From assembly GCA_038496445.1 (NCBI GenBank), contig JALMLS010000531.1, positions 1 to 64,000 on the forward strand: 64,000 nt of DNA, in the 5' to 3' direction. Origin of the DNA: Trichosphaerium sp. ATCC 40318. Its lineage: Eukaryota; Protista; Tubulinea. Of the stretch, positions 1 to 64,000 are shown piece after piece. Within the stretch, counting starts at the first letter, position 1. Every line of letters begins with the position of its first letter. The notes beneath the pieces were generated by a model that was not told the DNA's origin, did no database searches, and saw nothing but the letters and a program-made list of their open reading frames with translations. The translations under genes and the position numbers were made by a program.

Positions 1-1393
1 CAAACACTTCCAAGCCTTTTTTGGAACTTTATTTTTCTCGTTCCACGTGGTTCGTTTTGTTGATGTTTTTTCTGTTAGGAATGTCATTTGGTGGTGTAGA
101 ACTATCTAGAGACGTACAAACAAGTTCGTTTAGATCATTATTTAAGGATATCTGTTCAGAAGAATATAATCTTCTTCGATATTTATCAAAATCTGGTGTT
201 TTTTACCCTTCCTCTAAAGCTACAGTACGTGACCTATAACCAAAAACAAACTATGAGGAGCTAGTTTTTTATTAACAATTGGTAAATAGGTACAAGATAT
301 GGAGTTACTGGGTGTATTGATTGGATTGGTTTTGGCTTATGAGGTCACCTTGGATGTTGTTGTTTTTTCTATTGGTTTTCTAAAAGAAGTTTTGGGAGAA
401 AGTATAATTTTAGATGATCTATTACAGTATGATTCTAATACATATACAACATTAAAATCACACGAAAATGATCAAGACATTGCAGAGAAGAACTTGTCTT
501 TTACGATAAAAACAGGTAAGTCAAACAAACTTTTTCTGAAAAATCAATTGACGCAACTAAGTCTGTTATTTTTTTTCTGATTATATCAAGAGTATTTCCT
601 TTTTTCTAAATTACATTGAATCTTTACGGTTATTTTGAATGCCAATAGCACACGTGTGATTGAGTTTTATATTTTTTTTTAACTTAATTTCTTTCAACAG
701 AAGACGGATCTATTCAGGAACTTTGCAATGAAGGTCATACAAAAACTGTCACTAAAGATAACCTATCAAAATACACATCTTTATGCGCTAAAAGTATAAT
801 GACAACAGGCTTACAAGACCATATAGGTACAACCTATTTCTATTGTCTTATTTTTTTGCTCTTGATTTTTCTAACTTAATCTACAGTGAGTTTTAAGAAA
901 GGATTAAGAAGCGTTGATTGTAAGGACGTTCTTTCTATGTTTAGCGCTTTAGAATTATCACTACTTATTAATGGGAATGGTAATATAAGTGCAGATCAAT
1001 TACGTAGTATAGTAGAGTACGTTGGTTACAATGAATCGTCAGAGCAAATAAGATGGTTTTGGCATGTTGTTACAAAAATGTCTGAAAGTGAAAGAGCAAT
1101 GCTTGTTCAAAGGATAACTGGAAATACATTTAATAAGTCAAATACTGTAATTATTCAAAAGATAAGCCAAGAGGAAGAGCAAAGATTACAGAGAGTAGTA
1201 GACGTTGGGTAAGATTTTTTTTTCTTGTTCGTTCTGATTTCTTTCTTATTTTTTGTTTCATCTTCTTATGTCTATTTAAAGGTCCAATAAGTTTTATATC
1301 CCTGAGCACATAAATTACGAAGTATTGGAGAAGTATGTACTGTGTTTCGCTCGGTTTGGTCATTGTGGTAACACAATAACAACAAAAACATGA
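1..1393 (+). CDS. 3' part (HECT-like domain) of the ankyrin/HECT-like gene; duplicate of 43273-44665; multi-exon
   Basis: HECT C-lobe motifs 'FSALELSLLINGNGNISADQLR' and 'YVGYNESSEQIRWFWHVV'. Intron 1209-1281 gives the last exon 'GSNKFYIPEHINYEVLEKYVLCFARFG...' ending TGA 1391-1393. Confidence 0.85.
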
Positions 1394-1948
1394 ACTGGTT
1401 ATTTTTTTGTACAATAAAAAGAAAGAAAAAATGTAAATACTCTTTAACAAAAATAAATTGGTATTAAACTCCAGACGCTTTTATCAGATTAAATTGCATC
1501 ATCTGCAAAGAAGATATTATACTCGTTTGGGTAGTCATAAAAACCAAGAAACAATAAAGTGAAGGTTTAAATTGCGTCAGTTGAACGAGTGGAATTGAAC
1601 TAGCTTCCAGATGTTGTGAAGTACATACTGAATGAGTTCGGATTGACCTTTTCAACATGCGCTCCTTTGTGTGTTTGGCATAAATGCCTCCTTGTTGTGC
1701 CATTGAGGAGTTGCATGTTGGAGGTAATAACAAATACCGCGTAGTAAGTGTAATTTAGTGATGTAGATCAGACCTTTTGGTAAGATATATTGCAGTGACA
1801 TATGGAAGCTGCCCAGGATCTAGTATGACAGCACGTGTTTTTTTAGAAACTTGAAATCACCTGACATAACTTAGTTCTACGCTCCAACATCCAATTTAAG
1901 TCACAATGCGGCGTAATTAAGCTCTATTCTGGCACATTTGCCACGAGA

Positions 1949-3148
1949 ATGAGCAAGAAAGCCCCTAAAGACACAAGAGCCCCTAGGGCGATTGACAACG
2001 ACGTCCTACGCGAAATTCTATATTGTCTTGCTGCTGATGCATCAACGATTATAAATATTGGTAGAGTTAACTGGCAATTGTACGTTTTTCTTTTTTAAAC
2101 GAATGTTATTGTGTTTATGTGTAAAAGACTCTCACTATACGTATTAACGACTGCTTACGCTATTTTAAGCAACGCAATAGCCAAAGAGAACCTGGTTTGG
2201 AAGCTTGTAGCCAAAAAACAGCTGCCACATCTGTATGGCGTTATAACGTCTCTAAAAGAGAATCAACGTAATCAAATGGAGTATAGAATTATTTTTAAAT
2301 GGAAAGAACTGCTTAAACAACTTTTTGATCACAGTGCAATGGCGTTGAAGAAAAAAATTGACAATGTCAATCTGAGAGGCCATACTGGAATACAACAAAG
2401 TGTTACAAGCGCGGATACTTTATCGTTGCTCAGCGGATGCGCTGAAGGCCTAGATTGGTTGGGAAGGGCTCGTCGAAATGTTGAAAACAATCCAAGGCTT
2501 AGCCAAGTTCCAGAAGTTCTTTTTTTGCTTAATACAGTTACCATGTTGGAGCACACTGAAAATGCATATCCATACGAGCAAAATACCTTACATTCATACT
2601 TCTTGGTATTCTTGGGATTAAACATGAAACCACAAGGCACGTGTTTCGAAGAGACTTTTTTTTTACGACTATCAAAACAAAACATAGCCCTTGGGTATAA
2701 CTGCACTCCCTCATGTTATATGTTCACACGGAGAGGTTTTAGTAGCCATTTGCAATAGTTAGGCCTAAAACCAAAACACACACGTTTATTTTCTACTTAC
2801 AATAGTCCAATAGAATATTGTTTCGATTTCGAGTATGGAGAGAATGACGTTGTTGGAACTCGTTTTAGAGGAACGTTATACACTGGATACCCATTTACTG
2901 GCGTTTTTTCGTCAAATAGAAAGAAGAATAATAGGGGTAGTTATGATTTAACATCAAACGCGTCTATACAAAATTTTATGGTTGACATGGGTATACCTTT
3001 ACCAATGGAAGGTATTATTAAAGAGTTTTTGTCAGAGTTGTTGATGAACAATAAATTTACTGAGGGCTGGGTGCGAGATTTTAAACGCACAGATCCTTCA
3101 AGAACTACTGTACAATGGTATGAAAATCATCTTGTGGATACTAACTAA
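1949..3148 (+). CDS. F-box-like protein with unknown C-terminal region (2-3 exons; frame uncertain at T-run 2656-2664)
   Basis: ATG 1949. Spliced N-terminus 'IDNDVLREILYCLAADASTIINIGRVNWQFNAIAKENLVWK' fits the F-box pattern. An open frame 2759-3148 follows a likely acceptor. Confidence 0.6.
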
Positions 3149-3489
3149 AATAAACAAATGATGCCTCTGGCTCTTGGGTCTGAATAAACATTTGTCAAGT
3201 AGCAACATAAAAACTAAAAATAGCAAATACAAAGTTCGAAAAAGTCAAAATAAACACTAAGCGTTCCTTTGCCTTATTCCTGTGCTTGCTGTGTGTGCTT
3301 TGGTAACTTCACTTCAAACTTTCTCGGGACTACAAGTACAAACAAACAAAGTCAAATATACTTTACTGTCAAATCGTCAAATTTCAAGTTTGAAAGTGTA
3401 TTTTCCGTCCTTACTCAATTAAGACATTATCTATCATTAATTTGTGAAAGTTGTACGATGCACCTTAGATAAAAAGAATACGTTTTTTG

Positions 3490-6400
3490 GTGTGACATTT
3501 AGTTTACGCCCGAACCAAAGCATGCAACGTACGCCAACAAAAAAAACGATTGAGTATAGATTGTTTTTTATCGATTTATTCGTTTCCTTGCGCAAACGCA
3601 AGTCCCCTGAAGTGCTCTAATGGCCCAAAAGGTTTTTCGCCAGAAGATGTGGCCAAGATGAGCAACGAAGCTGTTCTCCTTTACACACGTGTATACACCA
3701 CGTACAGCGTAACAGATGACGTGGAAGAGCTACGGAAAAACCTTGTTCAAGCCAAAGACTCAAATGTGATCATTCTTGACTTATTTTACGACAAATACCT
3801 TGAAGTTCTGGAAACTTTTGTTAAAAATGAGGCAGCTTTTAGTCAAATACCCGAGGAACGACCAAAACAATATTGTGTTCCTATCTTGGGGCTTTACTTT
3901 GGATGTGGTACAACATCTTTACACATATTAAATTATTAATTACGTGAATCTCATGTTACTGTAGGTAAGTCAACGTTTCTATGGCATTTTCAAGGAGCAA
4001 TTGCAAGCGGTCTTAAAGCTCACTTGGCAGTATGGTCGATGCAAACGTGTAATTTTACTGACTAAAATTAGAACAAAAAAAAAACCGAAGAACTACCTCT
4101 AGCGGACGAGATAGTAGCACTAGCTAATGAGATATTCGAAGGGGATTTTGTGTACATTGATGTGAGAGCTATGAAACCATACCGTCAAGCTGAATTCAAC
4201 AAAAAACTAGCCAACAAAATCATGGTGGAGAAGTTCTTCAATAAAATAAATAATGCACGTGGAACACGTACGCTCGACACTTCATAGCTCTGCAATAACA
4301 TTATTATGTTTTTCTTCCAGATTTGAAACAATCAGAAAGTATGACCTTCAAAGAGGCGTTGTTGGAATATCACAACAAAGTGGGTCACATGTATCCGCTA
4401 GTTTTTGGTTTAGATGAGATAAGTCCGACAAATAGATTTGTGGTGGATAGTGTATGGCTTACAAGTATATTCTTTTTACTCACTTTGAAGTTAGTTAAAA
4501 CCATTTGGTGACTTTATTGATTGGATGTGGGCAACTTTGTACAACGTTGCTGCAGAGCTTCATACCAAACGTAGAGTACATTTCGTGATGGCAGGACATA
4601 ACCCTATTTTCATGGATATTGGTACTAGTTCCTTTAAAGTTGTTTTTACTGCGACTTATTTGTTCCTACAGGTGGTGTAGAAGGTGATCACATTAAAGAA
4701 CCTGGTTGGAGGCTTTCTTCAGTGACAAACAGTAAACCCATTCTGTTAAATGTAAGCCATTTTCTTTTATTTAGCTGATTGCTTTTCTTGTTAACTGATT
4801 CCATAGAATTTCACACCCAAGTTTATGGAGAGAATCATTGATAAGGCAATTTCAAAATACAAACAACCAATTGAGTTTAAAGGAGATGCAAAGAAAATCT
4901 ATGCAAAGAAAATGGTTGACGTTTATGCAGGTCATCCTAGATATATACAGAACGCATTTCAGTAAGCTTTATAATGCTGTTTCTGTTCCTAATACCAAAA
5001 AGAGCATTACTTGATGAAGCCGAGAATTACAATTTTACAGAACAAAAGAAGCTGATTGTTACATTCAAGGATCTGAAACGGTATGTGGATTACCAATGTT
5101 AGTTGTTATACCTTTAGCTCATACTTGTTAAGTATATTGGACAGAGCATATTTGAAATCTACACAAACAGAGAGTAGAAAACAAGAAATACGGAATATAT
5201 TGGATCCAGACATGTTTGATGCAAAAGGATTCGATTCTGTGCTCTTAGCATTCACTAAAATTGCTATTGCTGCTCAGTATGGACTACCTATTGCAGCAGC
5301 AGCTTCTGTGGAAGAGGCTATGGATACAAAGTTTGCAATACATCCAGGGGAAGGTGACGGCAGCAGACACATCTATACTCTCAGAAAAATACTCTCAATA
5401 GTGCCAATGATGCTTATCCCAAAGACAGCAAAAACACAAAAAGGAGCAGGCGCCACATTCTATTATCCAAAGCTTCCCAAGCCTGTTATCGATTATGTTC
5501 ATAAACGCACCAACAATGTGAAACTTAAGCGTATGATGAAACAATGAAACGCTGATGAAAAAGGTAGGAGATTGTTTTATCGCCTTCCCTCAACCACTTC
5601 ACTCAAGGAGCAATTTTGGAGAAGTTATCCATAATAGGATTTGAAAAAAAAGTAGGACAAAGCCTTTCAGACATTATTCACTCTTTAAAGGGGACTAAAC
5701 TTGAGGTACGTTCTACCAATCTCTCATGTTTTATCAATTAACAATAAGTAGAACGTTATACTTCCCAAGGAGTTCACAGCATTTCCTAAAGTAACAAAGA
5801 ACGGAACACGCATCAACTGGCCTGATGTAACAGGGGAAACAGTACATGAGCTTCTAACAATTGTAAAAACTGATTTTGCAAACGCGTGGGACTTATATGA
5901 ATCTCCTTGCATGATAAATCCTCGCGATAAATCAGGTACACCAAAATCTCAACGTTTCATTTCATGCTCTAATGAATACAAATAGGTTCAATGGACTTTT
6001 ATTTCAAAGGATGTGTAATTAGCAACAAAGGCGAAAGTGATATGGAGTGTGAGGGCGAAGATATTGCTTGTAATATTGGCTGGAAAATGAAGGTATAGTT
6101 GTGAGTTTGGATTTATTAGTTGTATAATTCTTGTTTCAGGCAGAAAGACATGAAATGAAGTTTAGTACACTTGCTGCTGATATACCAAAATATCACGTGA
6201 AGAAATCCGATGCAACCATTGGTGTGATTATGTTTATATGCTTATTGAGGGGCCAAGAGATGATAAATTTTATTGGTGAGGAAACTATCATGCTTGGACG
6301 TGTAAAATGATTCTCTTAAATGCGCTAAAATCAATATTGTAGCTGGTGAGTACAGAAAGACTGGAAAGGTTCTTTTTAACTATACAACAAATACTATTAT

Positions 6401-8923
6401 CATTGGTGGTAAAAAGGTGCTCTCAATATACTTGTTACAGGTTTAACTCTGACTTCTAGATACACCTTGATGAAACTAAAGACGAAGAAGGGCCTAACAC
6501 TTTGAAAGTTGGTGAAAACATATCAAAAACATTTAAAGCTCTAAAGACATTAAGAGTCAGTGATGAACACGCTGAGGAAGTGTTTAGTGCTTGTAACAAA
6601 AAACGCCAGCTGGTGCTTCATAAAAGCCCTCCTAAAGATGCAGCCACAAAAGACTCTTTTATTGTAGACGTAGGGATAGATGTGTGTATCCTGAGTCTCA
6701 AAGCTATCAAAGCTTTATGTAATATGAATGATCGTCAAGTGGCAACCTATGGAAACAACGTTAACAAAGGTCTGTTCGGTCTTAATGAAGGCAAACTTAT
6801 AATGAATGGTACATAATTCTGCTTTTTTTCTTACCCTTTTGGTTTTCTTTCATTTTCTGCTTACGTTTGTACAATCAAGGTAACATTATGAAAGTACTTA
6901 ATATTAAACCAAAGACAAAGACAATCACGATTTACAACCGCTACAATAAAGAACAAAAGAAGAAAGTCATAGTACAAAAAAATGATATTCTACCAAATTT
7001 AAGTACGACACATACTACCTAATTATGTTTTTCTAACACCATCTAGTTAAAGAAAACTTTGGCGTAAAAACAATTCTGTTGGATGAAAACTCAAATCTTG
7101 TAGTGAGTTACAATGAACTTGAAGATGGAGGATTATACTGCTACAATGAACACTTGCAACCTGCAGATCCAAAGACAATCCATTTAAAGTACAATGGCCA
7201 AGTAAAAGATATTGTTCTAAATCAAATGTCCACTGGACAGCATCGGAGGTACCTTATTAATGAAACCTCTAAATGATGATCTAATCTAACAGATTCGTTT
7301 AGTTCCAAAACTATTTGAACTGGCTCTTGACATCAATCTTGTATTTAAAGATGCGAAGGGTGAAAGAGTTAGGCTCTTCAAAGATGTAGAAAACGATGGC
7401 ACATACACCATTGATGGTGTTAAAACTATAAAGCTGTTACATAGAGGCGCTACAACATCAATGGCTGTTGGACCAAATACAGAATTTTACACTGAAGGTA
7501 AAACTCTTAAAGCCATTTCTGACTAATAGGAGTTAAATACCAAACACAACTCATCGTTTAAATAGTTGCGGCACTGTTTGGAGTAGACCCAGATATAATA
7601 AAACTAAAATCCAGTGAAGGGAAAACAGTGTTTCACTATTCACAACTCATGGGTAATGCTACTTACAATATTGACGATGGCACAAGGACCGTCAATGTTG
7701 TGTTTAACGGAGAAACGAAATCCATAGATATTAGACATGGTACAAAAATGCCAAGATTGCTCAATCAAGGTACTGTCACTCTGTAATAGCAATTATCCCT
7801 TTTAACAGATTTGATAGTTGCAACGGTTTTTGGATTAGATTCAAGTAAAATTAGATTACTCGAAAATGGGAATGCAGTGTTCCATTATGCGCAATTACTG
7901 GATAATAACTCTTGTTCTGTTGTACTAACAAGAAACATAATCACGTTTATTTACAAAGATGTGCCAAAACAACTTGAAGTCGGTCCACAAACTGACTCAT
8001 ATTTTGAAGGTGCTGCACAACATATACTGTCTTTCTAACCTGTCGATTAGTAGCCCAATTGTTTGGGTTGAGCTATGATAGCATCAAAATTAGCGATATG
8101 TATGGAAACAAGCTTGCCAATACAGATGTTATGAATGCTAAGAGGTGTTTGGTAGAAGATGCCAATAGGAAAATTACACTCACATATAACGGTGCAATCA
8201 ATGACGCCAACACAAAAATTGATACAAGACACATAAATGTGACCTCAAATACAAACTTGTTGGATGAAGGTAAGCACGTTTATCAACAGTACAAGTCGCC
8301 ATCTAACCTCTGTTACAGTCCAAGCCTTGTTCAGTCTACGCAATACCCCAGTGATTAAAGATTTCACTGGCAGAGAGGTGTATACCTACGTGCAAGTAAA
8401 AGATGGCGGAGCATACAATGTAAAAAATACACCTATCAAAAAAAGAAAAGCAATCAGTTATCCTGAAGGAAGTAAGATTGTAGAAACAAAAGCAAGGACA
8501 CCACAAAGAACTCCGAATAGCAATCAAGAAGATTATTCAATGGCAGATGTCTCGACAGCCTCACCTCGTGGCCCATTTTCCTCACCTGTTCCAAGCCATC
8601 AAGCTACAAAGCGTAGATCTCCAAGACGAGAATACAAGCGGTCACCAAGCCGTGATCACAAGGATAGATACAGGCGATTGCCTAGACAGAAATGTAACAA
8701 CTACCGTACTCGCAATCGACGGTATGAAGACCAACACTACCACAGGCGTGACTACAATGACTACCGTGACAGGTACTCTCCAAGAGATCGTCAATATGAT
8801 CGTGATAGTTCAAGAAGACATGCAGATACACGCATAGAATACCGTAGAGGCGATACCACACGAAGGCAAAGAAAGAACAAAGATAGACGCAACCGAAGCA
8901 GGAGATACCGTGATATAAACTAG
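3490..8923 (+). pseudogene. Family A copy 1: Crinkler-like NTPase + restriction-fold nuclease + 6 Ubl-like repeats + basic RS/RD tail; disrupted
   Basis: Spliced PILGLYFGCG|KSTFL, PLVFGLDEIS, HFVMAGHNP, YAGHPRYI, NPRDKSG|SMDFY...IGWKMK. Compared with its inverted twin it has TCA>TGA at 5545-5547 and a 2-nt deletion at ~7233. The 5' end is approximate. Confidence 0.75.
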
Positions 8924-9089
8924 TTAATACACAAGAGTATTTTGCTTTGATTCATAATAAAGATATTTTTGAGGGAACATCAGTACGAGAAGAAGACGTT
9001 CAAAAGATGCAAAGCTGTGTTGTCTTGTACCGCTTATACCGCCCACCTGTCATGCTGTACAAAATGTTTCCATGACCTAGTGATGTTCT

Positions 9090-9390
9090 CGTGCTTGTTC
9101 AAGAAACAAAATTCGTGGAGCTCCAATTTTATTTCATTTATGGTATAAATTGTTGTTAAAGCCTTTAATACATTAAAGCCTTCCTTTTCTTATTGAGAAA
9201 TATTGTTGGGTACTGTCAACAACAAAGTCGAAACCTCTAATTGAGCTGATTCTGCTTAATAAACAAAGATGAAAAGTTATCCATTGTTAAGCCTCTAGCG
9301 TTCCAAATACCCTCCAACGGAGATCTCAACCGATGTGACATTCTCCCAGAAACATAGAAAACAGGCTATTGCGTAAGATGATGATACCAA
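9090..9390 (+). pseudogene. Degraded 3' fragment of the Ran-like gene
   Basis: 'agatgaaaagttatccattgttaagcctctagcgttccaaatacc' (~9268-9312) matches the reverse complement of the last exon of the gene at 13505-14386. A decayed copy of the preceding intron is retained and there are frameshifts. Confidence 0.75.
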
Positions 9391-9410
9391 AGCTAGATTA
9401 AGCTTCTATG

Positions 9411-9923
9411 TCAAACTTGGTTGGTATACGCCAGTTGACCATCTTTGTAAACACGATCAAAAATACAATCACCTGAAGATGTGTACTCTATTTTTTGTCC
9501 ATGTAGCTTGCCATTTACATAGTTACTAGTCTCAGATAATATACCATTACCATGCCACTCTACATAGAGTCCATCTAGTGCACCTTGTTTATAAGAACAA
9601 TTGATATACTTTTTTCCGTTAAAGTGCCAAGACATGTACTTTCCTTCCTTTACATCTTCATTAGCAAACCAGTTCATCCTCATAATACCTCCTCTATAGT
9701 ATTCTTTATACTCTCCGTCTATTTTTCCGTTCTTGAAACGGCATTGAATGTAGATTTTATCACGATCTTTAAAATATTTAATGAACTGTCCATTTTTATT
9801 CATTTCTAGGTTGTATCTTGTTGTTGTAGCTGTTTGAACGCATAATAGTGGGTATTTTAAATAAACTTCCTTAGATGTGCGCATAATCATATGCTGAAGC
9901 TCTAGTGGCAAATCAGTGATCAT
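9411..9923 (-). CDS. Intronless MORN-variant repeat protein with F-box-like N-terminus (170 aa)
   Basis: N-terminus 'MITDLPLELQHMIM'. Repeats of type 'YKxGxLDGxYxEWHxNG' (FKNGKIDGEYKEYYRGG, YKQGALDGLYVEWHGNG, YVNGKLHGQKIEYTSSG). Confidence 0.85.
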   Translation of the reverse strand: MITDLPLELQHMIMRTSKEVYLKYPLLCVQTATTTRYNLEMNKNGQFIKYFKDRDKIYIQCRFKNGKIDGEYKEYYRGGIMRMNWFANEDVKEGKYMSWHFNGKKYINCSYKQGALDGLYVEWHGNGILSETSNYVNGKLHGQKIEYTSSGDCIFDRVYKDGQLAYTNQV

Positions 9924-10382
9924 TTTCAGCTAGTTTAATGCGAAAAGCTGCACATGGATGCCTTGCTAGCCTTAAGGCTTAAGTGCGTAACTTAATTGAA
10001 CCCAAACTACAATACAACGGTAGTTTACAAGTAGAATCTTATTTTTTTCTTAAACGTCACATATTGGCATACTAACTCTACAACAATTAGTAGTTTTTCA
10101 ACCATCGATTAGTAGTGAGATTATCGTAAGCTGTAACGGTTTTTGAGAAAAGTTGCAATTCCGCTTGATAGTCTATGTGGCATTTTGGCTCTCGTAGTAA
10201 ATTAATTACATTATGTTAAATGGTTCGGTGTTTAAAATGACCACATGTTGTATGAAATAATATCAGTGCTTGGGGCAACAGTCCTCAGCTTGGGGAAAAC
10301 AACATCCAACATAGTTAGATTTCAAAAAGCTAATAAAAACAAGATTACAGATGCGCTAATCTAACTATTTTTATTGCTATTG

Positions 10383-10468
10383 CTATTCAGTAACACGAAC
10401 AAATGCCCACTGTTGATCACCAATACTATTCAGTAACACGAACAAATACCCACTGTTGATCACCAATA
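10383..10468. repeat. 43-bp tandem duplication spanning the stop codon of the metzincin-lectin gene
   Basis: ctattcagtaacacgaacaaat[g/a]cccactgttgatcaccaata twice (10383-10425, 10426-10468), 1 mismatch. Confidence 0.95.
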
Positions 10469-12620
10469 TTAGTTATTGGTTGCATTTTAACCTAGCAACA
10501 ATAAGAGGTAAAAAACCTATTTTTAAAAAAATCACGTGAACTTACGCTCTGACGCCTTGCACCACCAACACCTCCATCAATTGCTCTCGGAGGGCTAAGA
10601 TGTAAAAGTTTAAGTACAATATTGCCATTTGATAGAACAGTTTTTTGAAATCGTTGGTTCGGATGGTTAGTGTTACACGCCCACAAGTGTAAGTTGCCGT
10701 TATAACCGCCATCAAGACAAAACTGTGTATTTCTCTTTTGATAAGAAAAAAGACCATTGCCCTGAGGTAATTCAATCCAATGTTGATTGTAGTTCGTTAC
10801 TCTGTAGCTCCACAAATACACCTGAAAAGACAAGTCAGCCACTTAAGACATCAAACGAGTTTTCTAGCTTATAAAATCACGTGCGTCATGCCCATTTGCT
10901 CCACCATTGCCTCCATCCAAAGCAAAAATCATCTTATTGCTCTTTCTGATACTAAACATATTGTTGCTTGGTATCGAAGTAGGTCCGTTGTATGGCGGCA
11001 AGCAGCCGTTTGCAACAAAATTTTGAATTCTACTACAGCATTGTGCTTGAGAGATACGTGAGAACCTATCGATCTTATAGTCTCTACATCAAGGTCAATG
11101 GATGCAGTTGTATTGAGAGTAATCTTACGGATTATTTGAAAGACCTGCCATGATACCATCTACGTCATGATTACATCCTGAACTGTGACCAATCTCATGA
11201 CCAATACAACGTCTCAATCGGTGAGCATTTAGCCAAGAGCACTCAGCCATTGATGAAGTCTATAAAACGTTAAGTATATTATGTAATTAGTATGTTGTTC
11301 TGCGTACACATAAGTTGTTTGAAGTCGCAGATCCAATAATATGATTGTGTCGGCAATCGTGTAAAATAATACCTGCTGCAGTATTTGATGGGACGTTCAA
11401 GTCAGATCGCCAATTTTTGAATCTAAACAATATTCCTGGAGGGCACACGCCTGCCGCATAAGAATATGTATTCCATGATTCGGGTCCTGAAAGAGATAAG
11501 CTTTCTTATATAACAACAAACAAGAGTACTGTACCAGGTGCTGTTCTGACTTCAAGTGCTACAATAGTCACACGAAGATTCTAATTGTAGCGTAAGGGTA
11601 TAACAAAGAACAAGAGATTTAGTACAAAGTCAGATTCATAAAAGACGCCAACATCCAACATAGCTGTAAATAGAACTTTAGGAATAAAAAACAATACGAA
11701 CTAACAAAGTACCTGTTTGAATATATGCTATTGTTTCAGCAGCAGTTCCTGTTTTTACTTGGAATCCAACATTGGCGGCAATAGCAAGAGTAAGCTCTCG
11801 TTTAGATTGCGGACAAGGTAGTGGCGGTGGTGAAAAAGGAAGCGTATCGCCTTCTGGTATGCCTCTGGTAAAGTTCGAATTAAAAACGTTGTCAGCATTT
11901 GTGGTTTTGTACCTTTTATTGATTGAGTGTTGGATATCCATCTTGATTGGCGAGCCGACAGATTCTCTATTGGTAATTACTACAGAGATAGGACACAACT
12001 TTACCTCAATAGTAAGTATGATGCACCTCCAGCATTGGATAGGTGAGTTTTCGACATGAACCTTTTGTGCCTGAGAAAACACGTGTTAGCTAAATGAAGG
12101 CCAGAATTTTGTACCTTGATACAGCGTCGAAAGTAATGCGTGTATTATTTAACGTAAATCCTCCAGTGAAGGTACCATCATCACGTGTGATGAATCGTAA
12201 ATCAAGATGAAAATCGCCAACTGCTTTGTACGTATTTGACGGGATTGGAAGAAAAGTCTTGTTCCCTCCACCCTGTACAACAATCTAACAATATTATTAG
12301 GCGCAAAATGTAATGCTTGTAGGTGTACCTTGGCATTGTGAGAAAAGATGGAGTGTTGAACGCAAGTAAAAGTCCAGTTTTTACCATTTTCGAACTTGAA
12401 AATCATCTCTCCATCTTTTGACCCTCTCTTTAACCCTTCGAAAGGTTGAAATGATACTACCACGTGCGTGTCAATAATACGTTTAAAAGTAGGGAAATAA
12501 TACTGCTCAATCGATCGTACTTTCATCGATAACATCAAAATGTTTCGTGTTATCCCAGTATTCTTGGTCCCAACAACAAACAACAAGAGCCAGCGATACT
12601 AATCGAAGGTGAGTAAAATA
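10426..12620 (-). CDS. Metzincin (reprolysin/M12-like) metallopeptidase with prodomain and C-terminal ricin-B lectin domain; multi-exon; start uncertain
   Basis: Minus strand ~11150-11215 reads 'RCIGHEIGHSSGCNHDVDGIMAG' (HExxHxxGxxH plus Met-turn). Upstream 'ELTLAIAANVGF'. Downstream three QxW-type subrepeats (FALDGG..NQHW, FCLDGG..NQRF, AIDGG..DQQW). Hydrophobic 'LVSLALVVCC' near the N-terminus. Confidence 0.8.
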
Positions 12621-13504
12621 AAAATAACAACCTGTTTCAGTTTAGTTACATATTGTAAGTATCCTGATCATGTGCTGTGAGTGCTTGCGATATTTGTTTT
12701 TGGTTATACTGCTTGTTAATCTTATGTGAACTATTGCTACCAGGGTATTCCAGGGAAACCTTCGAAACCCAAATCAAACAGCTTGGGCTAACACTCAAAA
12801 TTAGTTCATCTTTATGTGTAGTACGATTTATTCACTAGCGACAACTAGCGATAAGAATTCTATCATGACGGCATACGAAGTCTCATACTGATTTCATATA
12901 CGTTACACAGAAGATAACAATTTAGTTATCCGATAGGCACCCTTCTTACCATTCGAAATCACGTGCGAAATGTTTTCTGATTTTCGTGACAGTGCACATT
13001 AGATTGCGAATAATAAAAAACATTAGCCTCTTTTAGGTGGTTCTGAACCTGAACAATCGTCAGGTGATCAATAATTTACTTAAAAATAGAACAACTAGCT
13101 GCCGTAAGCACGATACATTGTGCGCATTTCATGGTAAATTTGTTTCTATTACTTAGAAGTGCGGGTTATGGTGAAACAAAAGGGGTGGTTTTATCGGGTT
13201 TTTTGTTACAGAGCTACCTATGTACCCTACTAGCGTATTTAGCACTTTTCATTGTTTGTTGGCAGCTACCACGAACCCTACACTATTACGATTCACTGTT
13301 TTTATTACCAGTAAACCTTTCCGGAATCTGTAAAGTAAAAGTGTAAACGCTTTCAAAAAAAAAAGTCAGCTTGCGTAGTAGCACGTGCAGACGTATTTAA
13401 GGAACAGTCAATATAAACCATACCAAGGTATCAAATGTGGTAACAATCATGTGCAAAAAGAGCTAGAAAGTATAAGGGGTAATTTATCAAGGATCCTTTT
13501 TGCT

Positions 13505-14386
13505 TTAAATGTCATCTTCGTATGTTGCGATGGGCACTTTCTGTGCTTGTGAGATAATTTGAGTCATATCTTTAACATGGTTGAGATCTATGTTGGATGG
13601 TATTTGGAACGCTGGAGGCTTAACAATGGATAACTTTTCATCTCTGTTTTTTTTAAGAATCAGTTCAATTTTAGAGGTTTTGACTTGTTGCGTACCCGAC
13701 AATCTTTCTAAGTAGGTGAAGGAATGGTTCTAATGTATTAAAATCTTCTTTTACTAACACCCATTAATGGAATAATAGTGGAGGCAATTGTTTCTTGCTT
13801 TTTTCTTCAAAGTACCTGACATCGGGAAGTACTCAAGACCTTTCCTGGCAGGATACAATATCACTCTGTGAGGCACCTATTTGTCAATAGATGAGTACTA
13901 TAAAGGGTCGCTTGTTGTACCTTATGAGGTCGTAAGTCTATTTTGTTACCTACCATAACAATAGGGATACTACACACTCGAGAAATATCTTTCCACCAGC
14001 TTGGTGTATTCTTATACGTAACACGTGAATTAACAGCAAACATGATAATTGCACCACCAGAGTTTGCACTAGAGATATAAGTCTCCGACTTTTAGGCTCG
14101 TTACAGTGAAACACATACTAGAACGCATCTCTTGGTCGACCAAACTTTTCTGAGCTTTTGAGCTGAAATAGCTGTAAAATTATTTTACCACGTGATGTGA
14201 ACAATGGTATTTCATCTACTACGCTTGTAAGAGTTGCTAGTATTTATTTTAGTATGGTTGTAGACTTATGAGGTGACTACCAATGTACTTATGCTTAGAA
14301 TCATGATCTCTAAGGCTGCTCACGAGAGATTCTTTGCCAACACCGTAGTCACCAACAACTGCCACTTTAAACTTCGGCCACTGCAT
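13505..14386 (-). CDS. Divergent Ran-family small GTPase paralogue (probable pseudo-GTPase); multi-exon
   Basis: Spliced product is colinear with Ran: FKVAVVGDYGVGKES, KYIATL, FTSRG, EKFGRPRDAFY, AIIMFAVNSRVTYKNTPSWWKDISRVC, IPIVMVGNKID, EPFLHLLRKIVGD, acidic tail YEDDI. Confidence 0.88.
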
Positions 14387-14729
14387 CTGTAGAGTAAAGC
14401 AGTTACATAACGCCATCGCCAAACCTGCTAGGTTGGATTTACGTACTGTAGCGCTGGTGATTCGTTTACGATTGTTCGTGGAATTAGATTAAATTGTGGA
14501 GGCGTATTAGAAGCTTGTCATTATTGTACGCTCAATCAGAAACAAGATTGCTCGGAATAAGACATCTATTGACCGCAAACAACGATATTGTTATTATTAG
14601 TACCACCTGGCTATTTTGTCTACGCTGACATTAACGTTGGTGTATCAGATAGGAGTATGATCCATAATAGTGCGTTTTTCTTTTATTGATACGTTAACTT
14701 TACAGCTGTCGCATTGAGTTGGCCTATTA

Positions 14730-17700
14730 ATGAGTTTAGATGATAAAGCGCACGTATTTTTTAACGAATTACACTACTACAACTGGGGTGTTACAACTGG
14801 ACAAGCTATAGAGATCGCTGGTCCTTCAGGTACTTTTCATTGTGTTAGAGTAGAAATACGTATTTTTCGAGTCTACACGCGATTTGCGCTTGTCAATATC
14901 ATTAACAGGCATAAATTGATAATTTAGATACAAATCTAACTGATTGGCAAATTGTTTTGTATAGTGAACACGACGGCAAAGCAACGAGCAATGTGACGCT
15001 AGCAGGTACCTCGTGGTACAGTACAATAGTATTAAACTAATAATTAAACGAAAGGCACCATACCAGACTTACAGAATGGCTTCGGTGTAGTACACATACC
15101 TATGACGCTACCTCAGCAAGCTGGTATCGCTCTAGTAAACGAGAACGCTGAATTAGTACATTTCGTGAGCTATGGCGGCAAGTTCTTCTATTCCAATGCA
15201 CCTTGTTTCATCTGATTTAATTAAACAGGTTCTGGGTCCTTTTATGGCCGTGATGGACCTGCTTCAGGTATTAATAGTGATCATATACCTTTAATAGAGC
15301 CTTGGCTCAATAAACGCGGATGGTCTTTGCAGCTTAAAGGCTCTGGACATCTGTATGGTGATTTTAAATGGCGTGGACCAGAACCACAATGTTTTGGTAG
15401 TATAAATGATAATCAATCCTTCGGTGCGTGTTCCAAAAATCAACCTGTGAATAAATATCTTCACGCAGTAAAACCAAACGAGATTTTATATTAAGAAATA
15501 AGAAAACTGATGTCAATACGAGATTGTGACACTTCGTTCATTGAATGATATATGTCAATTCTTTTTTGTTTCGTTAGCGTTTATTATCAATCCCTATTGT
15601 AACATATAAATATTAGGTACACCGTTACCCACAGGGATAGTAATGGGGCCAAGTGTTTTATTTAGAGGTTGTGATAACTCAAATTATAAACTTGCTATCA
15701 TATTAGTTATCGATACTCTTTATATCAGAGGTACGTGCACCCATTTTGGTCTTTACAACTGTACCTTATACTATCTCTTGTTCTTCTAGCGTAAGCACTA
15801 ATAAGTTAATTAATTATTGATTTTAGATGATCCAAAGCTTACAGTAGAGCCACAACCTCAAACTCCTATAAATTCTATAGAATTAGCTAAACTTGATAAT
15901 ATGAAAGTTCTTCGTTTCGATTTTACAATGAACCAATATGAATCTGAGTATATTGTAACATACACACTGAACCAAACGTCACACAACATAGTTGTACGCT
16001 TTAGGAATAGAAAAATACAATACCGAAATTTCTACATGAAAACGAAAGATAGTTCAACAGCTGTTGACTTATAACGTCGTTTCTAATTGTTTTGATAGGT
16101 GCCTGGTACCAGCACAGATATACGGCTTTCTGCATATTCATGTAATAATACATGCTCTAAACCTAGTGAAGGAAAGCCAGCCTTCTCTTTGTGGAAAGAT
16201 ATGCTTGAGAAACATAAACAAGATAAATTTCATCTTTTAGTTCATGCTGGTGATCAAGTGTATTCTGACTCACCGTATCCTTACATATGGGAAGTAAGTA
16301 CATATGTAATACATAATACTGTTTAAATAGTCCAACAGAGTCGAAGGGCTGGTGGTTTACATGGGTTTTTTAACTTTTGTTTCTTTTAGGATATAAAAAG
16401 TCTTCATCAAGGAACAGTTTCGTTTGAAACAAGCAGTAATGCTATTAAAGCAAAGTGGCCATTCTCAACTGAAGATCAGCAACAAGCACGACATTTTTAC
16501 TGGCGGACTTATGCAGAGTTATTTGGCCAAATGAATGTAGCTCCTCTTCTAGCACAAGTTCCAGGTACAATTTGTTTTTCCCTAGATTTTGTTGTTGCTT
16601 TTTGATTGAAGTTCGATTTAGGTATTATGATGTGGGATGATCATGATATATTTGATGGATACGGTAGTGTAAGTAATAGTATATTATAGTATAATAGCAT
16701 GCGTCATTTGATTGGTTATTAATAGTTTGTAGTTCCCTCCACATGTTCAAAAATCTCCGGTATTTAAGGGGTTGTTTGCTGCAGCAAAAGAAGCCTTTTG
16801 TTTATTTCAACTTGGATGTTCCCCTGATGACTTACCTGCCACTACGTTAGAGAATCAATCATGTACAACTATCGCCTATATGATGCGATTTTATTGATGT
16901 TTCTGTTTAGACTTCAGTCAGACTTATCGTATTAATGATATGGCTATACTAAGCTTAGATTGTAGATCAGAAAGATCTAAGAAACAAGTAATGTCACGTG
17001 AAACTTGGTCTGCTATTGATACGTTATTGGATAAACTAGTAAACGAAGACATATGTCACTTCGTAGTACTGTCTCCAGTACCAGTGATGTACGGTAATTA
17101 TGGTGCAGTAGTTGATAAGGTACATTGGTTTTTTTGAAAAAAATTGAACTTTTTTCTGGTTTTTCAACTTACGCTTTATCAGATGCTTGAACTAGCTAAT
17201 CATCGATACACAGATGATTTCCTTGACCAGTGGTCAAGTCATCGCCATTACTTAGAAAGAAGGATGTTTGTAGAGTCTCTGGAGAGATTTGTTCAACGAA
17301 AGAGCGGATGTAGGGTTTCTATTATTTCAGGTGATGCACATGTTGCTGCGCACTCTGTTATGGTTCCTAAGAAGCTATGGCTTTTTGGTAATATTCCACC
17401 AAATAACGGTGGTATATTTAACAATTTTACAACATCAGGGATTGGTTCATTTAGACCTGCAGGTAATTACAATATAATGTACCTTAAAAAAAAATGCATT
17501 TCAAAAAAAAAGTTTTATTGGTTTTCGTCAGCGAGGTTGGGGTTCATGTGACTACTAAATGCTTACTTGCCTTGTAGGAAATTTTTTTGCTCTTGGTTTG
17601 AAGTGGTCTGCTGGTCATAACCAGGATGTTACACCTAATACAAAAGGATATTTAAGACAATTTAAGGGAACATCAGTCACACATATCACCGAAAGGAATT

Positions 17701-17825
17701 TTATGACTATGTACTTTGAAGCGGAAGAAAAAGGATGCCATGTCCAGTGGCACATTGAAGGAGGTGATTCGAATACATACAAATTTTATATGCGCAAGTT
17801 TTTACATAAAGCACAGTCAACTTGA
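14730..17825 (+). CDS. PhoD-like metallophosphatase with N-terminal lamin-tail-domain-like (bacterial type) region; multi-exon
   Basis: PhoD motifs: SAYSCN, HAGDQVYSD, MMWDDHDIFDGYGS, LDCRSERS, DDFLDQW, ISGDAHVA. N-terminal 'VFFNELHYYNWG...IEIAGPS', 'GIALV...HFVSYG', 'GPASG', 'SLQLKGSG...DFKW' resemble bacterial LTD-type domains. Confidence 0.85.
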
Positions 17826-18315
17826 AAAAAAACAGTTGTAATTCTACAAGCCCACAAATAAAGTGAAACTAAGCCACCGATTAGTCTACGCTGACACATG
17901 CGATTAAAGCTTGTAGACTCTAGACTAACTTCGTTCTACAGAGATTACGTAGAGTCATCTTCTCCATTAAACTATTGGTGGCGTATTTTGAGGTAGTTGC
18001 TGATTGATCCGCTTGGATGATTGATTTTACGCCAAACACATGTTTAAACCATTTTAAACTTACCAACACTAACGCAGCACGTTCTCTACTGCCTAGAAGT
18101 GGTTCCAACATGTCGGACAACGATAGTGGTACGTTTACGCTCTTAAATCGTGTGTTTGCGCGTAGAAAACACTTTTGTATCGCGCAGAAGCTATACCACG
18201 CTCTGCCTTGCCAATGAAACGCTTCTGAAGGCGAATTCTGCGGTTGTTAATTTGCATGACTTTTTTTATATTATCAACGCCCACCGACACCACAACACCA
18301 ATTAACAAGTACTAG

Positions 18316-21300
18316 AGGCAAGAAACACCCAGAGTGTTGATCCAACACCAGGTGAGCAGAAAGTTATGCTACGTACGTTATTTTATCAAATTCAGTAATT
18401 ACACGCAACTATGCGCTTTCGCGAATCAATCATGTCTTTGAAAAAACTAATTCTGTGCAATACTAGGTTTCGATTCTGAGGAACTTGCGAAGTTGGATTC
18501 AAAGGGCATCAGAGATTTAGCCCGCATCCACACTACCTTTAATGTGAATGACGACCTGCCACAACTTCGAGCATGCCTAGAGGGCCAACATACCGAGAGT
18601 GTTATTATCCTGGATCTGTTTTATGACACTTATCTCGAGCTGTTGAAAACATTTGTAGGCAACACAATAAGCCTGAGTGAACCAAGCGGGCCTGGCCAAC
18701 AGGCACACCCAAAATCGTACTTCACCCCAATTTTGGGACTTTACTTCGGATGTGGTACTTATTATTACCTTGGTTGTTTGTATTATTTTTGAGTCTTAAG
18801 TTTCTTAGGCAAGACAACATTTTTGATGAATTTTCAAGTGGCTATTTCGACAGGCCTTTTACATTACATAGAAGAAGCTGGATTAAACCATTTTGATATA
18901 CCACCATTTAGTCAGGATCCAAAGAAGAATAAAGCTGCTGTAACAACGCTTGCAGAAAATATCCTCGAAGGAGACATGGTATTTATCGATGTGCGATTCA
19001 TCAAACCAATGTCTGATGCCAAATTCAATGAAGCGGAATGCAACAAAAAAGTTATTGAAAACTTTTTTGAGCAAATAAATAAAGCACGTGGATTAGGTAC
19101 AAAGCTTGAACTCACATTTATTCTCTCTAACACTGTGTAGACTTTGCCAAGTTTTTTGAAGAAATAAAAAATACAAGTGAATTAGGTACAAGAAAGTTGA
19201 ACTTATAAACATGTTCTAACACTTTGTAGGCTCAGATGATATTCCTAAAAAAATGGACACTTTAGAAAACGCAATAATATTCTATCACAACAACGTGGAA
19301 CACGATCTCCCACTTGTTGTTTGCATAGACGAGTTAAGCCCAACAAATAGATTCTCGACAGAATCGGTAAATTTTTTGTTTTTTTGGATTGAAGTTAACA
19401 AGTACCAGCTAAAAGGATTTGAACTTTTCGTGGGATGGATATGGGGATCTGTATACGATGCTGCATTTAAATTGAAAGGAGAGCGCGAAATACATTTCGT
19501 GATGGCCGGACACAACCCAATTTTCATGGACATTGGTGGGTTAGAAGACACCAACGAAGTTTCAACGTGGAGACGTGATTCGATTACAAAAAGTAAACCA
19601 CTTCTCCTAAACGTACATTTAGCAGATATTAAATGCTTTATGACTAACTTTACTAGACGTTTACACCAGAGTTTATGTGCAGAATTATTGATAAGGCAAT
19701 AAATGTGCATGACCAACCTATTCGCTTTGATGACGATGCAAAGGAAGAGTATACAAAGGCCATAGTTGATGATTATGCAGGTCATCCTAGATATATACAA
19801 AATATATTCAAGTAAGCTATTGGTAAAAGTCCTTGCGCTAATGTTGTACTCAGTGGAGAATTGGCTTTAGCGAGAGAGTATTTGCGTTGCCAAAAGTACA
19901 TTACAAACAGTTACCAGTGAAATTTATTGTTCTATTTTTAGGAAATGTAAGCATATCAAGCTAGAAGATGTAAAACAGTACGGATTAAACATAATTACTA
20001 GCTCACTCATAGTTTGATTTAAGAATGGTGGCAGAGGCGTGGAATAGGGCTACACACACAGATGACAGGGAAAGAGAAATAAACAATATCTTGGATCCAT
20101 GCATGTTCGATGCAGCAGGATATGACTCTGTGCTATTCGCGTTTGCTAAAATAGCCCTGGTTTCTCGCTATAATCTCCCTATAGCAGTAGGAGAAACTGT
20201 AGAAGAGGCCATGGCAACAAAGTTTCAAATTAACAAAAAGGAGACCACTAGTAGAACTATTTTTTCGCTCAAAAAGATACACTCAATTGTACCAATGATG
20301 CTCACACAAGAGAAAAAAGGAAAAGCAACATTCCTTTATCCGAAGCTCCCAGCTCCTGTGACAAAGTTTTTAAGCGATAACTGTTCAGAAAGCCAACTGA
20401 AAGATTGGTTGCAATTTGGGAAAAGTGCCGACAAAGGTACTTAGCCAGATTGGTTTATCTTAATATTGCTAGGAGCACTATTAGAGAGGATATCAAAACT
20501 TGGGTTCGGTGAGCACAAGGGCAAACAATTCTCAGACGTTATACCATCTTTAGCAGACACTAAATTGAAGGTAAGACCTTTAAATTGTTTTTCTACAACA
20601 TAACAACATATAGGGAGTTAACATTCCAACAATATGTAATTCGTTTCCTAAAGTGACCAGCGGAGCAGGACTTCTCAAGTCTGAAATTACCGAAAAACAA
20701 GCAAAAGAATTGCTACAAGCACACAGTACAGATTTTATGAAAATATGGAAGGTGTACTCACCTCCTTGCATGCTAAATCCTTGCTCAATGTCGAGTATGT
20801 GAAACGTTTCTACGTATACAGTTTATTAAACAATAAGCAGGTTCAATGGACTTTTATCTCAAGGGATGTACAATTGGAAATGCTGAAGGTACAACCGCAG
20901 TGTGCAATATCGGATGCCAAATGAAGGTAAATTGCTACGGATAAAACCTTAATTAATCTTTTTTGATATAGGCGGAACAAGATGGATTAATGTTTAATCA
21001 GATAGCCCGTGAGCTCAACAAGTATCATGTGGATACTTCTGATGCATCAATTAACGTGGTAATGTTTTTATGTGTTAAAATAGGCGCAGAGTTGACAGCA
21101 TGCCTTGGAGACACAACTGTTATGCTTGAACGTACGTACACATAGCTTTTAATTATTATTGTACGAAATTAACACAACAACAATGTAGCTGGAGAATACA
21201 GAAAAGTTCCTGGCAAAGCTCTGTTTAACGTTACTACGAATACAATTATCATTAATGGTAAAAAGGTATGCTGTACCCCATTGTCAACAAAATACTAATG

Positions 21301-23900
21301 CGCTATAACAGATAAAACTGTTTGAAGCACCTAGCAATAGTATTAAACCAGGGAATGTAATATCAGTGGAGTCAAAAGTAACAATATCCAAAGGTGATCA
21401 TGTGACCACCCCTATTAAGAAGCTAGCAGTGAGTGATAGAGATGCTGCGGAAGTACTTGCGATCTGTGATGGGCAAAAGCTTTTGCTGTATAAAAAAGCT
21501 ACTGCTTCATCGCCCAAAAAAGCTACTGCTTCATCGCCTAAAAAAGCTACTGCTTCATCGCCCAAAAAAGCTACTGCTTCATCGCCCAAAAAAGATACTG
21601 CTTCATCGCCCAAAAAAGCAGATCCACTTAAAAAAAAAAAAATTTGCACGGACTCATTCACAATACCTCCAGATATGGATGTTTGTGTGCTTTGTCTAAA
21701 AGACATCAAACTTTTATGCAATAAAAAGATCAATGAAAATTTCCAACAAGAAACATTCGGAAACAACTCTCAACTGAATGGTTATGGCTTGAACGAAGGT
21801 GCACTCATAATGAACAGTACGTAAAATTGATACAATGTATATTTTGTTAATACACGTCATTAGGTGACATTATGAGTTTCCTCAATCTTAAACCAAAGAC
21901 GAAAACCATAACACTGTTTAACATCCGTACCAAAGAACAATTTGAAGTAAGAACCCAACGTGGTGACAACTACAGCAAAATAAGTACAAAATGCGAAAAT
22001 ATTTTTTCTACAGCTTAATCTTGTTTTAGTTAAAGACGAGTGTGGTATAGCCACTCTTCTCTTTGATGACAAACACTGTGCCATACTAGAGTATGATAAA
22101 GTTAAAGAAGGCGGTAAATACTACTTTGATCCACAGCTATGCTGTGAACCCAAGTTAGTCCATTTACATTACAGGGGTAAAGTGGAAACTCTGCGTTTAG
22201 ATTTCGGATGCACTCTACATACTGCAGGCAATCTCTAGTATTATCAGCTTCCTTTTTTACTAATATCTTGCCAGTAAAAAACCTCTTTACACCAAAGTGG
22301 AAAAAAACAAGAGTGAACATTAAGATACATGACAAAGATGGAAAAATAATAAACGACTCTGATGTAGTTGATGGTGGTACCTACTACGTAGATGATGGCA
22401 TTCGAAAGATTAGCGTAGTTTTCAAAGGAGAAACTAAATGCACAAGTATTGGTCCATATACATTAATTCTTAATCATGGTACTGTAATATTTTACAACTA
22501 CTCCTCACAGATATGTAGTTGCAACCTTGTTCGGATTAGACTACGCTAAAATAGCCCTGCTATCCATGGACGGCACTAAAGTATATTATTACAAGGAATT
22601 GGTAGAAAACGACACTTACAAACTAGATGACGGCACAAGAGCTGTCAATGTTGTGTTTAAAGGAGAAACAAAATCCACAGATATTGGACCAGATACAAGA
22701 ATACCATATCAAGGTGCGTTAAGATCTCCCAAACAAGATAGATATTCTAACTGAAAGATAGTGGCTGGATTATTTGGACTAGATTCAAGTAAAATAAAAC
22801 TACAACTCGAAAATGGGAATGAAGTGGTCCACTATACACAAGTAGTGCATAACGACTCTTGTTTTGTTGTTCTAACGAAAAAGACAATCACGTTTATTTA
22901 CAAAGATACACCTAAACAACTTGAGATCAGTATACAATCTAGCTTGTATCTCGAAGGTACTTTGTGAATTTATACTTTCTCTAAAATGTCTTTTAGTTGC
23001 GGAATTATTTGGATTACAGCCTGATTGTATTACATTTAAAGACGAGTATGGACAAAAGGTTGTCAATAAAGACCTGATGACAAAGGATATATGCATTGTG
23101 GGTGATGCCATTAAAAAAATTACAGTCACTTACCAATATCCAAAAAAAGAACTTATAACAAAACACCTAAACATCACCACCGATACAAACTTGGTGGACG
23201 AAGGTACGAAGTTTCTTGGCAGCAAAACAAGTTTGATGTTGACATTATTCTTTTAGCCAAAGCTTTGTTCGGCTTGCAAGATGCTCCAGTGATTAAAGAT
23301 TTTACTGGCAGGGATGTGTATACCTACGCACAAGTAAAAGATGGCGGAGCATACCATGTAAAAGACACGTATCCGCAAGAGCTAGATAGTATGTACCATG
23401 AAAAAAAAAAAGCTACCAACAAAAGAAAAGCAACCAGTGATCATGAAGGACTTGTTGAAAAAAGACGTAAAACAACTTCCAGGTCTGATAATCAATCTCC
23501 AGAATACAAACGCAAGAAATCACCAAGCAATGATGATTACAGAAGCGGATACAAACAACCTACTAGACGTAAAGATAGTAGCAGGCGGCGTAATAATGAT
23601 AACAAGTATCACGATTATCACGATAGTCATGAAGATCGACAGTATCGCAACCGTCATAACAATGATAACAAGTACCACGACTATCATGATAAGTACTCTC
23701 AAACTGACCGTCGATATGATGGTGACTCTTCAAGAAGACACACAGATGCACGACGAAGAGACTTACCAAAACACCATCATTACGATCGTGATTCTCAAAA
23801 ACGCTGGGATAGGCGCACTGACCACCGAAGAGAAGGCACACGGAGTAGACAGCGAACAGATAAAGATGATTGGCACTCTAAAAAACGAAGCATGAGATAA
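18316..23900 (+). CDS. Family A copy 2: NTPase + restriction-fold nuclease + SPKK repeat insert + 6 Ubl-like repeats + basic tail; start uncertain
   Basis: PILGLYFGCG|KTTFL, PLVVCIDELS, HFVMAGHNP, YAGHPRYI, NPCSMSS|SMDFY...IGCQMK. Exon structure matches the other copies. Tail ORF 23265-23900. Confidence 0.78.
21492..21620 (+). repeat. Coding 24-bp minisatellite, ~5.4 units, encoding (KKATASSP)n
   Basis: aaaaaagctactgcttcatcgccc repeated, translated KKATASSP x4 + KKDTASSP + KKA. Absent from copies 1, 3 and 4. Confidence 0.95.
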
Positions 23901-24129
23901 GCTGCTTAAAAAAACCTCAGAACTGCTTGTCCTTGTTTCAACGTTGTTTTATAAAGGAATTTATTTCTCTATACAGCAGTCATTACAGTTTATCAGCATG
24001 TAAGCAGATATTTCTTTGTAACGCCTATATCATGTGCACATTTGATGTAATTTTTGATTGAACAGCGTCTTTAGTCTATATTTAGTCCCTGTTTGTTTTT
24101 TGGACTTGAACGACTTCCCCAGATGTATA

Positions 24130-24378
24130 TTAGGACGTAGTTGAGGCGTCAGGCGGTTTTACGACTACAGTCAAGTTTAAGTAATCTTTGTGTATATGGA
24201 ACCCTTCTAAAGTGAGTGTATCTTCAAGGAGCTTGCCACCCCACATAATAAGCTGCCTTTCGACAGGGATACCCTCTTTATTCCTTATCTGTTCTTTAAC
24301 GGCACTAATTGTATCTACAGGATCAACTTGAAGCCTCATACATTTACCACAGAGTGTAGTAGCAGTTATTTGTTGCAT
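24130..24378 (-). CDS. Stand-alone ubiquitin-like protein lacking the C-terminal di-glycine
   Basis: 'TLCGK...VDPVDTISAVKEQIRNKEGIPVERQLIMWGGKLLEDTLTL' aligns with ubiquitin. It ends '...VVVKPPDASTTS' with no LRGG. Confidence 0.85.
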   Translation of the reverse strand: MQQITATTLCGKCMRLQVDPVDTISAVKEQIRNKEGIPVERQLIMWGGKLLEDTLTLEGFHIHKDYLNLTVVVKPPDASTTS

Positions 24379-24540
24379 TTTGTTTCGCCTTCACTTTTGT
24401 TGAATTCCGTTTATTTAAGTATGCTATTTTGTTGTTTAAGTACAAAAATGTATCTAACTTTACCAACTAAAGTTGAATCTTTATCATAATATTGCCTCCT
24501 TACGGTTGCAAGTAGCTAGAGTTTTGCACTCTTATGCAAA

Positions 24541-24604
24541 GGAGATGCACAGGTTTCTGGAAGTTTCTGGAATTCTGGAACGCTCCAGAAACCTGTGCAT
24601 CTCC
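24541..24604. promoter_or_regulatory. Perfect 21-bp inverted repeat (22-nt loop) overlapping a 4-unit heat-shock-element-like array upstream of the ubiquitin-like gene
   Basis: Arms ggagatgcacaggtttctgga (24541-24561) and tccagaaacctgtgcatctcc (24584-24604). tTTCtgGAAgtTTCtgGAAt at 24554-24573. The hairpin is certain; the function is inferred. Confidence 0.5.
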
Positions 24605-25007
24605 AACGATTAAATACCAAGCTGGTCTTTTTTAAAAGTAACAACATCTGCAGGCGATTACCGTCGTGCATGTTTCTAAGCAAACCCATGAACAGCTAAA
24701 GAAGAGATTTGAACTTATTGTTCATTTTCTTCTCACTAGTGGCCACCTTACTCAAACAGGATATAAGGTACGTAAATTACGTGACTCAGGTTATCGGAGT
24801 GAATACACGATGACTTGGAAAAAAGAAGGGTAAAGTGCTCCTGAATTAGTTAGGTTAAATACGAGTTGGCGAGTTGGTAATTTCATAAGCTTGTTTCAAT
24901 CGTTTTAGAGCTTCAACAAGAATTTACAACAATACTTTCGGGTTGTTTGTATTAATGTACAGGATGCGAGATGAAGGGTGGTTTATTTACCAGTGGTTAC
25001 AACATTC

Positions 25008-26430
25008 TTAAACTTGTTCCCAGAATGAACCTGCACATAATGGGTCTAACATACATTCTGGAGTGTTGTAGCAGAAGTTTGAGCAAGTACGGGCAACACA
25101 ATTTGAAGCAAAGATACATGGGTTATGCCATGCGAGTCGGAAGCATCTTCTTTGGCTACGACATCTTTGTTGAACAGGTTTTGTTGGAGGTTGTACTGGT
25201 TCCGTTGGCGGATCAGTTTGTCCTTGAACAATGATTGTAGAAACAGTCGGAGGGTTACAAAAGGCTTTAGTTCCTTGTCTGTACAATAAAAGTTAGAGAT
25301 TGTTTGTGAGATTTCTTGATAAGAAATTGAATAGTTAAAAGGAGTTCTCTTGCGTACATGTCATCACCTTCATTTGATCGAATTGGAGGATTTTCATTTG
25401 CACCTGTTGTGACACTTGCAGCCAAGTCATCAACTTGACCAGGAGCAATCATTTCTATTGTGACAGTACATGATGCTTCATCTGTCTCATCGAGAGTGCC
25501 AGTGAAATCAAGATTATTGTTTACAACACCTGATGATGTGGTGCCTGTACATGTTGGCTGACTCATTGTACCAATTGATGCATCAAATCCAAATGATGCA
25601 GCGATATCTTGAGTTGCAGATGGGATTGCCTCATAGTTTCTACAAATCACAGAAACCTCAATTTCATCACCAACATTCAAGTCATCGATGTTGGCATTTC
25701 CAAGAGGACTTATGGTGTGCCTAAAATACACGTGTTAGTATAAATGGCGTAAAACGACGAAAAAACAAAGATCGTACCAACATGATACAACTGGTTGACT
25801 GCAAATGTACAATATGTTGCTGTCAGTATTAGGAACCAATGAAACGATGTCATGTTGTACGAGATCAACAGAAGATAAATCACCATTGAACGGTATACAA
25901 ACATCCATGGAGTCTACGTCACTGGCCAGTACAGTTGAGATAACTGTATTCTGAGATGATACTGAATCTCTCAGCGTGGATGAAAGTTCAATATTGTTAT
26001 CAGCTGCTTGTACGTGAAAGTTCCAACAAGCTAAACGAGTGTTAGATAACATCAGCGAGGAGGAAAAAAAAGATGTAGGATATGACGTACTTTGTCCATT
26101 TTGAACCAAGTTTACAGGAGAAAACCCATTACCACTTGTGCCTTTGTAAGCAAGTGATACTGTCCCTAGTATTGTAACATCGTTTGATAGAGAAAAGAAG
26201 CCAGCTACAACTGTTGATGACGCTTCTAGGGCATCTGAAGAACCAGGTTGTCTCGTTACTGTCATCTCACGCTGTCCACCAATAACAGAAGCATCAGTGA
26301 TTGTATTACTGCCAACAAGGTTGGTTCCATTTGCCGATGCTGTTTGAAACGCTGTAAACGGATCAAGAAGAAGACTGGATGTTGTTGCGATAAACGATAT
26401 ACCAACAAGTAAAATAAGGAAGCGTTGCAT
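25008..26430 (-). CDS. Family B copy 1: secreted protein (signal peptide, variable beta-rich domain, DUF11/Ig-like domain, Pro/Thr linker, Cys-rich C-terminus); 4 exons
   Basis: Signal-like MQRFLILLVGISFIATTSS. Exon 3 'VGDEIEVSVICRN...ATQDI...GTLDETDEASCTVTI' resembles DUF11-type Ig repeats. The last exon carries 8 Cys. Three paralogues share the exon structure. Confidence 0.8.
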
Positions 26431-27448
26431 GTTGAAGGGATAGAAAGTGATTTTGAATGTTTCAGTCTCCTTTATTTTTCAACAAAAAACAACTTAAAAA
26501 TCACATGTTCTTCACATCAGCGCTAAACCATACCTAGCACCTAGCATGCATCCTTATTGCAGTATTGTGTCTTAGTAAACTTAATATTAGCTTCAAGGGT
26601 AGTTCCATTTTAACCGCGCTGATGGCATACAATGATACAGGTGCCAAACACTTTTAAGAACCAAGCAAGGCTTGTAGTTAATTTGTGCTGGCACACTTGT
26701 ACTTCCTTTCTCTGGTTTATTCACAAGGCAAGTCACAAATACACTTGCGCACATACACACGTTTTTGCTAAGAACATATAGCGCCATTTAGACTAAAGTA
26801 AGAAAATGATGGTACACCTTGGAGTTACTTCAAAAGACAAGCGCCAAAACACAAATGTTATTGGGCTAAAGACTCGAAACTATTTCGGGTTTTATGTTTT
26901 TAGAAAGGTTTTTGCGCTTGACATGTTCAACGAGGGCAGAAATGCTTTGGTTTTAACTTCTTCAACCTCTCTCCAACCCTTCTTCAGTGAATTGTAACGA
27001 TAATGATTTCACCGAAGTTTGGCTTGCGTTGAGCTTGTGTTTCTGTTTTGCATGTAAACGGTATACTGAACCAATCATTAAGAGGATAGGGCTTATTTTA
27101 AAGGTAATGTGTTAGGTAAGTACTACTTTGAAAGTTAGGAAGCTGTAAAATCTTTGTTGGAGATTATTTTCAAAGTGGTAAGTAAAAAAACAAAAATCTT
27201 AACGCTTTCACAAAAGTTTACTGATGAAAAAACTGAAAATAATATCGCTTTTATAACACGTAGAATATATACTGAGCTTCTTTTGAGTTGACAAAATATT
27301 TCAGTTATTGCCAGAATTTCCTCCGACAAGCTCATAAAATCCTATACAGATTCACGATGTTAAACAGAGTGAAGACGACGTAATGGCAAAAAGCAGTGCT
27401 TCACCTTGCAGTAAAGCAAAAAATCAATCTGGGTCTCAACAATCTATA

Positions 27449-27500
27449 AGCTTACATCCTTTGGATTGCAACTGAGCTTACATCCTTTGGATTGCAACTG
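27449..27500. repeat. 26-bp perfect tandem duplication
   Basis: agcttacatcctttggattgcaactg x2. Confidence 0.95.
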
Positions 27501-28739
27501 TAAACGTATCATTTCACTTTTTGTCGTCATATGCACAATGTCAGAAAATAATCTCCACAAGATTTTTGACAACTTCCCACCTTTCACAGAAACCTTGGCA
27601 AAACCAAAAAGCCAGACATTTTGTCTAATAGCAAGTATTTTTGACAACGTGTAAATTTCGTAAGTACGCAAAAGGCCAGTTTCAAGTTGTTTTATTTTGT
27701 AAGGCACGTTGTAGATTTGCTTTGTACGGGGGAATAAACTATCCAAGTTTCGTTACAAAATCTGGGACACCAGGTTTTATCTATGACGTTACACAAGTTG
27801 TACAAATAGCGTCACATTTATCCCATAAACAATTTGGTACATTATTATCGTGTAGTTTAAGCAAAGATCACGTGTCATCAAACAGAATGCCTGCAATATT
27901 TCTGTGAAAACATCATTTTAACTGTGTAAACATTGTGCAGCTGGCACAGGTAATGGTTTGTTGAATACGGTTTCATAGTTAGCATTACAAATTACCAAAA
28001 TTATACAACCCAACAGGTTTTCTAGCGAAGTTTGTAACGCATACTCAAATGGTTACACTTTTAAACACTTTGTTACAATCAGGAACTAAGTTTCTCGTAT
28101 TATCAAGAAACAATTATTTGTTCAAAGGCATTTGTTAGTGTTCGTGTGTTGCTATTAATGCGAACAGGAGATAAGGAAGTACAAGTTTTCAAGTATTTGT
28201 ATAAAATATGGCCTGAAAGAGCCTTTTGTCGCATATCATTACACTCTACTTGGGTAAGGTAAATCGGAAGTTCCTTTAAAATGTAGCTATAAACTATAAA
28301 AAACAGATTTCTCGTTTTGCCTGAGTGTACAGTTTTGACGCTTCCTTCTTTGCTTAAGTTGTATCATTTCTCGCAACTACATCCAATCTTCTTTTTGATC
28401 CATGTACAACGTTTGAAGCAGCAGCAAATGGAATCAATCCTTGTAGCTGACTATAAAATTCTGGTTGTTGAGAACGTAGATGATTATACCGTCTGTTCAA
28501 ATGGCGTAAATTTCGTCAATGCTTGTGCTTGTATTGATGGGCGTTATGTCGGTCCTTTACCACTTAAACCTTTTTTATCTTACAAGCTCTTTCTGCTAAT
28601 ATACTGATCAAATAATAAATTCAAGGACTGTTGAATAGTTTTACAAGACCTCTCCAAAAGAAGTATATACGGTGAACATTTTAAAAGAGTACACGATGCG
28701 AGATGAAGGGTGGTTTATTTACCAGTGGTTACAACATTC

Positions 28740-30149
28740 TTAAACTTGTTCCCAGAATGAACCTGCACATAATGGTTCTAACATACATTCTGGAGTGTTG
28801 AAACAGAAGTTTGAGCAAACACGACCAACACAATTTGAAGCAAAAATACATGGGTTTTGTTGTGATAGTCGGAAGCATCTTCTTTGAGTTCTACATCTTT
28901 GTTGAACAGGTCTTGTTGGAGGGTCAGTTTGTCCTTGAACAATGATTGTAGAAACAGTCGGAGGGTTACAAAAGGCTGCAGTTCCTTGTCTGTACAATAA
29001 AAAATAGTTAGAGGTTATTTGTTGTCAAAAAAAAAGGATGAGTTCTGTTGCGTACATGTTGCTTCCTTCATTTGATCGAATTGGAGGATTTTCATTTGCA
29101 CCTGTTGTGATACTTGCAGCCAAGTCATCAACTTGACCAGGAGCGATCATTTCTATTATGACAGTACATGATGCTTCATCTGTCTCATCGAGAGTGCCAG
29201 TGAAATCAAGATTATTGTTTACAACACCTGATGATGTGGTGCCTGTACACGTTGGCTGACTCATTGTACCAATTGACGCATCAAATCCAAATGATGCGGT
29301 GATATCCTGAGTTGCAGATGGGATTGCCTCATAGTTTCTACAAATCACAGAAACCTCAATTTCATCACCAACATTCAAGTCATCAATATTGGCATTTCCA
29401 AGAGGACTTATTGTGTGCCTAAAATAATACAATCACGTGTTAGTATAAATAGCGTACAAATACATTTGGTAAAACGTCTAAATGAATAAACAAAGAGGAT
29501 CGTACCAACATGATACAACTGGTTGACTGCAAATGTACAATGCGTTGCTGTCAGTGTTAGGAACCGAAGCAAGAATATCATATTGAACAAGATCAACAGA
29601 AGATAAATCACCATTGAACGGAACACAAACATCTATAGCTGCGTTAATATCTGTTGCCATCAGTACGGAAGTAGTTGTATTTTGTGATGATACTGAGTCT
29701 CTCAATGTGGCTGAATAAGTAACACCAGAGTTTGTTTCAACAACTCGAAAGTTCCAACAAGCTAAAGATGAGTTAGGCATGTGAGTAGTAAAAAACAATA
29801 ATAGTGTACTTTGTCCGTTTTGAACCAAGTTTACAGGAGAAAACCCATTGCCACTTACACCTGGATAAACCACTGATGCTGATCCTTGTACGCTTGCGTC
29901 GTTCGACACACCGAAGATGCCACCAAAGATAGTCGCTGTTGATCTCAAGGCGTTTGGAGGTCCAGGTACTCTTGTCACTGTCATGTCACGTCTACCGCCA
30001 ACAACAGAGGTATCAGTGATTGTATCAGTTACAACAGGGTTGTCTTCATTAGCTCTTACAGTTTGAAGTGCTGTAAACGGATCAATAAGAAGACTGGATG
30101 TGGTTGCGATAAATGATACAGCAACAAGTAGTAGAAGGAAGCGTTGCAT
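28740..30149 (-). CDS. Family B copy 2: secreted protein; direct repeat of copy 1
   Basis: ATG 30149 (MQRFLLLLVAVSFIATTSS). Exons 3-4 are nearly identical to copy 1; exons 1-2 are strongly diverged. Confidence 0.8.
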
Positions 30150-30594
30150 GTTGAAAGATAATAAATTGTTTTTAACATCAAACATACACAATATCACAAA
30201 AACATATCCAAACTCACAAGACATAACCGAGATTTTGTATTGGTAGAAACATGGGGATACAACAAAATGATTGTTAGTATTACCCTTTACAATACAGATT
30301 TTATAAGTTGAGGAACTTCTGCTCTACCTCACACTTGTAAGTTACGGCGAAATAGCACCGCCTATAAAATACATGATGACAATTTTTAACAATTGTACTT
30401 CCCATCTTTTATTCGCACTACACCATGTGAACACTCACATGCGCCTTTGAACATATACGGCGCCTTTACAATAGAACGCCAACCTTCGTAGCCACCGTTA
30501 GTCTTATCCTTGAGCTACAGCGAACTATTTATTGTACCTCTTTAGTTGGCTTTTTCACGACCAAAGTATGCTGTAAAAACCTGTTAGCTTGTAT

Positions 30595-33495
30595 TATTTT
30601 GGTAATTTGTAATGCTAACTATGAAATCGTATTCAACAAACCATTACCTGTGCCAGCTGCACAATGTTTACACAGTTAAAATGATGTTTTCACAGAAAAA
30701 TTACAGGCATTCTGTTTGATGACACCTGTAATATCTTTGCTTAAATTACACGGTAATAATATACCAAATTGTTTATGGGATAAATATGACGCTATTTGTA
30801 CATATTGTGTAACGTCATAGATAAAACCTGGTGTCCCAGATTTTGTAACGAAACTTGGATAGTTTATTCCCCCGTACAAAGCAAATCTACAACGTGCGAA
30901 ATTTACAAAAATACTTGCTATTTAGACAAAATGTCTGGCTTTTTGGTTTTGCCAAGGTTTCTGTGAAAGGTGGGAAGTTGTCAAAAATCTTGTTAGAGAT
31001 TGAACCTGACGACAAAAAAGTGAAATGATACGTTTACAGTTGAAATCCAAAGGAGAGATCAGGGTATGTTGCTTATGTTGCCTGTTTCACGGCACTTTTA
31101 TGAGTATAAGCTTGTCACTGGAGTAGATAGTCGCTGTTGTTCAAAGGCCTAAACGTGGCACTCTGAACAAGAAACTCACTTTTTTAACAGGTCGCTCTTC
31201 TTCTACCCCTTTGTAGTGAAAGCGCTAAGATTTAGTTTTTAGCGACAGTAAATAATCTCCAACAAGATTTTGACAACTTCCCAACTTTAAAAGCAGTACT
31301 TACCTAACACGTTACCTTTTCAAAACAAAGTGAACACTCTATAGTTTGTTCAAGCATAGCGCTTGAATGTTGAACAGCAACACAAACTCAACATGCAAGC
31401 AAATTTCGGTGACACATTATTTTAACCTATTCAACAAAGAAAAAATGGCTACCAAGATGCAAAGGAAAAAGCTTCCTTATGTTACTGAACTTGTTATAAT
31501 TCCATATTTTTAACAATACACGAACACTTTTTTAACATGTTGAGTTTTTGCATCAACTTTTTTCTTCTGAGGGTAGTCTTTCAAAAGGGTACCTACGTGT
31601 TCTTATTTTAATCTATAATGTTATATGGTATACACAATAGCGCGCATGTATGTGGGTTTGTACAATGTGAATGAACCAGGGATAGGAAGTACATAGAATG
31701 CCAACAACAAAAAAACCCTTTGTTAGAATTGCTTTCTAAACGTAAAGGTTCATTACATGGTACTAGCGCAGGATAATGGAAGTACCATAGTGGATACGTA
31801 AAAACCCACAGAGGCTAAGAAAAACTCAGTAACAACCCTAACTGTGTTACCATGATGAGATAACGTTGTGGTGAAGAACATGTGATTTTTAAGTTGTTTT
31901 TTGTTGAAAAATAAAGGAGACTGAAACATTCAAAATCACTTTCTATCCCTTCAACATGCAACGCTTCCTTATTTTACTTGTTGGTATATCGTTTATCGCA
32001 ACTACATCCAGTCTTCTTCTTGATCCGTTTACAGCGTTTCAAACAGCATCGGCAAATGGAATCAATCCTGTTGTCAGCAATACAATCACTGATGCTTCCG
32101 TTATTGGTGGACAGCGTGAGATGAACTTAACAAGACAACCTGATCCTTCAAATCTCCTAGAAGCATCAGCAACAGTTGTAGCTGGCTTCTTCGCTCTATC
32201 AAATGATGCTGGTGTACAAGGGTCAGTATCACTTGCTTACAAAGGCACAAGTGGTAATGGGTTTTCTCCTGTAAACTTGGTTCAAAATGGACAAAGTACG
32301 TTACAATCCTACATCGTTTTTCATCTTTGAGTGTTGTCTAACATACCACTTATCACACAACATAATTTTTTTTCTCCCTTGCACTATCTAACTACTTGTT
32401 TAGCTTGTTGGAACTTTCGAGTTGTTGAATCTGACAACAGTATTGAACTTTCATCCACATTGAGAGATTCAGTGTCATCTCAGAATACAGTTATCTCAAC
32501 TGTACTTGCCGCAGATATAGACTCTCCCATTGATATTTGTGTTCCGTTCAATGGCGATTTATCTTCTGTTGATCTCGTACAACATGATATTGTTTCTTTA
32601 ACTCTTGATGTTGACACACATGTATTGTATATTTGCAGTCAACCAGTTGTATCGTGTTGGTACGACACTCTTTGTTTATTTATTTAGACGTTTTACCAAA
32701 TGTATTTGTACGCTATTTATACTAACACGTGTATTTTAGGCACACAATAAGTCCTCTTGGAAATGCCAATATTGATGACTTGAATGTTGGTGATGAAATT
32801 GAGGTTTCTGTGATTTGTAGAAACTATGAGGCAATCCCATCTGCAACTCAAGATATCGCCGCATCATTTGGATTTGATGCGTCAATTGGTACAATGAGTC
32901 AGCCAACGTGTACAGGCACCACATCATCAGGTGTTGTAAACAATAATCTTGATTTCACTGGCACTCTCGATGAGACAGATGAAGCATCATGTACTGTCAC
33001 AATAGAAATGATCACTCCTGGTCAAGTTGATGACTTGGCTGCAAGTATCACAACAGGTGCAAATGAAAATCCTCCAATTCGATCAAATGCAGGAAGCAAC
33101 ATGTACGTAACAGAACTCATCTTATTTCTTTGATAAAAGCAACTTTCCTTTCAAGTAAAGCTCTAACTTTTATTGTACAGACAAGGAACTAAAGCCTTTT
33201 GTAACCCTCCGACTGTTTCTACAATCATTGTTCAAGGACAAACTGATCCGCCAACAGAACCAGTACAACCTCCAACAAGACCTGTTCAACAAAGATGTAG
33301 AACTCAAAGAAGATGCTTCCGACTATCACAACAAAACCCATGTATTTTTGCTTCAAATTGTGTTGCCAGTGTTTGCTCAAACTTCTGTTTCAACACTCCA
33401 GAATGTATGTTAGAACCATTATGTGCAGGTTCATTCTGGGAACAAGTTTAAGAATGTTGTAACCACTGGTAAATAAACCACCCTTCATCACGCAT
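30595..33495. repeat. Right arm of nested inverted duplication (partner ~24964-28003)
   Basis: 31871-31960 is the exact reverse complement of 26426-26515. 30600-30897 mirrors 27704-27999. Confidence 0.85.
31956..33451 (+). CDS. Family B copy 3: secreted protein; inverted relative to copies 1 and 2
   Basis: ORF pieces 31956.., 32331.., 32729.. and 33173..33451 correspond to the four exons of the other copies. Confidence 0.8.
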
Positions 33496-34621
33496 AAGTT
33501 GACTTGCCAACAAGCGCAACTATCTTAATACAACATCACATTTAAAATGCTTCATGACAAATGTTAGGCAATCCCAGCCTATGTAGTTCGTTTACCTTAA
33601 GTGGCGATCAATGAATAAAAATTAAAGTACAGAGAAACCTAAACGCGATTTAACTGTTCGATACTATATAGATATTGCAACAGACATTTTATTCTAAGAG
33701 CTAAGTTTCTGAATATTCCCAGACTAAGATTTTTTTCAAAATTAGTAGGGCACGCACCATTACAGGGATACAACGCTTTTGGCTCTCATTCTGTGTACTT
33801 TTTATACTACCGTACTGTTATGCTACACAGCGTCAAAGCTGCGAAGATGGTGCTTGCTATAAAGGCATGCAACAAATGAGTTGTTTCGAACTAATGTTGA
33901 GTAAACGTACAAGAACTTGAGTGGTCATTCTCTTCTCAACAAATTCGAATAACCACTTATCTCTTTCTTGGCTCCTCGTTCATCTCTATTTCCATCTTTT
34001 TAGCTAGGCTACGGATTTGTTGAGATTACATAGAATGTGACTCATACACAGTCTTATGTGTCAACAAAGACGACCAACACTCGGATAACCGCTAGAAGCT
34101 GAGGATTAATTGACGTTGTACAAATACAGTTGTTTAAGAATATTCTAAGAAAGCGTGTGTACAAAAGTCTAGGCTAGGTTCCTATCTTCACAAGGGATGT
34201 ATTTGTGGTCCTACATTTGCTAGTGACCATGATAAATATAGTGGTTGGCAGTTCAAAGATACCTGGCTTCGTATAGTGTATAAGGACATACACCTGCTTA
34301 TGACTGTTTGATCTCTAGATACATTTACGTACGTTCTTGGTAAGTTTGTTACCCAAAAAGAGATTCGTGACCCCTTTTTTGTTTAGTACGTGACGTGTTT
34401 GGTGTTCAGAAAAGTAACTTTGCATTAGATTGTAGCATTGTCAATTCCGTAGCCAATAATTCTGATTTTTTACAACACCTATTAAACCGCCAATGCTTAC
34501 AAACATATTTTTTCCGAGAAGTTCATAACGAAACCCAACAGTTGTTAAAGAAATGTAAAGAACTCATTTTGTTTACAAGTACAATACAATGGGATAAAAG
34601 TAGTACTTGATGTGGGACGAT

Positions 34622-34674
34622 GGGTGGTTTATTTACCAGTGGTTACAACATTCTTAAACTTGTTCCCAGAATGA
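34622..34674 (-). repeat. 53-bp exact fragment of the family B 3' end at the large inverted-repeat breakpoint
   Basis: gggtggtttatttaccagtggttacaacattcttaaacttgttcccagaatga equals 24976-25028 and is the reverse complement of 33431-33483. Confidence 0.93.
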
Positions 34675-34742
34675 GTTACGCACTTAAGCCTTAAGGCTAG
34701 CAAGGCATCCGTGTGCAGCTTTTCGCATTAAACTAGCTGAAA

Positions 34743-35255
34743 ATGATCACTGATTTGCCGCTAGAGCTTCAGCATATGATTATGCGCACATCTAAGGAAG
34801 TTTATTTAAAATACCCACTATTATGCGTTCAAACAGCTACAACAACAAGATACAACCTAGAAATGAAAAAAAATGGACAGTTCATTAAATATTTTAAAGA
34901 TCGTGATAAAATCTACATTCAATGCCGTTTCAAGAACGGAAAAATAGACGGAGAGTATAAAGAATACTATAGAGGAGGTATTATGAGGATGAACTGGTTT
35001 GCTAACGAAGATGTAAAGGAAGGAAAGTACATGTCTTGGCACTTTAACGGAAAAAAGTATATCAATTGTTCTTATAAACAAGGTGCCCTAGATGGACTCT
35101 ATGTAGAGTGGCATGGTAATGGTATATTATCTGAGACTAGTAACTATGTAAATGGCAAGCTACATGGACAAAAAATAGAGTACACATCTTCAGGTGATTG
35201 TATTTTTGATCGTGTTTACAAAGATGGTCAACTGGCGTATACCAACCAAGTTTGA
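34743..35255 (+). CDS. Intronless F-box-like/MORN-variant repeat protein (duplicate)
   Basis: 170 aa, 1 aa different from 9411-9923. Confidence 0.85.
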   Translation: MITDLPLELQHMIMRTSKEVYLKYPLLCVQTATTTRYNLEMKKNGQFIKYFKDRDKIYIQCRFKNGKIDGEYKEYYRGGIMRMNWFANEDVKEGKYMSWHFNGKKYINCSYKQGALDGLYVEWHGNGILSETSNYVNGKLHGQKIEYTSSGDCIFDRVYKDGQLAYTNQV

Positions 35256-35279
35256 CATAGAAGCTTAATCTAGCTTTGG

Positions 35280-35540
35280 TATCATCTTCTTACGCAATAT
35301 CCGTTTTCTATGTTTGTGGGAGAATGTCACATCGGTAGAGGCTTAACAATGGATAACTTTTCATCTTTGTTTATTAAGCAGAATCAGCTCAATTAGAGGT
35401 TTTGACTTTGTTGTTGACAGTACCCAACGATATTTCTCAATAAGAAAAGGAAGGCTTTAATGTATTAAAGGCTTTAACAACAATTTATTCCATATATGAA
35501 ATAACATTGGAGCTTCACGTATTTTGTTTCTTGAACAAGC
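35280..35540 (-). pseudogene. Degraded Ran-like 3' fragment (duplicate)
   Basis: 'gaggcttaacaatggataacttttcatct' (~35338-35366) matches 13614-13642. Mirror of 9090-9390 with an additional deletion. Confidence 0.7.
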
Positions 35541-35753
35541 ACTCCCTGCCTTTGCAGCGTATGAGAACATCACTAGGTCATGGAAACATTTTGTACAGCA
35601 TGACGGGTGGGCGAAGCGGTACAAGACAACACAGCTTTGCATCTTTTGAACGTCTTCTTCTCGTACTGATGTTCCCTCAAAGATATCTTTATTTTGAATC
35701 AAAGCAAAATACTCTATTGTTTTAAACCTAAAATGTAGCTTGTCTATTAAAGA

Positions 35754-38700
35754 CTAGTTTATATTATCACGGTATCTCCTGCTTCGGTTGCGTCTATCTT
35801 TGTTCTTTCGTTGCCTTCGTGTGGTATCGCCTCTACGGTATTCTATGCGTGTATCTGCATGTCTTCTTGAACTATCACGATCATATTGACGATCTCTTGG
35901 AGAGTACTTGTCACGGTAGTCATTGTAGTCATCACGCCGTCGATTGCGAGTACGGTAGTTGTTATAGTTCTGTCTAGGCAATCGCCTGTATCTATCCTTG
36001 TGATCACGGCTAGGTGACCGCTTGTATTCTCGTCTTGGAGATCTATGCTTTGTAGCTTGATGGGTTGGAACAGGTGAGGAAAATGGGCCACGAGGTGAGG
36101 CTGTCGAGACATCTGCCATTGAATAGTCTTCTTGATTGCTATTCGGAGTTCTTTGCGGTGTCCTTGATTTTTTTTCTACAATCTTACTTCCTTCAGGATA
36201 CCTGATTGCTTTTCTTTTTTTGATAGATGTATTTTTTGCGTTGTATGCTCCGCCATCTTTTACTTGCACGTAGGTATACACCTCCCTGCCAGTGAAATCT
36301 TTAATCACTGGGGTATTGTGTAGACTGAACAAGGCTTGGACTGTAACAGAGGTTAGATGGCGACTTGTACTGTTGATAAACGTGCTTACCTTCATCCAAC
36401 AAGTTTGTATTTGAGGTCACATTTATGTGTCTCGTATCAATTTTTGTGTTGGCGTCATTGATTGCACCGTTATATGTGAGTGTAATTTTCTTATTGGCAT
36501 CTTCTACCAAACACCTCTTAGCATTCATAATATCTGTATTGGCAAGCTTGTTTCCATACATATCGCTAATTTTGATGCTATCATAGCTCAACCCAAACAA
36601 TTGGGCTACTAATCGATAGGTTAGAAAGACAGTATATGTTGTGCAGCACCTTCAAAATATGAGTCAGTTTGTGGACCGACTTCAAGTTGTTTTGGCACAT
36701 CTTTGTAAATAAACGTAATTATGTTTCTTGTTAGTACAACAGAACAAGAGTTATTATCCAGTAATTGCGCATAGTGGAACACTGCATTCCCATTTTCGAG
36801 TAATCTAATTTTACTTGAATCTAATCCAAAAACCGTTGCAACTATCAAATCTGTTAAAAGGGATAATTGCTATTACAGAGTGACAGTACCTTGATTGAGC
36901 AATCTTGGCATTCTTGTACCATGTCTAATATCTATGAATTTCGTTTCTCCGTTAAACACAACATTGACGGTCCTTGTGCCGTCGTCAATATTGTAAGTAG
37001 CATTACCCATGAGTTGTGAATAGTGAAACACTGTTGTCCCTTCACTGGATTTTAGTTTTATTATATCTGGGTCTACTCCAAACAGTGCCGCAACTATTTA
37101 AACGATGAGTTGTGTTTGGTATTTAACTCCTATTAGTCAGAAATGGCTTTAAAGAGTGTTACCTTCAGTGTATAATTCTGTATTTGGTCCAACAGCCATT
37201 GATGTTGTAGCGCCTCTATGTAACAGCTTTATAGTTTTAACACCATCAATGGTGTATGTGCCATCGTTTTCTACATCTTTGAAGAGCCTAACTCTTTCAC
37301 CCTTCGCATCTTTAAATACAAGATTGATGTCAAGAGGCAGTTCAAATAGTTTTGGAACTATACAAATCTGTTAGATTAGATCATCATTTAGAGGTTTCAT
37401 TAATAAGGGTACCTCCGATGCTGTCCAGAGTGGACATTTGATTTAGAACAATATCTTTTACTTGGCCATTGTACTTTAAATGGATTGTCTTTGGATCTGC
37501 AGGTTGCAAGTGTTCATTGTAGCAGTATAATCCTCCATCTTCAAGTTCATTGTAACTCACTACAAGATTTGAGTTTTCATCCAACAGAATTGTTTTTACG
37601 CCAAAGTTTTCTTTAACTAGATGGTGTTAGAAAAACATAATTAGGTAGTATGTGTCGTACTTAAATTTGGTAGAATATCATTTTTTTGTACTATGACTTT
37701 CTTCTTTTGTTCTTTATTGTAGCGGTTGTAAATCGTGATTGTCTTTGTCTTTGGTTTAAGATTAAGTACTTTCATAATGTTACCTTGATTGTACAAACGT
37801 AAGCAGAAAATGAAAGAAAACCAAAAGGGGTAAGAAAAAAAGCAGAATTATGTACCATTCATTATAAGCTTGCCTTCGTTAAGACCGAACAGACTATCGC
37901 CTTCATTAACGTTGTTTCCATAGGTTGCCACTTGACGATCATTCATATTACATACAGCTTTGATAGCTTTGAGACTCAGGATACACACATCTATCCCTAC
38001 GTCTATAATAAAAGAGTCTTTTGTGGCTGCATCTTTAGGAGGGCTTTTATGAAGCACCAGCTGGCGTTTTTTGTTACAAGCACTAAACACTTCCTCAGCG
38101 TGTTCATCACTGACTCTTAATGTCTTTAGAGCTTTAAATGTTTTTGATATGTTTTCACCAACTTTCACAGTGTTAGGCCCTTCTTCGACTTTAGTTTCAT
38201 CAAGGTGTATCTAGAAGTCAGAGTTAAGCCTATAACAGGTATAGTGAGAGCACCTTTTTACCACCAATGATAATAGTATTTGTTGTATAGTTAAAAAGAG
38301 CCTTGCCAGTCTTTCTGTACTCACCAGCTACAATATTGATTAGTGCAATTAAGAGAATCATTTTACACGTACGTCCAAGCATGATAGTTTCCTCACCAAT
38401 AAAATTTATCATCTCTTGGCCCCTCAATAAGCATATAAACATAATCACATCAATGGTTGCATCGGATTTCTTCACGTGATATTTTGGTATATCAGCAGCA
38501 AGTGTACTAAACTTCATTTCATGTTTTTCTGCCTGAAACAAGAATTATACAACTAGTAAATCCAAACTCACAACTATACCTTCATTTTCCAGCCAATATT
38601 ACAAGCAATATCTTCGCCCTCACACTCCATATCACTTTCGCCTTTGTTGCTAATTACACATCCTTTGAAATAAAAGTCCATTGAACCTATTCATTGAGCA

Positions 38701-41170
38701 TGAAATGAACGTTGAGATTTTGGTGTACCTGATTTATCGCGAGGATTTAACATGCAAGGAGATTCATATAAGTCCCACGTGTTTGCAAAATCAGTTTCTA
38801 CAATTGATAGAAGCTCATGTACTGTTTCCCTTGTTACATCAGTCCAGTTGATGCGTGTTCCGTTCTTTGTTACTTTCGGAAATGCTGTGAACTCCTTGGG
38901 AAGTATAACGTTCTACTTATTGTTAATTGATAAAACATGAGAGATTGGTAGAACGTACCTCAAGTTTAGTCCCTTTTAAAGAGTGCATAATGTCTGAAAG
39001 GCTTTGTCCTACTTTTTTTTCAAATCCTACTATGGATAACTTCTCCAAAATTGCTCCTTGAGTGAAGTGGTTGAGGCAAGGCGATAAAACAATCTCCTAC
39101 CTTTTTCATCAGCGTTTGATTGTTTCATCATACGCTTAAGTTTCACATTGTTGGTGCGTTTATGAACATAATCGATAACAGGCTTGGGAAGCTTTGGATA
39201 ATAGAATGTGGCGCCTGCTCCTTTTTGTGTTTTTGCTGTCTTTGGGATAAGCATCATTGGCACTATTGAGAGTATTTTTCTGAGAGTATAGATGTGTCTG
39301 CTGCCGTCACCTTCCCCTGGATGTATTGCAAACTTTGTATCCATAGCCTCTTCCACAGAAGCTGCTGCTGCAATAGGTAGTCCATACTGAGCAGCAATAG
39401 CAATTTTAGTGAATGCTAAGAGCACAGAATCGAATCCTTTTGCATCAAACATGTCTGGATCCAATATATTCCGTATTTCTTGTTTTCTACTCTCTGTTTG
39501 TGTAGATTTCAAATATGCTCTGTCCAATATACTTAACAAGTATGAGCTAAAGGTATAACAACTAACATTGGTAATCCACATACCGTTTCAGATCCTTGAA
39601 TGTAACAATCAGCTTCTTTTGTTCTGTAAAATTGTAATTCTCGGCTTCATCAAGTAATGCTCTTTTTGGTATTAGGAACAGAAACAGCATTATAAAGCTT
39701 ACTGAAATGCGTTCTGTATATATCTAGGATGACCTGCATAAACGTCAACCATTTTCTTTGCATAGATTTTCTTTGCATCTCCTTTAAACTCAATTGGTTG
39801 TTTGTATTTTGAAATTGCCTTATCAATGATTCTCTCCATAAACTTGGGTGTGAAATTCTATGGAATCAGTTAACAAGAAAAGCAATCAGCTAAATAAAAG
39901 AAAATGGCTTACATTTAACAGAATGGGTTTACTGTTTGTCACTGAAGAACGCCTCCAACCAGGTTCTTTAATGTGATCACCTTCTACACCACCTGTAGGA
40001 ACAAATAAGTCGCAGTAAAAACAACAACTTTAAAGGAACTAGTACCAATATCCATGAAAATAGGGTTATGTCCTGCCATCACAAAATGTACTCTACGTTT
40101 GGTATGAAGCTCTGCAGCAACGTTGTACAAAGTTGCCCACATCCAATCAATAAAGTCACCAAATGGTTTTAACTAACTTCAAAGTGAGTAAAAAGAATAT
40201 ACTTGTAAGCCATACACTATCCACCACAAATCTATTTGTCGGACTTATCTCATCTAAACCAAAAACTAGCGGATACATGTGACCCACTTTGTTGTGATAT
40301 TCCAACAACGCCTCCTTGAAGGTCATACTTTCTGATTGTTTCAAATCTGGAAGAAAAACAAAATAATGTTATTGCAGAGCTACGAAGTGTCGAGCGTACG
40401 TGTTCCACGTGCATTATTTATTTTATTGAAGAACTTCTCCACCATGATTTTGTTGGCTAGTTTTTTGTTGAATTCAGCTTGACGGTATGGTTTCATAGCT
40501 CTCACATCAATGTACACAAAATCCCCTTCGAATATCTCATTAGCTAGTGCTAATATCTCGTCCGCTAGGGGTAGGTCTTCAGTTTTTTTTTTGTTCTAAT
40601 TTTAGTCAGTAAAATTACACGTTTGCATCGACCATACTGCCAAGTGAGCTTTAAGACCGCTTGCAATTGCTCCTTGAAAATGCCATAGAAACGTTGACTT
40701 ACCTACAGTAACATGAGATTCACGTAATTAATAATTTAATATGTGTAAAGATGTTGTACCACATCCAAAGTAAAGCCCCAAGATAGGAACACAATATTGT
40801 TTTGGTCGTTCCTCGGGTATTAGACTAAAAGCTGCCTCATTTTTAACAAAAGTTTCCAGAACTTCAAGGTATTTGTCGTAAAATAAGTCAAGAATGATCA
40901 CATTTGAGTCTTTGGCTTGAACAAGGTTTTTCCGTAGCTCTTCCACGTCATCTGTTACGCTGTACGTGGTGTATACACGTGTGTAAAGGAGAACAGCTTC
41001 ATTGCTCATCTTAGCCACATCTTCTTGCGAAAAACCTTTTGGGCCATTAGAAGGGACTTGCGTTTGCAATGAAACGAATAAATCGATTAAAAACAATCTA
41101 TATTCAATCTCTTTTTTTTTGTTGGCGTACGTTGCATGCTTTGGTTCGGGCGTAAACTGAATGTCACAAC
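35754..41170 (-). CDS. Family A copy 3 (inverted twin of copy 1; no disabling lesion seen): NTPase + nuclease-fold + 6 Ubl-like repeats + basic tail; start uncertain
   Basis: Same exons as copy 1 but reads through the positions broken there (MMKQSNADEKG; QMSTLDSIGG). Confidence 0.78.
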
Positions 41171-41518
41171 CTAAAAACGTATTGTTTTTATCTATGGCGC
41201 ATCGTAACAACTTTCACAAATTAATGATAGATAATGTCTTAATTGAGTAAGGACGGAAAATACACTTTCAAACTTGAAATTTGACGATTTGACAGTAAAG
41301 TATATTTGACTTTGTTTGTTTGTACTTGTAGTCCCGAGAAAGTTTGAAGTGAAGTTACCAAAGCACACACAGCAAGCACAGGAATAAGGCAAAGGAACGC
41401 TTAGTGTTTATTTTGACTTTTTCGAACTTTGTATTTTCCAATTTTAGTTTGTAGCTACATGTTGCTACTTGACAAAGGTTTATTCAGACCCAAGAGCCAG
41501 AGGCATCATTTGTTTATT

Positions 41519-42717
41519 TTAGTTAGTATCCACAAGATGATTTTCATACCATTGTAAAGTAGTTCTTGAAGGATCTGTGCGTTTAAAATCTCGCACCCAG
41601 CCCTCAGTAAATTTGTTGTTCATCAACAACTCTGACAAAAACTCTTTAATAATACCTTCCATTGGTAAAGGTATACCCATGTCAACCATAAAATTTTGTA
41701 TAGACGCGTTTGATGTTAAATCATAACTACCCCTATTACTTTTCTTTCTATTTGACGAAAAAACGCCAGTAAATGGGTATCCAGTGTATAACGTTCCTCT
41801 AAAACGAGTTCCAACAACGTCATTCTCTCCATACTCGAAATCGAAACAATATTCTATTGGACTATTGTAAGTAGAAAATAAACGTGTGTGTTTTGGTTTT
41901 AGGCCTAACTATTGCAAATGGCTACTAAAACCTCTCCGTGTGAACATATAACATGAGGGAGTGCAGTTATACCCAAGGGCTATGTTTTGTTTTGATAGTC
42001 GTAAAAAAAAGTCTCTTTGAAACACGTGCCTTGTGGTTTCATGTTTAATCCCAAGAATACCAAGAAGTATGAATGTAAGGTATTTTGCTCGTATGGATAT
42101 GCATTTTCAGTGTGCTCCAACATGGTAACTGTATTAAGCAAAAAAAGAACTTCTGGAACTTGGCTAAGCCTTGGATTGTTTTCAACATTTCGACGAGCCC
42201 TTCCCAACCAATCTAGGCCTTCAGCGCATCCGCTGAGCAACGATAAAGTATCCGCGCTTGTAACACTTTGTTGTATTCCAGTATGGCCTCTCAGATTGAC
42301 ATTGTCAATTTTTTTCTTCAACGCCATTGCACTGTGATCAAAAAGTTGTTTAAGCAGTTCTTTCCATTTAAAAATAATTCTATACTCCATTTGATTACGT
42401 TGATTCTCTTTTAGAGACGTTATAACGCCATACAGATGTGGCAGCTGTTTTTTGGCTACAAGCTTCCAAACCAGGTTCTCTTTGGCTATTGCGTTGCTTA
42501 AAATAGCGTAAGCAGTCGTTAATACGTATAGTGAGAGTCTTTTACACATAAACACAATAACATTCGTTTAAAAAAGAAAAACGTACAATTGCCAGTTAAC
42601 TCTACCAATATTTATAATCGTTGATGCATCAGCAGCAAGACAATATAGAATTTCGCGTAGGACGTCGTTGTCAATCGCCCTAGGGGCTCTTGTGTCTTTA
42701 GGGGCTTTCTTGCTCAT
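41519..42717 (-). CDS. F-box-like protein (duplicate); homopolymer length differs from copy 1
   Basis: Mirror of 1949-3148. The A8 run at 42003-42010 (T9 in copy 1) changes the frame. Confidence 0.55.
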
Positions 42718-43272
42718 TCTCGTGGCAAATGTGCCAGAATAGAGCTTAATTACGCCGCATTGTGACTTAAATTGGATGTTGGAGCGTAGAACTAAGTTAT
42801 GTCAGGTGATTTCAAGTTTCTAAAAAAACACGTGCTGTCATACTAGATCCTGGGCAGCTTCCATATGTCACTGCAATATATCTTACCAAAAGGTCTGATC
42901 TACATCACTAAATTACACTTACTACGCGGTATTTGTTATTACCTCCAACATGCAACTCCTCAATGGCACAACAAGGAGGCATTTATGCCAAACACACAAA
43001 GGAGCGCATGTTGAAAAGGTCAATCCGAACTCATTCAGTATGTACTTCACAACATCTGGAAGCTAGTTCAATTCCACTCGTTCAACTGACGCAATTTAAA
43101 CCTTCACTTTATTGTTTCTTGGTTTTTATGACTACCCAAACGAGTATAATATCTTCTTTGCAGATGATGCAATTTAATCTGATAAAAGCGTCTGGAGTTT
43201 AATACCAATTTATTTTTGTTAAAGAGTATTTACATTTTTTCTTTCTTTTTATTGTACAAAAAAATAACCAGT

Positions 43273-46200
43273 TCATGTTTTTGTTGTTATTGTGTTACCA
43301 CAATGACCAAACCGAGCGAAACACAGTACATACTTCTCCAATACTTCGTAATTTATGTGCTCAGGGATATAAAACTTATTGGACCTTTAAATAGACATAA
43401 GAAGATGAAACAAAAAATAAGAAAGAAATCAGAACGAACAAGAAAAAAAAATCTTACCCAACGTCTACTACTCTCTGTAATCTTTGCTCTTCCTCTTGGC
43501 TTATCTTTTGAATAATTACAGTATTTGACTTATTAAATGTATTTCCAGTTATCCTTTGAACAAGCATTGCTCTTTCACTTTCAGACATTTTTGTAACAAC
43601 ATGCCAAAACCATCTTATTTGCTCTGACGATTCATTGTAACCAACGTACTCTACTATACTACGTAATTGATCTGCACTTATATTACCATTCCCATTAATA
43701 AGTAGTGATAATTCTAAAGCGCTAAACATAGAAAGAACGTCCTTACAATCAACGCTTCTTAATCCTTTCTTAAAACTCACTGTAGATTAAGTTAGAAAAA
43801 TCAAGAGCAAAAAAATAAGACAATAGAAATAGGTTGTACCTATATGGTCTTGTAAGCCTGTTGTCATTATACTTTTAGCGCATAAAGATGTGTATTTTGA
43901 TAGGTTATCTTTAGTGACAGTTTTTGTATGACCTTCATTGCAAAGTTCCTGAATAGATCCGTCTTCTGTTGAAAGAAATTAAGTTAAAAAAAAATATAAA
44001 ACTCAATCACACGTGTGCTATTGGCATTCAAAATAACCGTAAAGATTCAATGTAATTTAGAAAAAAGGAAATACTCTTGATATAATCAGAAAAAAAATAA
44101 CAGACTTAGTTGCGTCAATTGATTTTTCAGAAAAAGTTTGTTTGACTTACCTGTTTTTATCGTAAAAGACAAGTTCTTCTCTGCAATGTCTTGATCATTT
44201 TCGTGTGATTTTAATGTTGTATATGTATTAGAATCATACTGTAATAGATCATCTAAAATTATACTTTCTCCCAAAACTTCTTTTAGAAAACCAATAGAAA
44301 AAACAACAACATCCAAGGTGACCTCATAAGCCAAAACCAATCCAATCAATACACCCAGTAACTCCATATCTTGTACCTATTTACCAATTGTTAATAAAAA
44401 ACTAGCTCCTCATAGTTTGTTTTTGGTTATAGGTCACGTACTGTAGCTTTAGAGGAAGGGTAAAAAACACCAGATTTTGATAAATATCGAAGAAGATTAT
44501 ATTCTTCTGAACAGATATCCTTAAATAATGATCTAAACGAACTTGTTTGTACGTCTCTAGATAGTTCTACACCACCAAATGACATTCCTAACAGAAAAAA
44601 CATCAACAAAACGAACCACGTGGAACGAGAAAAATAAAGTTCCAAAAAAGGCTTGGAAGTGTTTGTTAATAGAACCGTACTGAATGGTTGCTTGTTTTGT
44701 GACAGCCACTTGCTCTTAATATTCTTATATGTTAAATCACCTCCATCTAAGGTAATAGATTTCATAGTAGCAGTAGACATCTGTAGTTGCTTAACACAGT
44801 AGCGCCTCTTGTTTTCAAAGTTAAGAACACTGTGTCTCTTACAGAAAAAACTGAATTGATCTCCTAGAGCACCGTCGTTGCTTCTTAAATAATCATTTAT
44901 GATTTTATAGTATCTAGGCGTTGTTTCTAGAGTATAGCTTATCGCTTCAACCTTTTGCTTGGCAAGTTTGTCGCCACCTTTGAACCAAAAATGAGCTAAG
45001 TAATTCGTTACTTTCTAAGCCGCACCTAATGCCGTCAACTGCTCAGGTACTGAGTTTAGTAGTTTCATCGCAATATCTACATTATTTTCTAGGTCTACAT
45101 GCAGCAAAGGAGGCAATCCATCGTTATCCTATGCCTTCATTTAAGAATAAATTCAAAAACAAAACAAAAAAAAAGAGAAAACAGCGAGAATAGCGTACAA
45201 TCTGATCTAGTTTACTTCCGCGCTGTATGAGCATGTTCATAATATCCATATTGCCTGATCCAATTGCAATAAATAATGGCGTTCTTGGTAGTTAAGTTAG
45301 AAAAGTTTCGAAAGAACAAGAAAAAACTAAACTGTAACATACTGTCCTTCATTGTTTTTAGCATTTGGATCAGCATCATTATTGAGAAGCAATGTAGCTA
45401 CAGTAGTATTGTTTCCTTGTACAGCCTTCATCAATGGGGTGTTCCCATCTACATCTCTTCCATCAACAACGTGATTAATCTCTACAAAGAAGAACTTTAG
45501 TAAATCACTAGAAAAAGAAAGTACAAGCGCATGCTTTCACTGAAAAGAGTCTAAGAAGAAGTACTTACCTAGCAAGCATTTTACGATATCTATTATGCCA
45601 GTCACTGCATAGTGAAGTGGAGTAGATCCTTTTTTGTCTTTATGATGTATACAAGCATCACCAAGAACTTCTGTAACTCTTCTAACAACCTCTTCATTAC
45701 CGCTTTGAACTGCATGGTGAATCAAGTATCTACCACAAACATCGCTGTTTTCGCTGTACGAAAAATCACAACCACGTTAGTCATACCAAGCACAGAAGAC
45801 AAGAAAACATCCTCACCTATGGTTACCCTTATCATAGCTTAACAATAAATTCATAGAATCCAAGTGTCCATTAGCAACAGCAACCATTAATGCTGTTACT
45901 TTATCGTTATCGCCGGCGCTTAAAAGAGCTGATGCGTTGTCCTTTTCGTACTCCATCATTGCTTTTATACACTCGGTGGAATCTACAGTATCATTAAGAA
46001 TTTAGTATAACGTGGATTGTTATTACTCACCATGTTTTGCAGCAAAGTGAAGTGGTGTACAACCTTCATCATCTCGCAATGTTAAAAGTGATGTATGCAA
46101 TTTGTCTAGAGCTTGTCGCACTTGCTCTACATCACCTTCGCTACACCATTCCTCCATAGAGCTTATTATAACACTATTAACCTCACTCTTCTCAGAATCG

Positions 46201-48250
46201 GGCTCGGAGTCAGTCTTCTAAGGTAAGTTAGTTGAAAAAACAAAAATTATGATTGCATACAATTTGATTCATACTTGCTGCTGTATCACTGGCCATACGC
46301 TCAACAGGTGACAGACTTAATACAATGTTAGTATGATAAATAACTTGTGATGAAAGGATTATCATTACCAAACAACAGGTTCTTTTGGAGGACTCAGTTG
46401 AGGTCGAACACTTGTCAAAGAGTTAATTGTACGCATCAATGTTCAAAAAAAAATCATACACATCACAAGCTTCAGCTTCCTCACACGAGCTCTTAGGATC
46501 CGATCCATCACCTAGAGGCGACTTATTCATCAGCCTAGATATTGTTTAGAATGATTGTAGGTTATAAAGTGAGGTTTACATGTCTACTGGATCATCATAA
46601 GATGCCATATCTACATCTTCTTTTTCTTCTTTTAAAAAATCATTCACTTGCTCACTAACCCCAAACACAAAGTTGTTTGGTTTTAAAACACAATTAAGAG
46701 GTATATCTGTTGACAGTCTATCGTTTAAAGATACTGTTTGTTCCTTCTCTTCAGAACCAATAAATTGATCCACTTGCATTGGATCAGCTGTGTTTTGTGT
46801 ACTACACAATATTAGCACAAAATTCTTTCAGAGAGTAGTATAGTACTTGATATCTTCGGCTATCTCTGGTTCCTTTACTTCTATTGGCATCTGGAGTTCT
46901 TTAATGTCTATGCCGGATGATATTGAACGCTTCAATAAATCTGGTGTAACAGGCCCTATATGGTTTGAGTGCGATTGTTCCAAAAGAAATCAATGGCGCT
47001 TACCCGCATAAACAGGAGACTCGGGCCTCTCCAACGGTGTATCCTCTACAACGTTTAAATCCATTTCCTTGATGTCCACTTGCTGTGACAGATCTCTTTG
47101 ACTTGCACGGCGCTTTAATTTTGGTGATAAAGGTCCAGCATACACAGGAGATGGTGATCGGCTTTTGACCTTCTGAATCTCTTCAGGTGGGCGCACTTTT
47201 CTGGGTCGACCTCTACCTCGTTTTTTGGGTGGGCTTTCAGTTTGTTGAAGCTGAGGGAGGGGTTTTTTCTGTGTGACAACTTCCTTGTTTTGATATGCAA
47301 CCTTAGGAGTACGTTTACGGCCAGACCGCCGTACAGAAGCTGAGTTTGAGCTTGAGTTTGACATATCATTTACAGTATCACTTTCTGTTTCAGTCTCTCG
47401 TGCTGACGACCGCGTTCTCTTACGTCTTGACGTTGTAATAGTAGCGTCAATACTCTCTCTTTCATCTCCAGAATCAAAAGAGAATGAAGAAGATCGTTTA
47501 CGCTTAGATCCACGAGCTGGTGTAGAATAGAGTGAAAAGTCCCCATCGCCCATATCATCACGTGACAATGATGTTGTTGGTGATTGCGCACGTGGTGTTG
47601 AACGACCAGTAACGATTCTACGGCCACGTGTATTCTTAGACATAGAAGACGAGTCTGTAAAGGAAAGTATTAATAGAAACATAAACACACCAAAATAAGG
47701 AAGGAAAGTACATTTTGGAACAAACTGGGTACAAAAAAAATCAAAACCAAAAAAAATTAACATAACGGTTACCTCGTCCTCCTTGACGCCCTGTGGTACG
47801 TCTACTAGTACTTTTGGATCGTTTAGAGGCACCACGCGATACATTTTCTCTAAGCTCGTGTTCACGTGGTGTATTTTCTATTGCGCTGCGCGTGTCCCTT
47901 TTGATATTAGATTAGTATGTAGTTTAGTAGGTGTAAATGTGAGAAAATACGCACTTTTCGCTATTAACGGTACATACAACGCCGTTAGGCGTTTCAGACT
48001 CGCGGAAAGGGTTGCCGGGGAAGTACGACGCTGTTGGCTTTGTTGAACGTGTTTTATCAGATGCCATTGTAGCTTCTTGGTTTACCAGGTCAGAAATACG
48101 AGTGTGGATGATCTCAATGGCACTGGATACTTTTTCTTCTTCGAGAAGCGCCAAAATTCGCTTTAAATTTTCTGCCTCTTGTTGAATGTGCTGAAAGCGC
48201 CGTATTTTATCCAGCAGCTTGTCCAGCAAGTCACCAACGCGTTCAGTCAT
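43273..48250 (-). CDS. Large multi-exon protein: N-terminal coiled coil, Ser/Arg-rich region, AT-hook, ankyrin repeats, degenerate HECT domain (HACE1-like architecture)
   Basis: ATG 48250 splices in frame through 47877-47771 into 'DSSSMSKNTRGRR'. AT-hook 'KKRGRGRPRK'. Ankyrin motifs 'RDDEGCTPLHFAAKHG', 'TALMVAVANGH', 'DKKGSTPLHYAV' at ~45100-46150. HECT 43273-~44830. Confidence 0.82.
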
Positions 48251-48545
48251 TGTTTTACAGTATCTAACGTAGGTGACGATCACAACAATAAATACAAGTA
48301 CTATTTCTCAAGCCATAACACGTGTAGGGTAACGTACATAAATTTGTAGACCAAATGAATATTTAACGACTAAAACTGTTCGCTAACGCAACAAAGTTAG
48401 CTACGCTATAGTTTTAGTGCGGGTGTCAGTCTGGCTGACCTCTTAGCTTTTGGCAATGAATATCGTGGTTTGTACAGGCCAAAAACCGAAAAGCCAAGTC
48501 AATCAACTTCTTATTGCTTTGTTAATTTTTTTCACCAACGGCACA

Positions 48546-50647
48546 ATGGAGAAGATTCAAAACAACATTATTGCTTTGTCTAACGACAATATTGATGATT
48601 TAAAGAAATTAGACAGCTACTTGACTAAAAACTCCAACGGGCTGGATAAATTCGTTGGGTCGCGCCTCAAAGACCTCGTTGGTCCATTGGACGTAAAAGG
48701 TTGCTCTTTGGGCTGGTTGCATGTTTTGTAAGTGTGTTTTTTCGTTTAGAACAGATCACTAACAAAACTCAGGTCAGCAATGCTCAGGAACCCTGATATT
48801 GAAGGTTTTACTTTTATGAAGCACTGCGCTAATTTTTTACTGCGTTGTTCTGTTCAAGTGCGTGTCAACCCAGAAAAATGTACGTCTTCAACAGTTGTTT
48901 ATTTACTTTTTTGTTTATTTTCACGCCGCTGAGCGTTCTATGAACAAATAACAGAGAGGGTCTTTTAAAAATCGTAACGTAACTGACTCTACTATTAGTT
49001 GTATCGGTCTGTGATGAGTTTGCTTCATTATGTCTTAAAATCAACAGAGCAAAACATGCTATTAAGCCTCTTCGCAAAGCAATTGAAGTGTACGTGTTAC
49101 AACAGTTTTTGTAGAGTCGCACAATTATTCGGGAACAAATGCCTTCATTTTTCGTATTGGTACCTCTGCGCTTCCCTTTTAATCATATTATTAGTATTCA
49201 GAGCGTCCGCGAATACATAACACCACAACATCAACTGTTTTTCAAAGTCTGCATTCAAGCTAAATTCTATAGCTACGCTGGACAAGTTTTACAGAACGTA
49301 CGTACTAAAATTGGCGGTTAAAGCGTTACTTTACAACATTTTTTTTGTTGTCGCCTTTCTGACGTTTAATAGACTTGTTACGCCGTATCCAAGACAGAAA
49401 CCGCCGTAAAACCACTTGATGTTATGCTTTACCACTACTATGCAGGTATTGTGTACCTTGGTTTGAAAAACTTTGGAAAAGCAACAGAGTGCTTCCGCAC
49501 CGTACGTTCATTTCATTTTTATTGCCAACGGCTCGAGCCGAAATACAACCTTTTTGGTTGATAAGTTGCTCATTTGTTTACCTCCTACAATAGGTACTAG
49601 CTATGCCTGCTGTTGTACCTAGCGCAGTAATGCAAGAAGCATACAAGAAATTTGTACTCTCTTCTCTCATTTCTCGTGGTGAGGTCTCTTCAATGCCTCG
49701 CTACGCTTCACCTGGTTTCCATCGCCACTTCAAGCAGGTATGCAATCTAGATTTATTATTCAAACACTTTTTAATTAAATGGTTAGTCTTGCCCATACTA
49801 TGAAGAACTTGCCAGTTCTTATAAAACACGCTCCACTGAAGACCTTCATAAATGCGCTGCAAACCACATGGAAGCTTTCACTAGAGTACGTTTTGAAAAG
49901 GAAGCTATGCGAAAGTTTATTTTCTAATAATGTCATTTTTGTTGCTCATTCTTTTTGAAGGATAAAAATGCTGGTTTGGTTAAACAAGCAATTCAATCCC
50001 TTTACATGCGTAATATTCAACGTTTAACAAAGACTTTCATGACCCTTTCTCTTGAAAGCATTGCTGCTACATGCAAACTCGATGGTGGTATCACTGAAGT
50101 CAAAATGAGACTTGTCAAAATGGTAATGCCACATAACGTTGCAACATTTTTATTTATTTTACTTTAAAATACCCTCAACAACTTCGCATTGTGCTGTATC
50201 TACAATACATATGGCGACTATTTTATTTTGAACGACTTATCGTGTTTGTGTTTTTTTGATGCTAATATTATTGATAGATTGAAAAAGGACAGATTTTTGC
50301 CACTATCAATGAGAAGGATGGTATGGTTTCATTCCACGATAACCCAGAGCAATACAACTCTAACTCAACATTGAATCACCTCCGTTCTCAACTTGACACT
50401 GCAGTTGAATTAACTAAGCGTCTTAAGAGCGTTGATGAAGATATTTCCACCTCTGAAAAATATGTACAAAAGGTATGCTGCACCTTATCCTTTACAATCA
50501 AAATGAGAATACGTTTTTCCTTATTGTTTTCTTTAGAATATGCAGTCTGAGAGAGGCGCTGGACCTGGAAGAGGTAACTATGAATTTGATGATATGGACG
50601 TAGGTGGTGATTCACGTTTCGGTGGACCTTCAGGATTCAGAGCTTAA
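48546..50647 (+). CDS. COPS3: COP9 signalosome complex subunit 3 (PCI domain); multi-exon
   Basis: Conserved CSN3 segments: '[16 protein letters not shown]', '[23 protein letters not shown]', '[31 protein letters not shown]', '[27 protein letters not shown]'. Confidence 0.92.
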
Positions 50648-50865
50648 CCAATGAAATGTAATTTCTTTTACAACTACAACAAAAATAAAGGAAATGCTAT
50701 TTCCTAAAGTTGCAGATAAAATAAAATTATTACCACAATTACTGCGTTGTAGCTTTTTTATTTGAGCGTTTGTACCTTACTGACATGTTGAAAGCAAGCT
50801 TCGAAAGCTATGTTTTGGTGAAGCCAGGCTTAGCGACAGCGCACTTAACTTAGTACCTTCTAATC

Positions 50866-52745
50866 ATGGCCGAGAAGCTGCAAATAGATGATACGCCTTC
50901 TAAAAGTGGGATTGATGAGAAGTCAAGCTTATTAGAACCTATTGGAGTAGAAGGAGATGACGATCCACCAGTGCCTAATACAACTTATTGGAAATTATTG
51001 ATTACCATTCATAAGCTCATTTTTGTGCGTCGTTTGTTCCAATGACAGTATCTTTACACTGAAAGCGCGATTATTCATCGGACTTTTGATTAAAATTGGA
51101 AATAACCCAACTTATTTTTTTAATCACGTGCGCTTAGGGTAAAGGATTCTATGGGACTATTGTTGAGTTTAGTATACTCTTTATTATCTTGATAAATGTT
51201 GTCGCTTTTATTGTATCTACAGTACATGCTCCTGAACATCTTTGTGATGGTAAGAGCTATGATGAGTGTATTTTGGGTGAGGTTTACGAAGATGTCTTTG
51301 AAACAATAGAAATAGTTTCAATCATTATCTTTACTATTGAATACACCCTTGCGGTACAAGATACATCTTTTATTATTTTGACAATGGACTTTTCCTCTTA
51401 ACTTTTCTTTAAGGTTTGGTCTAGCATTGGAGACGCCAAGTTTTATAACCTAGGTCCTGTGTTTGGACGTTTACGTTACATGGTATGCGGTTTTTGTTCT
51501 TCAAAACAGTTTAGTGTCACGTGACCTAAAAGAATAACCCACTGCGTTTTTGCTCATGTCCAGCGGCGTTGGAGCTAAATGCGTAGTGAACTATGCAAGT
51601 TATGTTAGCTTGTGTAACAATTTCGTTTAGATATCTTTTTTGGCCATTATTGATTTAATTGCTATCTTACCTTTCTACATTCTACTCTTTGTCGGTGATA
51701 TCAACGATGCCAGTTTCGCTACAGCGATTCGGTACACCCACCAAATCCTTTAAACTTTACCTCACCTTTAATTAGTGGCCTACGTCTTGTAAGATTGCTA
51801 GCAGCTGAGCGGTAAGCAGCACACAAACATAGGTCCATCCATTTACTCACTTTGAGTGTAGCTATCTTCATGCTTTTGGAATACTTGTGGCTGTAATCAA
51901 AGATGCTGGAGATATGTACGACTTACAACTCTTTTGTTATGTCCTTTTTTTTGCTAATCGTTTTTAGGCTTGTTTTGTCTTCTGCATACTCGTTGATCTT
52001 CCTTATAGTTTTCTCTACACTCTTATACTACAGGTTTGTATGACTTTTTTGTGATTAAACTAAAAAAATACTATACAGCGAACGTGATCTTGTTGTTGAT
52101 GGTGAGCCTCTTGGAGAGATTTATTACAATAGTATACCTGAAGCTATGTATGCTACATTGTTGCAACTAACAGGTATGTAAACGAAAAATAAGCTCACGT
52201 GGTCTCAACTTTTAAAGGTGATCTTCCGAATGATAGGTTGAGTTCGCTTGGTAAAGTAATAAGTTCTATTATTGCTCTTGGCGCTGTAGCTTTCTTTGCA
52301 GGTATTTAACGAATGTTTGAGTATGATTAATTGTATGTTAGTGCCTACTGCTATTCTTGGACAGAGTTTTGTTAAAGCACTTCAAGAAGCTACACATGAA
52401 GAAGGAGATGATGTAAGTGGTATTTTTTATTTCTCGATTTTGTGATAAAAGTCATTGTAAAACAAATGTCAACTGCATTTGATTTTGCGCTAGTACTTGT
52501 TGATGTAGCTTTCATTTTCTAATACTGTATTATAGCAAATAGTTATAAATGTTACTGATGCTGATGATAATATAATACACTCGGAACATCATGATAACAG
52601 CTCTGGGCATTTCTCATTCAAAGTTGATATTAAAGAACGTAAGTAGTGTGATGTTTATTAAATTTATGTGATAACATTCACCTTAGCTGGCGAGTATCTA
52701 ATCGAAGCAACCATACCAGAAGAAGAATTGGATATCGATCTGTGA
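50866..52745 (+). CDS. Voltage-gated-like 6TM cation channel (Kv-like Ion_trans) with non-canonical pore; multi-exon
   Basis: S2 'IEIVSIIIFTIEY', S3 'AIIDLIAILPFYI', S4 'AIRGLRLVRLLAAERY', pore 'SIPEAMYATLLQLTGDLP', S6 'GKVISSIIALGAVAFFAVPTAILG'. Confidence 0.88.
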
Positions 52746-53305
52746 GAAAGAAATAAAACAGCTTCCACCTTTGAATTGTTATCTTATCTATGTAGCTAAT
52801 TAACAGCGTATTTTTGAAGGTAAAGTGCTTAATGGATGTTCTAGAAGGTAAAAAAAGCTTATCCATGTTTTGCAGTTATTATCTGCTGTTGATAATTCTA
52901 TTCGAAACATTAGCACCCGTTTGTCTATTCTCAAAATCTGAATACAGGACTGAGACCCACATATGTTGTGCTTTCAGTTTTCTACTCATACCATTCTTGC
53001 ACCAATCTTTGTCTTCACCATGTTTGTACTAAATAGCTTAGTTTCCATCCTTCGTACCTTATGGCACATACTCTTTTATTTGAAAACAGCCACGAAACAA
53101 CAGGGAGTAAATATTCCCATAAATATGTCAAGGTTTGAAAAGTTAGACCGTTCTTTCAGAAAATGTATCTACTACACGTGTGCTTATAGGTTATGGTAGT
53201 GACGAGATAAGATCTCTACCATACACTTTCAGCACACATGACTTAATCGGTTCTGAGTGTATCGCTACTTGTATTTCTTAACAGTGAAAAAAAAGTACTG
53301 CTACA

Positions 53306-54737
53306 ATGAAGAACACTGGTATTGCTAAGCCTACACTGAAGTCATATATCCTCGGAATTACACTGCTAGCTATGGTATGTGTTGCTGTGGTTTGTATAGT
53401 TCTAGTGGGAGAACCAAGGCATCCCAAAGAGAGCAACCCGCCTGTGTACTATAAGTACTTTGACAATAGAAAGGGTTACACACCGCCTCACTTTGATTTC
53501 AACTCTTCAAATTGCGCTTTATGTACGGAATCAACTGAGGTTGTGCTCCAACAACGTAAATTTATTCGAGATGCAACATTACCATATTATAAAACAATAA
53601 TAAAGACAGCACGTGACGTTTTAGAATTCTTGAAAACTCGACTGTGCAATACGATGTATTTAACTTGTGCATGTAGGTTTCCCTTGATCCTGCTAAAACT
53701 GCAGTTGTTTCAATCGACATGTGGGATAATCATTGGTGCCCTGTTGACAAAGCGAGAGCTATGGCGCTTGCTCCAATTGTGAACACTACTCTCAATGCAG
53801 CAAGAGCAAAAGGTACCTAATCTGTTCTTGCTTCTATCGTTGTATAAGACGAAATTGTAAACAGTAGCTAAGTAGTCTTACTTGTTGATAGGAATGCAGG
53901 TTATCCACGCTCCTGCCGATGTCATTGATTTCTACACAGAATATCCTGCTCGTCTTCGTACAAAGTGGCTTACCAGAAACTGTACATCAGACAAAGCCAA
54001 ACAGAATGACATGTATGTGAGCAACATTGCCTTGATACAAACTATTCTAACCTTGTTAAAGATGGACTCCACCAAAACAACCTGCGTTTAAGCTCACGGG
54101 ATGCATTAGTGGCGCTGTACCAAAGGCTGTATGGAAACGAATTAATCCAGATATCTACATTGATAAATATGATCTTTTGGGTAACTCGAATATTGCTATG
54201 TTCCGTTCTTGCTAAATGTACTTTTAGTCAACCCTGATGATCCAACGGAAATGTTTTGTTTATTGAATAACCTCAGTACGTACATCACATTAAACATAAT
54301 AAACCCAAAATTCTATTTGTGGAAATGGGTTAAACTCAAGATAGTAGTATTGTTGACAAACTGCCACTTTATTCCAAGTCGTTTATATGCTTAGATTTTT
54401 CTAGATATCGATACTATCATTTATGTTGGCATTCAATCTAATTATTGTGTAACTAATAGACCTGCTGGTATGATGAGAGCTAGAAAATATGGATTCAAAA
54501 CAATAATTGTATGTCAATTTTGAGCAATGCAGAATTCACGTGATAAAATATTTGCTTTATCATATTTTGTTTCTAAACCTGACTTAGTTACCCGAAGCAA
54601 CACAGTGTAATAATAATCCGTCCAAGCCTCCATATTTGAATTACAATCAAGCTTGTGATATTGTGATCAAGTTTATACAGAGTCATATTGCTACCGAAGG
54701 TGCTCTTATTTATTCCAACTTAAAAACAGCTGTTTAA
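53306..54737 (+). CDS. Isochorismatase/cysteine-hydrolase family protein with N-terminal membrane anchor; multi-exon
   Basis: TM 'ILGITLLAMVCVAVVCIVLV'. Spliced 'LDPAKTAVVSIDMWDNHWC', 'ARAKGMQVIHAP', 'IIYVGIQSNYCVTNRPAG' (catalytic Asp and Cys positions present). Confidence 0.82.
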
Positions 54738-55931
54738 AACTTGTTCAAATGAGTATTACCCGTATGTCAAGGTATCACAAATAAAGTAGATCTACCACAT
54801 GTTATGGTTATCAAAGTGCGTATTGTTACTTTTCTACACGATGAAAGGAGAAAGTACTCCCTCAAAACGTGGAACAAAACACCGTTTTCAATGTGTTAGT
54901 CTTGTTAAAGACTCGTTTTTCAGGATAGTTATTGGAGTCTTTTTGCTTTAGACTAGGGTAACTTTACACTCATGTTATTCTGAATACCAAACGGGTGAAA
55001 AGAAAACAGTGCCTACAGTAGAAAAGACTCTTGTTTTTAAGTGACCACGAATGAGTTTTTGGTGCTTTGGTAGTGAGTTACTTAGCGCAACTGCCTTCAC
55101 ATTTTCCAGTATCAGCAGAACAGTTCTTAAGGTATCTCTTCAATTCCATTTTCGATCAGTTTCCGAAAACGATCAGTCACTTGCCTTTTCTACATCGTAC
55201 ACATGCGAGTGATGCATTTAGCATGGCTCATTTTTGTGTAGTATTTTTCTAAAAACACGCTCCATTTACGTGTAATTAACGGCGCCTAGAGTATTGTTGC
55301 TCGATTTTAGAGAGCAAACCGCTTTTTTCAGCAAATGACTGTTGTACAAGAATATAACTTCTGATCAACCTAAACGGAGCTTGTTGTACGTTTAGAGAGA
55401 CTGAGCCATCATGAGGAAGTGCTCAAGGAGCATATGCTGATACTTTCCTTATAAGGCAACAGTTCTTGTCCTTTTTTAGTAATTACTTTTTTTTACGCTT
55501 ACTACATAATTGGACGCTTCCACACTCCATATCCTCTTTTAAGAGTACATTTTAACGTCAATTGGCTTTGTAGAATGCTTACGTAATCTAGCTCTAACTA
55601 AAACGAGAGAAATAGTCAGAAAAGTAAGACTAGCTTGTTTTGACTACATGTTTGTTAAGAAGTAGCTTGCGTCTGACAAAAAGAAGTGTAGTAAAATAGT
55701 AAATTGTACATATAACATAATTGATGAAATGGTATCTAGCAAGTTGATGGCAGTACATGCATGCATGTAACATATTATTAAGGTCATTTCGTAAAAATAG
55801 TAAAGAATACGATGAGGTTAAAATAAAAGAGTTTTGTAGTTTTTCCTAAAACTAAAATTGGATTCACGCAACACAACATCTCTTAGTTTTGTTGTTTAGT
55901 TAGGCTAATTGAAGTAGCTTTATTTCTACAT

Positions 55932-58900
55932 ATGGATCCTGACAATACACGTACGGTTTGGCTTGATTCTATCTATTTTGAGAAACCGTAAAGGCGGACT
56001 CTTAAAAACGCTTGACCAACAGGTGTTGCAGCTGTTCATGGGTTGTGACTTCGCTTTACCCTATTTGTGTTTCATTATCCTCAAATATAATTAAATGCCC
56101 TAACTTACGTGCTAGGGGTGAATAGACATAATATAGAAACGGAACTCAAGAAAACAACTACAACTCTTGGAAGCTTATCACTTGACAAAGAAGAAGAACC
56201 CAAAATGCTACGTACGTTACTTCCCTTTTGTGCACAATGGCCATGGTTTCACGCTTAATTGACAATGTAAGCGTATTGCCCACGGCAAAGCCGTTCTCGT
56301 TCTACCCTTTCACACCACATGTTCGAATGGTTTTCTTTCTAAAAGCGTTTAGGTTTTTCTGAGAAAACAATTGACGAGTGGAGTGATGATACAGTTCGCC
56401 TCTACATTCGCATATACACCACGTTTAATGCAAATACTGAAGTGAACCAGATGAGGAAATATCTCAAAGACTTTACAGTACGGAGGGTGGTCGTTCTTGA
56501 CTTATTTTACGATACATACCTTGACGTCCTGGAAACTTTTGTGAACAACGAAGGTATTCTCAATTCAAGTTCAGCTAACGAAACCAATCCAAAATTGTAT
56601 TTCGCGCCAATCTTTGGACTTTATTTTGGATGTGGTATGTTACAGCACTAGATTAATCTATAACCTAACTTGCCAAAGGCAAGTCAACATTCCTCAGAAA
56701 CTTTCAAATGGCTATTGCGACAGGACTTGACCAGTATTTACAAGTAAGTCAAAGTTATTCAAAATGGCATTTAATGTAAATTAGAACCGAGGCAAACGGA
56801 AAGAACTAGCCCTTGCAACTGAAATACTTAAAGGCGATTTTGTATTCATTGATGTGGAAGGTATTAAACCGGCAGGTACCGATGCATTTGATATAAAGAA
56901 AGCCAACACAATTGTGGTGGAGAGATTCTTCGACCAAATAAACCTTGCACGTGGCTTAGGTAAACAAATGTGCAATTACTCAACAAATGAATAACACTTT
57001 TGTAACAGAATTGAAACCAAATGGAATGACATTTGCGGAGGCAATATCATTTTACCATGAGAGTGTGGGACACGATCATCCTCTACTTTTTGGGTTAGAT
57101 GAGATAAGTCCATCAAATAGATTTGTAGCGGGTAGTGTACGATCATGATAAATTCGTTTTAGCGATTGGCTCATATTTGTGTTAGTTAAAACCATTTGCC
57201 GACTTAATTGAATGGGTGTGGTCTACACTATACAATGCTACCAAGAAGCTTCATAAGAAACGTAGAGTACATTTCGTGATGGCTGGACATAACCCTATTT
57301 TCATGGATATTGGTACTAGTTCCTTTAAAGTTGGCTATGGTGACTTATTTGTTCCTAATAGGTGGTGTAAAAGGTGAGCACATTAAAGAACCTGGTTGGA
57401 GGTGTTCTTCAGTGACAAACAGTAAACCGCTTCTCTTAAACGTAAGTACTTTTTCTGTACTGTTTGTTAATTGAATGTCATAGAACTTCACACCCGAGTT
57501 TATGGAGAGAATCATTGACACTGCAATAACCACGTACAATCAACCAATTGAGTTTAGCGAAGCTATGAAGAAAGAATATGCGAAACAAATGGTTGAGGAA
57601 TTTGCTGGTCATCCGAGGTTTATTCAAAACGCCTTTCAGTACGCACCAGTTCTTACTTAATTGATACGCTAAATTCTTTCTGAAGAGGAGTACTTGATCG
57701 ATCTGTAGTATACTATAAAAAATACCAAGAAAAGGTCAAGATTGTTACTGAAGAGCATCTACAAAGGTACTTTACAAAGAATGTTCTGATCTGAAGTTCA
57801 GGAACTAATCCTCTTACAGGAAAATGAATGAGGCAATAATGAGTTCGCAGGCAGTAAACAGAACAAGAGAAATACAAAATATACTTGATCCAGACATGTT
57901 TGATGCAAGAGGATTCGATTCTGTGCTCTTAGCATTCACTAAAATTGCTATTGCTGCTCGGTATGGATTACCTATTGCAGCCACTCTGAGTGTACAAGAC
58001 GCTATGGGTACGAAGTTTACAATAAATCCAGGAAAGAACACAGACAGCAGACACGTGTATACGCTTAGAAAAGTACACTCGATAGTGCCGATGATGCTTA
58101 TTCCGAAGAAGGCAAAAACCAAAAAAGGAGAAGGAGCAACATTCTACTTTCCAAAGCTACCTGTGCCTGTAATAGAGTATATTTGCTCACATATTGATGA
58201 TGAGGAACTTAAAGACATGATGCTAAAATCAAACACTCAAGAAAAGGGTTAATATAACTATCTGTGACTATTCTCCTTTAATGACTGCTTTAGGAGCACT
58301 GTTTGAGAAGCTATCCAAATTTGGATTTATGAAACACAAGGGAGCATTGCTTTCAAGTATCATTCCGTCTTTGCAAGGGACCAAATATGAGGTATAATTA
58401 GTGCTTTTTTGTTCATTTCCAACTGACCAATAAAATAGAATGTTGTACTTCCTATGGACTTTAAACCATTTCCGAAAGTAACATCAAGTGGTGAAAAGGG
58501 ACGCATAAACTGGGATGGTCCTATAACAAATAAAATGTTATTGGAGCAACAGACAGTCGTAAAAGAAGATTTTAAAAAAGTATGGAAGTGTTACGACTCT
58601 CCTTGTATGTTAAATCCACGTAAAGAGTCAAGTACGCCATCAGCATCACTGTTTATTTATGAAGTATTGAATAACAACAAAAGGTTCAATGGATTTTTAT
58701 TGCAAAGAATGTACAATCAATTCCGACAATATGGAACACCAAGACAAAGGTACATGTAATATTGGATGGCAAATGAAGGTACCATTCTTTTGCTAGTGTT
58801 TAGTCCCTAAATCTTGTTACAGGCCGAAGAAAAAGGATTGACATTCGGTACACTTGCTGCTGAGATACCAAAGTATCACGTGGATTTATTTGAAGCAAAG

Positions 58901-61660
58901 CTGAATTTGATCGTGTTCATGTGTTTAAATAGAAGCAAAAATATGATAAACTGTATAGGCAAGGAAACTATTATGCTTGAGCGTACGTAATTCACATTCT
59001 CTTTACATTGCTAATAATGTTGCAGCTGGTGTTTACCGAAGAACTGGAAAGGGACAGGCTCTTTTTAACAGTACAACAAACACTCTTATCGTGGATGGTA
59101 AAAAGGTACTCATACTACAACCTTAGCTATGAAGGTAACGCTGTACCTAGATACAACTGCACGAGCCAAAGTCTAAAGTACCGATCAACAGAACTGTTTA
59201 TGTTGGAGACACTGTTCAGATTAAAAAACAGAAACACAAGATATTGAGAGTAAGCGACGCGGACGCTGAGACAGTGTACAAGGCTTGTAATACAAACCAA
59301 CAGCTTGTGCTTGTAGCAAGCACCTCAGAAACTACCAAAAAACCAATGAAGGCTTCGTTTACGATAGCCGACAAAATGAATGTATGTGTACTGAGTGAAA
59401 ACGATATCAAAGCTGTATGCTATGCGAATGATGTACAAGTTCTACAATTTGGAAACAACGTTAGAGAAGGTGATGATTTGATTGGTCTTAATGAAGGAAA
59501 ACTTATTATGAATGGCACGTGATTTATTTTGAAATATGTCTGTTTTCTTTCTCGGAAACCACTTTTTTTTTACATTTTACCATCTAGGCGACATTATGAG
59601 AGTCCTTAATATTAAACCAAAGACAAAGACAATCACGATTTACAACCGCTACAATAAAGAACAAAAGAAGAAACTAAAAATACAAAAAAAAGATGTTCTA
59701 CCAAATTTAAGTATGACACATGTATAATTACTTCCACGTGTTTACACTTTATTTAGTCAACGAAATTTTTGGAGTAAAAACTATTCTCTTGGATGCGAAA
59801 TCTAATCATATAGCAAGTTACAATGAGGTTAAAGATGAAGGGTCATACTATTACGATGAACACATTCAAGCTGCAGATCCAAAGACAATCCATTTAAAGT
59901 ACAATGGCCAAGTAAAAGATATTGTTCTAAATCAAATGTCCACTCTGGACAGCATCGGAGGTACCTCTTTACTGATAAACCTTAGCACTCCTAAACGTTG
60001 CTTCCTAACCTGCTTCTAAATAGTGTCACGTTTATTTGAATTACCTATTGCCAATCTTATATTCAAAAACAAGAAGGGTGAAAGAGTTAGGCTCTTCAAA
60101 GATGTAGAAAACGATGGCACATACACCATTGATGGTGTTAAAACTATAAAGCTGTTACATAGAGGCGCTACAACATCAATGGCTGTTGGACCAAATACAG
60201 ACTTATACACTGAAGGTACAACTCTTAAAGCCATTTCTGACTAATAGGAGTTAAATACCAAACACAACTCATCGTTTAAATAGTTGCGGCACTGTTTGGA
60301 GTAGACCCAGATAAAATAAAACTAAAATCCGCTGAAGGGACAACAGTGTTTCACTATTCACAACTCATGGGTAATGCTACTTACAATATTGACGATGGCA
60401 CAAGAACCATCAATGTTGTGTTTAAAGGAGAAACGAAATCCATAGATATTGGACCAGATACAAAAATGATAAATCAACGTACAGTCTATCTTTAAACCCT
60501 AATAACAGATTGTTAGTTGCCGTGGTATTTGGATTAGATTCAAATAAAATCAAAGTAAAACTTGAAAACGGGAATGAAGTGGTCCACTATACACAATTAG
60601 TTGATAATGCCACCTGCTATGTTGTATTAACTAGAAAGGTGATCACATTTATTTATGGAGGCACATCAAAACAACATGAGATCGGTATAAACACTGATCT
60701 GCATTTTGAAGGTACCGCAACTATTATCACTCCCGGACACTGAGTACCTTTTCTCACGTGTTTGTTTAGTTGCAAAATTATTTGGGGTCAATTCCGATTG
60801 TATTGCAATTCAGGATAAGTATGGAAACAAGCTTGGAAATGAAGACGTTATGAATGTTGATAAGTGCTTGGTGAAAGACGCCATTAAAAATATTAAACTC
60901 ATCTATAAACGCATTGTCAATCACTCAGAAAAAGAGCTTTTAACTAAATACCTAAATGTGACTACAACTACGAAATTGTTGCAAGAAGGTACAACGTGAT
61001 ATAAATAATACCAAAACGCTTTAACTAACGCTTCAAACTCGGTTAGTGCAAGCCTTGTTCAGTTTAGACAACGCCCCAACAATCTCAGACTTTACTGGAC
61101 AATCTATACATTTCTATTCACAAATAAGACATGGCGGTTTATACCATGTCAAAGACAATACTTCTGCTGTGAAGAAAAGAAGAGCAACCAGTGATCCAGA
61201 AGCAAGTATGAGTGTTGAGAAAAAAGCAAGAAAACCAACGCCGAGAATCTCTGACAATCAAGAGTATTCAATGAGCGATGCTTTACCCAACTCACCTCAT
61301 AAACATTCTCGATATGGAACCAAGAGTTCACCAATACGTGACTATCGCCCATCACCAAAGCGTGATGAATATTACAATGACAGGCGATCACAAAGACGTA
61401 AATATAGCTACAATTCCCGTGATAGATATGAAGATCAATATCACCGCAAACGTCGTGATAGCAACAGTCGATATGATAATGACTCTACAAAAAGATATGT
61501 AGACTCACGAACAAGCTATAGAAAAGATGACTACACACGCAGGCAACAAGAAATCAGGTACAGGCAACGAGATGATAGGCAACAAAAGGACTGGAAAACA
61601 ACCAGCGGGCAGAGCACAAAAGAGGATAAATACAGCTATAGAGGACAAAGACGTAGGTAA
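55932..61660 (+). CDS. Family A copy 4: NTPase + restriction-fold nuclease + 6 Ubl-like repeats + basic tail
   Basis: Probable ATG 55932. PIFGLYFGCG|KSTFL, PLLFGLDEIS, FAGHPRFI, KG|ALFEKL, NPRKES|SSMDFY...IGWQMK, TLAAEIPKY. Tail ORF 61046-61660. Confidence 0.8.
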
Positions 61661-61800
61661 GAACACCAAAAATTATAGCAACCCCTCAACAGATGTAAGG
61701 TGACACAAATAAAAAGAATTTGAATCAAATTCCCTGTGTTTGCTGTGTACATAAGTAGTTTTGCTATTATTTTCTCCTAGAGTTGTTTTTTAAACTGACT

Positions 61801-63941
61801 ATGCCAGATCCATGGTCAACTTGCGGATCATGTTTTAGTTATCTATTGCAAAGATACACATATGTTTCAAAAGACTACCTGGTGATGCTGAGAGTATTAC
61901 GCAGTGATGGTAACAAAAAACCGTCTTTCCCAGGCGCAGATGAGAGGGATAAATTCTTGTTTAAGCTTGAACACCCCACTTTCAAAAGAGACAACCTGAT
62001 AAAGATTGGCAAAGAGATGTGCGATACTTCATGACAGTACTTGTTAGATATCGAACATTGTCACAACCGCAAAAGTTTTGTTTGGATTCGCTACCAGAAC
62101 AAGAAAATCTTGTATCTCAAGTACAAGTAATAAACTCCACGTGGGTCATAATAAAGAACGGACTGAGTTAATTTGTAGTCCAAAGTACTCTTCACCCAAA
62201 CCATCTGCTTTTCAACAACTTTGCCAGTCTTTATGTGGTTTTGTAAATTACGCTACCGCACATGTTTACGAGTTCCTTTTCTAAGTGTTTGTTGTCAACA
62301 GGATATTATTACAAAGGCAAAAAAGGGTACTAACAAGGCACCTTAATTTTGTGCGCGTGTACCAGAGTAACGCGATTTTCTTTTCTTGTTGACCACAATT
62401 ATGAACTTCTCAGGTATTAAGACGCTAAAGGGTGTTCATCATATCCGCCTAGGAAGTACCTCAGAATCAGAAAATGGTATAAAAGCAATAACAGGTGTTA
62501 AATATAACATTAGCCACTGCAATAAGGCATTAAATCGCTCAAAAAAGGAGCTTGTGCCATCATACTTTTTGGATTTGAACAAATAAGTTATGAAGCTATC
62601 CTATCGCCGAAATCATCTGGCATTACAGTATAGTACTAAATGCTATTTCCATTGAATTTAACCTCTGTTCAAAAAGGTCAGCCGGATTCTCCAACATTGA
62701 CTGAACGTATTATAAAATTCAAGGGTCGGGCTGCCACTTACCCTTGTATAGTGTTTTAAATTTAGAAATGAGGTTAATACGGTACTCACGTGTCATAATC
62801 AGTATTTTTAAGCTTACTCTTTTTCTAGTGCGTACAAAAGAAGACAGAATGACCCGAAGAAAGCTTTTGTATGTGGATCAAACGACAAAGAAACAAAAAA
62901 CTTACAAGAGGTGCGTTGATGTCCTACACCGCTGAAAACTACTCTTTTATACCAACACGTTTTATATTCTAACAACTGTCGCTTTTTGTTGACACTCACG
63001 TGATAACTTTCAGCTCTATGAAAAATATAGATACATTATCCAAGAACAACCTACAAACGAATGTGACCTTATTGTACTCATTTATACTGCTCAACAGAAT
63101 CGATCTGCTTTATTTTTTACTCCTGGAGATGGTTGTTTTAATAGACACAAGGACACACTTGAAAAATTCTTTGAAGAAAACGGTACGTCCAGTTTTGAGT
63201 ACCAGGTGTTGCTTACAGTCTTGATTCTCTTTGCAGGAAGTAATGAGCACAACAGTAAACAACAATGTATTTTCGTTCTTATGCCAAAAACAAAGAAACA
63301 AGAAGAGGCATGGAATCATGATTTCATTTCTAATCTAAACGAGTACGTAAAAGCCAACCGCTGCCAGCAACAAAACTGGACATTGAACAATTTCTAGACC
63401 TTTGCTTAAGAAGTTTCATGTTCAAGTAGGCACTCTATCAGACTACCGTAGAATGCATAATGGTGGATTTCCAGACTGCCTAGAAATGGAGATAGAGAAG
63501 AAACCACCAACAAGAAGCACAACCAAACCTCAAATGAACAATACAAGTCACCAAGCTGTGGTGATATTGCCAAGAAACGAAAGCCAACAACAACAAAAAC
63601 CAAAAACGAAGTCAAAGAAAATGATAGTTTTCCTTGGCACTGAAGAAGCACTCTCATCATTAGAAAAGAGACACAGTCGTTATAAATTTCGCTTAAAAGA
63701 TGACATTTCTTTTTTAAGGACAACAAAAGACTTCAAGCGAATAAAATGTAGCGCTGAAAAAGTCTACGTTTGTGTTGATTCAAACATGTGGGATCCCTTC
63801 CGTAAACACATGCAGAAAATCCAGCAAACACAGGCTTGTTTCTTATCTGCTAATGCATCTACAAAAAGATTATGTGACGGATTATCTTGTGGTCCAGCTG
63901 ACACTGAGTATGTACCTACACTGACACAGTTGTTTTGTTAA
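61801..63941 (+). CDS. Hypothetical multi-exon protein (may be two genes)
   Basis: GT-AG joins keep an open frame from ~62829 through 63941 (AYKRRQNDPKKAFVCG...PLLKKFHVQ...). The upstream exons are less certain. No family recognised. Confidence 0.4.
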
Positions 63942-64000
63942 AAACTTGTCTAGAATGCCAAACTATTTTGCAAGTTTTTGTTCTCTAGCATGCACCTTAA

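Follow-up and report, generated by a model that had tools for sequence, protein, structure and literature searches.

Tandem repeats of a predicted ubiquitin fold encoded by phase-1 exons half a domain out of register in a Trichosphaerium gene family

The window, that is, the whole 64,000-nucleotide stretch of Trichosphaerium sp. ATCC 40318 DNA analysed here (contig C45 in our numbering), is eukaryotic DNA with ~37% G+C and very short introns. A blastn comparison of its region 3001-9600 with the entire window reveals four paralogous copies of one large multi-exon gene, here called A, B, C and D (Table 1). The gene codes for a large protein that carries, at its C-terminus, an array of six repeats distributed over seven exons (E1 to E7). 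Beyond the last repeat, E7 encodes a tail containing KKRK and a region rich in Arg, Asp, Ser and Tyr, followed by the stop codon; because of this KKRK motif and the Arg/Ser/Asp/Tyr repeats, the tail suggests a nuclear location of the protein. In the upstream exons, Walker A-like (GKST) and Walker B-like (LDE) motifs were spotted by eye.

We mapped the introns of the array by combining reading frames, a four-way DNA alignment and GT/GC..AG pairs that preserve the frame. Seven introns (i0 to i6, 38-73 nt) occupy matching alignment columns in A, B, C and D. All of them are in phase 1, and i1 to i6 share one site per ~65-aa repeat, between ..LxxE/G and V(A)xLFGL.. The first-pass annotation had described six phase-1 introns at one repeat position in all four copies, which holds for B, C and D but not strictly for A, whose E2 lacks 2 bp near position 7232 (TCCA--CTGG instead of the TCCACTCTGG found in C and D). 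Because of this deletion copy A is out of frame, and its array, when translated from its start, loses the frame and reaches a stop in E3. Copy A is most likely a dead copy or the product of a sequence error. The same exception applies to the idea that skipping or duplicating an exon leaves the frame intact: this is true of B, C and D, where all introns are in phase 1 and all internal exons are divisible by three (120-219 nt), but not of E2 in copy A.

Table 1. Coordinates of the gene copies in the window and of the exons and introns of their repeat arrays.
Feature	Positions	Strand	Details
Copy A	3001-9600	+	blastn against the window
Copy B	about 18600-23900	+	blastn against the window
Copy C	41666-35066	-	blastn against the window; 96% identity to A
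Copy D	about 56400-61660	+	blastn against the window
Copy A array	6880-8430	+	first base of E1 to the end of the last repeat inside E7
Copy A i0	6809-6879	+	71 nt, phase 1; upstream exon ends ..GLNEGKLIMN(G), E1 next
Copy A E1	6880-7002	+	123 nt; short lead-in and first half of repeat 1 (strand 1, strand 2, helix start)
Copy A i1	7003-7046	+	44 nt, phase 1
Copy A E2	7047-7248	+	202 nt (204 in C and D); repeat 1 (second half) and repeat 2 (first half)
Copy A i2	7249-7302	+	54 nt; phase 1 only in the frame downstream of the deletion
Copy A E3	7303-7497	+	195 nt; repeat 2 (second half) and repeat 3 (first half)
Copy A i3	7498-7565	+	68 nt, phase 1; A/C and D nearly identical; inside a gene-conversion tract
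Copy A E4	7566-7769	+	204 nt; repeat 3 (second half) and repeat 4 (first half)
Copy A i4	7770-7817	+	48 nt, phase 1
Copy A E5	7818-8009	+	192 nt; repeat 4 (second half) and repeat 5 (first half)
Copy A i5	8010-8050	+	41 nt, phase 1
Copy A E6	8051-8269	+	219 nt; repeat 5 (second half) and repeat 6 (first half, longer hairpin loop)
Copy A i6	8270-8318	+	49 nt, phase 1
Copy A E7 (last)	8319-8923	+	second half of repeat 6 to about 8430, tail, stop
Copy B array	21864-23368	+	E1 to the end of repeat 6
Copy B intron starts	21817, 21984, 22228 (GC donor), 22479, 22714, 22957, 23204	+	all phase 1
Copy B internal exons			120/198/204/195/195/207 nt
Copy C array	36229-37783	-	intact near-twin of A
Copy C intron starts	37855, 37660, 37412, 37162, 36889, 36649, 36389	-	all phase 1
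Copy C internal exons			123/204/195/204/192/219 nt
Copy D array	59588-61158	+	
Copy D intron starts	59515 (GC donor), 59711, 59961, 60216, 60479, 60712, 60989	+	all phase 1
Copy D internal exons			123/204/192/195/195/219 nt

An alignment of 15 internal exons defines an exon unit of 64 columns, which starts with A-x-L-F-G-L, shows ..Y..DDG in mid-exon, continues with K-x-I-x-x-x-Y-x-G-x-T-K and ends with ..L-x-x-E. As had been proposed, each internal exon encodes the second half of one repeat and the first half of the following one. The repeats are ~20% identical among themselves, and their most conserved motifs are those on either side of the intron, LxxE before it and VAxLFGL after it. In every paralogue, E1 contains the first-half motif only and E7 the second-half motif only; the domain is taken to combine the last part of an exon with the first part of its successor, because only in this way do whole numbers of domains result.

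For structure prediction we turned to contig C132, where a close paralogue contains a natural read-through ORF (L022:6296-6661). E1 and E2 of this paralogue share 79-93% identity with their counterparts in copies C and D. Its i1 (42 nt) is in frame and stop-free, which yields an ORF composed of E1, 14 intron-coded residues and E2. The AlphaFold model of this sequence, computed with an alignment of E1 and exon-unit sequences and including the 14 intron-coded residues, has a mean pLDDT of 65, with 60 residues at 70-90. It presents two strands (residues 12-19 and 25-32) and a short helix (33-35), a low-confidence stretch (37-61) holding the intron-coded part and a helix (53-59); short strands follow at 65-66 and at 72, then a helical turn at 76-78 and a strand at 84-87. 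The next domain begins on the same exon, with strands 97-103 and 106-112 and the start of a helix at 118-121. The top PDB matches retrieved by Foldseek are mostly ubiquitin, linear di-ubiquitin, ISG15, NEDD8 and Hub1, together with some FERM domains (talin, kindlin), with E values of 5e-3 to 9e-2, probabilities mostly of 0.8-1.0 and TM scores of 0.53-0.65 (single ubiquitin-size chains). In an independent structure comparison with 48,161 representative chains, the top 50 are beta-grasp folds only (doublecortin, CIDE, ELMO RBD, ubiquitin-like domains and SUMO), with alignments spanning roughly model residues 1-105 and most of them residues 11-91. Z scores are 5.7-6.9 upon re-alignment (rmsd mostly 2.1-2.9 A over 60-79 residues) and 5.0-6.7 among these top 50 (rmsd mostly 2-4 A over 61-80 residues), all of them short of 8, and at such scores matches to widespread arrangements also occur. 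We thus assign the repeat, of ~65-75 aa as a domain, with medium confidence to the beta-grasp (ubiquitin) superfold, whose topology is strand-strand-helix-strand-strand-strand and onto which the model superposes over the whole domain. With the same medium confidence, i1 is placed in the helix-bearing connection between strands 2 and 3, and the motif and the model together suggest that the intron would lie inside the helix itself.

The modelled domain (residues 11-91) comprises the final part of E1 and, beyond i1, the first half of E2, and the second half of E2 opens the next domain. The proposal that the exons are offset by about half a domain from the domain borders is therefore supported by the model, with medium confidence. 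The opposite reading would equate the exon with the structural unit, in the form of a circularly permuted fold that extends from VAxLFGL as far as LxxE, with E1 and E7 as leftover half-units and no offset at all. The exon unit is indeed a well-conserved 64-column block and periodicity alone cannot fix the register, but a complete ubiquitin or doublecortin domain aligns to model residues 11-91, and E1 and E7, with their first and second halves, give whole domains only in the domain register. Moreover, the gap between strand 5 and the next strand 1 is only about 3-4 residues (DDG-IK), which, reasoning from ubiquitin geometry, is too short to close a permuted beta-grasp. An AlphaFold model of a read-through ORF with two exon units of the paralogue on contig C94 (L021:8479-8913) is also poor, with a pLDDT of 45 and local secondary structure only. 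We consider this reading extremely unlikely and retain the half-domain offset.

The first-pass annotation called the repeats ubiquitin-like, a term that stands, with medium confidence, for the modelled fold but not for the sequence. No ubiquitin-like Pfam family (PF00240 and related) was detected at E<=1 in a scan by single exon, which halves the domains and lowers the sensitivity, and nothing below E 0.2 was found when PDB sequences were compared with the 15-exon-unit profile, also exon-wise and with lower sensitivity. The ESM Atlas contained no usable match to the repeats, a word search with the last exon and its tail returned no match, and the profile found weak matches only among 1.84 billion representatives. 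These weak matches were discarded as compositional or repeat noise: six of them compared with Pfam gave bacterial Ig-like, cadherin-like, LRR or scattered sub-threshold matches. In very large databases the repeat family is thus without sequence relatives, and the gene family is undescribed.

Among proteins of known structure, the tandem ubiquitin-fold proteins (polyubiquitin, ISG15, FAT10, linear di-ubiquitin) resemble the array in their head-to-tail beta-grasp domains with very short linkers and rank high among the structures that Foldseek pairs with the model, yet they have no detectable sequence similarity to the repeats. They also differ in that the repeats studied here lack Gly-Gly, are only ~20% identical among themselves and form the C-terminal part of a large protein that bears NTPase-like motifs. 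At the unit junctions the sequences are ..Y.(L/V)DDG-IK.., ..IDG-VK.. and ..VVLT-RK.., and none has the Gly-Gly at the repeat end that characterizes polyubiquitin and conjugatable modifiers. Because this terminal Gly-Gly is missing, the repeats are not cleavable or conjugatable ubiquitin-like modifiers. Doublecortin (DCX), CIDE-N and the ELMO RBD reach the highest Z scores against the model (6.0-6.9, within 1 unit of those of ubiquitin-like domains) and cover the whole domain, with rmsd mostly of 2.1-2.9 A, up to 4.4 A, over 63-79 residues. DCX domains occur in tandem as well, like the repeats of the array, and none of these three types matches the repeats in sequence.

The exon-unit profile has 44 matches in the 70.3-Mb assembly, all in one register, starting and ending at the same profile positions. 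The common intron position reflects shared descent of the repeats and not chance. Six domains are present in the four copies of the window and in the C132 copy, four in a copy on contig C98, three in a copy on contig C103 and eleven in the C94 copy, which is duplicated on contig C430. The C94 exons (207/198/192/195/201/198/195/195/192 nt) are likewise all in phase 1, and two of the introns have GC donors. One intron position and phase and a variable number of units are the marks of a tandem repeat expanded by duplication of an exon plus an intron, and this family bears both. In a tree of 39 exon units, E2, E3, E4, E5 and E6 each cluster by position across A, B, C, D and C132, with the placement of B_E3 and B_E4 unresolved, and the number and order of the repeats are invariant in these five paralogues. 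Since the exon units cluster by position, the six-repeat array predates these five genes; in other lineages, units were gained or lost. The ten C94 units and C98 E3/E4 cluster within their own gene. Because domain number varies among paralogues (3, 4, 6, 11), in-frame gain and loss of units in the germline has occurred in the course of evolution.

Rough Nei-Gojobori estimates between intact copies, based on colinear blastp segments and approximate because some near-identical stretches include out-of-frame ORFs, yield a dN/dS of 0.36-0.47 across the array, compared with 0.25-0.38 for the N-terminal part. This indicates purifying selection on the array and does not suggest diversifying selection. 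Copies C and D are ~100% identical over E1, over the 3' half of E2, and over a tract that leads from mid-E3 across i3 and takes in most of E4, and 40-80% identical in the remaining array; a similar patchwork links C with B. Paralogues have accordingly exchanged sequence by gene conversion, and because these tracts start and stop within exons and cross i3, the exon is not the unit of exchange. The duplicated tract of C98 does not follow exon borders either: C98 E3/E4 is a recent duplicate, about 90-100% identical over ~155 nt of exon and with similar upstream introns, and its near-identical tract starts in the upstream intron and reaches about nt 155 of the exon, in neither the exon nor the domain register. 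C94 shows a mosaic, in which the nearest relatives differ between the two halves of one exon.

Unit turnover and gene conversion among the clustered paralogues might represent adaptive variation in the length and content of the array, as in fast-evolving defence families. The family forms a multi-copy cluster in which one copy is most likely dead, and the variable domain numbers, the recent duplicate in C98, the single cluster formed by the ten C94 units and the patchwork conversion of C with D and with B all fit such germline diversity. Nevertheless, in five paralogues the repeats number exactly six and their order is unchanged, dN/dS stays below 0.5, and both the conversion tracts and the duplicated tract of C98 disregard exon borders. 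Tandem-repeat proteins in general, moreover, often vary in repeat number (PMC3995336). On balance, adaptive germline diversity seems rather unlikely.

Instead, the array probably arose by tandem duplication of an intron-bearing domain, which produced a fixed string of six modules interrupted by ordinary short introns. An ancestral single domain would have held a phase-1 intron in its connection between strands 2 and 3, together with the helix. Tandem duplication of a genomic segment, followed by unequal crossing-over, would then have multiplied a block of one exon and one intron (about 245 nt), so that the duplicated unit would be a cyclic permutation of the domain. Each internal exon would encode the end of the helix and strands 3-5 of domain n plus strands 1-2 and the start of the helix of domain n+1, and the array would open with a first-half exon, E1, and close with a second-half exon, E7. 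The introns, short and ordinary, are most likely removed constitutively, and the array most likely forms a fixed series of six ubiquitin-fold modules, none of them conjugatable, that would mediate contacts between proteins, a binding role that we purely infer. Tandem duplication of a one-intron domain forces both the shared phase and the exon lengths divisible by three; phase symmetry and these lengths therefore carry no evidence of function or design.

This bears directly on the use of the exons at the RNA level, whereby regulated exon skipping or repetition would generate isoforms with fewer and with hybrid ubiquitin-fold domains. The frame does survive the loss of any internal exon in B, C and D, but this is imposed by the repeat structure and is uninformative. 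The conserved helix halves beside the intron (LxxE and VAxLFGL) would allow a hybrid helix to join cleanly, and 4 of the 36 array introns examined have GC donors, two of them in the window (copy B i2 at 22228 and copy D i0 at 59515). Because of these GC donors and of a few array introns that are in frame and stop-free, some intron retention or alternative use may occur. A CTRAY branch-point motif is found near the 3' end of 14 of the 36 introns. In genomes with short introns, splicing usually recognizes the intron and skipping of whole exons is uncommon, which speaks against regulated skipping in an array whose introns measure 38-73 nt. So does the fact that each repeat position retains its own conserved sequence across paralogues, under purifying selection. 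Transcripts of the family were not found in the word search, in the library of 1.84 billion representatives, which yielded no transcript-derived protein of the repeat family, or among metagenome contigs scanned for cDNA-like contigs. Altogether we regard this use as very improbable, and favour a fixed array with constitutively spliced introns.

The arrangement can be compared with several known systems. In class 1-1 modules, following Patthy's rule, a symmetric phase-1 exon corresponds to a complete domain and hence allows workable shuffling. The array exons share the symmetric phase, with phase-1 introns flanking the internal exons of B, C, D and C94 (E2 of copy A, with its 2-bp deletion, being the exception), and insertion, loss or duplication of units would be frame-neutral. 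Unlike class 1-1 modules, however, an array exon never corresponds to one complete autonomous domain, since the domain spans i1, and there is no sign of units moving between unrelated genes; PMC3632108 gives context on the class 1-1 modules of animal extracellular proteins. Closer in layout are the EGF repeats of human JAG1, where exon borders fall inside the repeated domains and an exon encodes parts of two neighbours (PMC2725086). JAG1 has two atypical EGF repeats of this kind, as against 3-11 units here, with a regular half-domain offset and uniform phase 1. The closest parallel is the exon-based expansion of tandem-repeat proteins (PMC3995336, with reference to Street et al. 2006 and Bjorklund et al. 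2006/2010), in which a block of exon plus intron expands and unit number differs among paralogues; in principle the array does not differ from it.

Diversity comparable to that of immune receptors, which the first-pass annotation had envisaged, finds no support, given the fixed repeat order, a dN/dS of about 0.4, the lack of alternative exon clusters and gene conversion that ignores exon borders. Dscam relies on alternative exon clusters and the lamprey VLR on cassette assembly. All that the array has in common with them is that pieces encoding repeats could, formally, be combined in frame, and it has neither alternative exon clusters nor flanking donor cassettes nor a somatic machinery, but a fixed order and purifying selection. 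It is very doubtful that the half-domain phase-1 design is exploited, by regulated skipping or rapid germline exchange, to create hybrid domains with retuned binding in a protist conflict or defence system with NTPase-like motifs.

The locus is a new protist example of a known pattern, that of out-of-register exons and expansion by exon plus intron (PMC2725086, PMC3995336). It carries a caution, as symmetric exon phase in a repeat array is not in itself evidence for combinatorial splicing, and it matters for annotation, because exon-by-exon gene finders and domain callers miss the repeat fold. Above all, it offers a clean case of an intron-bearing domain that expanded into an array, with a half-domain offset, a uniform phase, 3-11 units and gene conversion among its copies.

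Copies A and C of the ubiquitin-fold array gene lie in an inverted duplication of at least 6.6 kb, the two arms being separated by ~25 kb; within this pair, A carries a frameshift and C is intact. The paralogues also share gene-conversion tracts. Identity of copies C and A with copy D reaches ~100% from the middle of array exon E3 across the phase-1 intron i3 and into E4, and C matches copy B at 93-95% identity over part of the last array exon, E7. The ends of these conversion tracts are independent of exon borders.

Features of the array genes, their paralogues and their surroundings (window unless a contig or locus is named; C94, C430 and C132, contigs of the same genome; L021 and L022, paralogue loci on C94 and C132).
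Feature	Location	Properties
Inverted duplication, copy A / copy C	3001-9600 (+) and 41666-35066 (-)	96% identity
Gene-conversion tract, C/A versus D	7334-7633 and 60052-60351	~100% identity
Gene-conversion tract versus copy B	8369-8409	93-95% identity, C versus B
Eleven-domain paralogue	C94 74750-76891 and C430 13923-14835	same match scores at both
HECT-domain ubiquitin ligase gene exons	290-1209 (+)	Pfam HECT, E 6e-19 and 6e-8
F-box/LRR gene	L022:9145-9798	follows array paralogue
Stop-free, in-frame array intron	L021:8675-8725	51 nt, GC donor
Stop-free, in-frame array intron	L021:6704-6745	42 nt
Stop-free, in-frame array intron	L022:6417-6458	42 nt
KKATASSP tandem peptide, copy B	21309-21821 (+)	~5 times
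Second repeat family	24951-26386, 28683-30105, 34597-34674	
Inverted match downstream of copy A	9164-9336 (+) and 13742-13575 (-)	176 nt, 82% identity

Other repeats accompany these genes. The tandem peptide in the exon upstream of the array is found in copy B only, with none in A, C or D. A second, unrelated repeat family (families D4, D7, D8, D13, D14 and D20) consists of two copies ~3.7 kb apart with 74-95% identity and a third match of 78 nt. An inverted match of 176 nt lies downstream of copy A.

Elsewhere in the genome, the eleven-domain paralogue occurs on two contigs whose translations are identical over repeat 1 (122 residues, the single stretch compared), and the pair probably represents either a haplotype that the assembly did not collapse or a gene duplicated very recently. 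The HECT-domain ligase exons are directly upstream of copy A, and an F-box/LRR gene follows the six-domain paralogue on C132; that ubiquitin-fold array genes adjoin ubiquitin-system genes may be a coincidence. Three array introns of the paralogues are in frame and free of stops. Because the longest of them combines these properties with a GC donor, its retention would add 17 residues in the helix region of the domain without breaking the frame.

Follow-up and report, generated by a model that had tools for sequence, protein, structure and literature searches.

RESULTS

Four paralogous loci with a nearly identical exon plan

The locus described here raised the question of what kind of protein is encoded by an intron-rich gene family that occurs in several copies and has almost no relatives. 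An earlier note had reported four loci sharing a plan of Walker motifs, nuclease-like motifs, and repeats, and our analysis of the window (i.e., the whole 64-kb stretch of DNA that was analyzed) agreed that all four exist and are collinear. The paralogues, c1 to c4, lie within these 64 kb of a Trichosphaerium sp. ATCC 40318 contig; c2, c3, and c4 are intact and c1 is dead. A hand-built model of c4, based on the open frame and splice sites, placed the coding region at 56205..61660 on the plus strand, with 22 coding exons and a 1392-aa product. The c4 introns are 38 to 181 nt long and all but one are of the GT-AG type. The exception is a c4-specific GC-AG intron (59515..59587, plus strand), whose donor GC lies inside a CACGTG word and is GT in the other copies in the four-copy alignment. 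The most divergent intact copy is c2 (18366..23900, plus strand; 1449 aa, 46% identity to c4), which carries a low-complexity insert in its linker exon. The intact copy c3 (35754..41137, minus strand; 1376 aa, 61% identity to c4) lies in the right arm of a 10-kb inverted duplication, and its twin c1 (3522..8923, plus strand) lies in the left arm.

Each paralogue is divided into 20 to 22 short coding exons, and the splice sites are canonical. In tblastn searches, 21 of 21 c4 exon peptides were matched in order in c1, c2, and c3. Exon order and phases were kept in c1 to c3, and nearly all junctions had GT/AG dinucleotides where projection placed them, with the phase conserved. Thus, the exon plan that the earlier note had called the same in every copy was nearly identical, but c2 has lost two introns. 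Of the four genes listed in the note, c1 is a pseudogene, in which TCA has become a nonsense TGA (5545-5547) and two nucleotides (CT) have been deleted near 7234.

The gene starts were revised as well. The first coding exon of c4 is a 7-nt mini-exon (56205..56211, plus strand) that reads ATGCNAC and is followed by the donor GTACG. Because the word ATGCNAC/GTACG precedes exon 2 in each of the four copies, amid otherwise unalignable flanks, the mini-exon likely carries the true start codon; c4 would then start at 56205 and not at the ATG at 55932 proposed earlier. The starts previously given for c1 to c3 are non-ATG codons. In the searches described below, exon numbering begins at 0 after the mini-exon, such that coding exon 9 of 22 corresponds to "exon 7."

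Selection, duplication, and relatives

The paralogues are 46 to 61% identical overall. The dN/dS ratio was 0.25 to 0.66 in every segment, with purifying selection on c2, c3, and c4. Across the ubiquitin-like (Ubl-like) units described below the ratio was 0.26 to 0.48, and no diversifying selection was visible at this resolution. The flanks are unshared between copies, except in the c1/c3 segmental duplicate. The window is rich in duplications, and there has been gene conversion and recent pseudogenization among the copies. We also observed exon-level repeat duplication that was offset from domain boundaries, as well as intron loss, within the 64 kb.

When 1.84 billion proteins were searched with a HMMER profile, one relative emerged. 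This relative, P0001, is a protein deduced from a transcript in a survey of marine protists; it shows 46 to 50% identity and is unbroken across six modeled splice junctions, including all of the middle-domain junctions. No relatives other than P0001 were found in 1.8 to 5.8 billion proteins, metagenomes, and viral contigs, and profile and sequence searches with exon-wise queries and P0001 assigned no family to any part of the protein. The family is lineage restricted, occurs in an amoeba-like eukaryote, and is essentially without detectable relatives. The view that the paralogues are real genes, with a single reading frame that joins the NTPase to the middle domain, the repeats, and the tail, is supported.

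A P-loop NTPase core followed by a probable winged helix

The P-loop NTPase core and helical lid (aa 86 to 345) are encoded at 56601..57835 on the plus strand, and the motifs of this region are invariant in c2, c3, and c4. A Walker A motif together with a Walker B motif of the hhhhD[DE] form, the signature of P-loop NTPases, was found in all three intact copies. The Walker A motif (56616-56689), which is split by an intron, reads GCGK[ST], comes after a hydrophobic strand, and differs from GxxxxGK[ST] in a one-residue shift of the first Gly. The Walker B region (57083-57103) reads PL[LV][FV][GC][LI]DE. A sensor-1-like VHFVMAGHN (57267-57293) and a sensor-2/GxP-like AGHPR (57604-57618) follow. 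Pfam searches with single exons left the NTPase core unmatched.

Coding exon 9 (142 aa; 57820..58247, plus strand), the most conserved exon, follows the lid. An AF2 model built from four sequences had a pLDDT of 59.8. About 45 of the best 50 VIA neighbors of this model were winged-helix proteins, with Z scores of 3.3 to 5.2, which is under the tool's meaningful level; they included the winged-helix domains of Cdc6, ORC, MalT, Avs3, Apaf-1, and SAMD9. A Foldseek search with the same model returned no significant match. Based on the modeled fold, coding exon 9 probably encodes a winged-helix domain. The Walker A, Walker B, and GHPR motifs noted previously are invariant among proteins that are only 46 to 61% identical, and a winged-helix-like domain comes next, as in AAA+/STAND proteins. 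We infer that the NTPase belongs to the AAA+/STAND class.

A middle domain with nuclease-like residues

The middle domain (aa 484 to 690; 58294..59105, plus strand), which spans five exons, was delimited in a family alignment with P0001 and is a candidate PD-(D/E)xK nuclease. An E in LFEKL (58299-58313), a D in SMDFY (58686-58700), and an xK-A-E in [Q/K]MKAE (within 58758-58828; all plus strand) are conserved in four sequences, along with four invariant Cys residues. The D of SMDFY and the K of xMK are separated by 21 to 27 residues, a conserved E is located at K+2, and a further E is located in the N-terminal helix. The residue at the first (D/E)xK position is Q or K and is never acidic. Most of the motifs listed previously were present, namely, PI[FL]GLYFGCGK[ST], hhhh[GC][LI]DE, AGHPR, KGA..E, NP...S.SMD, and IG.[QK]MK; however, c3 has K in place of the reported Q, and the trailing E..K varies, with conservation limited to the A-E.

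The middle domain was unmatched in Pfam, NCBIfam, PADLOC, and PDB sequence searches. AF2 modeling of P0001 gave a pLDDT of 31. In the case of an ESM-Atlas model (pLDDT 0.36), 6 of 10 structural-neighbor sets were PD-(D/E)xK families, with TM scores of 0.22 to 0.40. The conserved residues and these low-confidence structural neighbors hint at a divergent PD-(D/E)xK nuclease.

Six tandem Ubl-like units

A linker domain of 121 aa, encoded by a single exon (59151..59514, plus strand), has two beta-alpha-beta-like sub-repeats, ends in a conserved GLNEG.LIMN, and had no family match. It precedes six tandem Ubl-like units of about 64 aa (59626..61159, plus strand), which were delimited via alignments and HMM searches: U1 (59626-59860), U2 (59882-60133), U3 (60140-60399), U4 (60403-60629), U5 (60636-60885), and U6 (60886-61159). 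An HMM built from the c2 units found six repeats in c4 (14.5 to 72 bits) and six in c3 (11.7 to 53.6 bits), and the best of 200 shuffled controls scored 4.3 bits. The six repeats of about 65 aa claimed earlier are thus borne out. Units are 14 to 39% identical to the first unit, and a phase-1 intron interrupts the predicted helix of each.

The array opens with beta1-beta2, encoded in "exon 14," and its final strand, beta5, lies in the last exon, such that all six units are complete in domain phase. Read in this phase, they follow a beta-beta-alpha-beta-beta-beta order with a ubiquitin-like residue pattern, and the consensus KTI.h.Y.G..TK.h.....T.L...VA.LFGLD...I.L.D..G..V..Y..V...G.Y.V.D fits the ubiquitin layout by eye. 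The residue pattern suggests a beta-grasp fold. Neither Pfam searches with 12 exon-phase units nor a PDB search with a profile of such units gave a Ubl match; these queries consisted of parts of two adjacent units. No Pfam matches to LRR, WD40, TPR, or ANK, the STAND-type sensor repeats, were found. A C-terminal Gly-Gly is absent from the unit ends, which finish in ...Y.V.D(D)G(T), with the next unit following directly.

Protein termini and predicted localization

The 85-aa N-terminus had no match in Pfam, including Crinkler, in agreement with the earlier claim that it contains no recognizable header. It holds only a short LDLFYD word and has no signal peptide or hydrophobic stretch. The C-terminal tail (61160..61660, plus strand) extends to the stop codon and is of low complexity after a bipartite NLS-like motif, KKRR-x12-KKARK (61172-61234). 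Its composition is R 19%, S 14%, D 11%, K 10%, and Y 10%, so both the NLS and the Arg-Asp-Ser-Tyr tail reported before are present. This R/S/D/Y tail resembles those of splicing-associated proteins. Judging from these sequence features, the proteins are probably intracellular and nuclear.

Comparison with known systems

The earlier comparison with Crinkler/RHS-type (CR) effectors was apt to the extent that NTPase+HTH+REase is their commonest toxin module (Zhang et al. 2016, summarized in PMC5289972), but sequence and profile searches provided no link. Shared features are the order of a P-loop NTPase, a probable small HTH-type domain, and a candidate restriction-fold domain, a ubiquitin-like module in the same polypeptide, an apparently nucleus-directed protein, and a variable paralogue family. 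In contrast to CR effectors, the proteins described here have no N-terminal Ubl/helical header and no LxLFLAK or HVLVxxP motifs, and they carry six C-terminal Ubl-like units instead of a single N-terminal one. Pfam RHSP/Crinkler did not match any exon or P0001.

The Walker A and B motifs, the lid with a GxP-like motif, the probable winged helix (at the Z scores given above), and the C-terminal repeats are all reminiscent of STAND NTPases such as Apaf-1, NLRs, MalT, and Avs. Avs proteins also bear PD-(D/E)xK effectors. However, the candidate effector of STAND proteins is N-terminal, whereas here it is located between the winged helix and the repeats; the repeats form globular units of about 64 aa, unlike LRR, WD40, or TPR, and sensor 1 is N rather than R. 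The hhhhDE Walker B, the Asn that ends the sensor-1 strand, the Arg in the G..R lid motif, and the probable C-terminal winged helix are like those of ORC/Cdc6 AAA+ proteins. Unlike these proteins, the family has a Walker A without the first Gly, about 1000 aa of extra C-terminal domains, multi-copy and lineage-restricted genes, and no family match.

C-terminal tandem Ubl domains are known in OASL, which has two that take part in antiviral signaling, and in USP7, which has five. As in our proteins, these non-conjugatable units are located behind an enzymatic or nucleotide-binding domain, and those of OASL and USP7 bind partners. The catalytic partners, however, are unrelated, and the units here are six, near regular, and clearly recent duplicates of one another, each interrupted by an intron at one shared internal site. 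Polyubiquitin likewise has head-to-tail units (about 64 to 76 aa) with the ubiquitin residue pattern, but our array has no Gly-Gly, low identity among its units, and no Pfam ubiquitin match, and it is embedded in a 1392-aa protein. We found no description in the literature of a six-unit C-terminal Ubl-like array with a nuclear-type tail or of an NTPase-plus-nuclease conflict-type module joined to a poly-ubiquitin-like array.

DISCUSSION

We tentatively favor a model, which we consider possible, in which an AAA+/STAND-type switch gates a divergent PD-(D/E)xK nuclease and the Ubl-like array and basic tail act as adaptors. The model starts from the observed gene structures, paralogy, purifying selection, invariant NTPase motifs, six repeats, and lack of relatives. 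The P-loop core, helical lid, and winged helix would form the nucleotide switch, and the binding and hydrolysis of NTP would gate a central effector directed at nucleic acid. The most plausible identity of this effector would be a divergent PD-(D/E)xK nuclease of the sort found in the NTPase+HTH+REase module of CR proteins, and the six non-conjugatable units and the basic tail may serve in partner binding and nuclear targeting.

The presence of Q or K where the (D/E)xK triad calls for an acidic side chain, the lack of nuclease family matches, the splicing-type tail, and selection that is purifying and not diversifying would all suit a nuclear ATPase scaffold without a nuclease. Such a scaffold would be an ORC/Cdc6- or STAND-like switch whose middle domain is a binding module and whose array and RS-like tail assemble chromatin, RNA-processing, or proteasome/ubiquitin partners. 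We consider it somewhat doubtful; the family occurs in just one other sampled organism, and multiple copies, pseudogenization, and gene conversion make a pattern unusual for core machinery. A STAND-like layout of a switch with C-terminal repeats, the Avs3, MalT, Apaf-1, and SAMD9 winged-helix neighbors, and turnover in the gene cluster would fit an innate immune receptor along the lines of the earlier note, an NLR/Avs-like protein whose poly-Ubl array senses pathogen ubiquitin-system enzymes or acts as their decoy and whose oligomerization switches on the nuclease. The dN/dS values of the Ubl-like units and their globular form, as opposed to the solenoid sensors of known STAND proteins, argue against this idea, which we regard as unlikely. 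It is likewise improbable that the family represents an undescribed eukaryotic class in which a restriction-fold domain is under the control of an AAA+/STAND-like NTPase with its winged helix while six tandem ubiquitin mimics serve as sensor or decoy, i.e., a nuclear innate immune receptor against ubiquitin-manipulating viruses or bacteria. A defense role is speculative.

It is rather unlikely that the proteins are true CR toxins or effectors delivered to prey, competitors, or symbionts, with the trafficking Ubl moved to the C-terminus and multiplied. The core order of NTPase, HTH-like, and candidate REase domains, which matches the commonest CR toxin module (PMC5289972), the action of CR proteins in nuclei (PMC5289972, PMC6131194), and the variable paralogue cluster fit this proposal. 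Against it stand the missing signal peptide and known header and the unmatched Pfam Crinkler/RHSP profiles; moreover, the 1.8 billion representatives searched include many CR-rich taxa, and no relatives were found among these. A transposon origin has been proposed for CR NTPase-REase modules (PMC5289972), and one copy is dead in a duplication-rich region, as might be expected of domesticated or still selfish mobile-element genes or of decaying copies without host function. That origin is very improbable here; each copy has 20 to 22 conserved spliceosomal exons, the flanks are unshared outside the c1/c3 duplicate, no terminal repeats were noted, and three intact copies are under purifying selection.

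If the domain calls hold, an amoeba has a conflict-type module of NTPase and nuclease joined to a poly-ubiquitin-like array. This would widen the range of sensor or adaptor modules on STAND/AAA+ switches and connect the toxin core of Crinkler/RHS proteins with an intron-rich gene family encoded by the host. It would also make ubiquitin mimicry open to testing in the setting of protist immunity or nuclear biology. Should the role of the proteins prove to be housekeeping, the family would still clearly exemplify large multi-domain proteins for which essentially no relatives can be detected.

Results

Three more collinear copies of the c4 interval (56205 to 61660, forward strand) were recovered in the window, which consisted of eukaryotic DNA with a G+C content of 35 to 40%, via blastn and tblastx. 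The copies were c1 (3522 to 8923, forward strand) and c3 (35754 to 41137, reverse strand), each with a nucleotide identity to c4 of about 72%, and the more diverged c2 (18366 to 23900, forward strand). To model c4, we read the three frames by hand against the paralog matches. The resulting gene had 22 coding exons and introns of 38 to 181 nt; the median intron length across the family was 48 nt, and the donor consensus was GTAC (35 of 61 introns). By tblastn, each c4 exon peptide was matched in order in all three other copies, and GT and AG were located exactly at the projected, phase-conserved positions for nearly all junctions. The assembled open frames were 1392 aa (c4), 1376 aa (c3), and 1449 aa (c2), with protein identities of 61% for c4 and c3 and 46 to 47% for c2 versus c4 or c3. 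Expression at the locus and the unity of the whole transcript are predicted from the continuous frame and conserved phases.

The start was most likely a 7-nt mini-exon, ATGCNAC, which was followed by GTACG and was conserved across the four copies although the flanks around it could not be aligned. In c4, this conserved word of the four-copy comparison was at 56205 to 56211 on the forward strand. An earlier note had placed the c4 start at the ATG at 55932, which we rejected because it had no counterpart in the other copies; the starts that the note gave for c1 to c3 were not ATG codons. The shared exon plan that it described held for the collinear, phase-conserved exons except in c2, which lacked two introns common to c1, c3, and c4. 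In c2, exons 1 and 2 and exons 4 and 5 were fused (18809 to 19096 and 19409 to 19612), which reflected either intron loss or exonization. At the first site, about 48 nt between two conserved exon blocks read in frame as coding. A GC-AG intron was specific to c4, with its donor at 59515 to 59520, inside a CACGTG word; the other copies had GT. CACGTG occurred 50 times in the window versus about 7 times expected from base composition, and part of this excess may sit at splice sites because the family donors were mostly GTAC(G).

The c1 copy is a pseudogene. Relative to c3, its 97.5%-identical inverted twin, c1 had a TCA-to-TGA change at 5545 to 5547 and a CT deletion near 7234. The two copies were carried by an inverted duplication of about 10 kb (1 to 9992 and 34674 to 44665; 97.5% identity) with a spacer of about 25 kb, and c1 has been inactivated since. 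Flanking these copies, the duplication also carried an ORF that weakly matched MORN_2 (9411 to 9923 and 34743 to 35255). For the three intact pairs, dN/dS (Nei-Gojobori) was 0.25 to 0.66 in all nine segments where dS was estimable. The dS between c4 and c3 was 0.21 in ubiquitin-like (Ubl) units 1 and 2 versus 0.6 to 1.3 elsewhere. In addition, c4 59570 to 60655 was 84% identical, introns included, to 6861 to 7953 in c1 and 36706 to 37800 in c3, a block that spanned Ubl units 1 to 3, versus about 72% outside it. Low dS together with high identity running through introns is consistent with gene conversion in this block. We also considered whether the four copies were transposons and rejected this reading because they shared conserved introns and their flanks were not shared. 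A second repeated family was present between c2 and c3, with three copies in both orientations at 77 to 93% nucleotide identity (24957 to 26436, 28689 to 30155, and 32385 to 33495; also 26066 to 26515 and 31871 to 32321). Its long ORFs had no Pfam match.

We searched 1.84 billion representative proteins with HMMER, using a profile made from the longest exon, and found a single relative (E = 5.4e-4, via a 40-residue overlap). This protein, P0001, was 340 aa in length, came from the MMETSP transcriptome collection, and was 46 to 50% identical to the paralogs. P0001 was unbroken across six modelled junctions, exon 7/8 through exon 12/13, and thus provided independent mRNA-level support, in a relative, for how we spliced the winged-helix, middle, and linker regions. 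Word-indexed searches of a 5.8-billion-protein index with P0001, the repeat profile, and the linker-exon profile yielded nothing beyond P0001. The metagenome and viral contigs searched held no relatives, and exact-sequence look-ups with P0001 and the exon 7 ORF matched no contig. Sequence and profile searches of Pfam, NCBIfam, PADLOC, and PDB with exons, P0001, and exon alignments were blank or at chance level.

The N-terminal motifs read in the earlier note, a degenerate Walker A, a Walker B, and GHPR, were confirmed as invariant in c2, c3, and c4. Walker A was PI[FL]GLYFGCGK[ST], in which the first Gly of the canonical P-loop was displaced by one residue; Walker B was PL[LV][FV][GC][LI]DE; and AGHPR was in a helical segment and resembled a sensor-2 Arg or GxP motif. 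VHFVMAGHN was also invariant and formed a sensor-1-like strand ending in Asn. The motif order in c2 to c4 was what we take to be the AAA+/STAND ATPase order. Single exons reached no Pfam family; at the motif level, the NTPase assignment was well supported.

Exon 7 (57820 to 58247; numbered from 0 after the mini-exon) was located after the lid and was folded with a four-sequence alignment (pLDDT 59.8). Foldseek returned no match to this model at E ≤ 0.001. In an exhaustive VIA search, about 45 of the best 50 neighbors were winged-helix proteins, including the post-NTPase winged helices of a TPR-STAND protein, Cdc6, ORC subunits, MalT, Avs3, Apaf-1, SAMD9, and SSO1545, an archaeal AAA+ protein. 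The Z scores of 3.3 to 5.2 were under the tool's meaningful level, an Atlas shape search gave TM values below 0.5, and an ESM-Atlas feature search yielded nothing usable. The modelled neighbors indicate that exon 7 is probably a winged helix.

The middle domain (c4 aa 484 to 690), a candidate PD-(D/E)xK nuclease, had several features conserved across c2, c3, c4, and P0001: a Glu in the N-terminal helix (LFEKL), S.SMDFY, CNIG.[QK]MKAE, FPK[VI]T, PCMLNP, GKALFN.TT.T., and four Cys residues. Its D-to-K spacing of 21 to 27 residues was like that of PD-(D/E)xK enzymes, but the residue before xK was Q or K and never acidic. As to the QMK motif singled out previously, MK was conserved, whereas the Q position was Q or K. 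Pfam, NCBIfam, PADLOC, and PDB sequence searches with the domain were blank, and AF2 of P0001 alone gave a pLDDT of 31. An ESM-Atlas feature search had NA37 as its lead (0.90, 156 shared features), which was likely due to chance. The ESM Atlas's own model (pLDDT 0.36) had PD-(D/E)xK families in 6 of 10 structural-neighbor sets (TM 0.22 to 0.40), and these low-confidence neighbors were the sole positive hint of a restriction fold. We considered the chances for and against this fold to be about balanced, and those of an active nuclease to be lower.

The linker exon (59151 to 59514 in c4) contained two sub-repeats of about 25 aa, h.V.[SD]..D...V..aC....q..L, which suggests an internally duplicated small domain. 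Only the c2 linker exon (21470 to 21660) had a low-complexity insert of repeated ASSPKKAT-like units.

The repeat units (59626 to 61159 in c4) aligned well with one another in exon phase. The exon-phase array opened in exon 14 with a C-terminal half-unit and closed in the last exon with an N-terminal half, which indicated that the structural units were offset from the exons. Re-cut in structural phase, the array resolved into six whole units, each about 64 aa long. An HMM built from the c2 units found all six in c4 (14.5 to 72 bits) and all six in c3 (11.7 to 53.6 bits), and the best of 200 shuffles scored 4.3 bits; thus, the six tandem repeats proposed earlier were upheld. In the unit consensus, strands beta1 and beta2 led into a T-capped helix that finished with LFGLD, after which came three strands that included a conserved G and closed with Y.V.D; by eye, the consensus followed the ubiquitin layout. 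Polyubiquitin would share this tandem arrangement, but we rejected it because the units had no Gly-Gly. No Ubl family was matched in Pfam and PDB profile searches with pieces of two adjacent units, no stop-free intron read-through within the repeats yielded a contiguous Ubl unit, and an ESM-Atlas feature search with a repeat unit gave nothing usable. From the consensus, we lean somewhat toward a beta-grasp fold.

The NLS-like motif and the R/S/D/Y-rich tail noted previously were evident in the sequence: KKRR-x12-KKARK was conserved in kind in all copies, and the roughly 140 aa after it had a high content of R, S, D, K, and Y. An N-terminal hydrophobic segment was absent. Nuclear localization is plausible.

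Discussion

Among Crinkler/RHS-type proteins, the order NTPase, HTH, REase is the commonest toxin module (PMC5289972); these proteins have a single Ubl as well, and nuclei are their site of action (PMC5289972, PMC6131194, PMC11064341). The core order read for the c1 to c4 family, NTPase, probable HTH-type domain, and candidate REase, would be the same, but no header, motif, or profile link was found, so membership in the Crinkler/RHS-type group is not supported. By analogy, it is reasonable to suggest that the family works like these proteins. The switch, winged-helix, and repeat logic is like that of STAND/Avs proteins, whereas the repeat type and the effector position differ.

A full-text literature search turned up no account of an NTPase-nuclease that carries Ubl domains in a tandem array. 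Within the family, the winged helix is weakly supported, the assignments of a nuclease and of beta-grasp units are plausible yet unproven, and a role in defense is speculative. The copies c1 to c4 form a genuine gene family that is nearly an orphan and whose architecture is undescribed.
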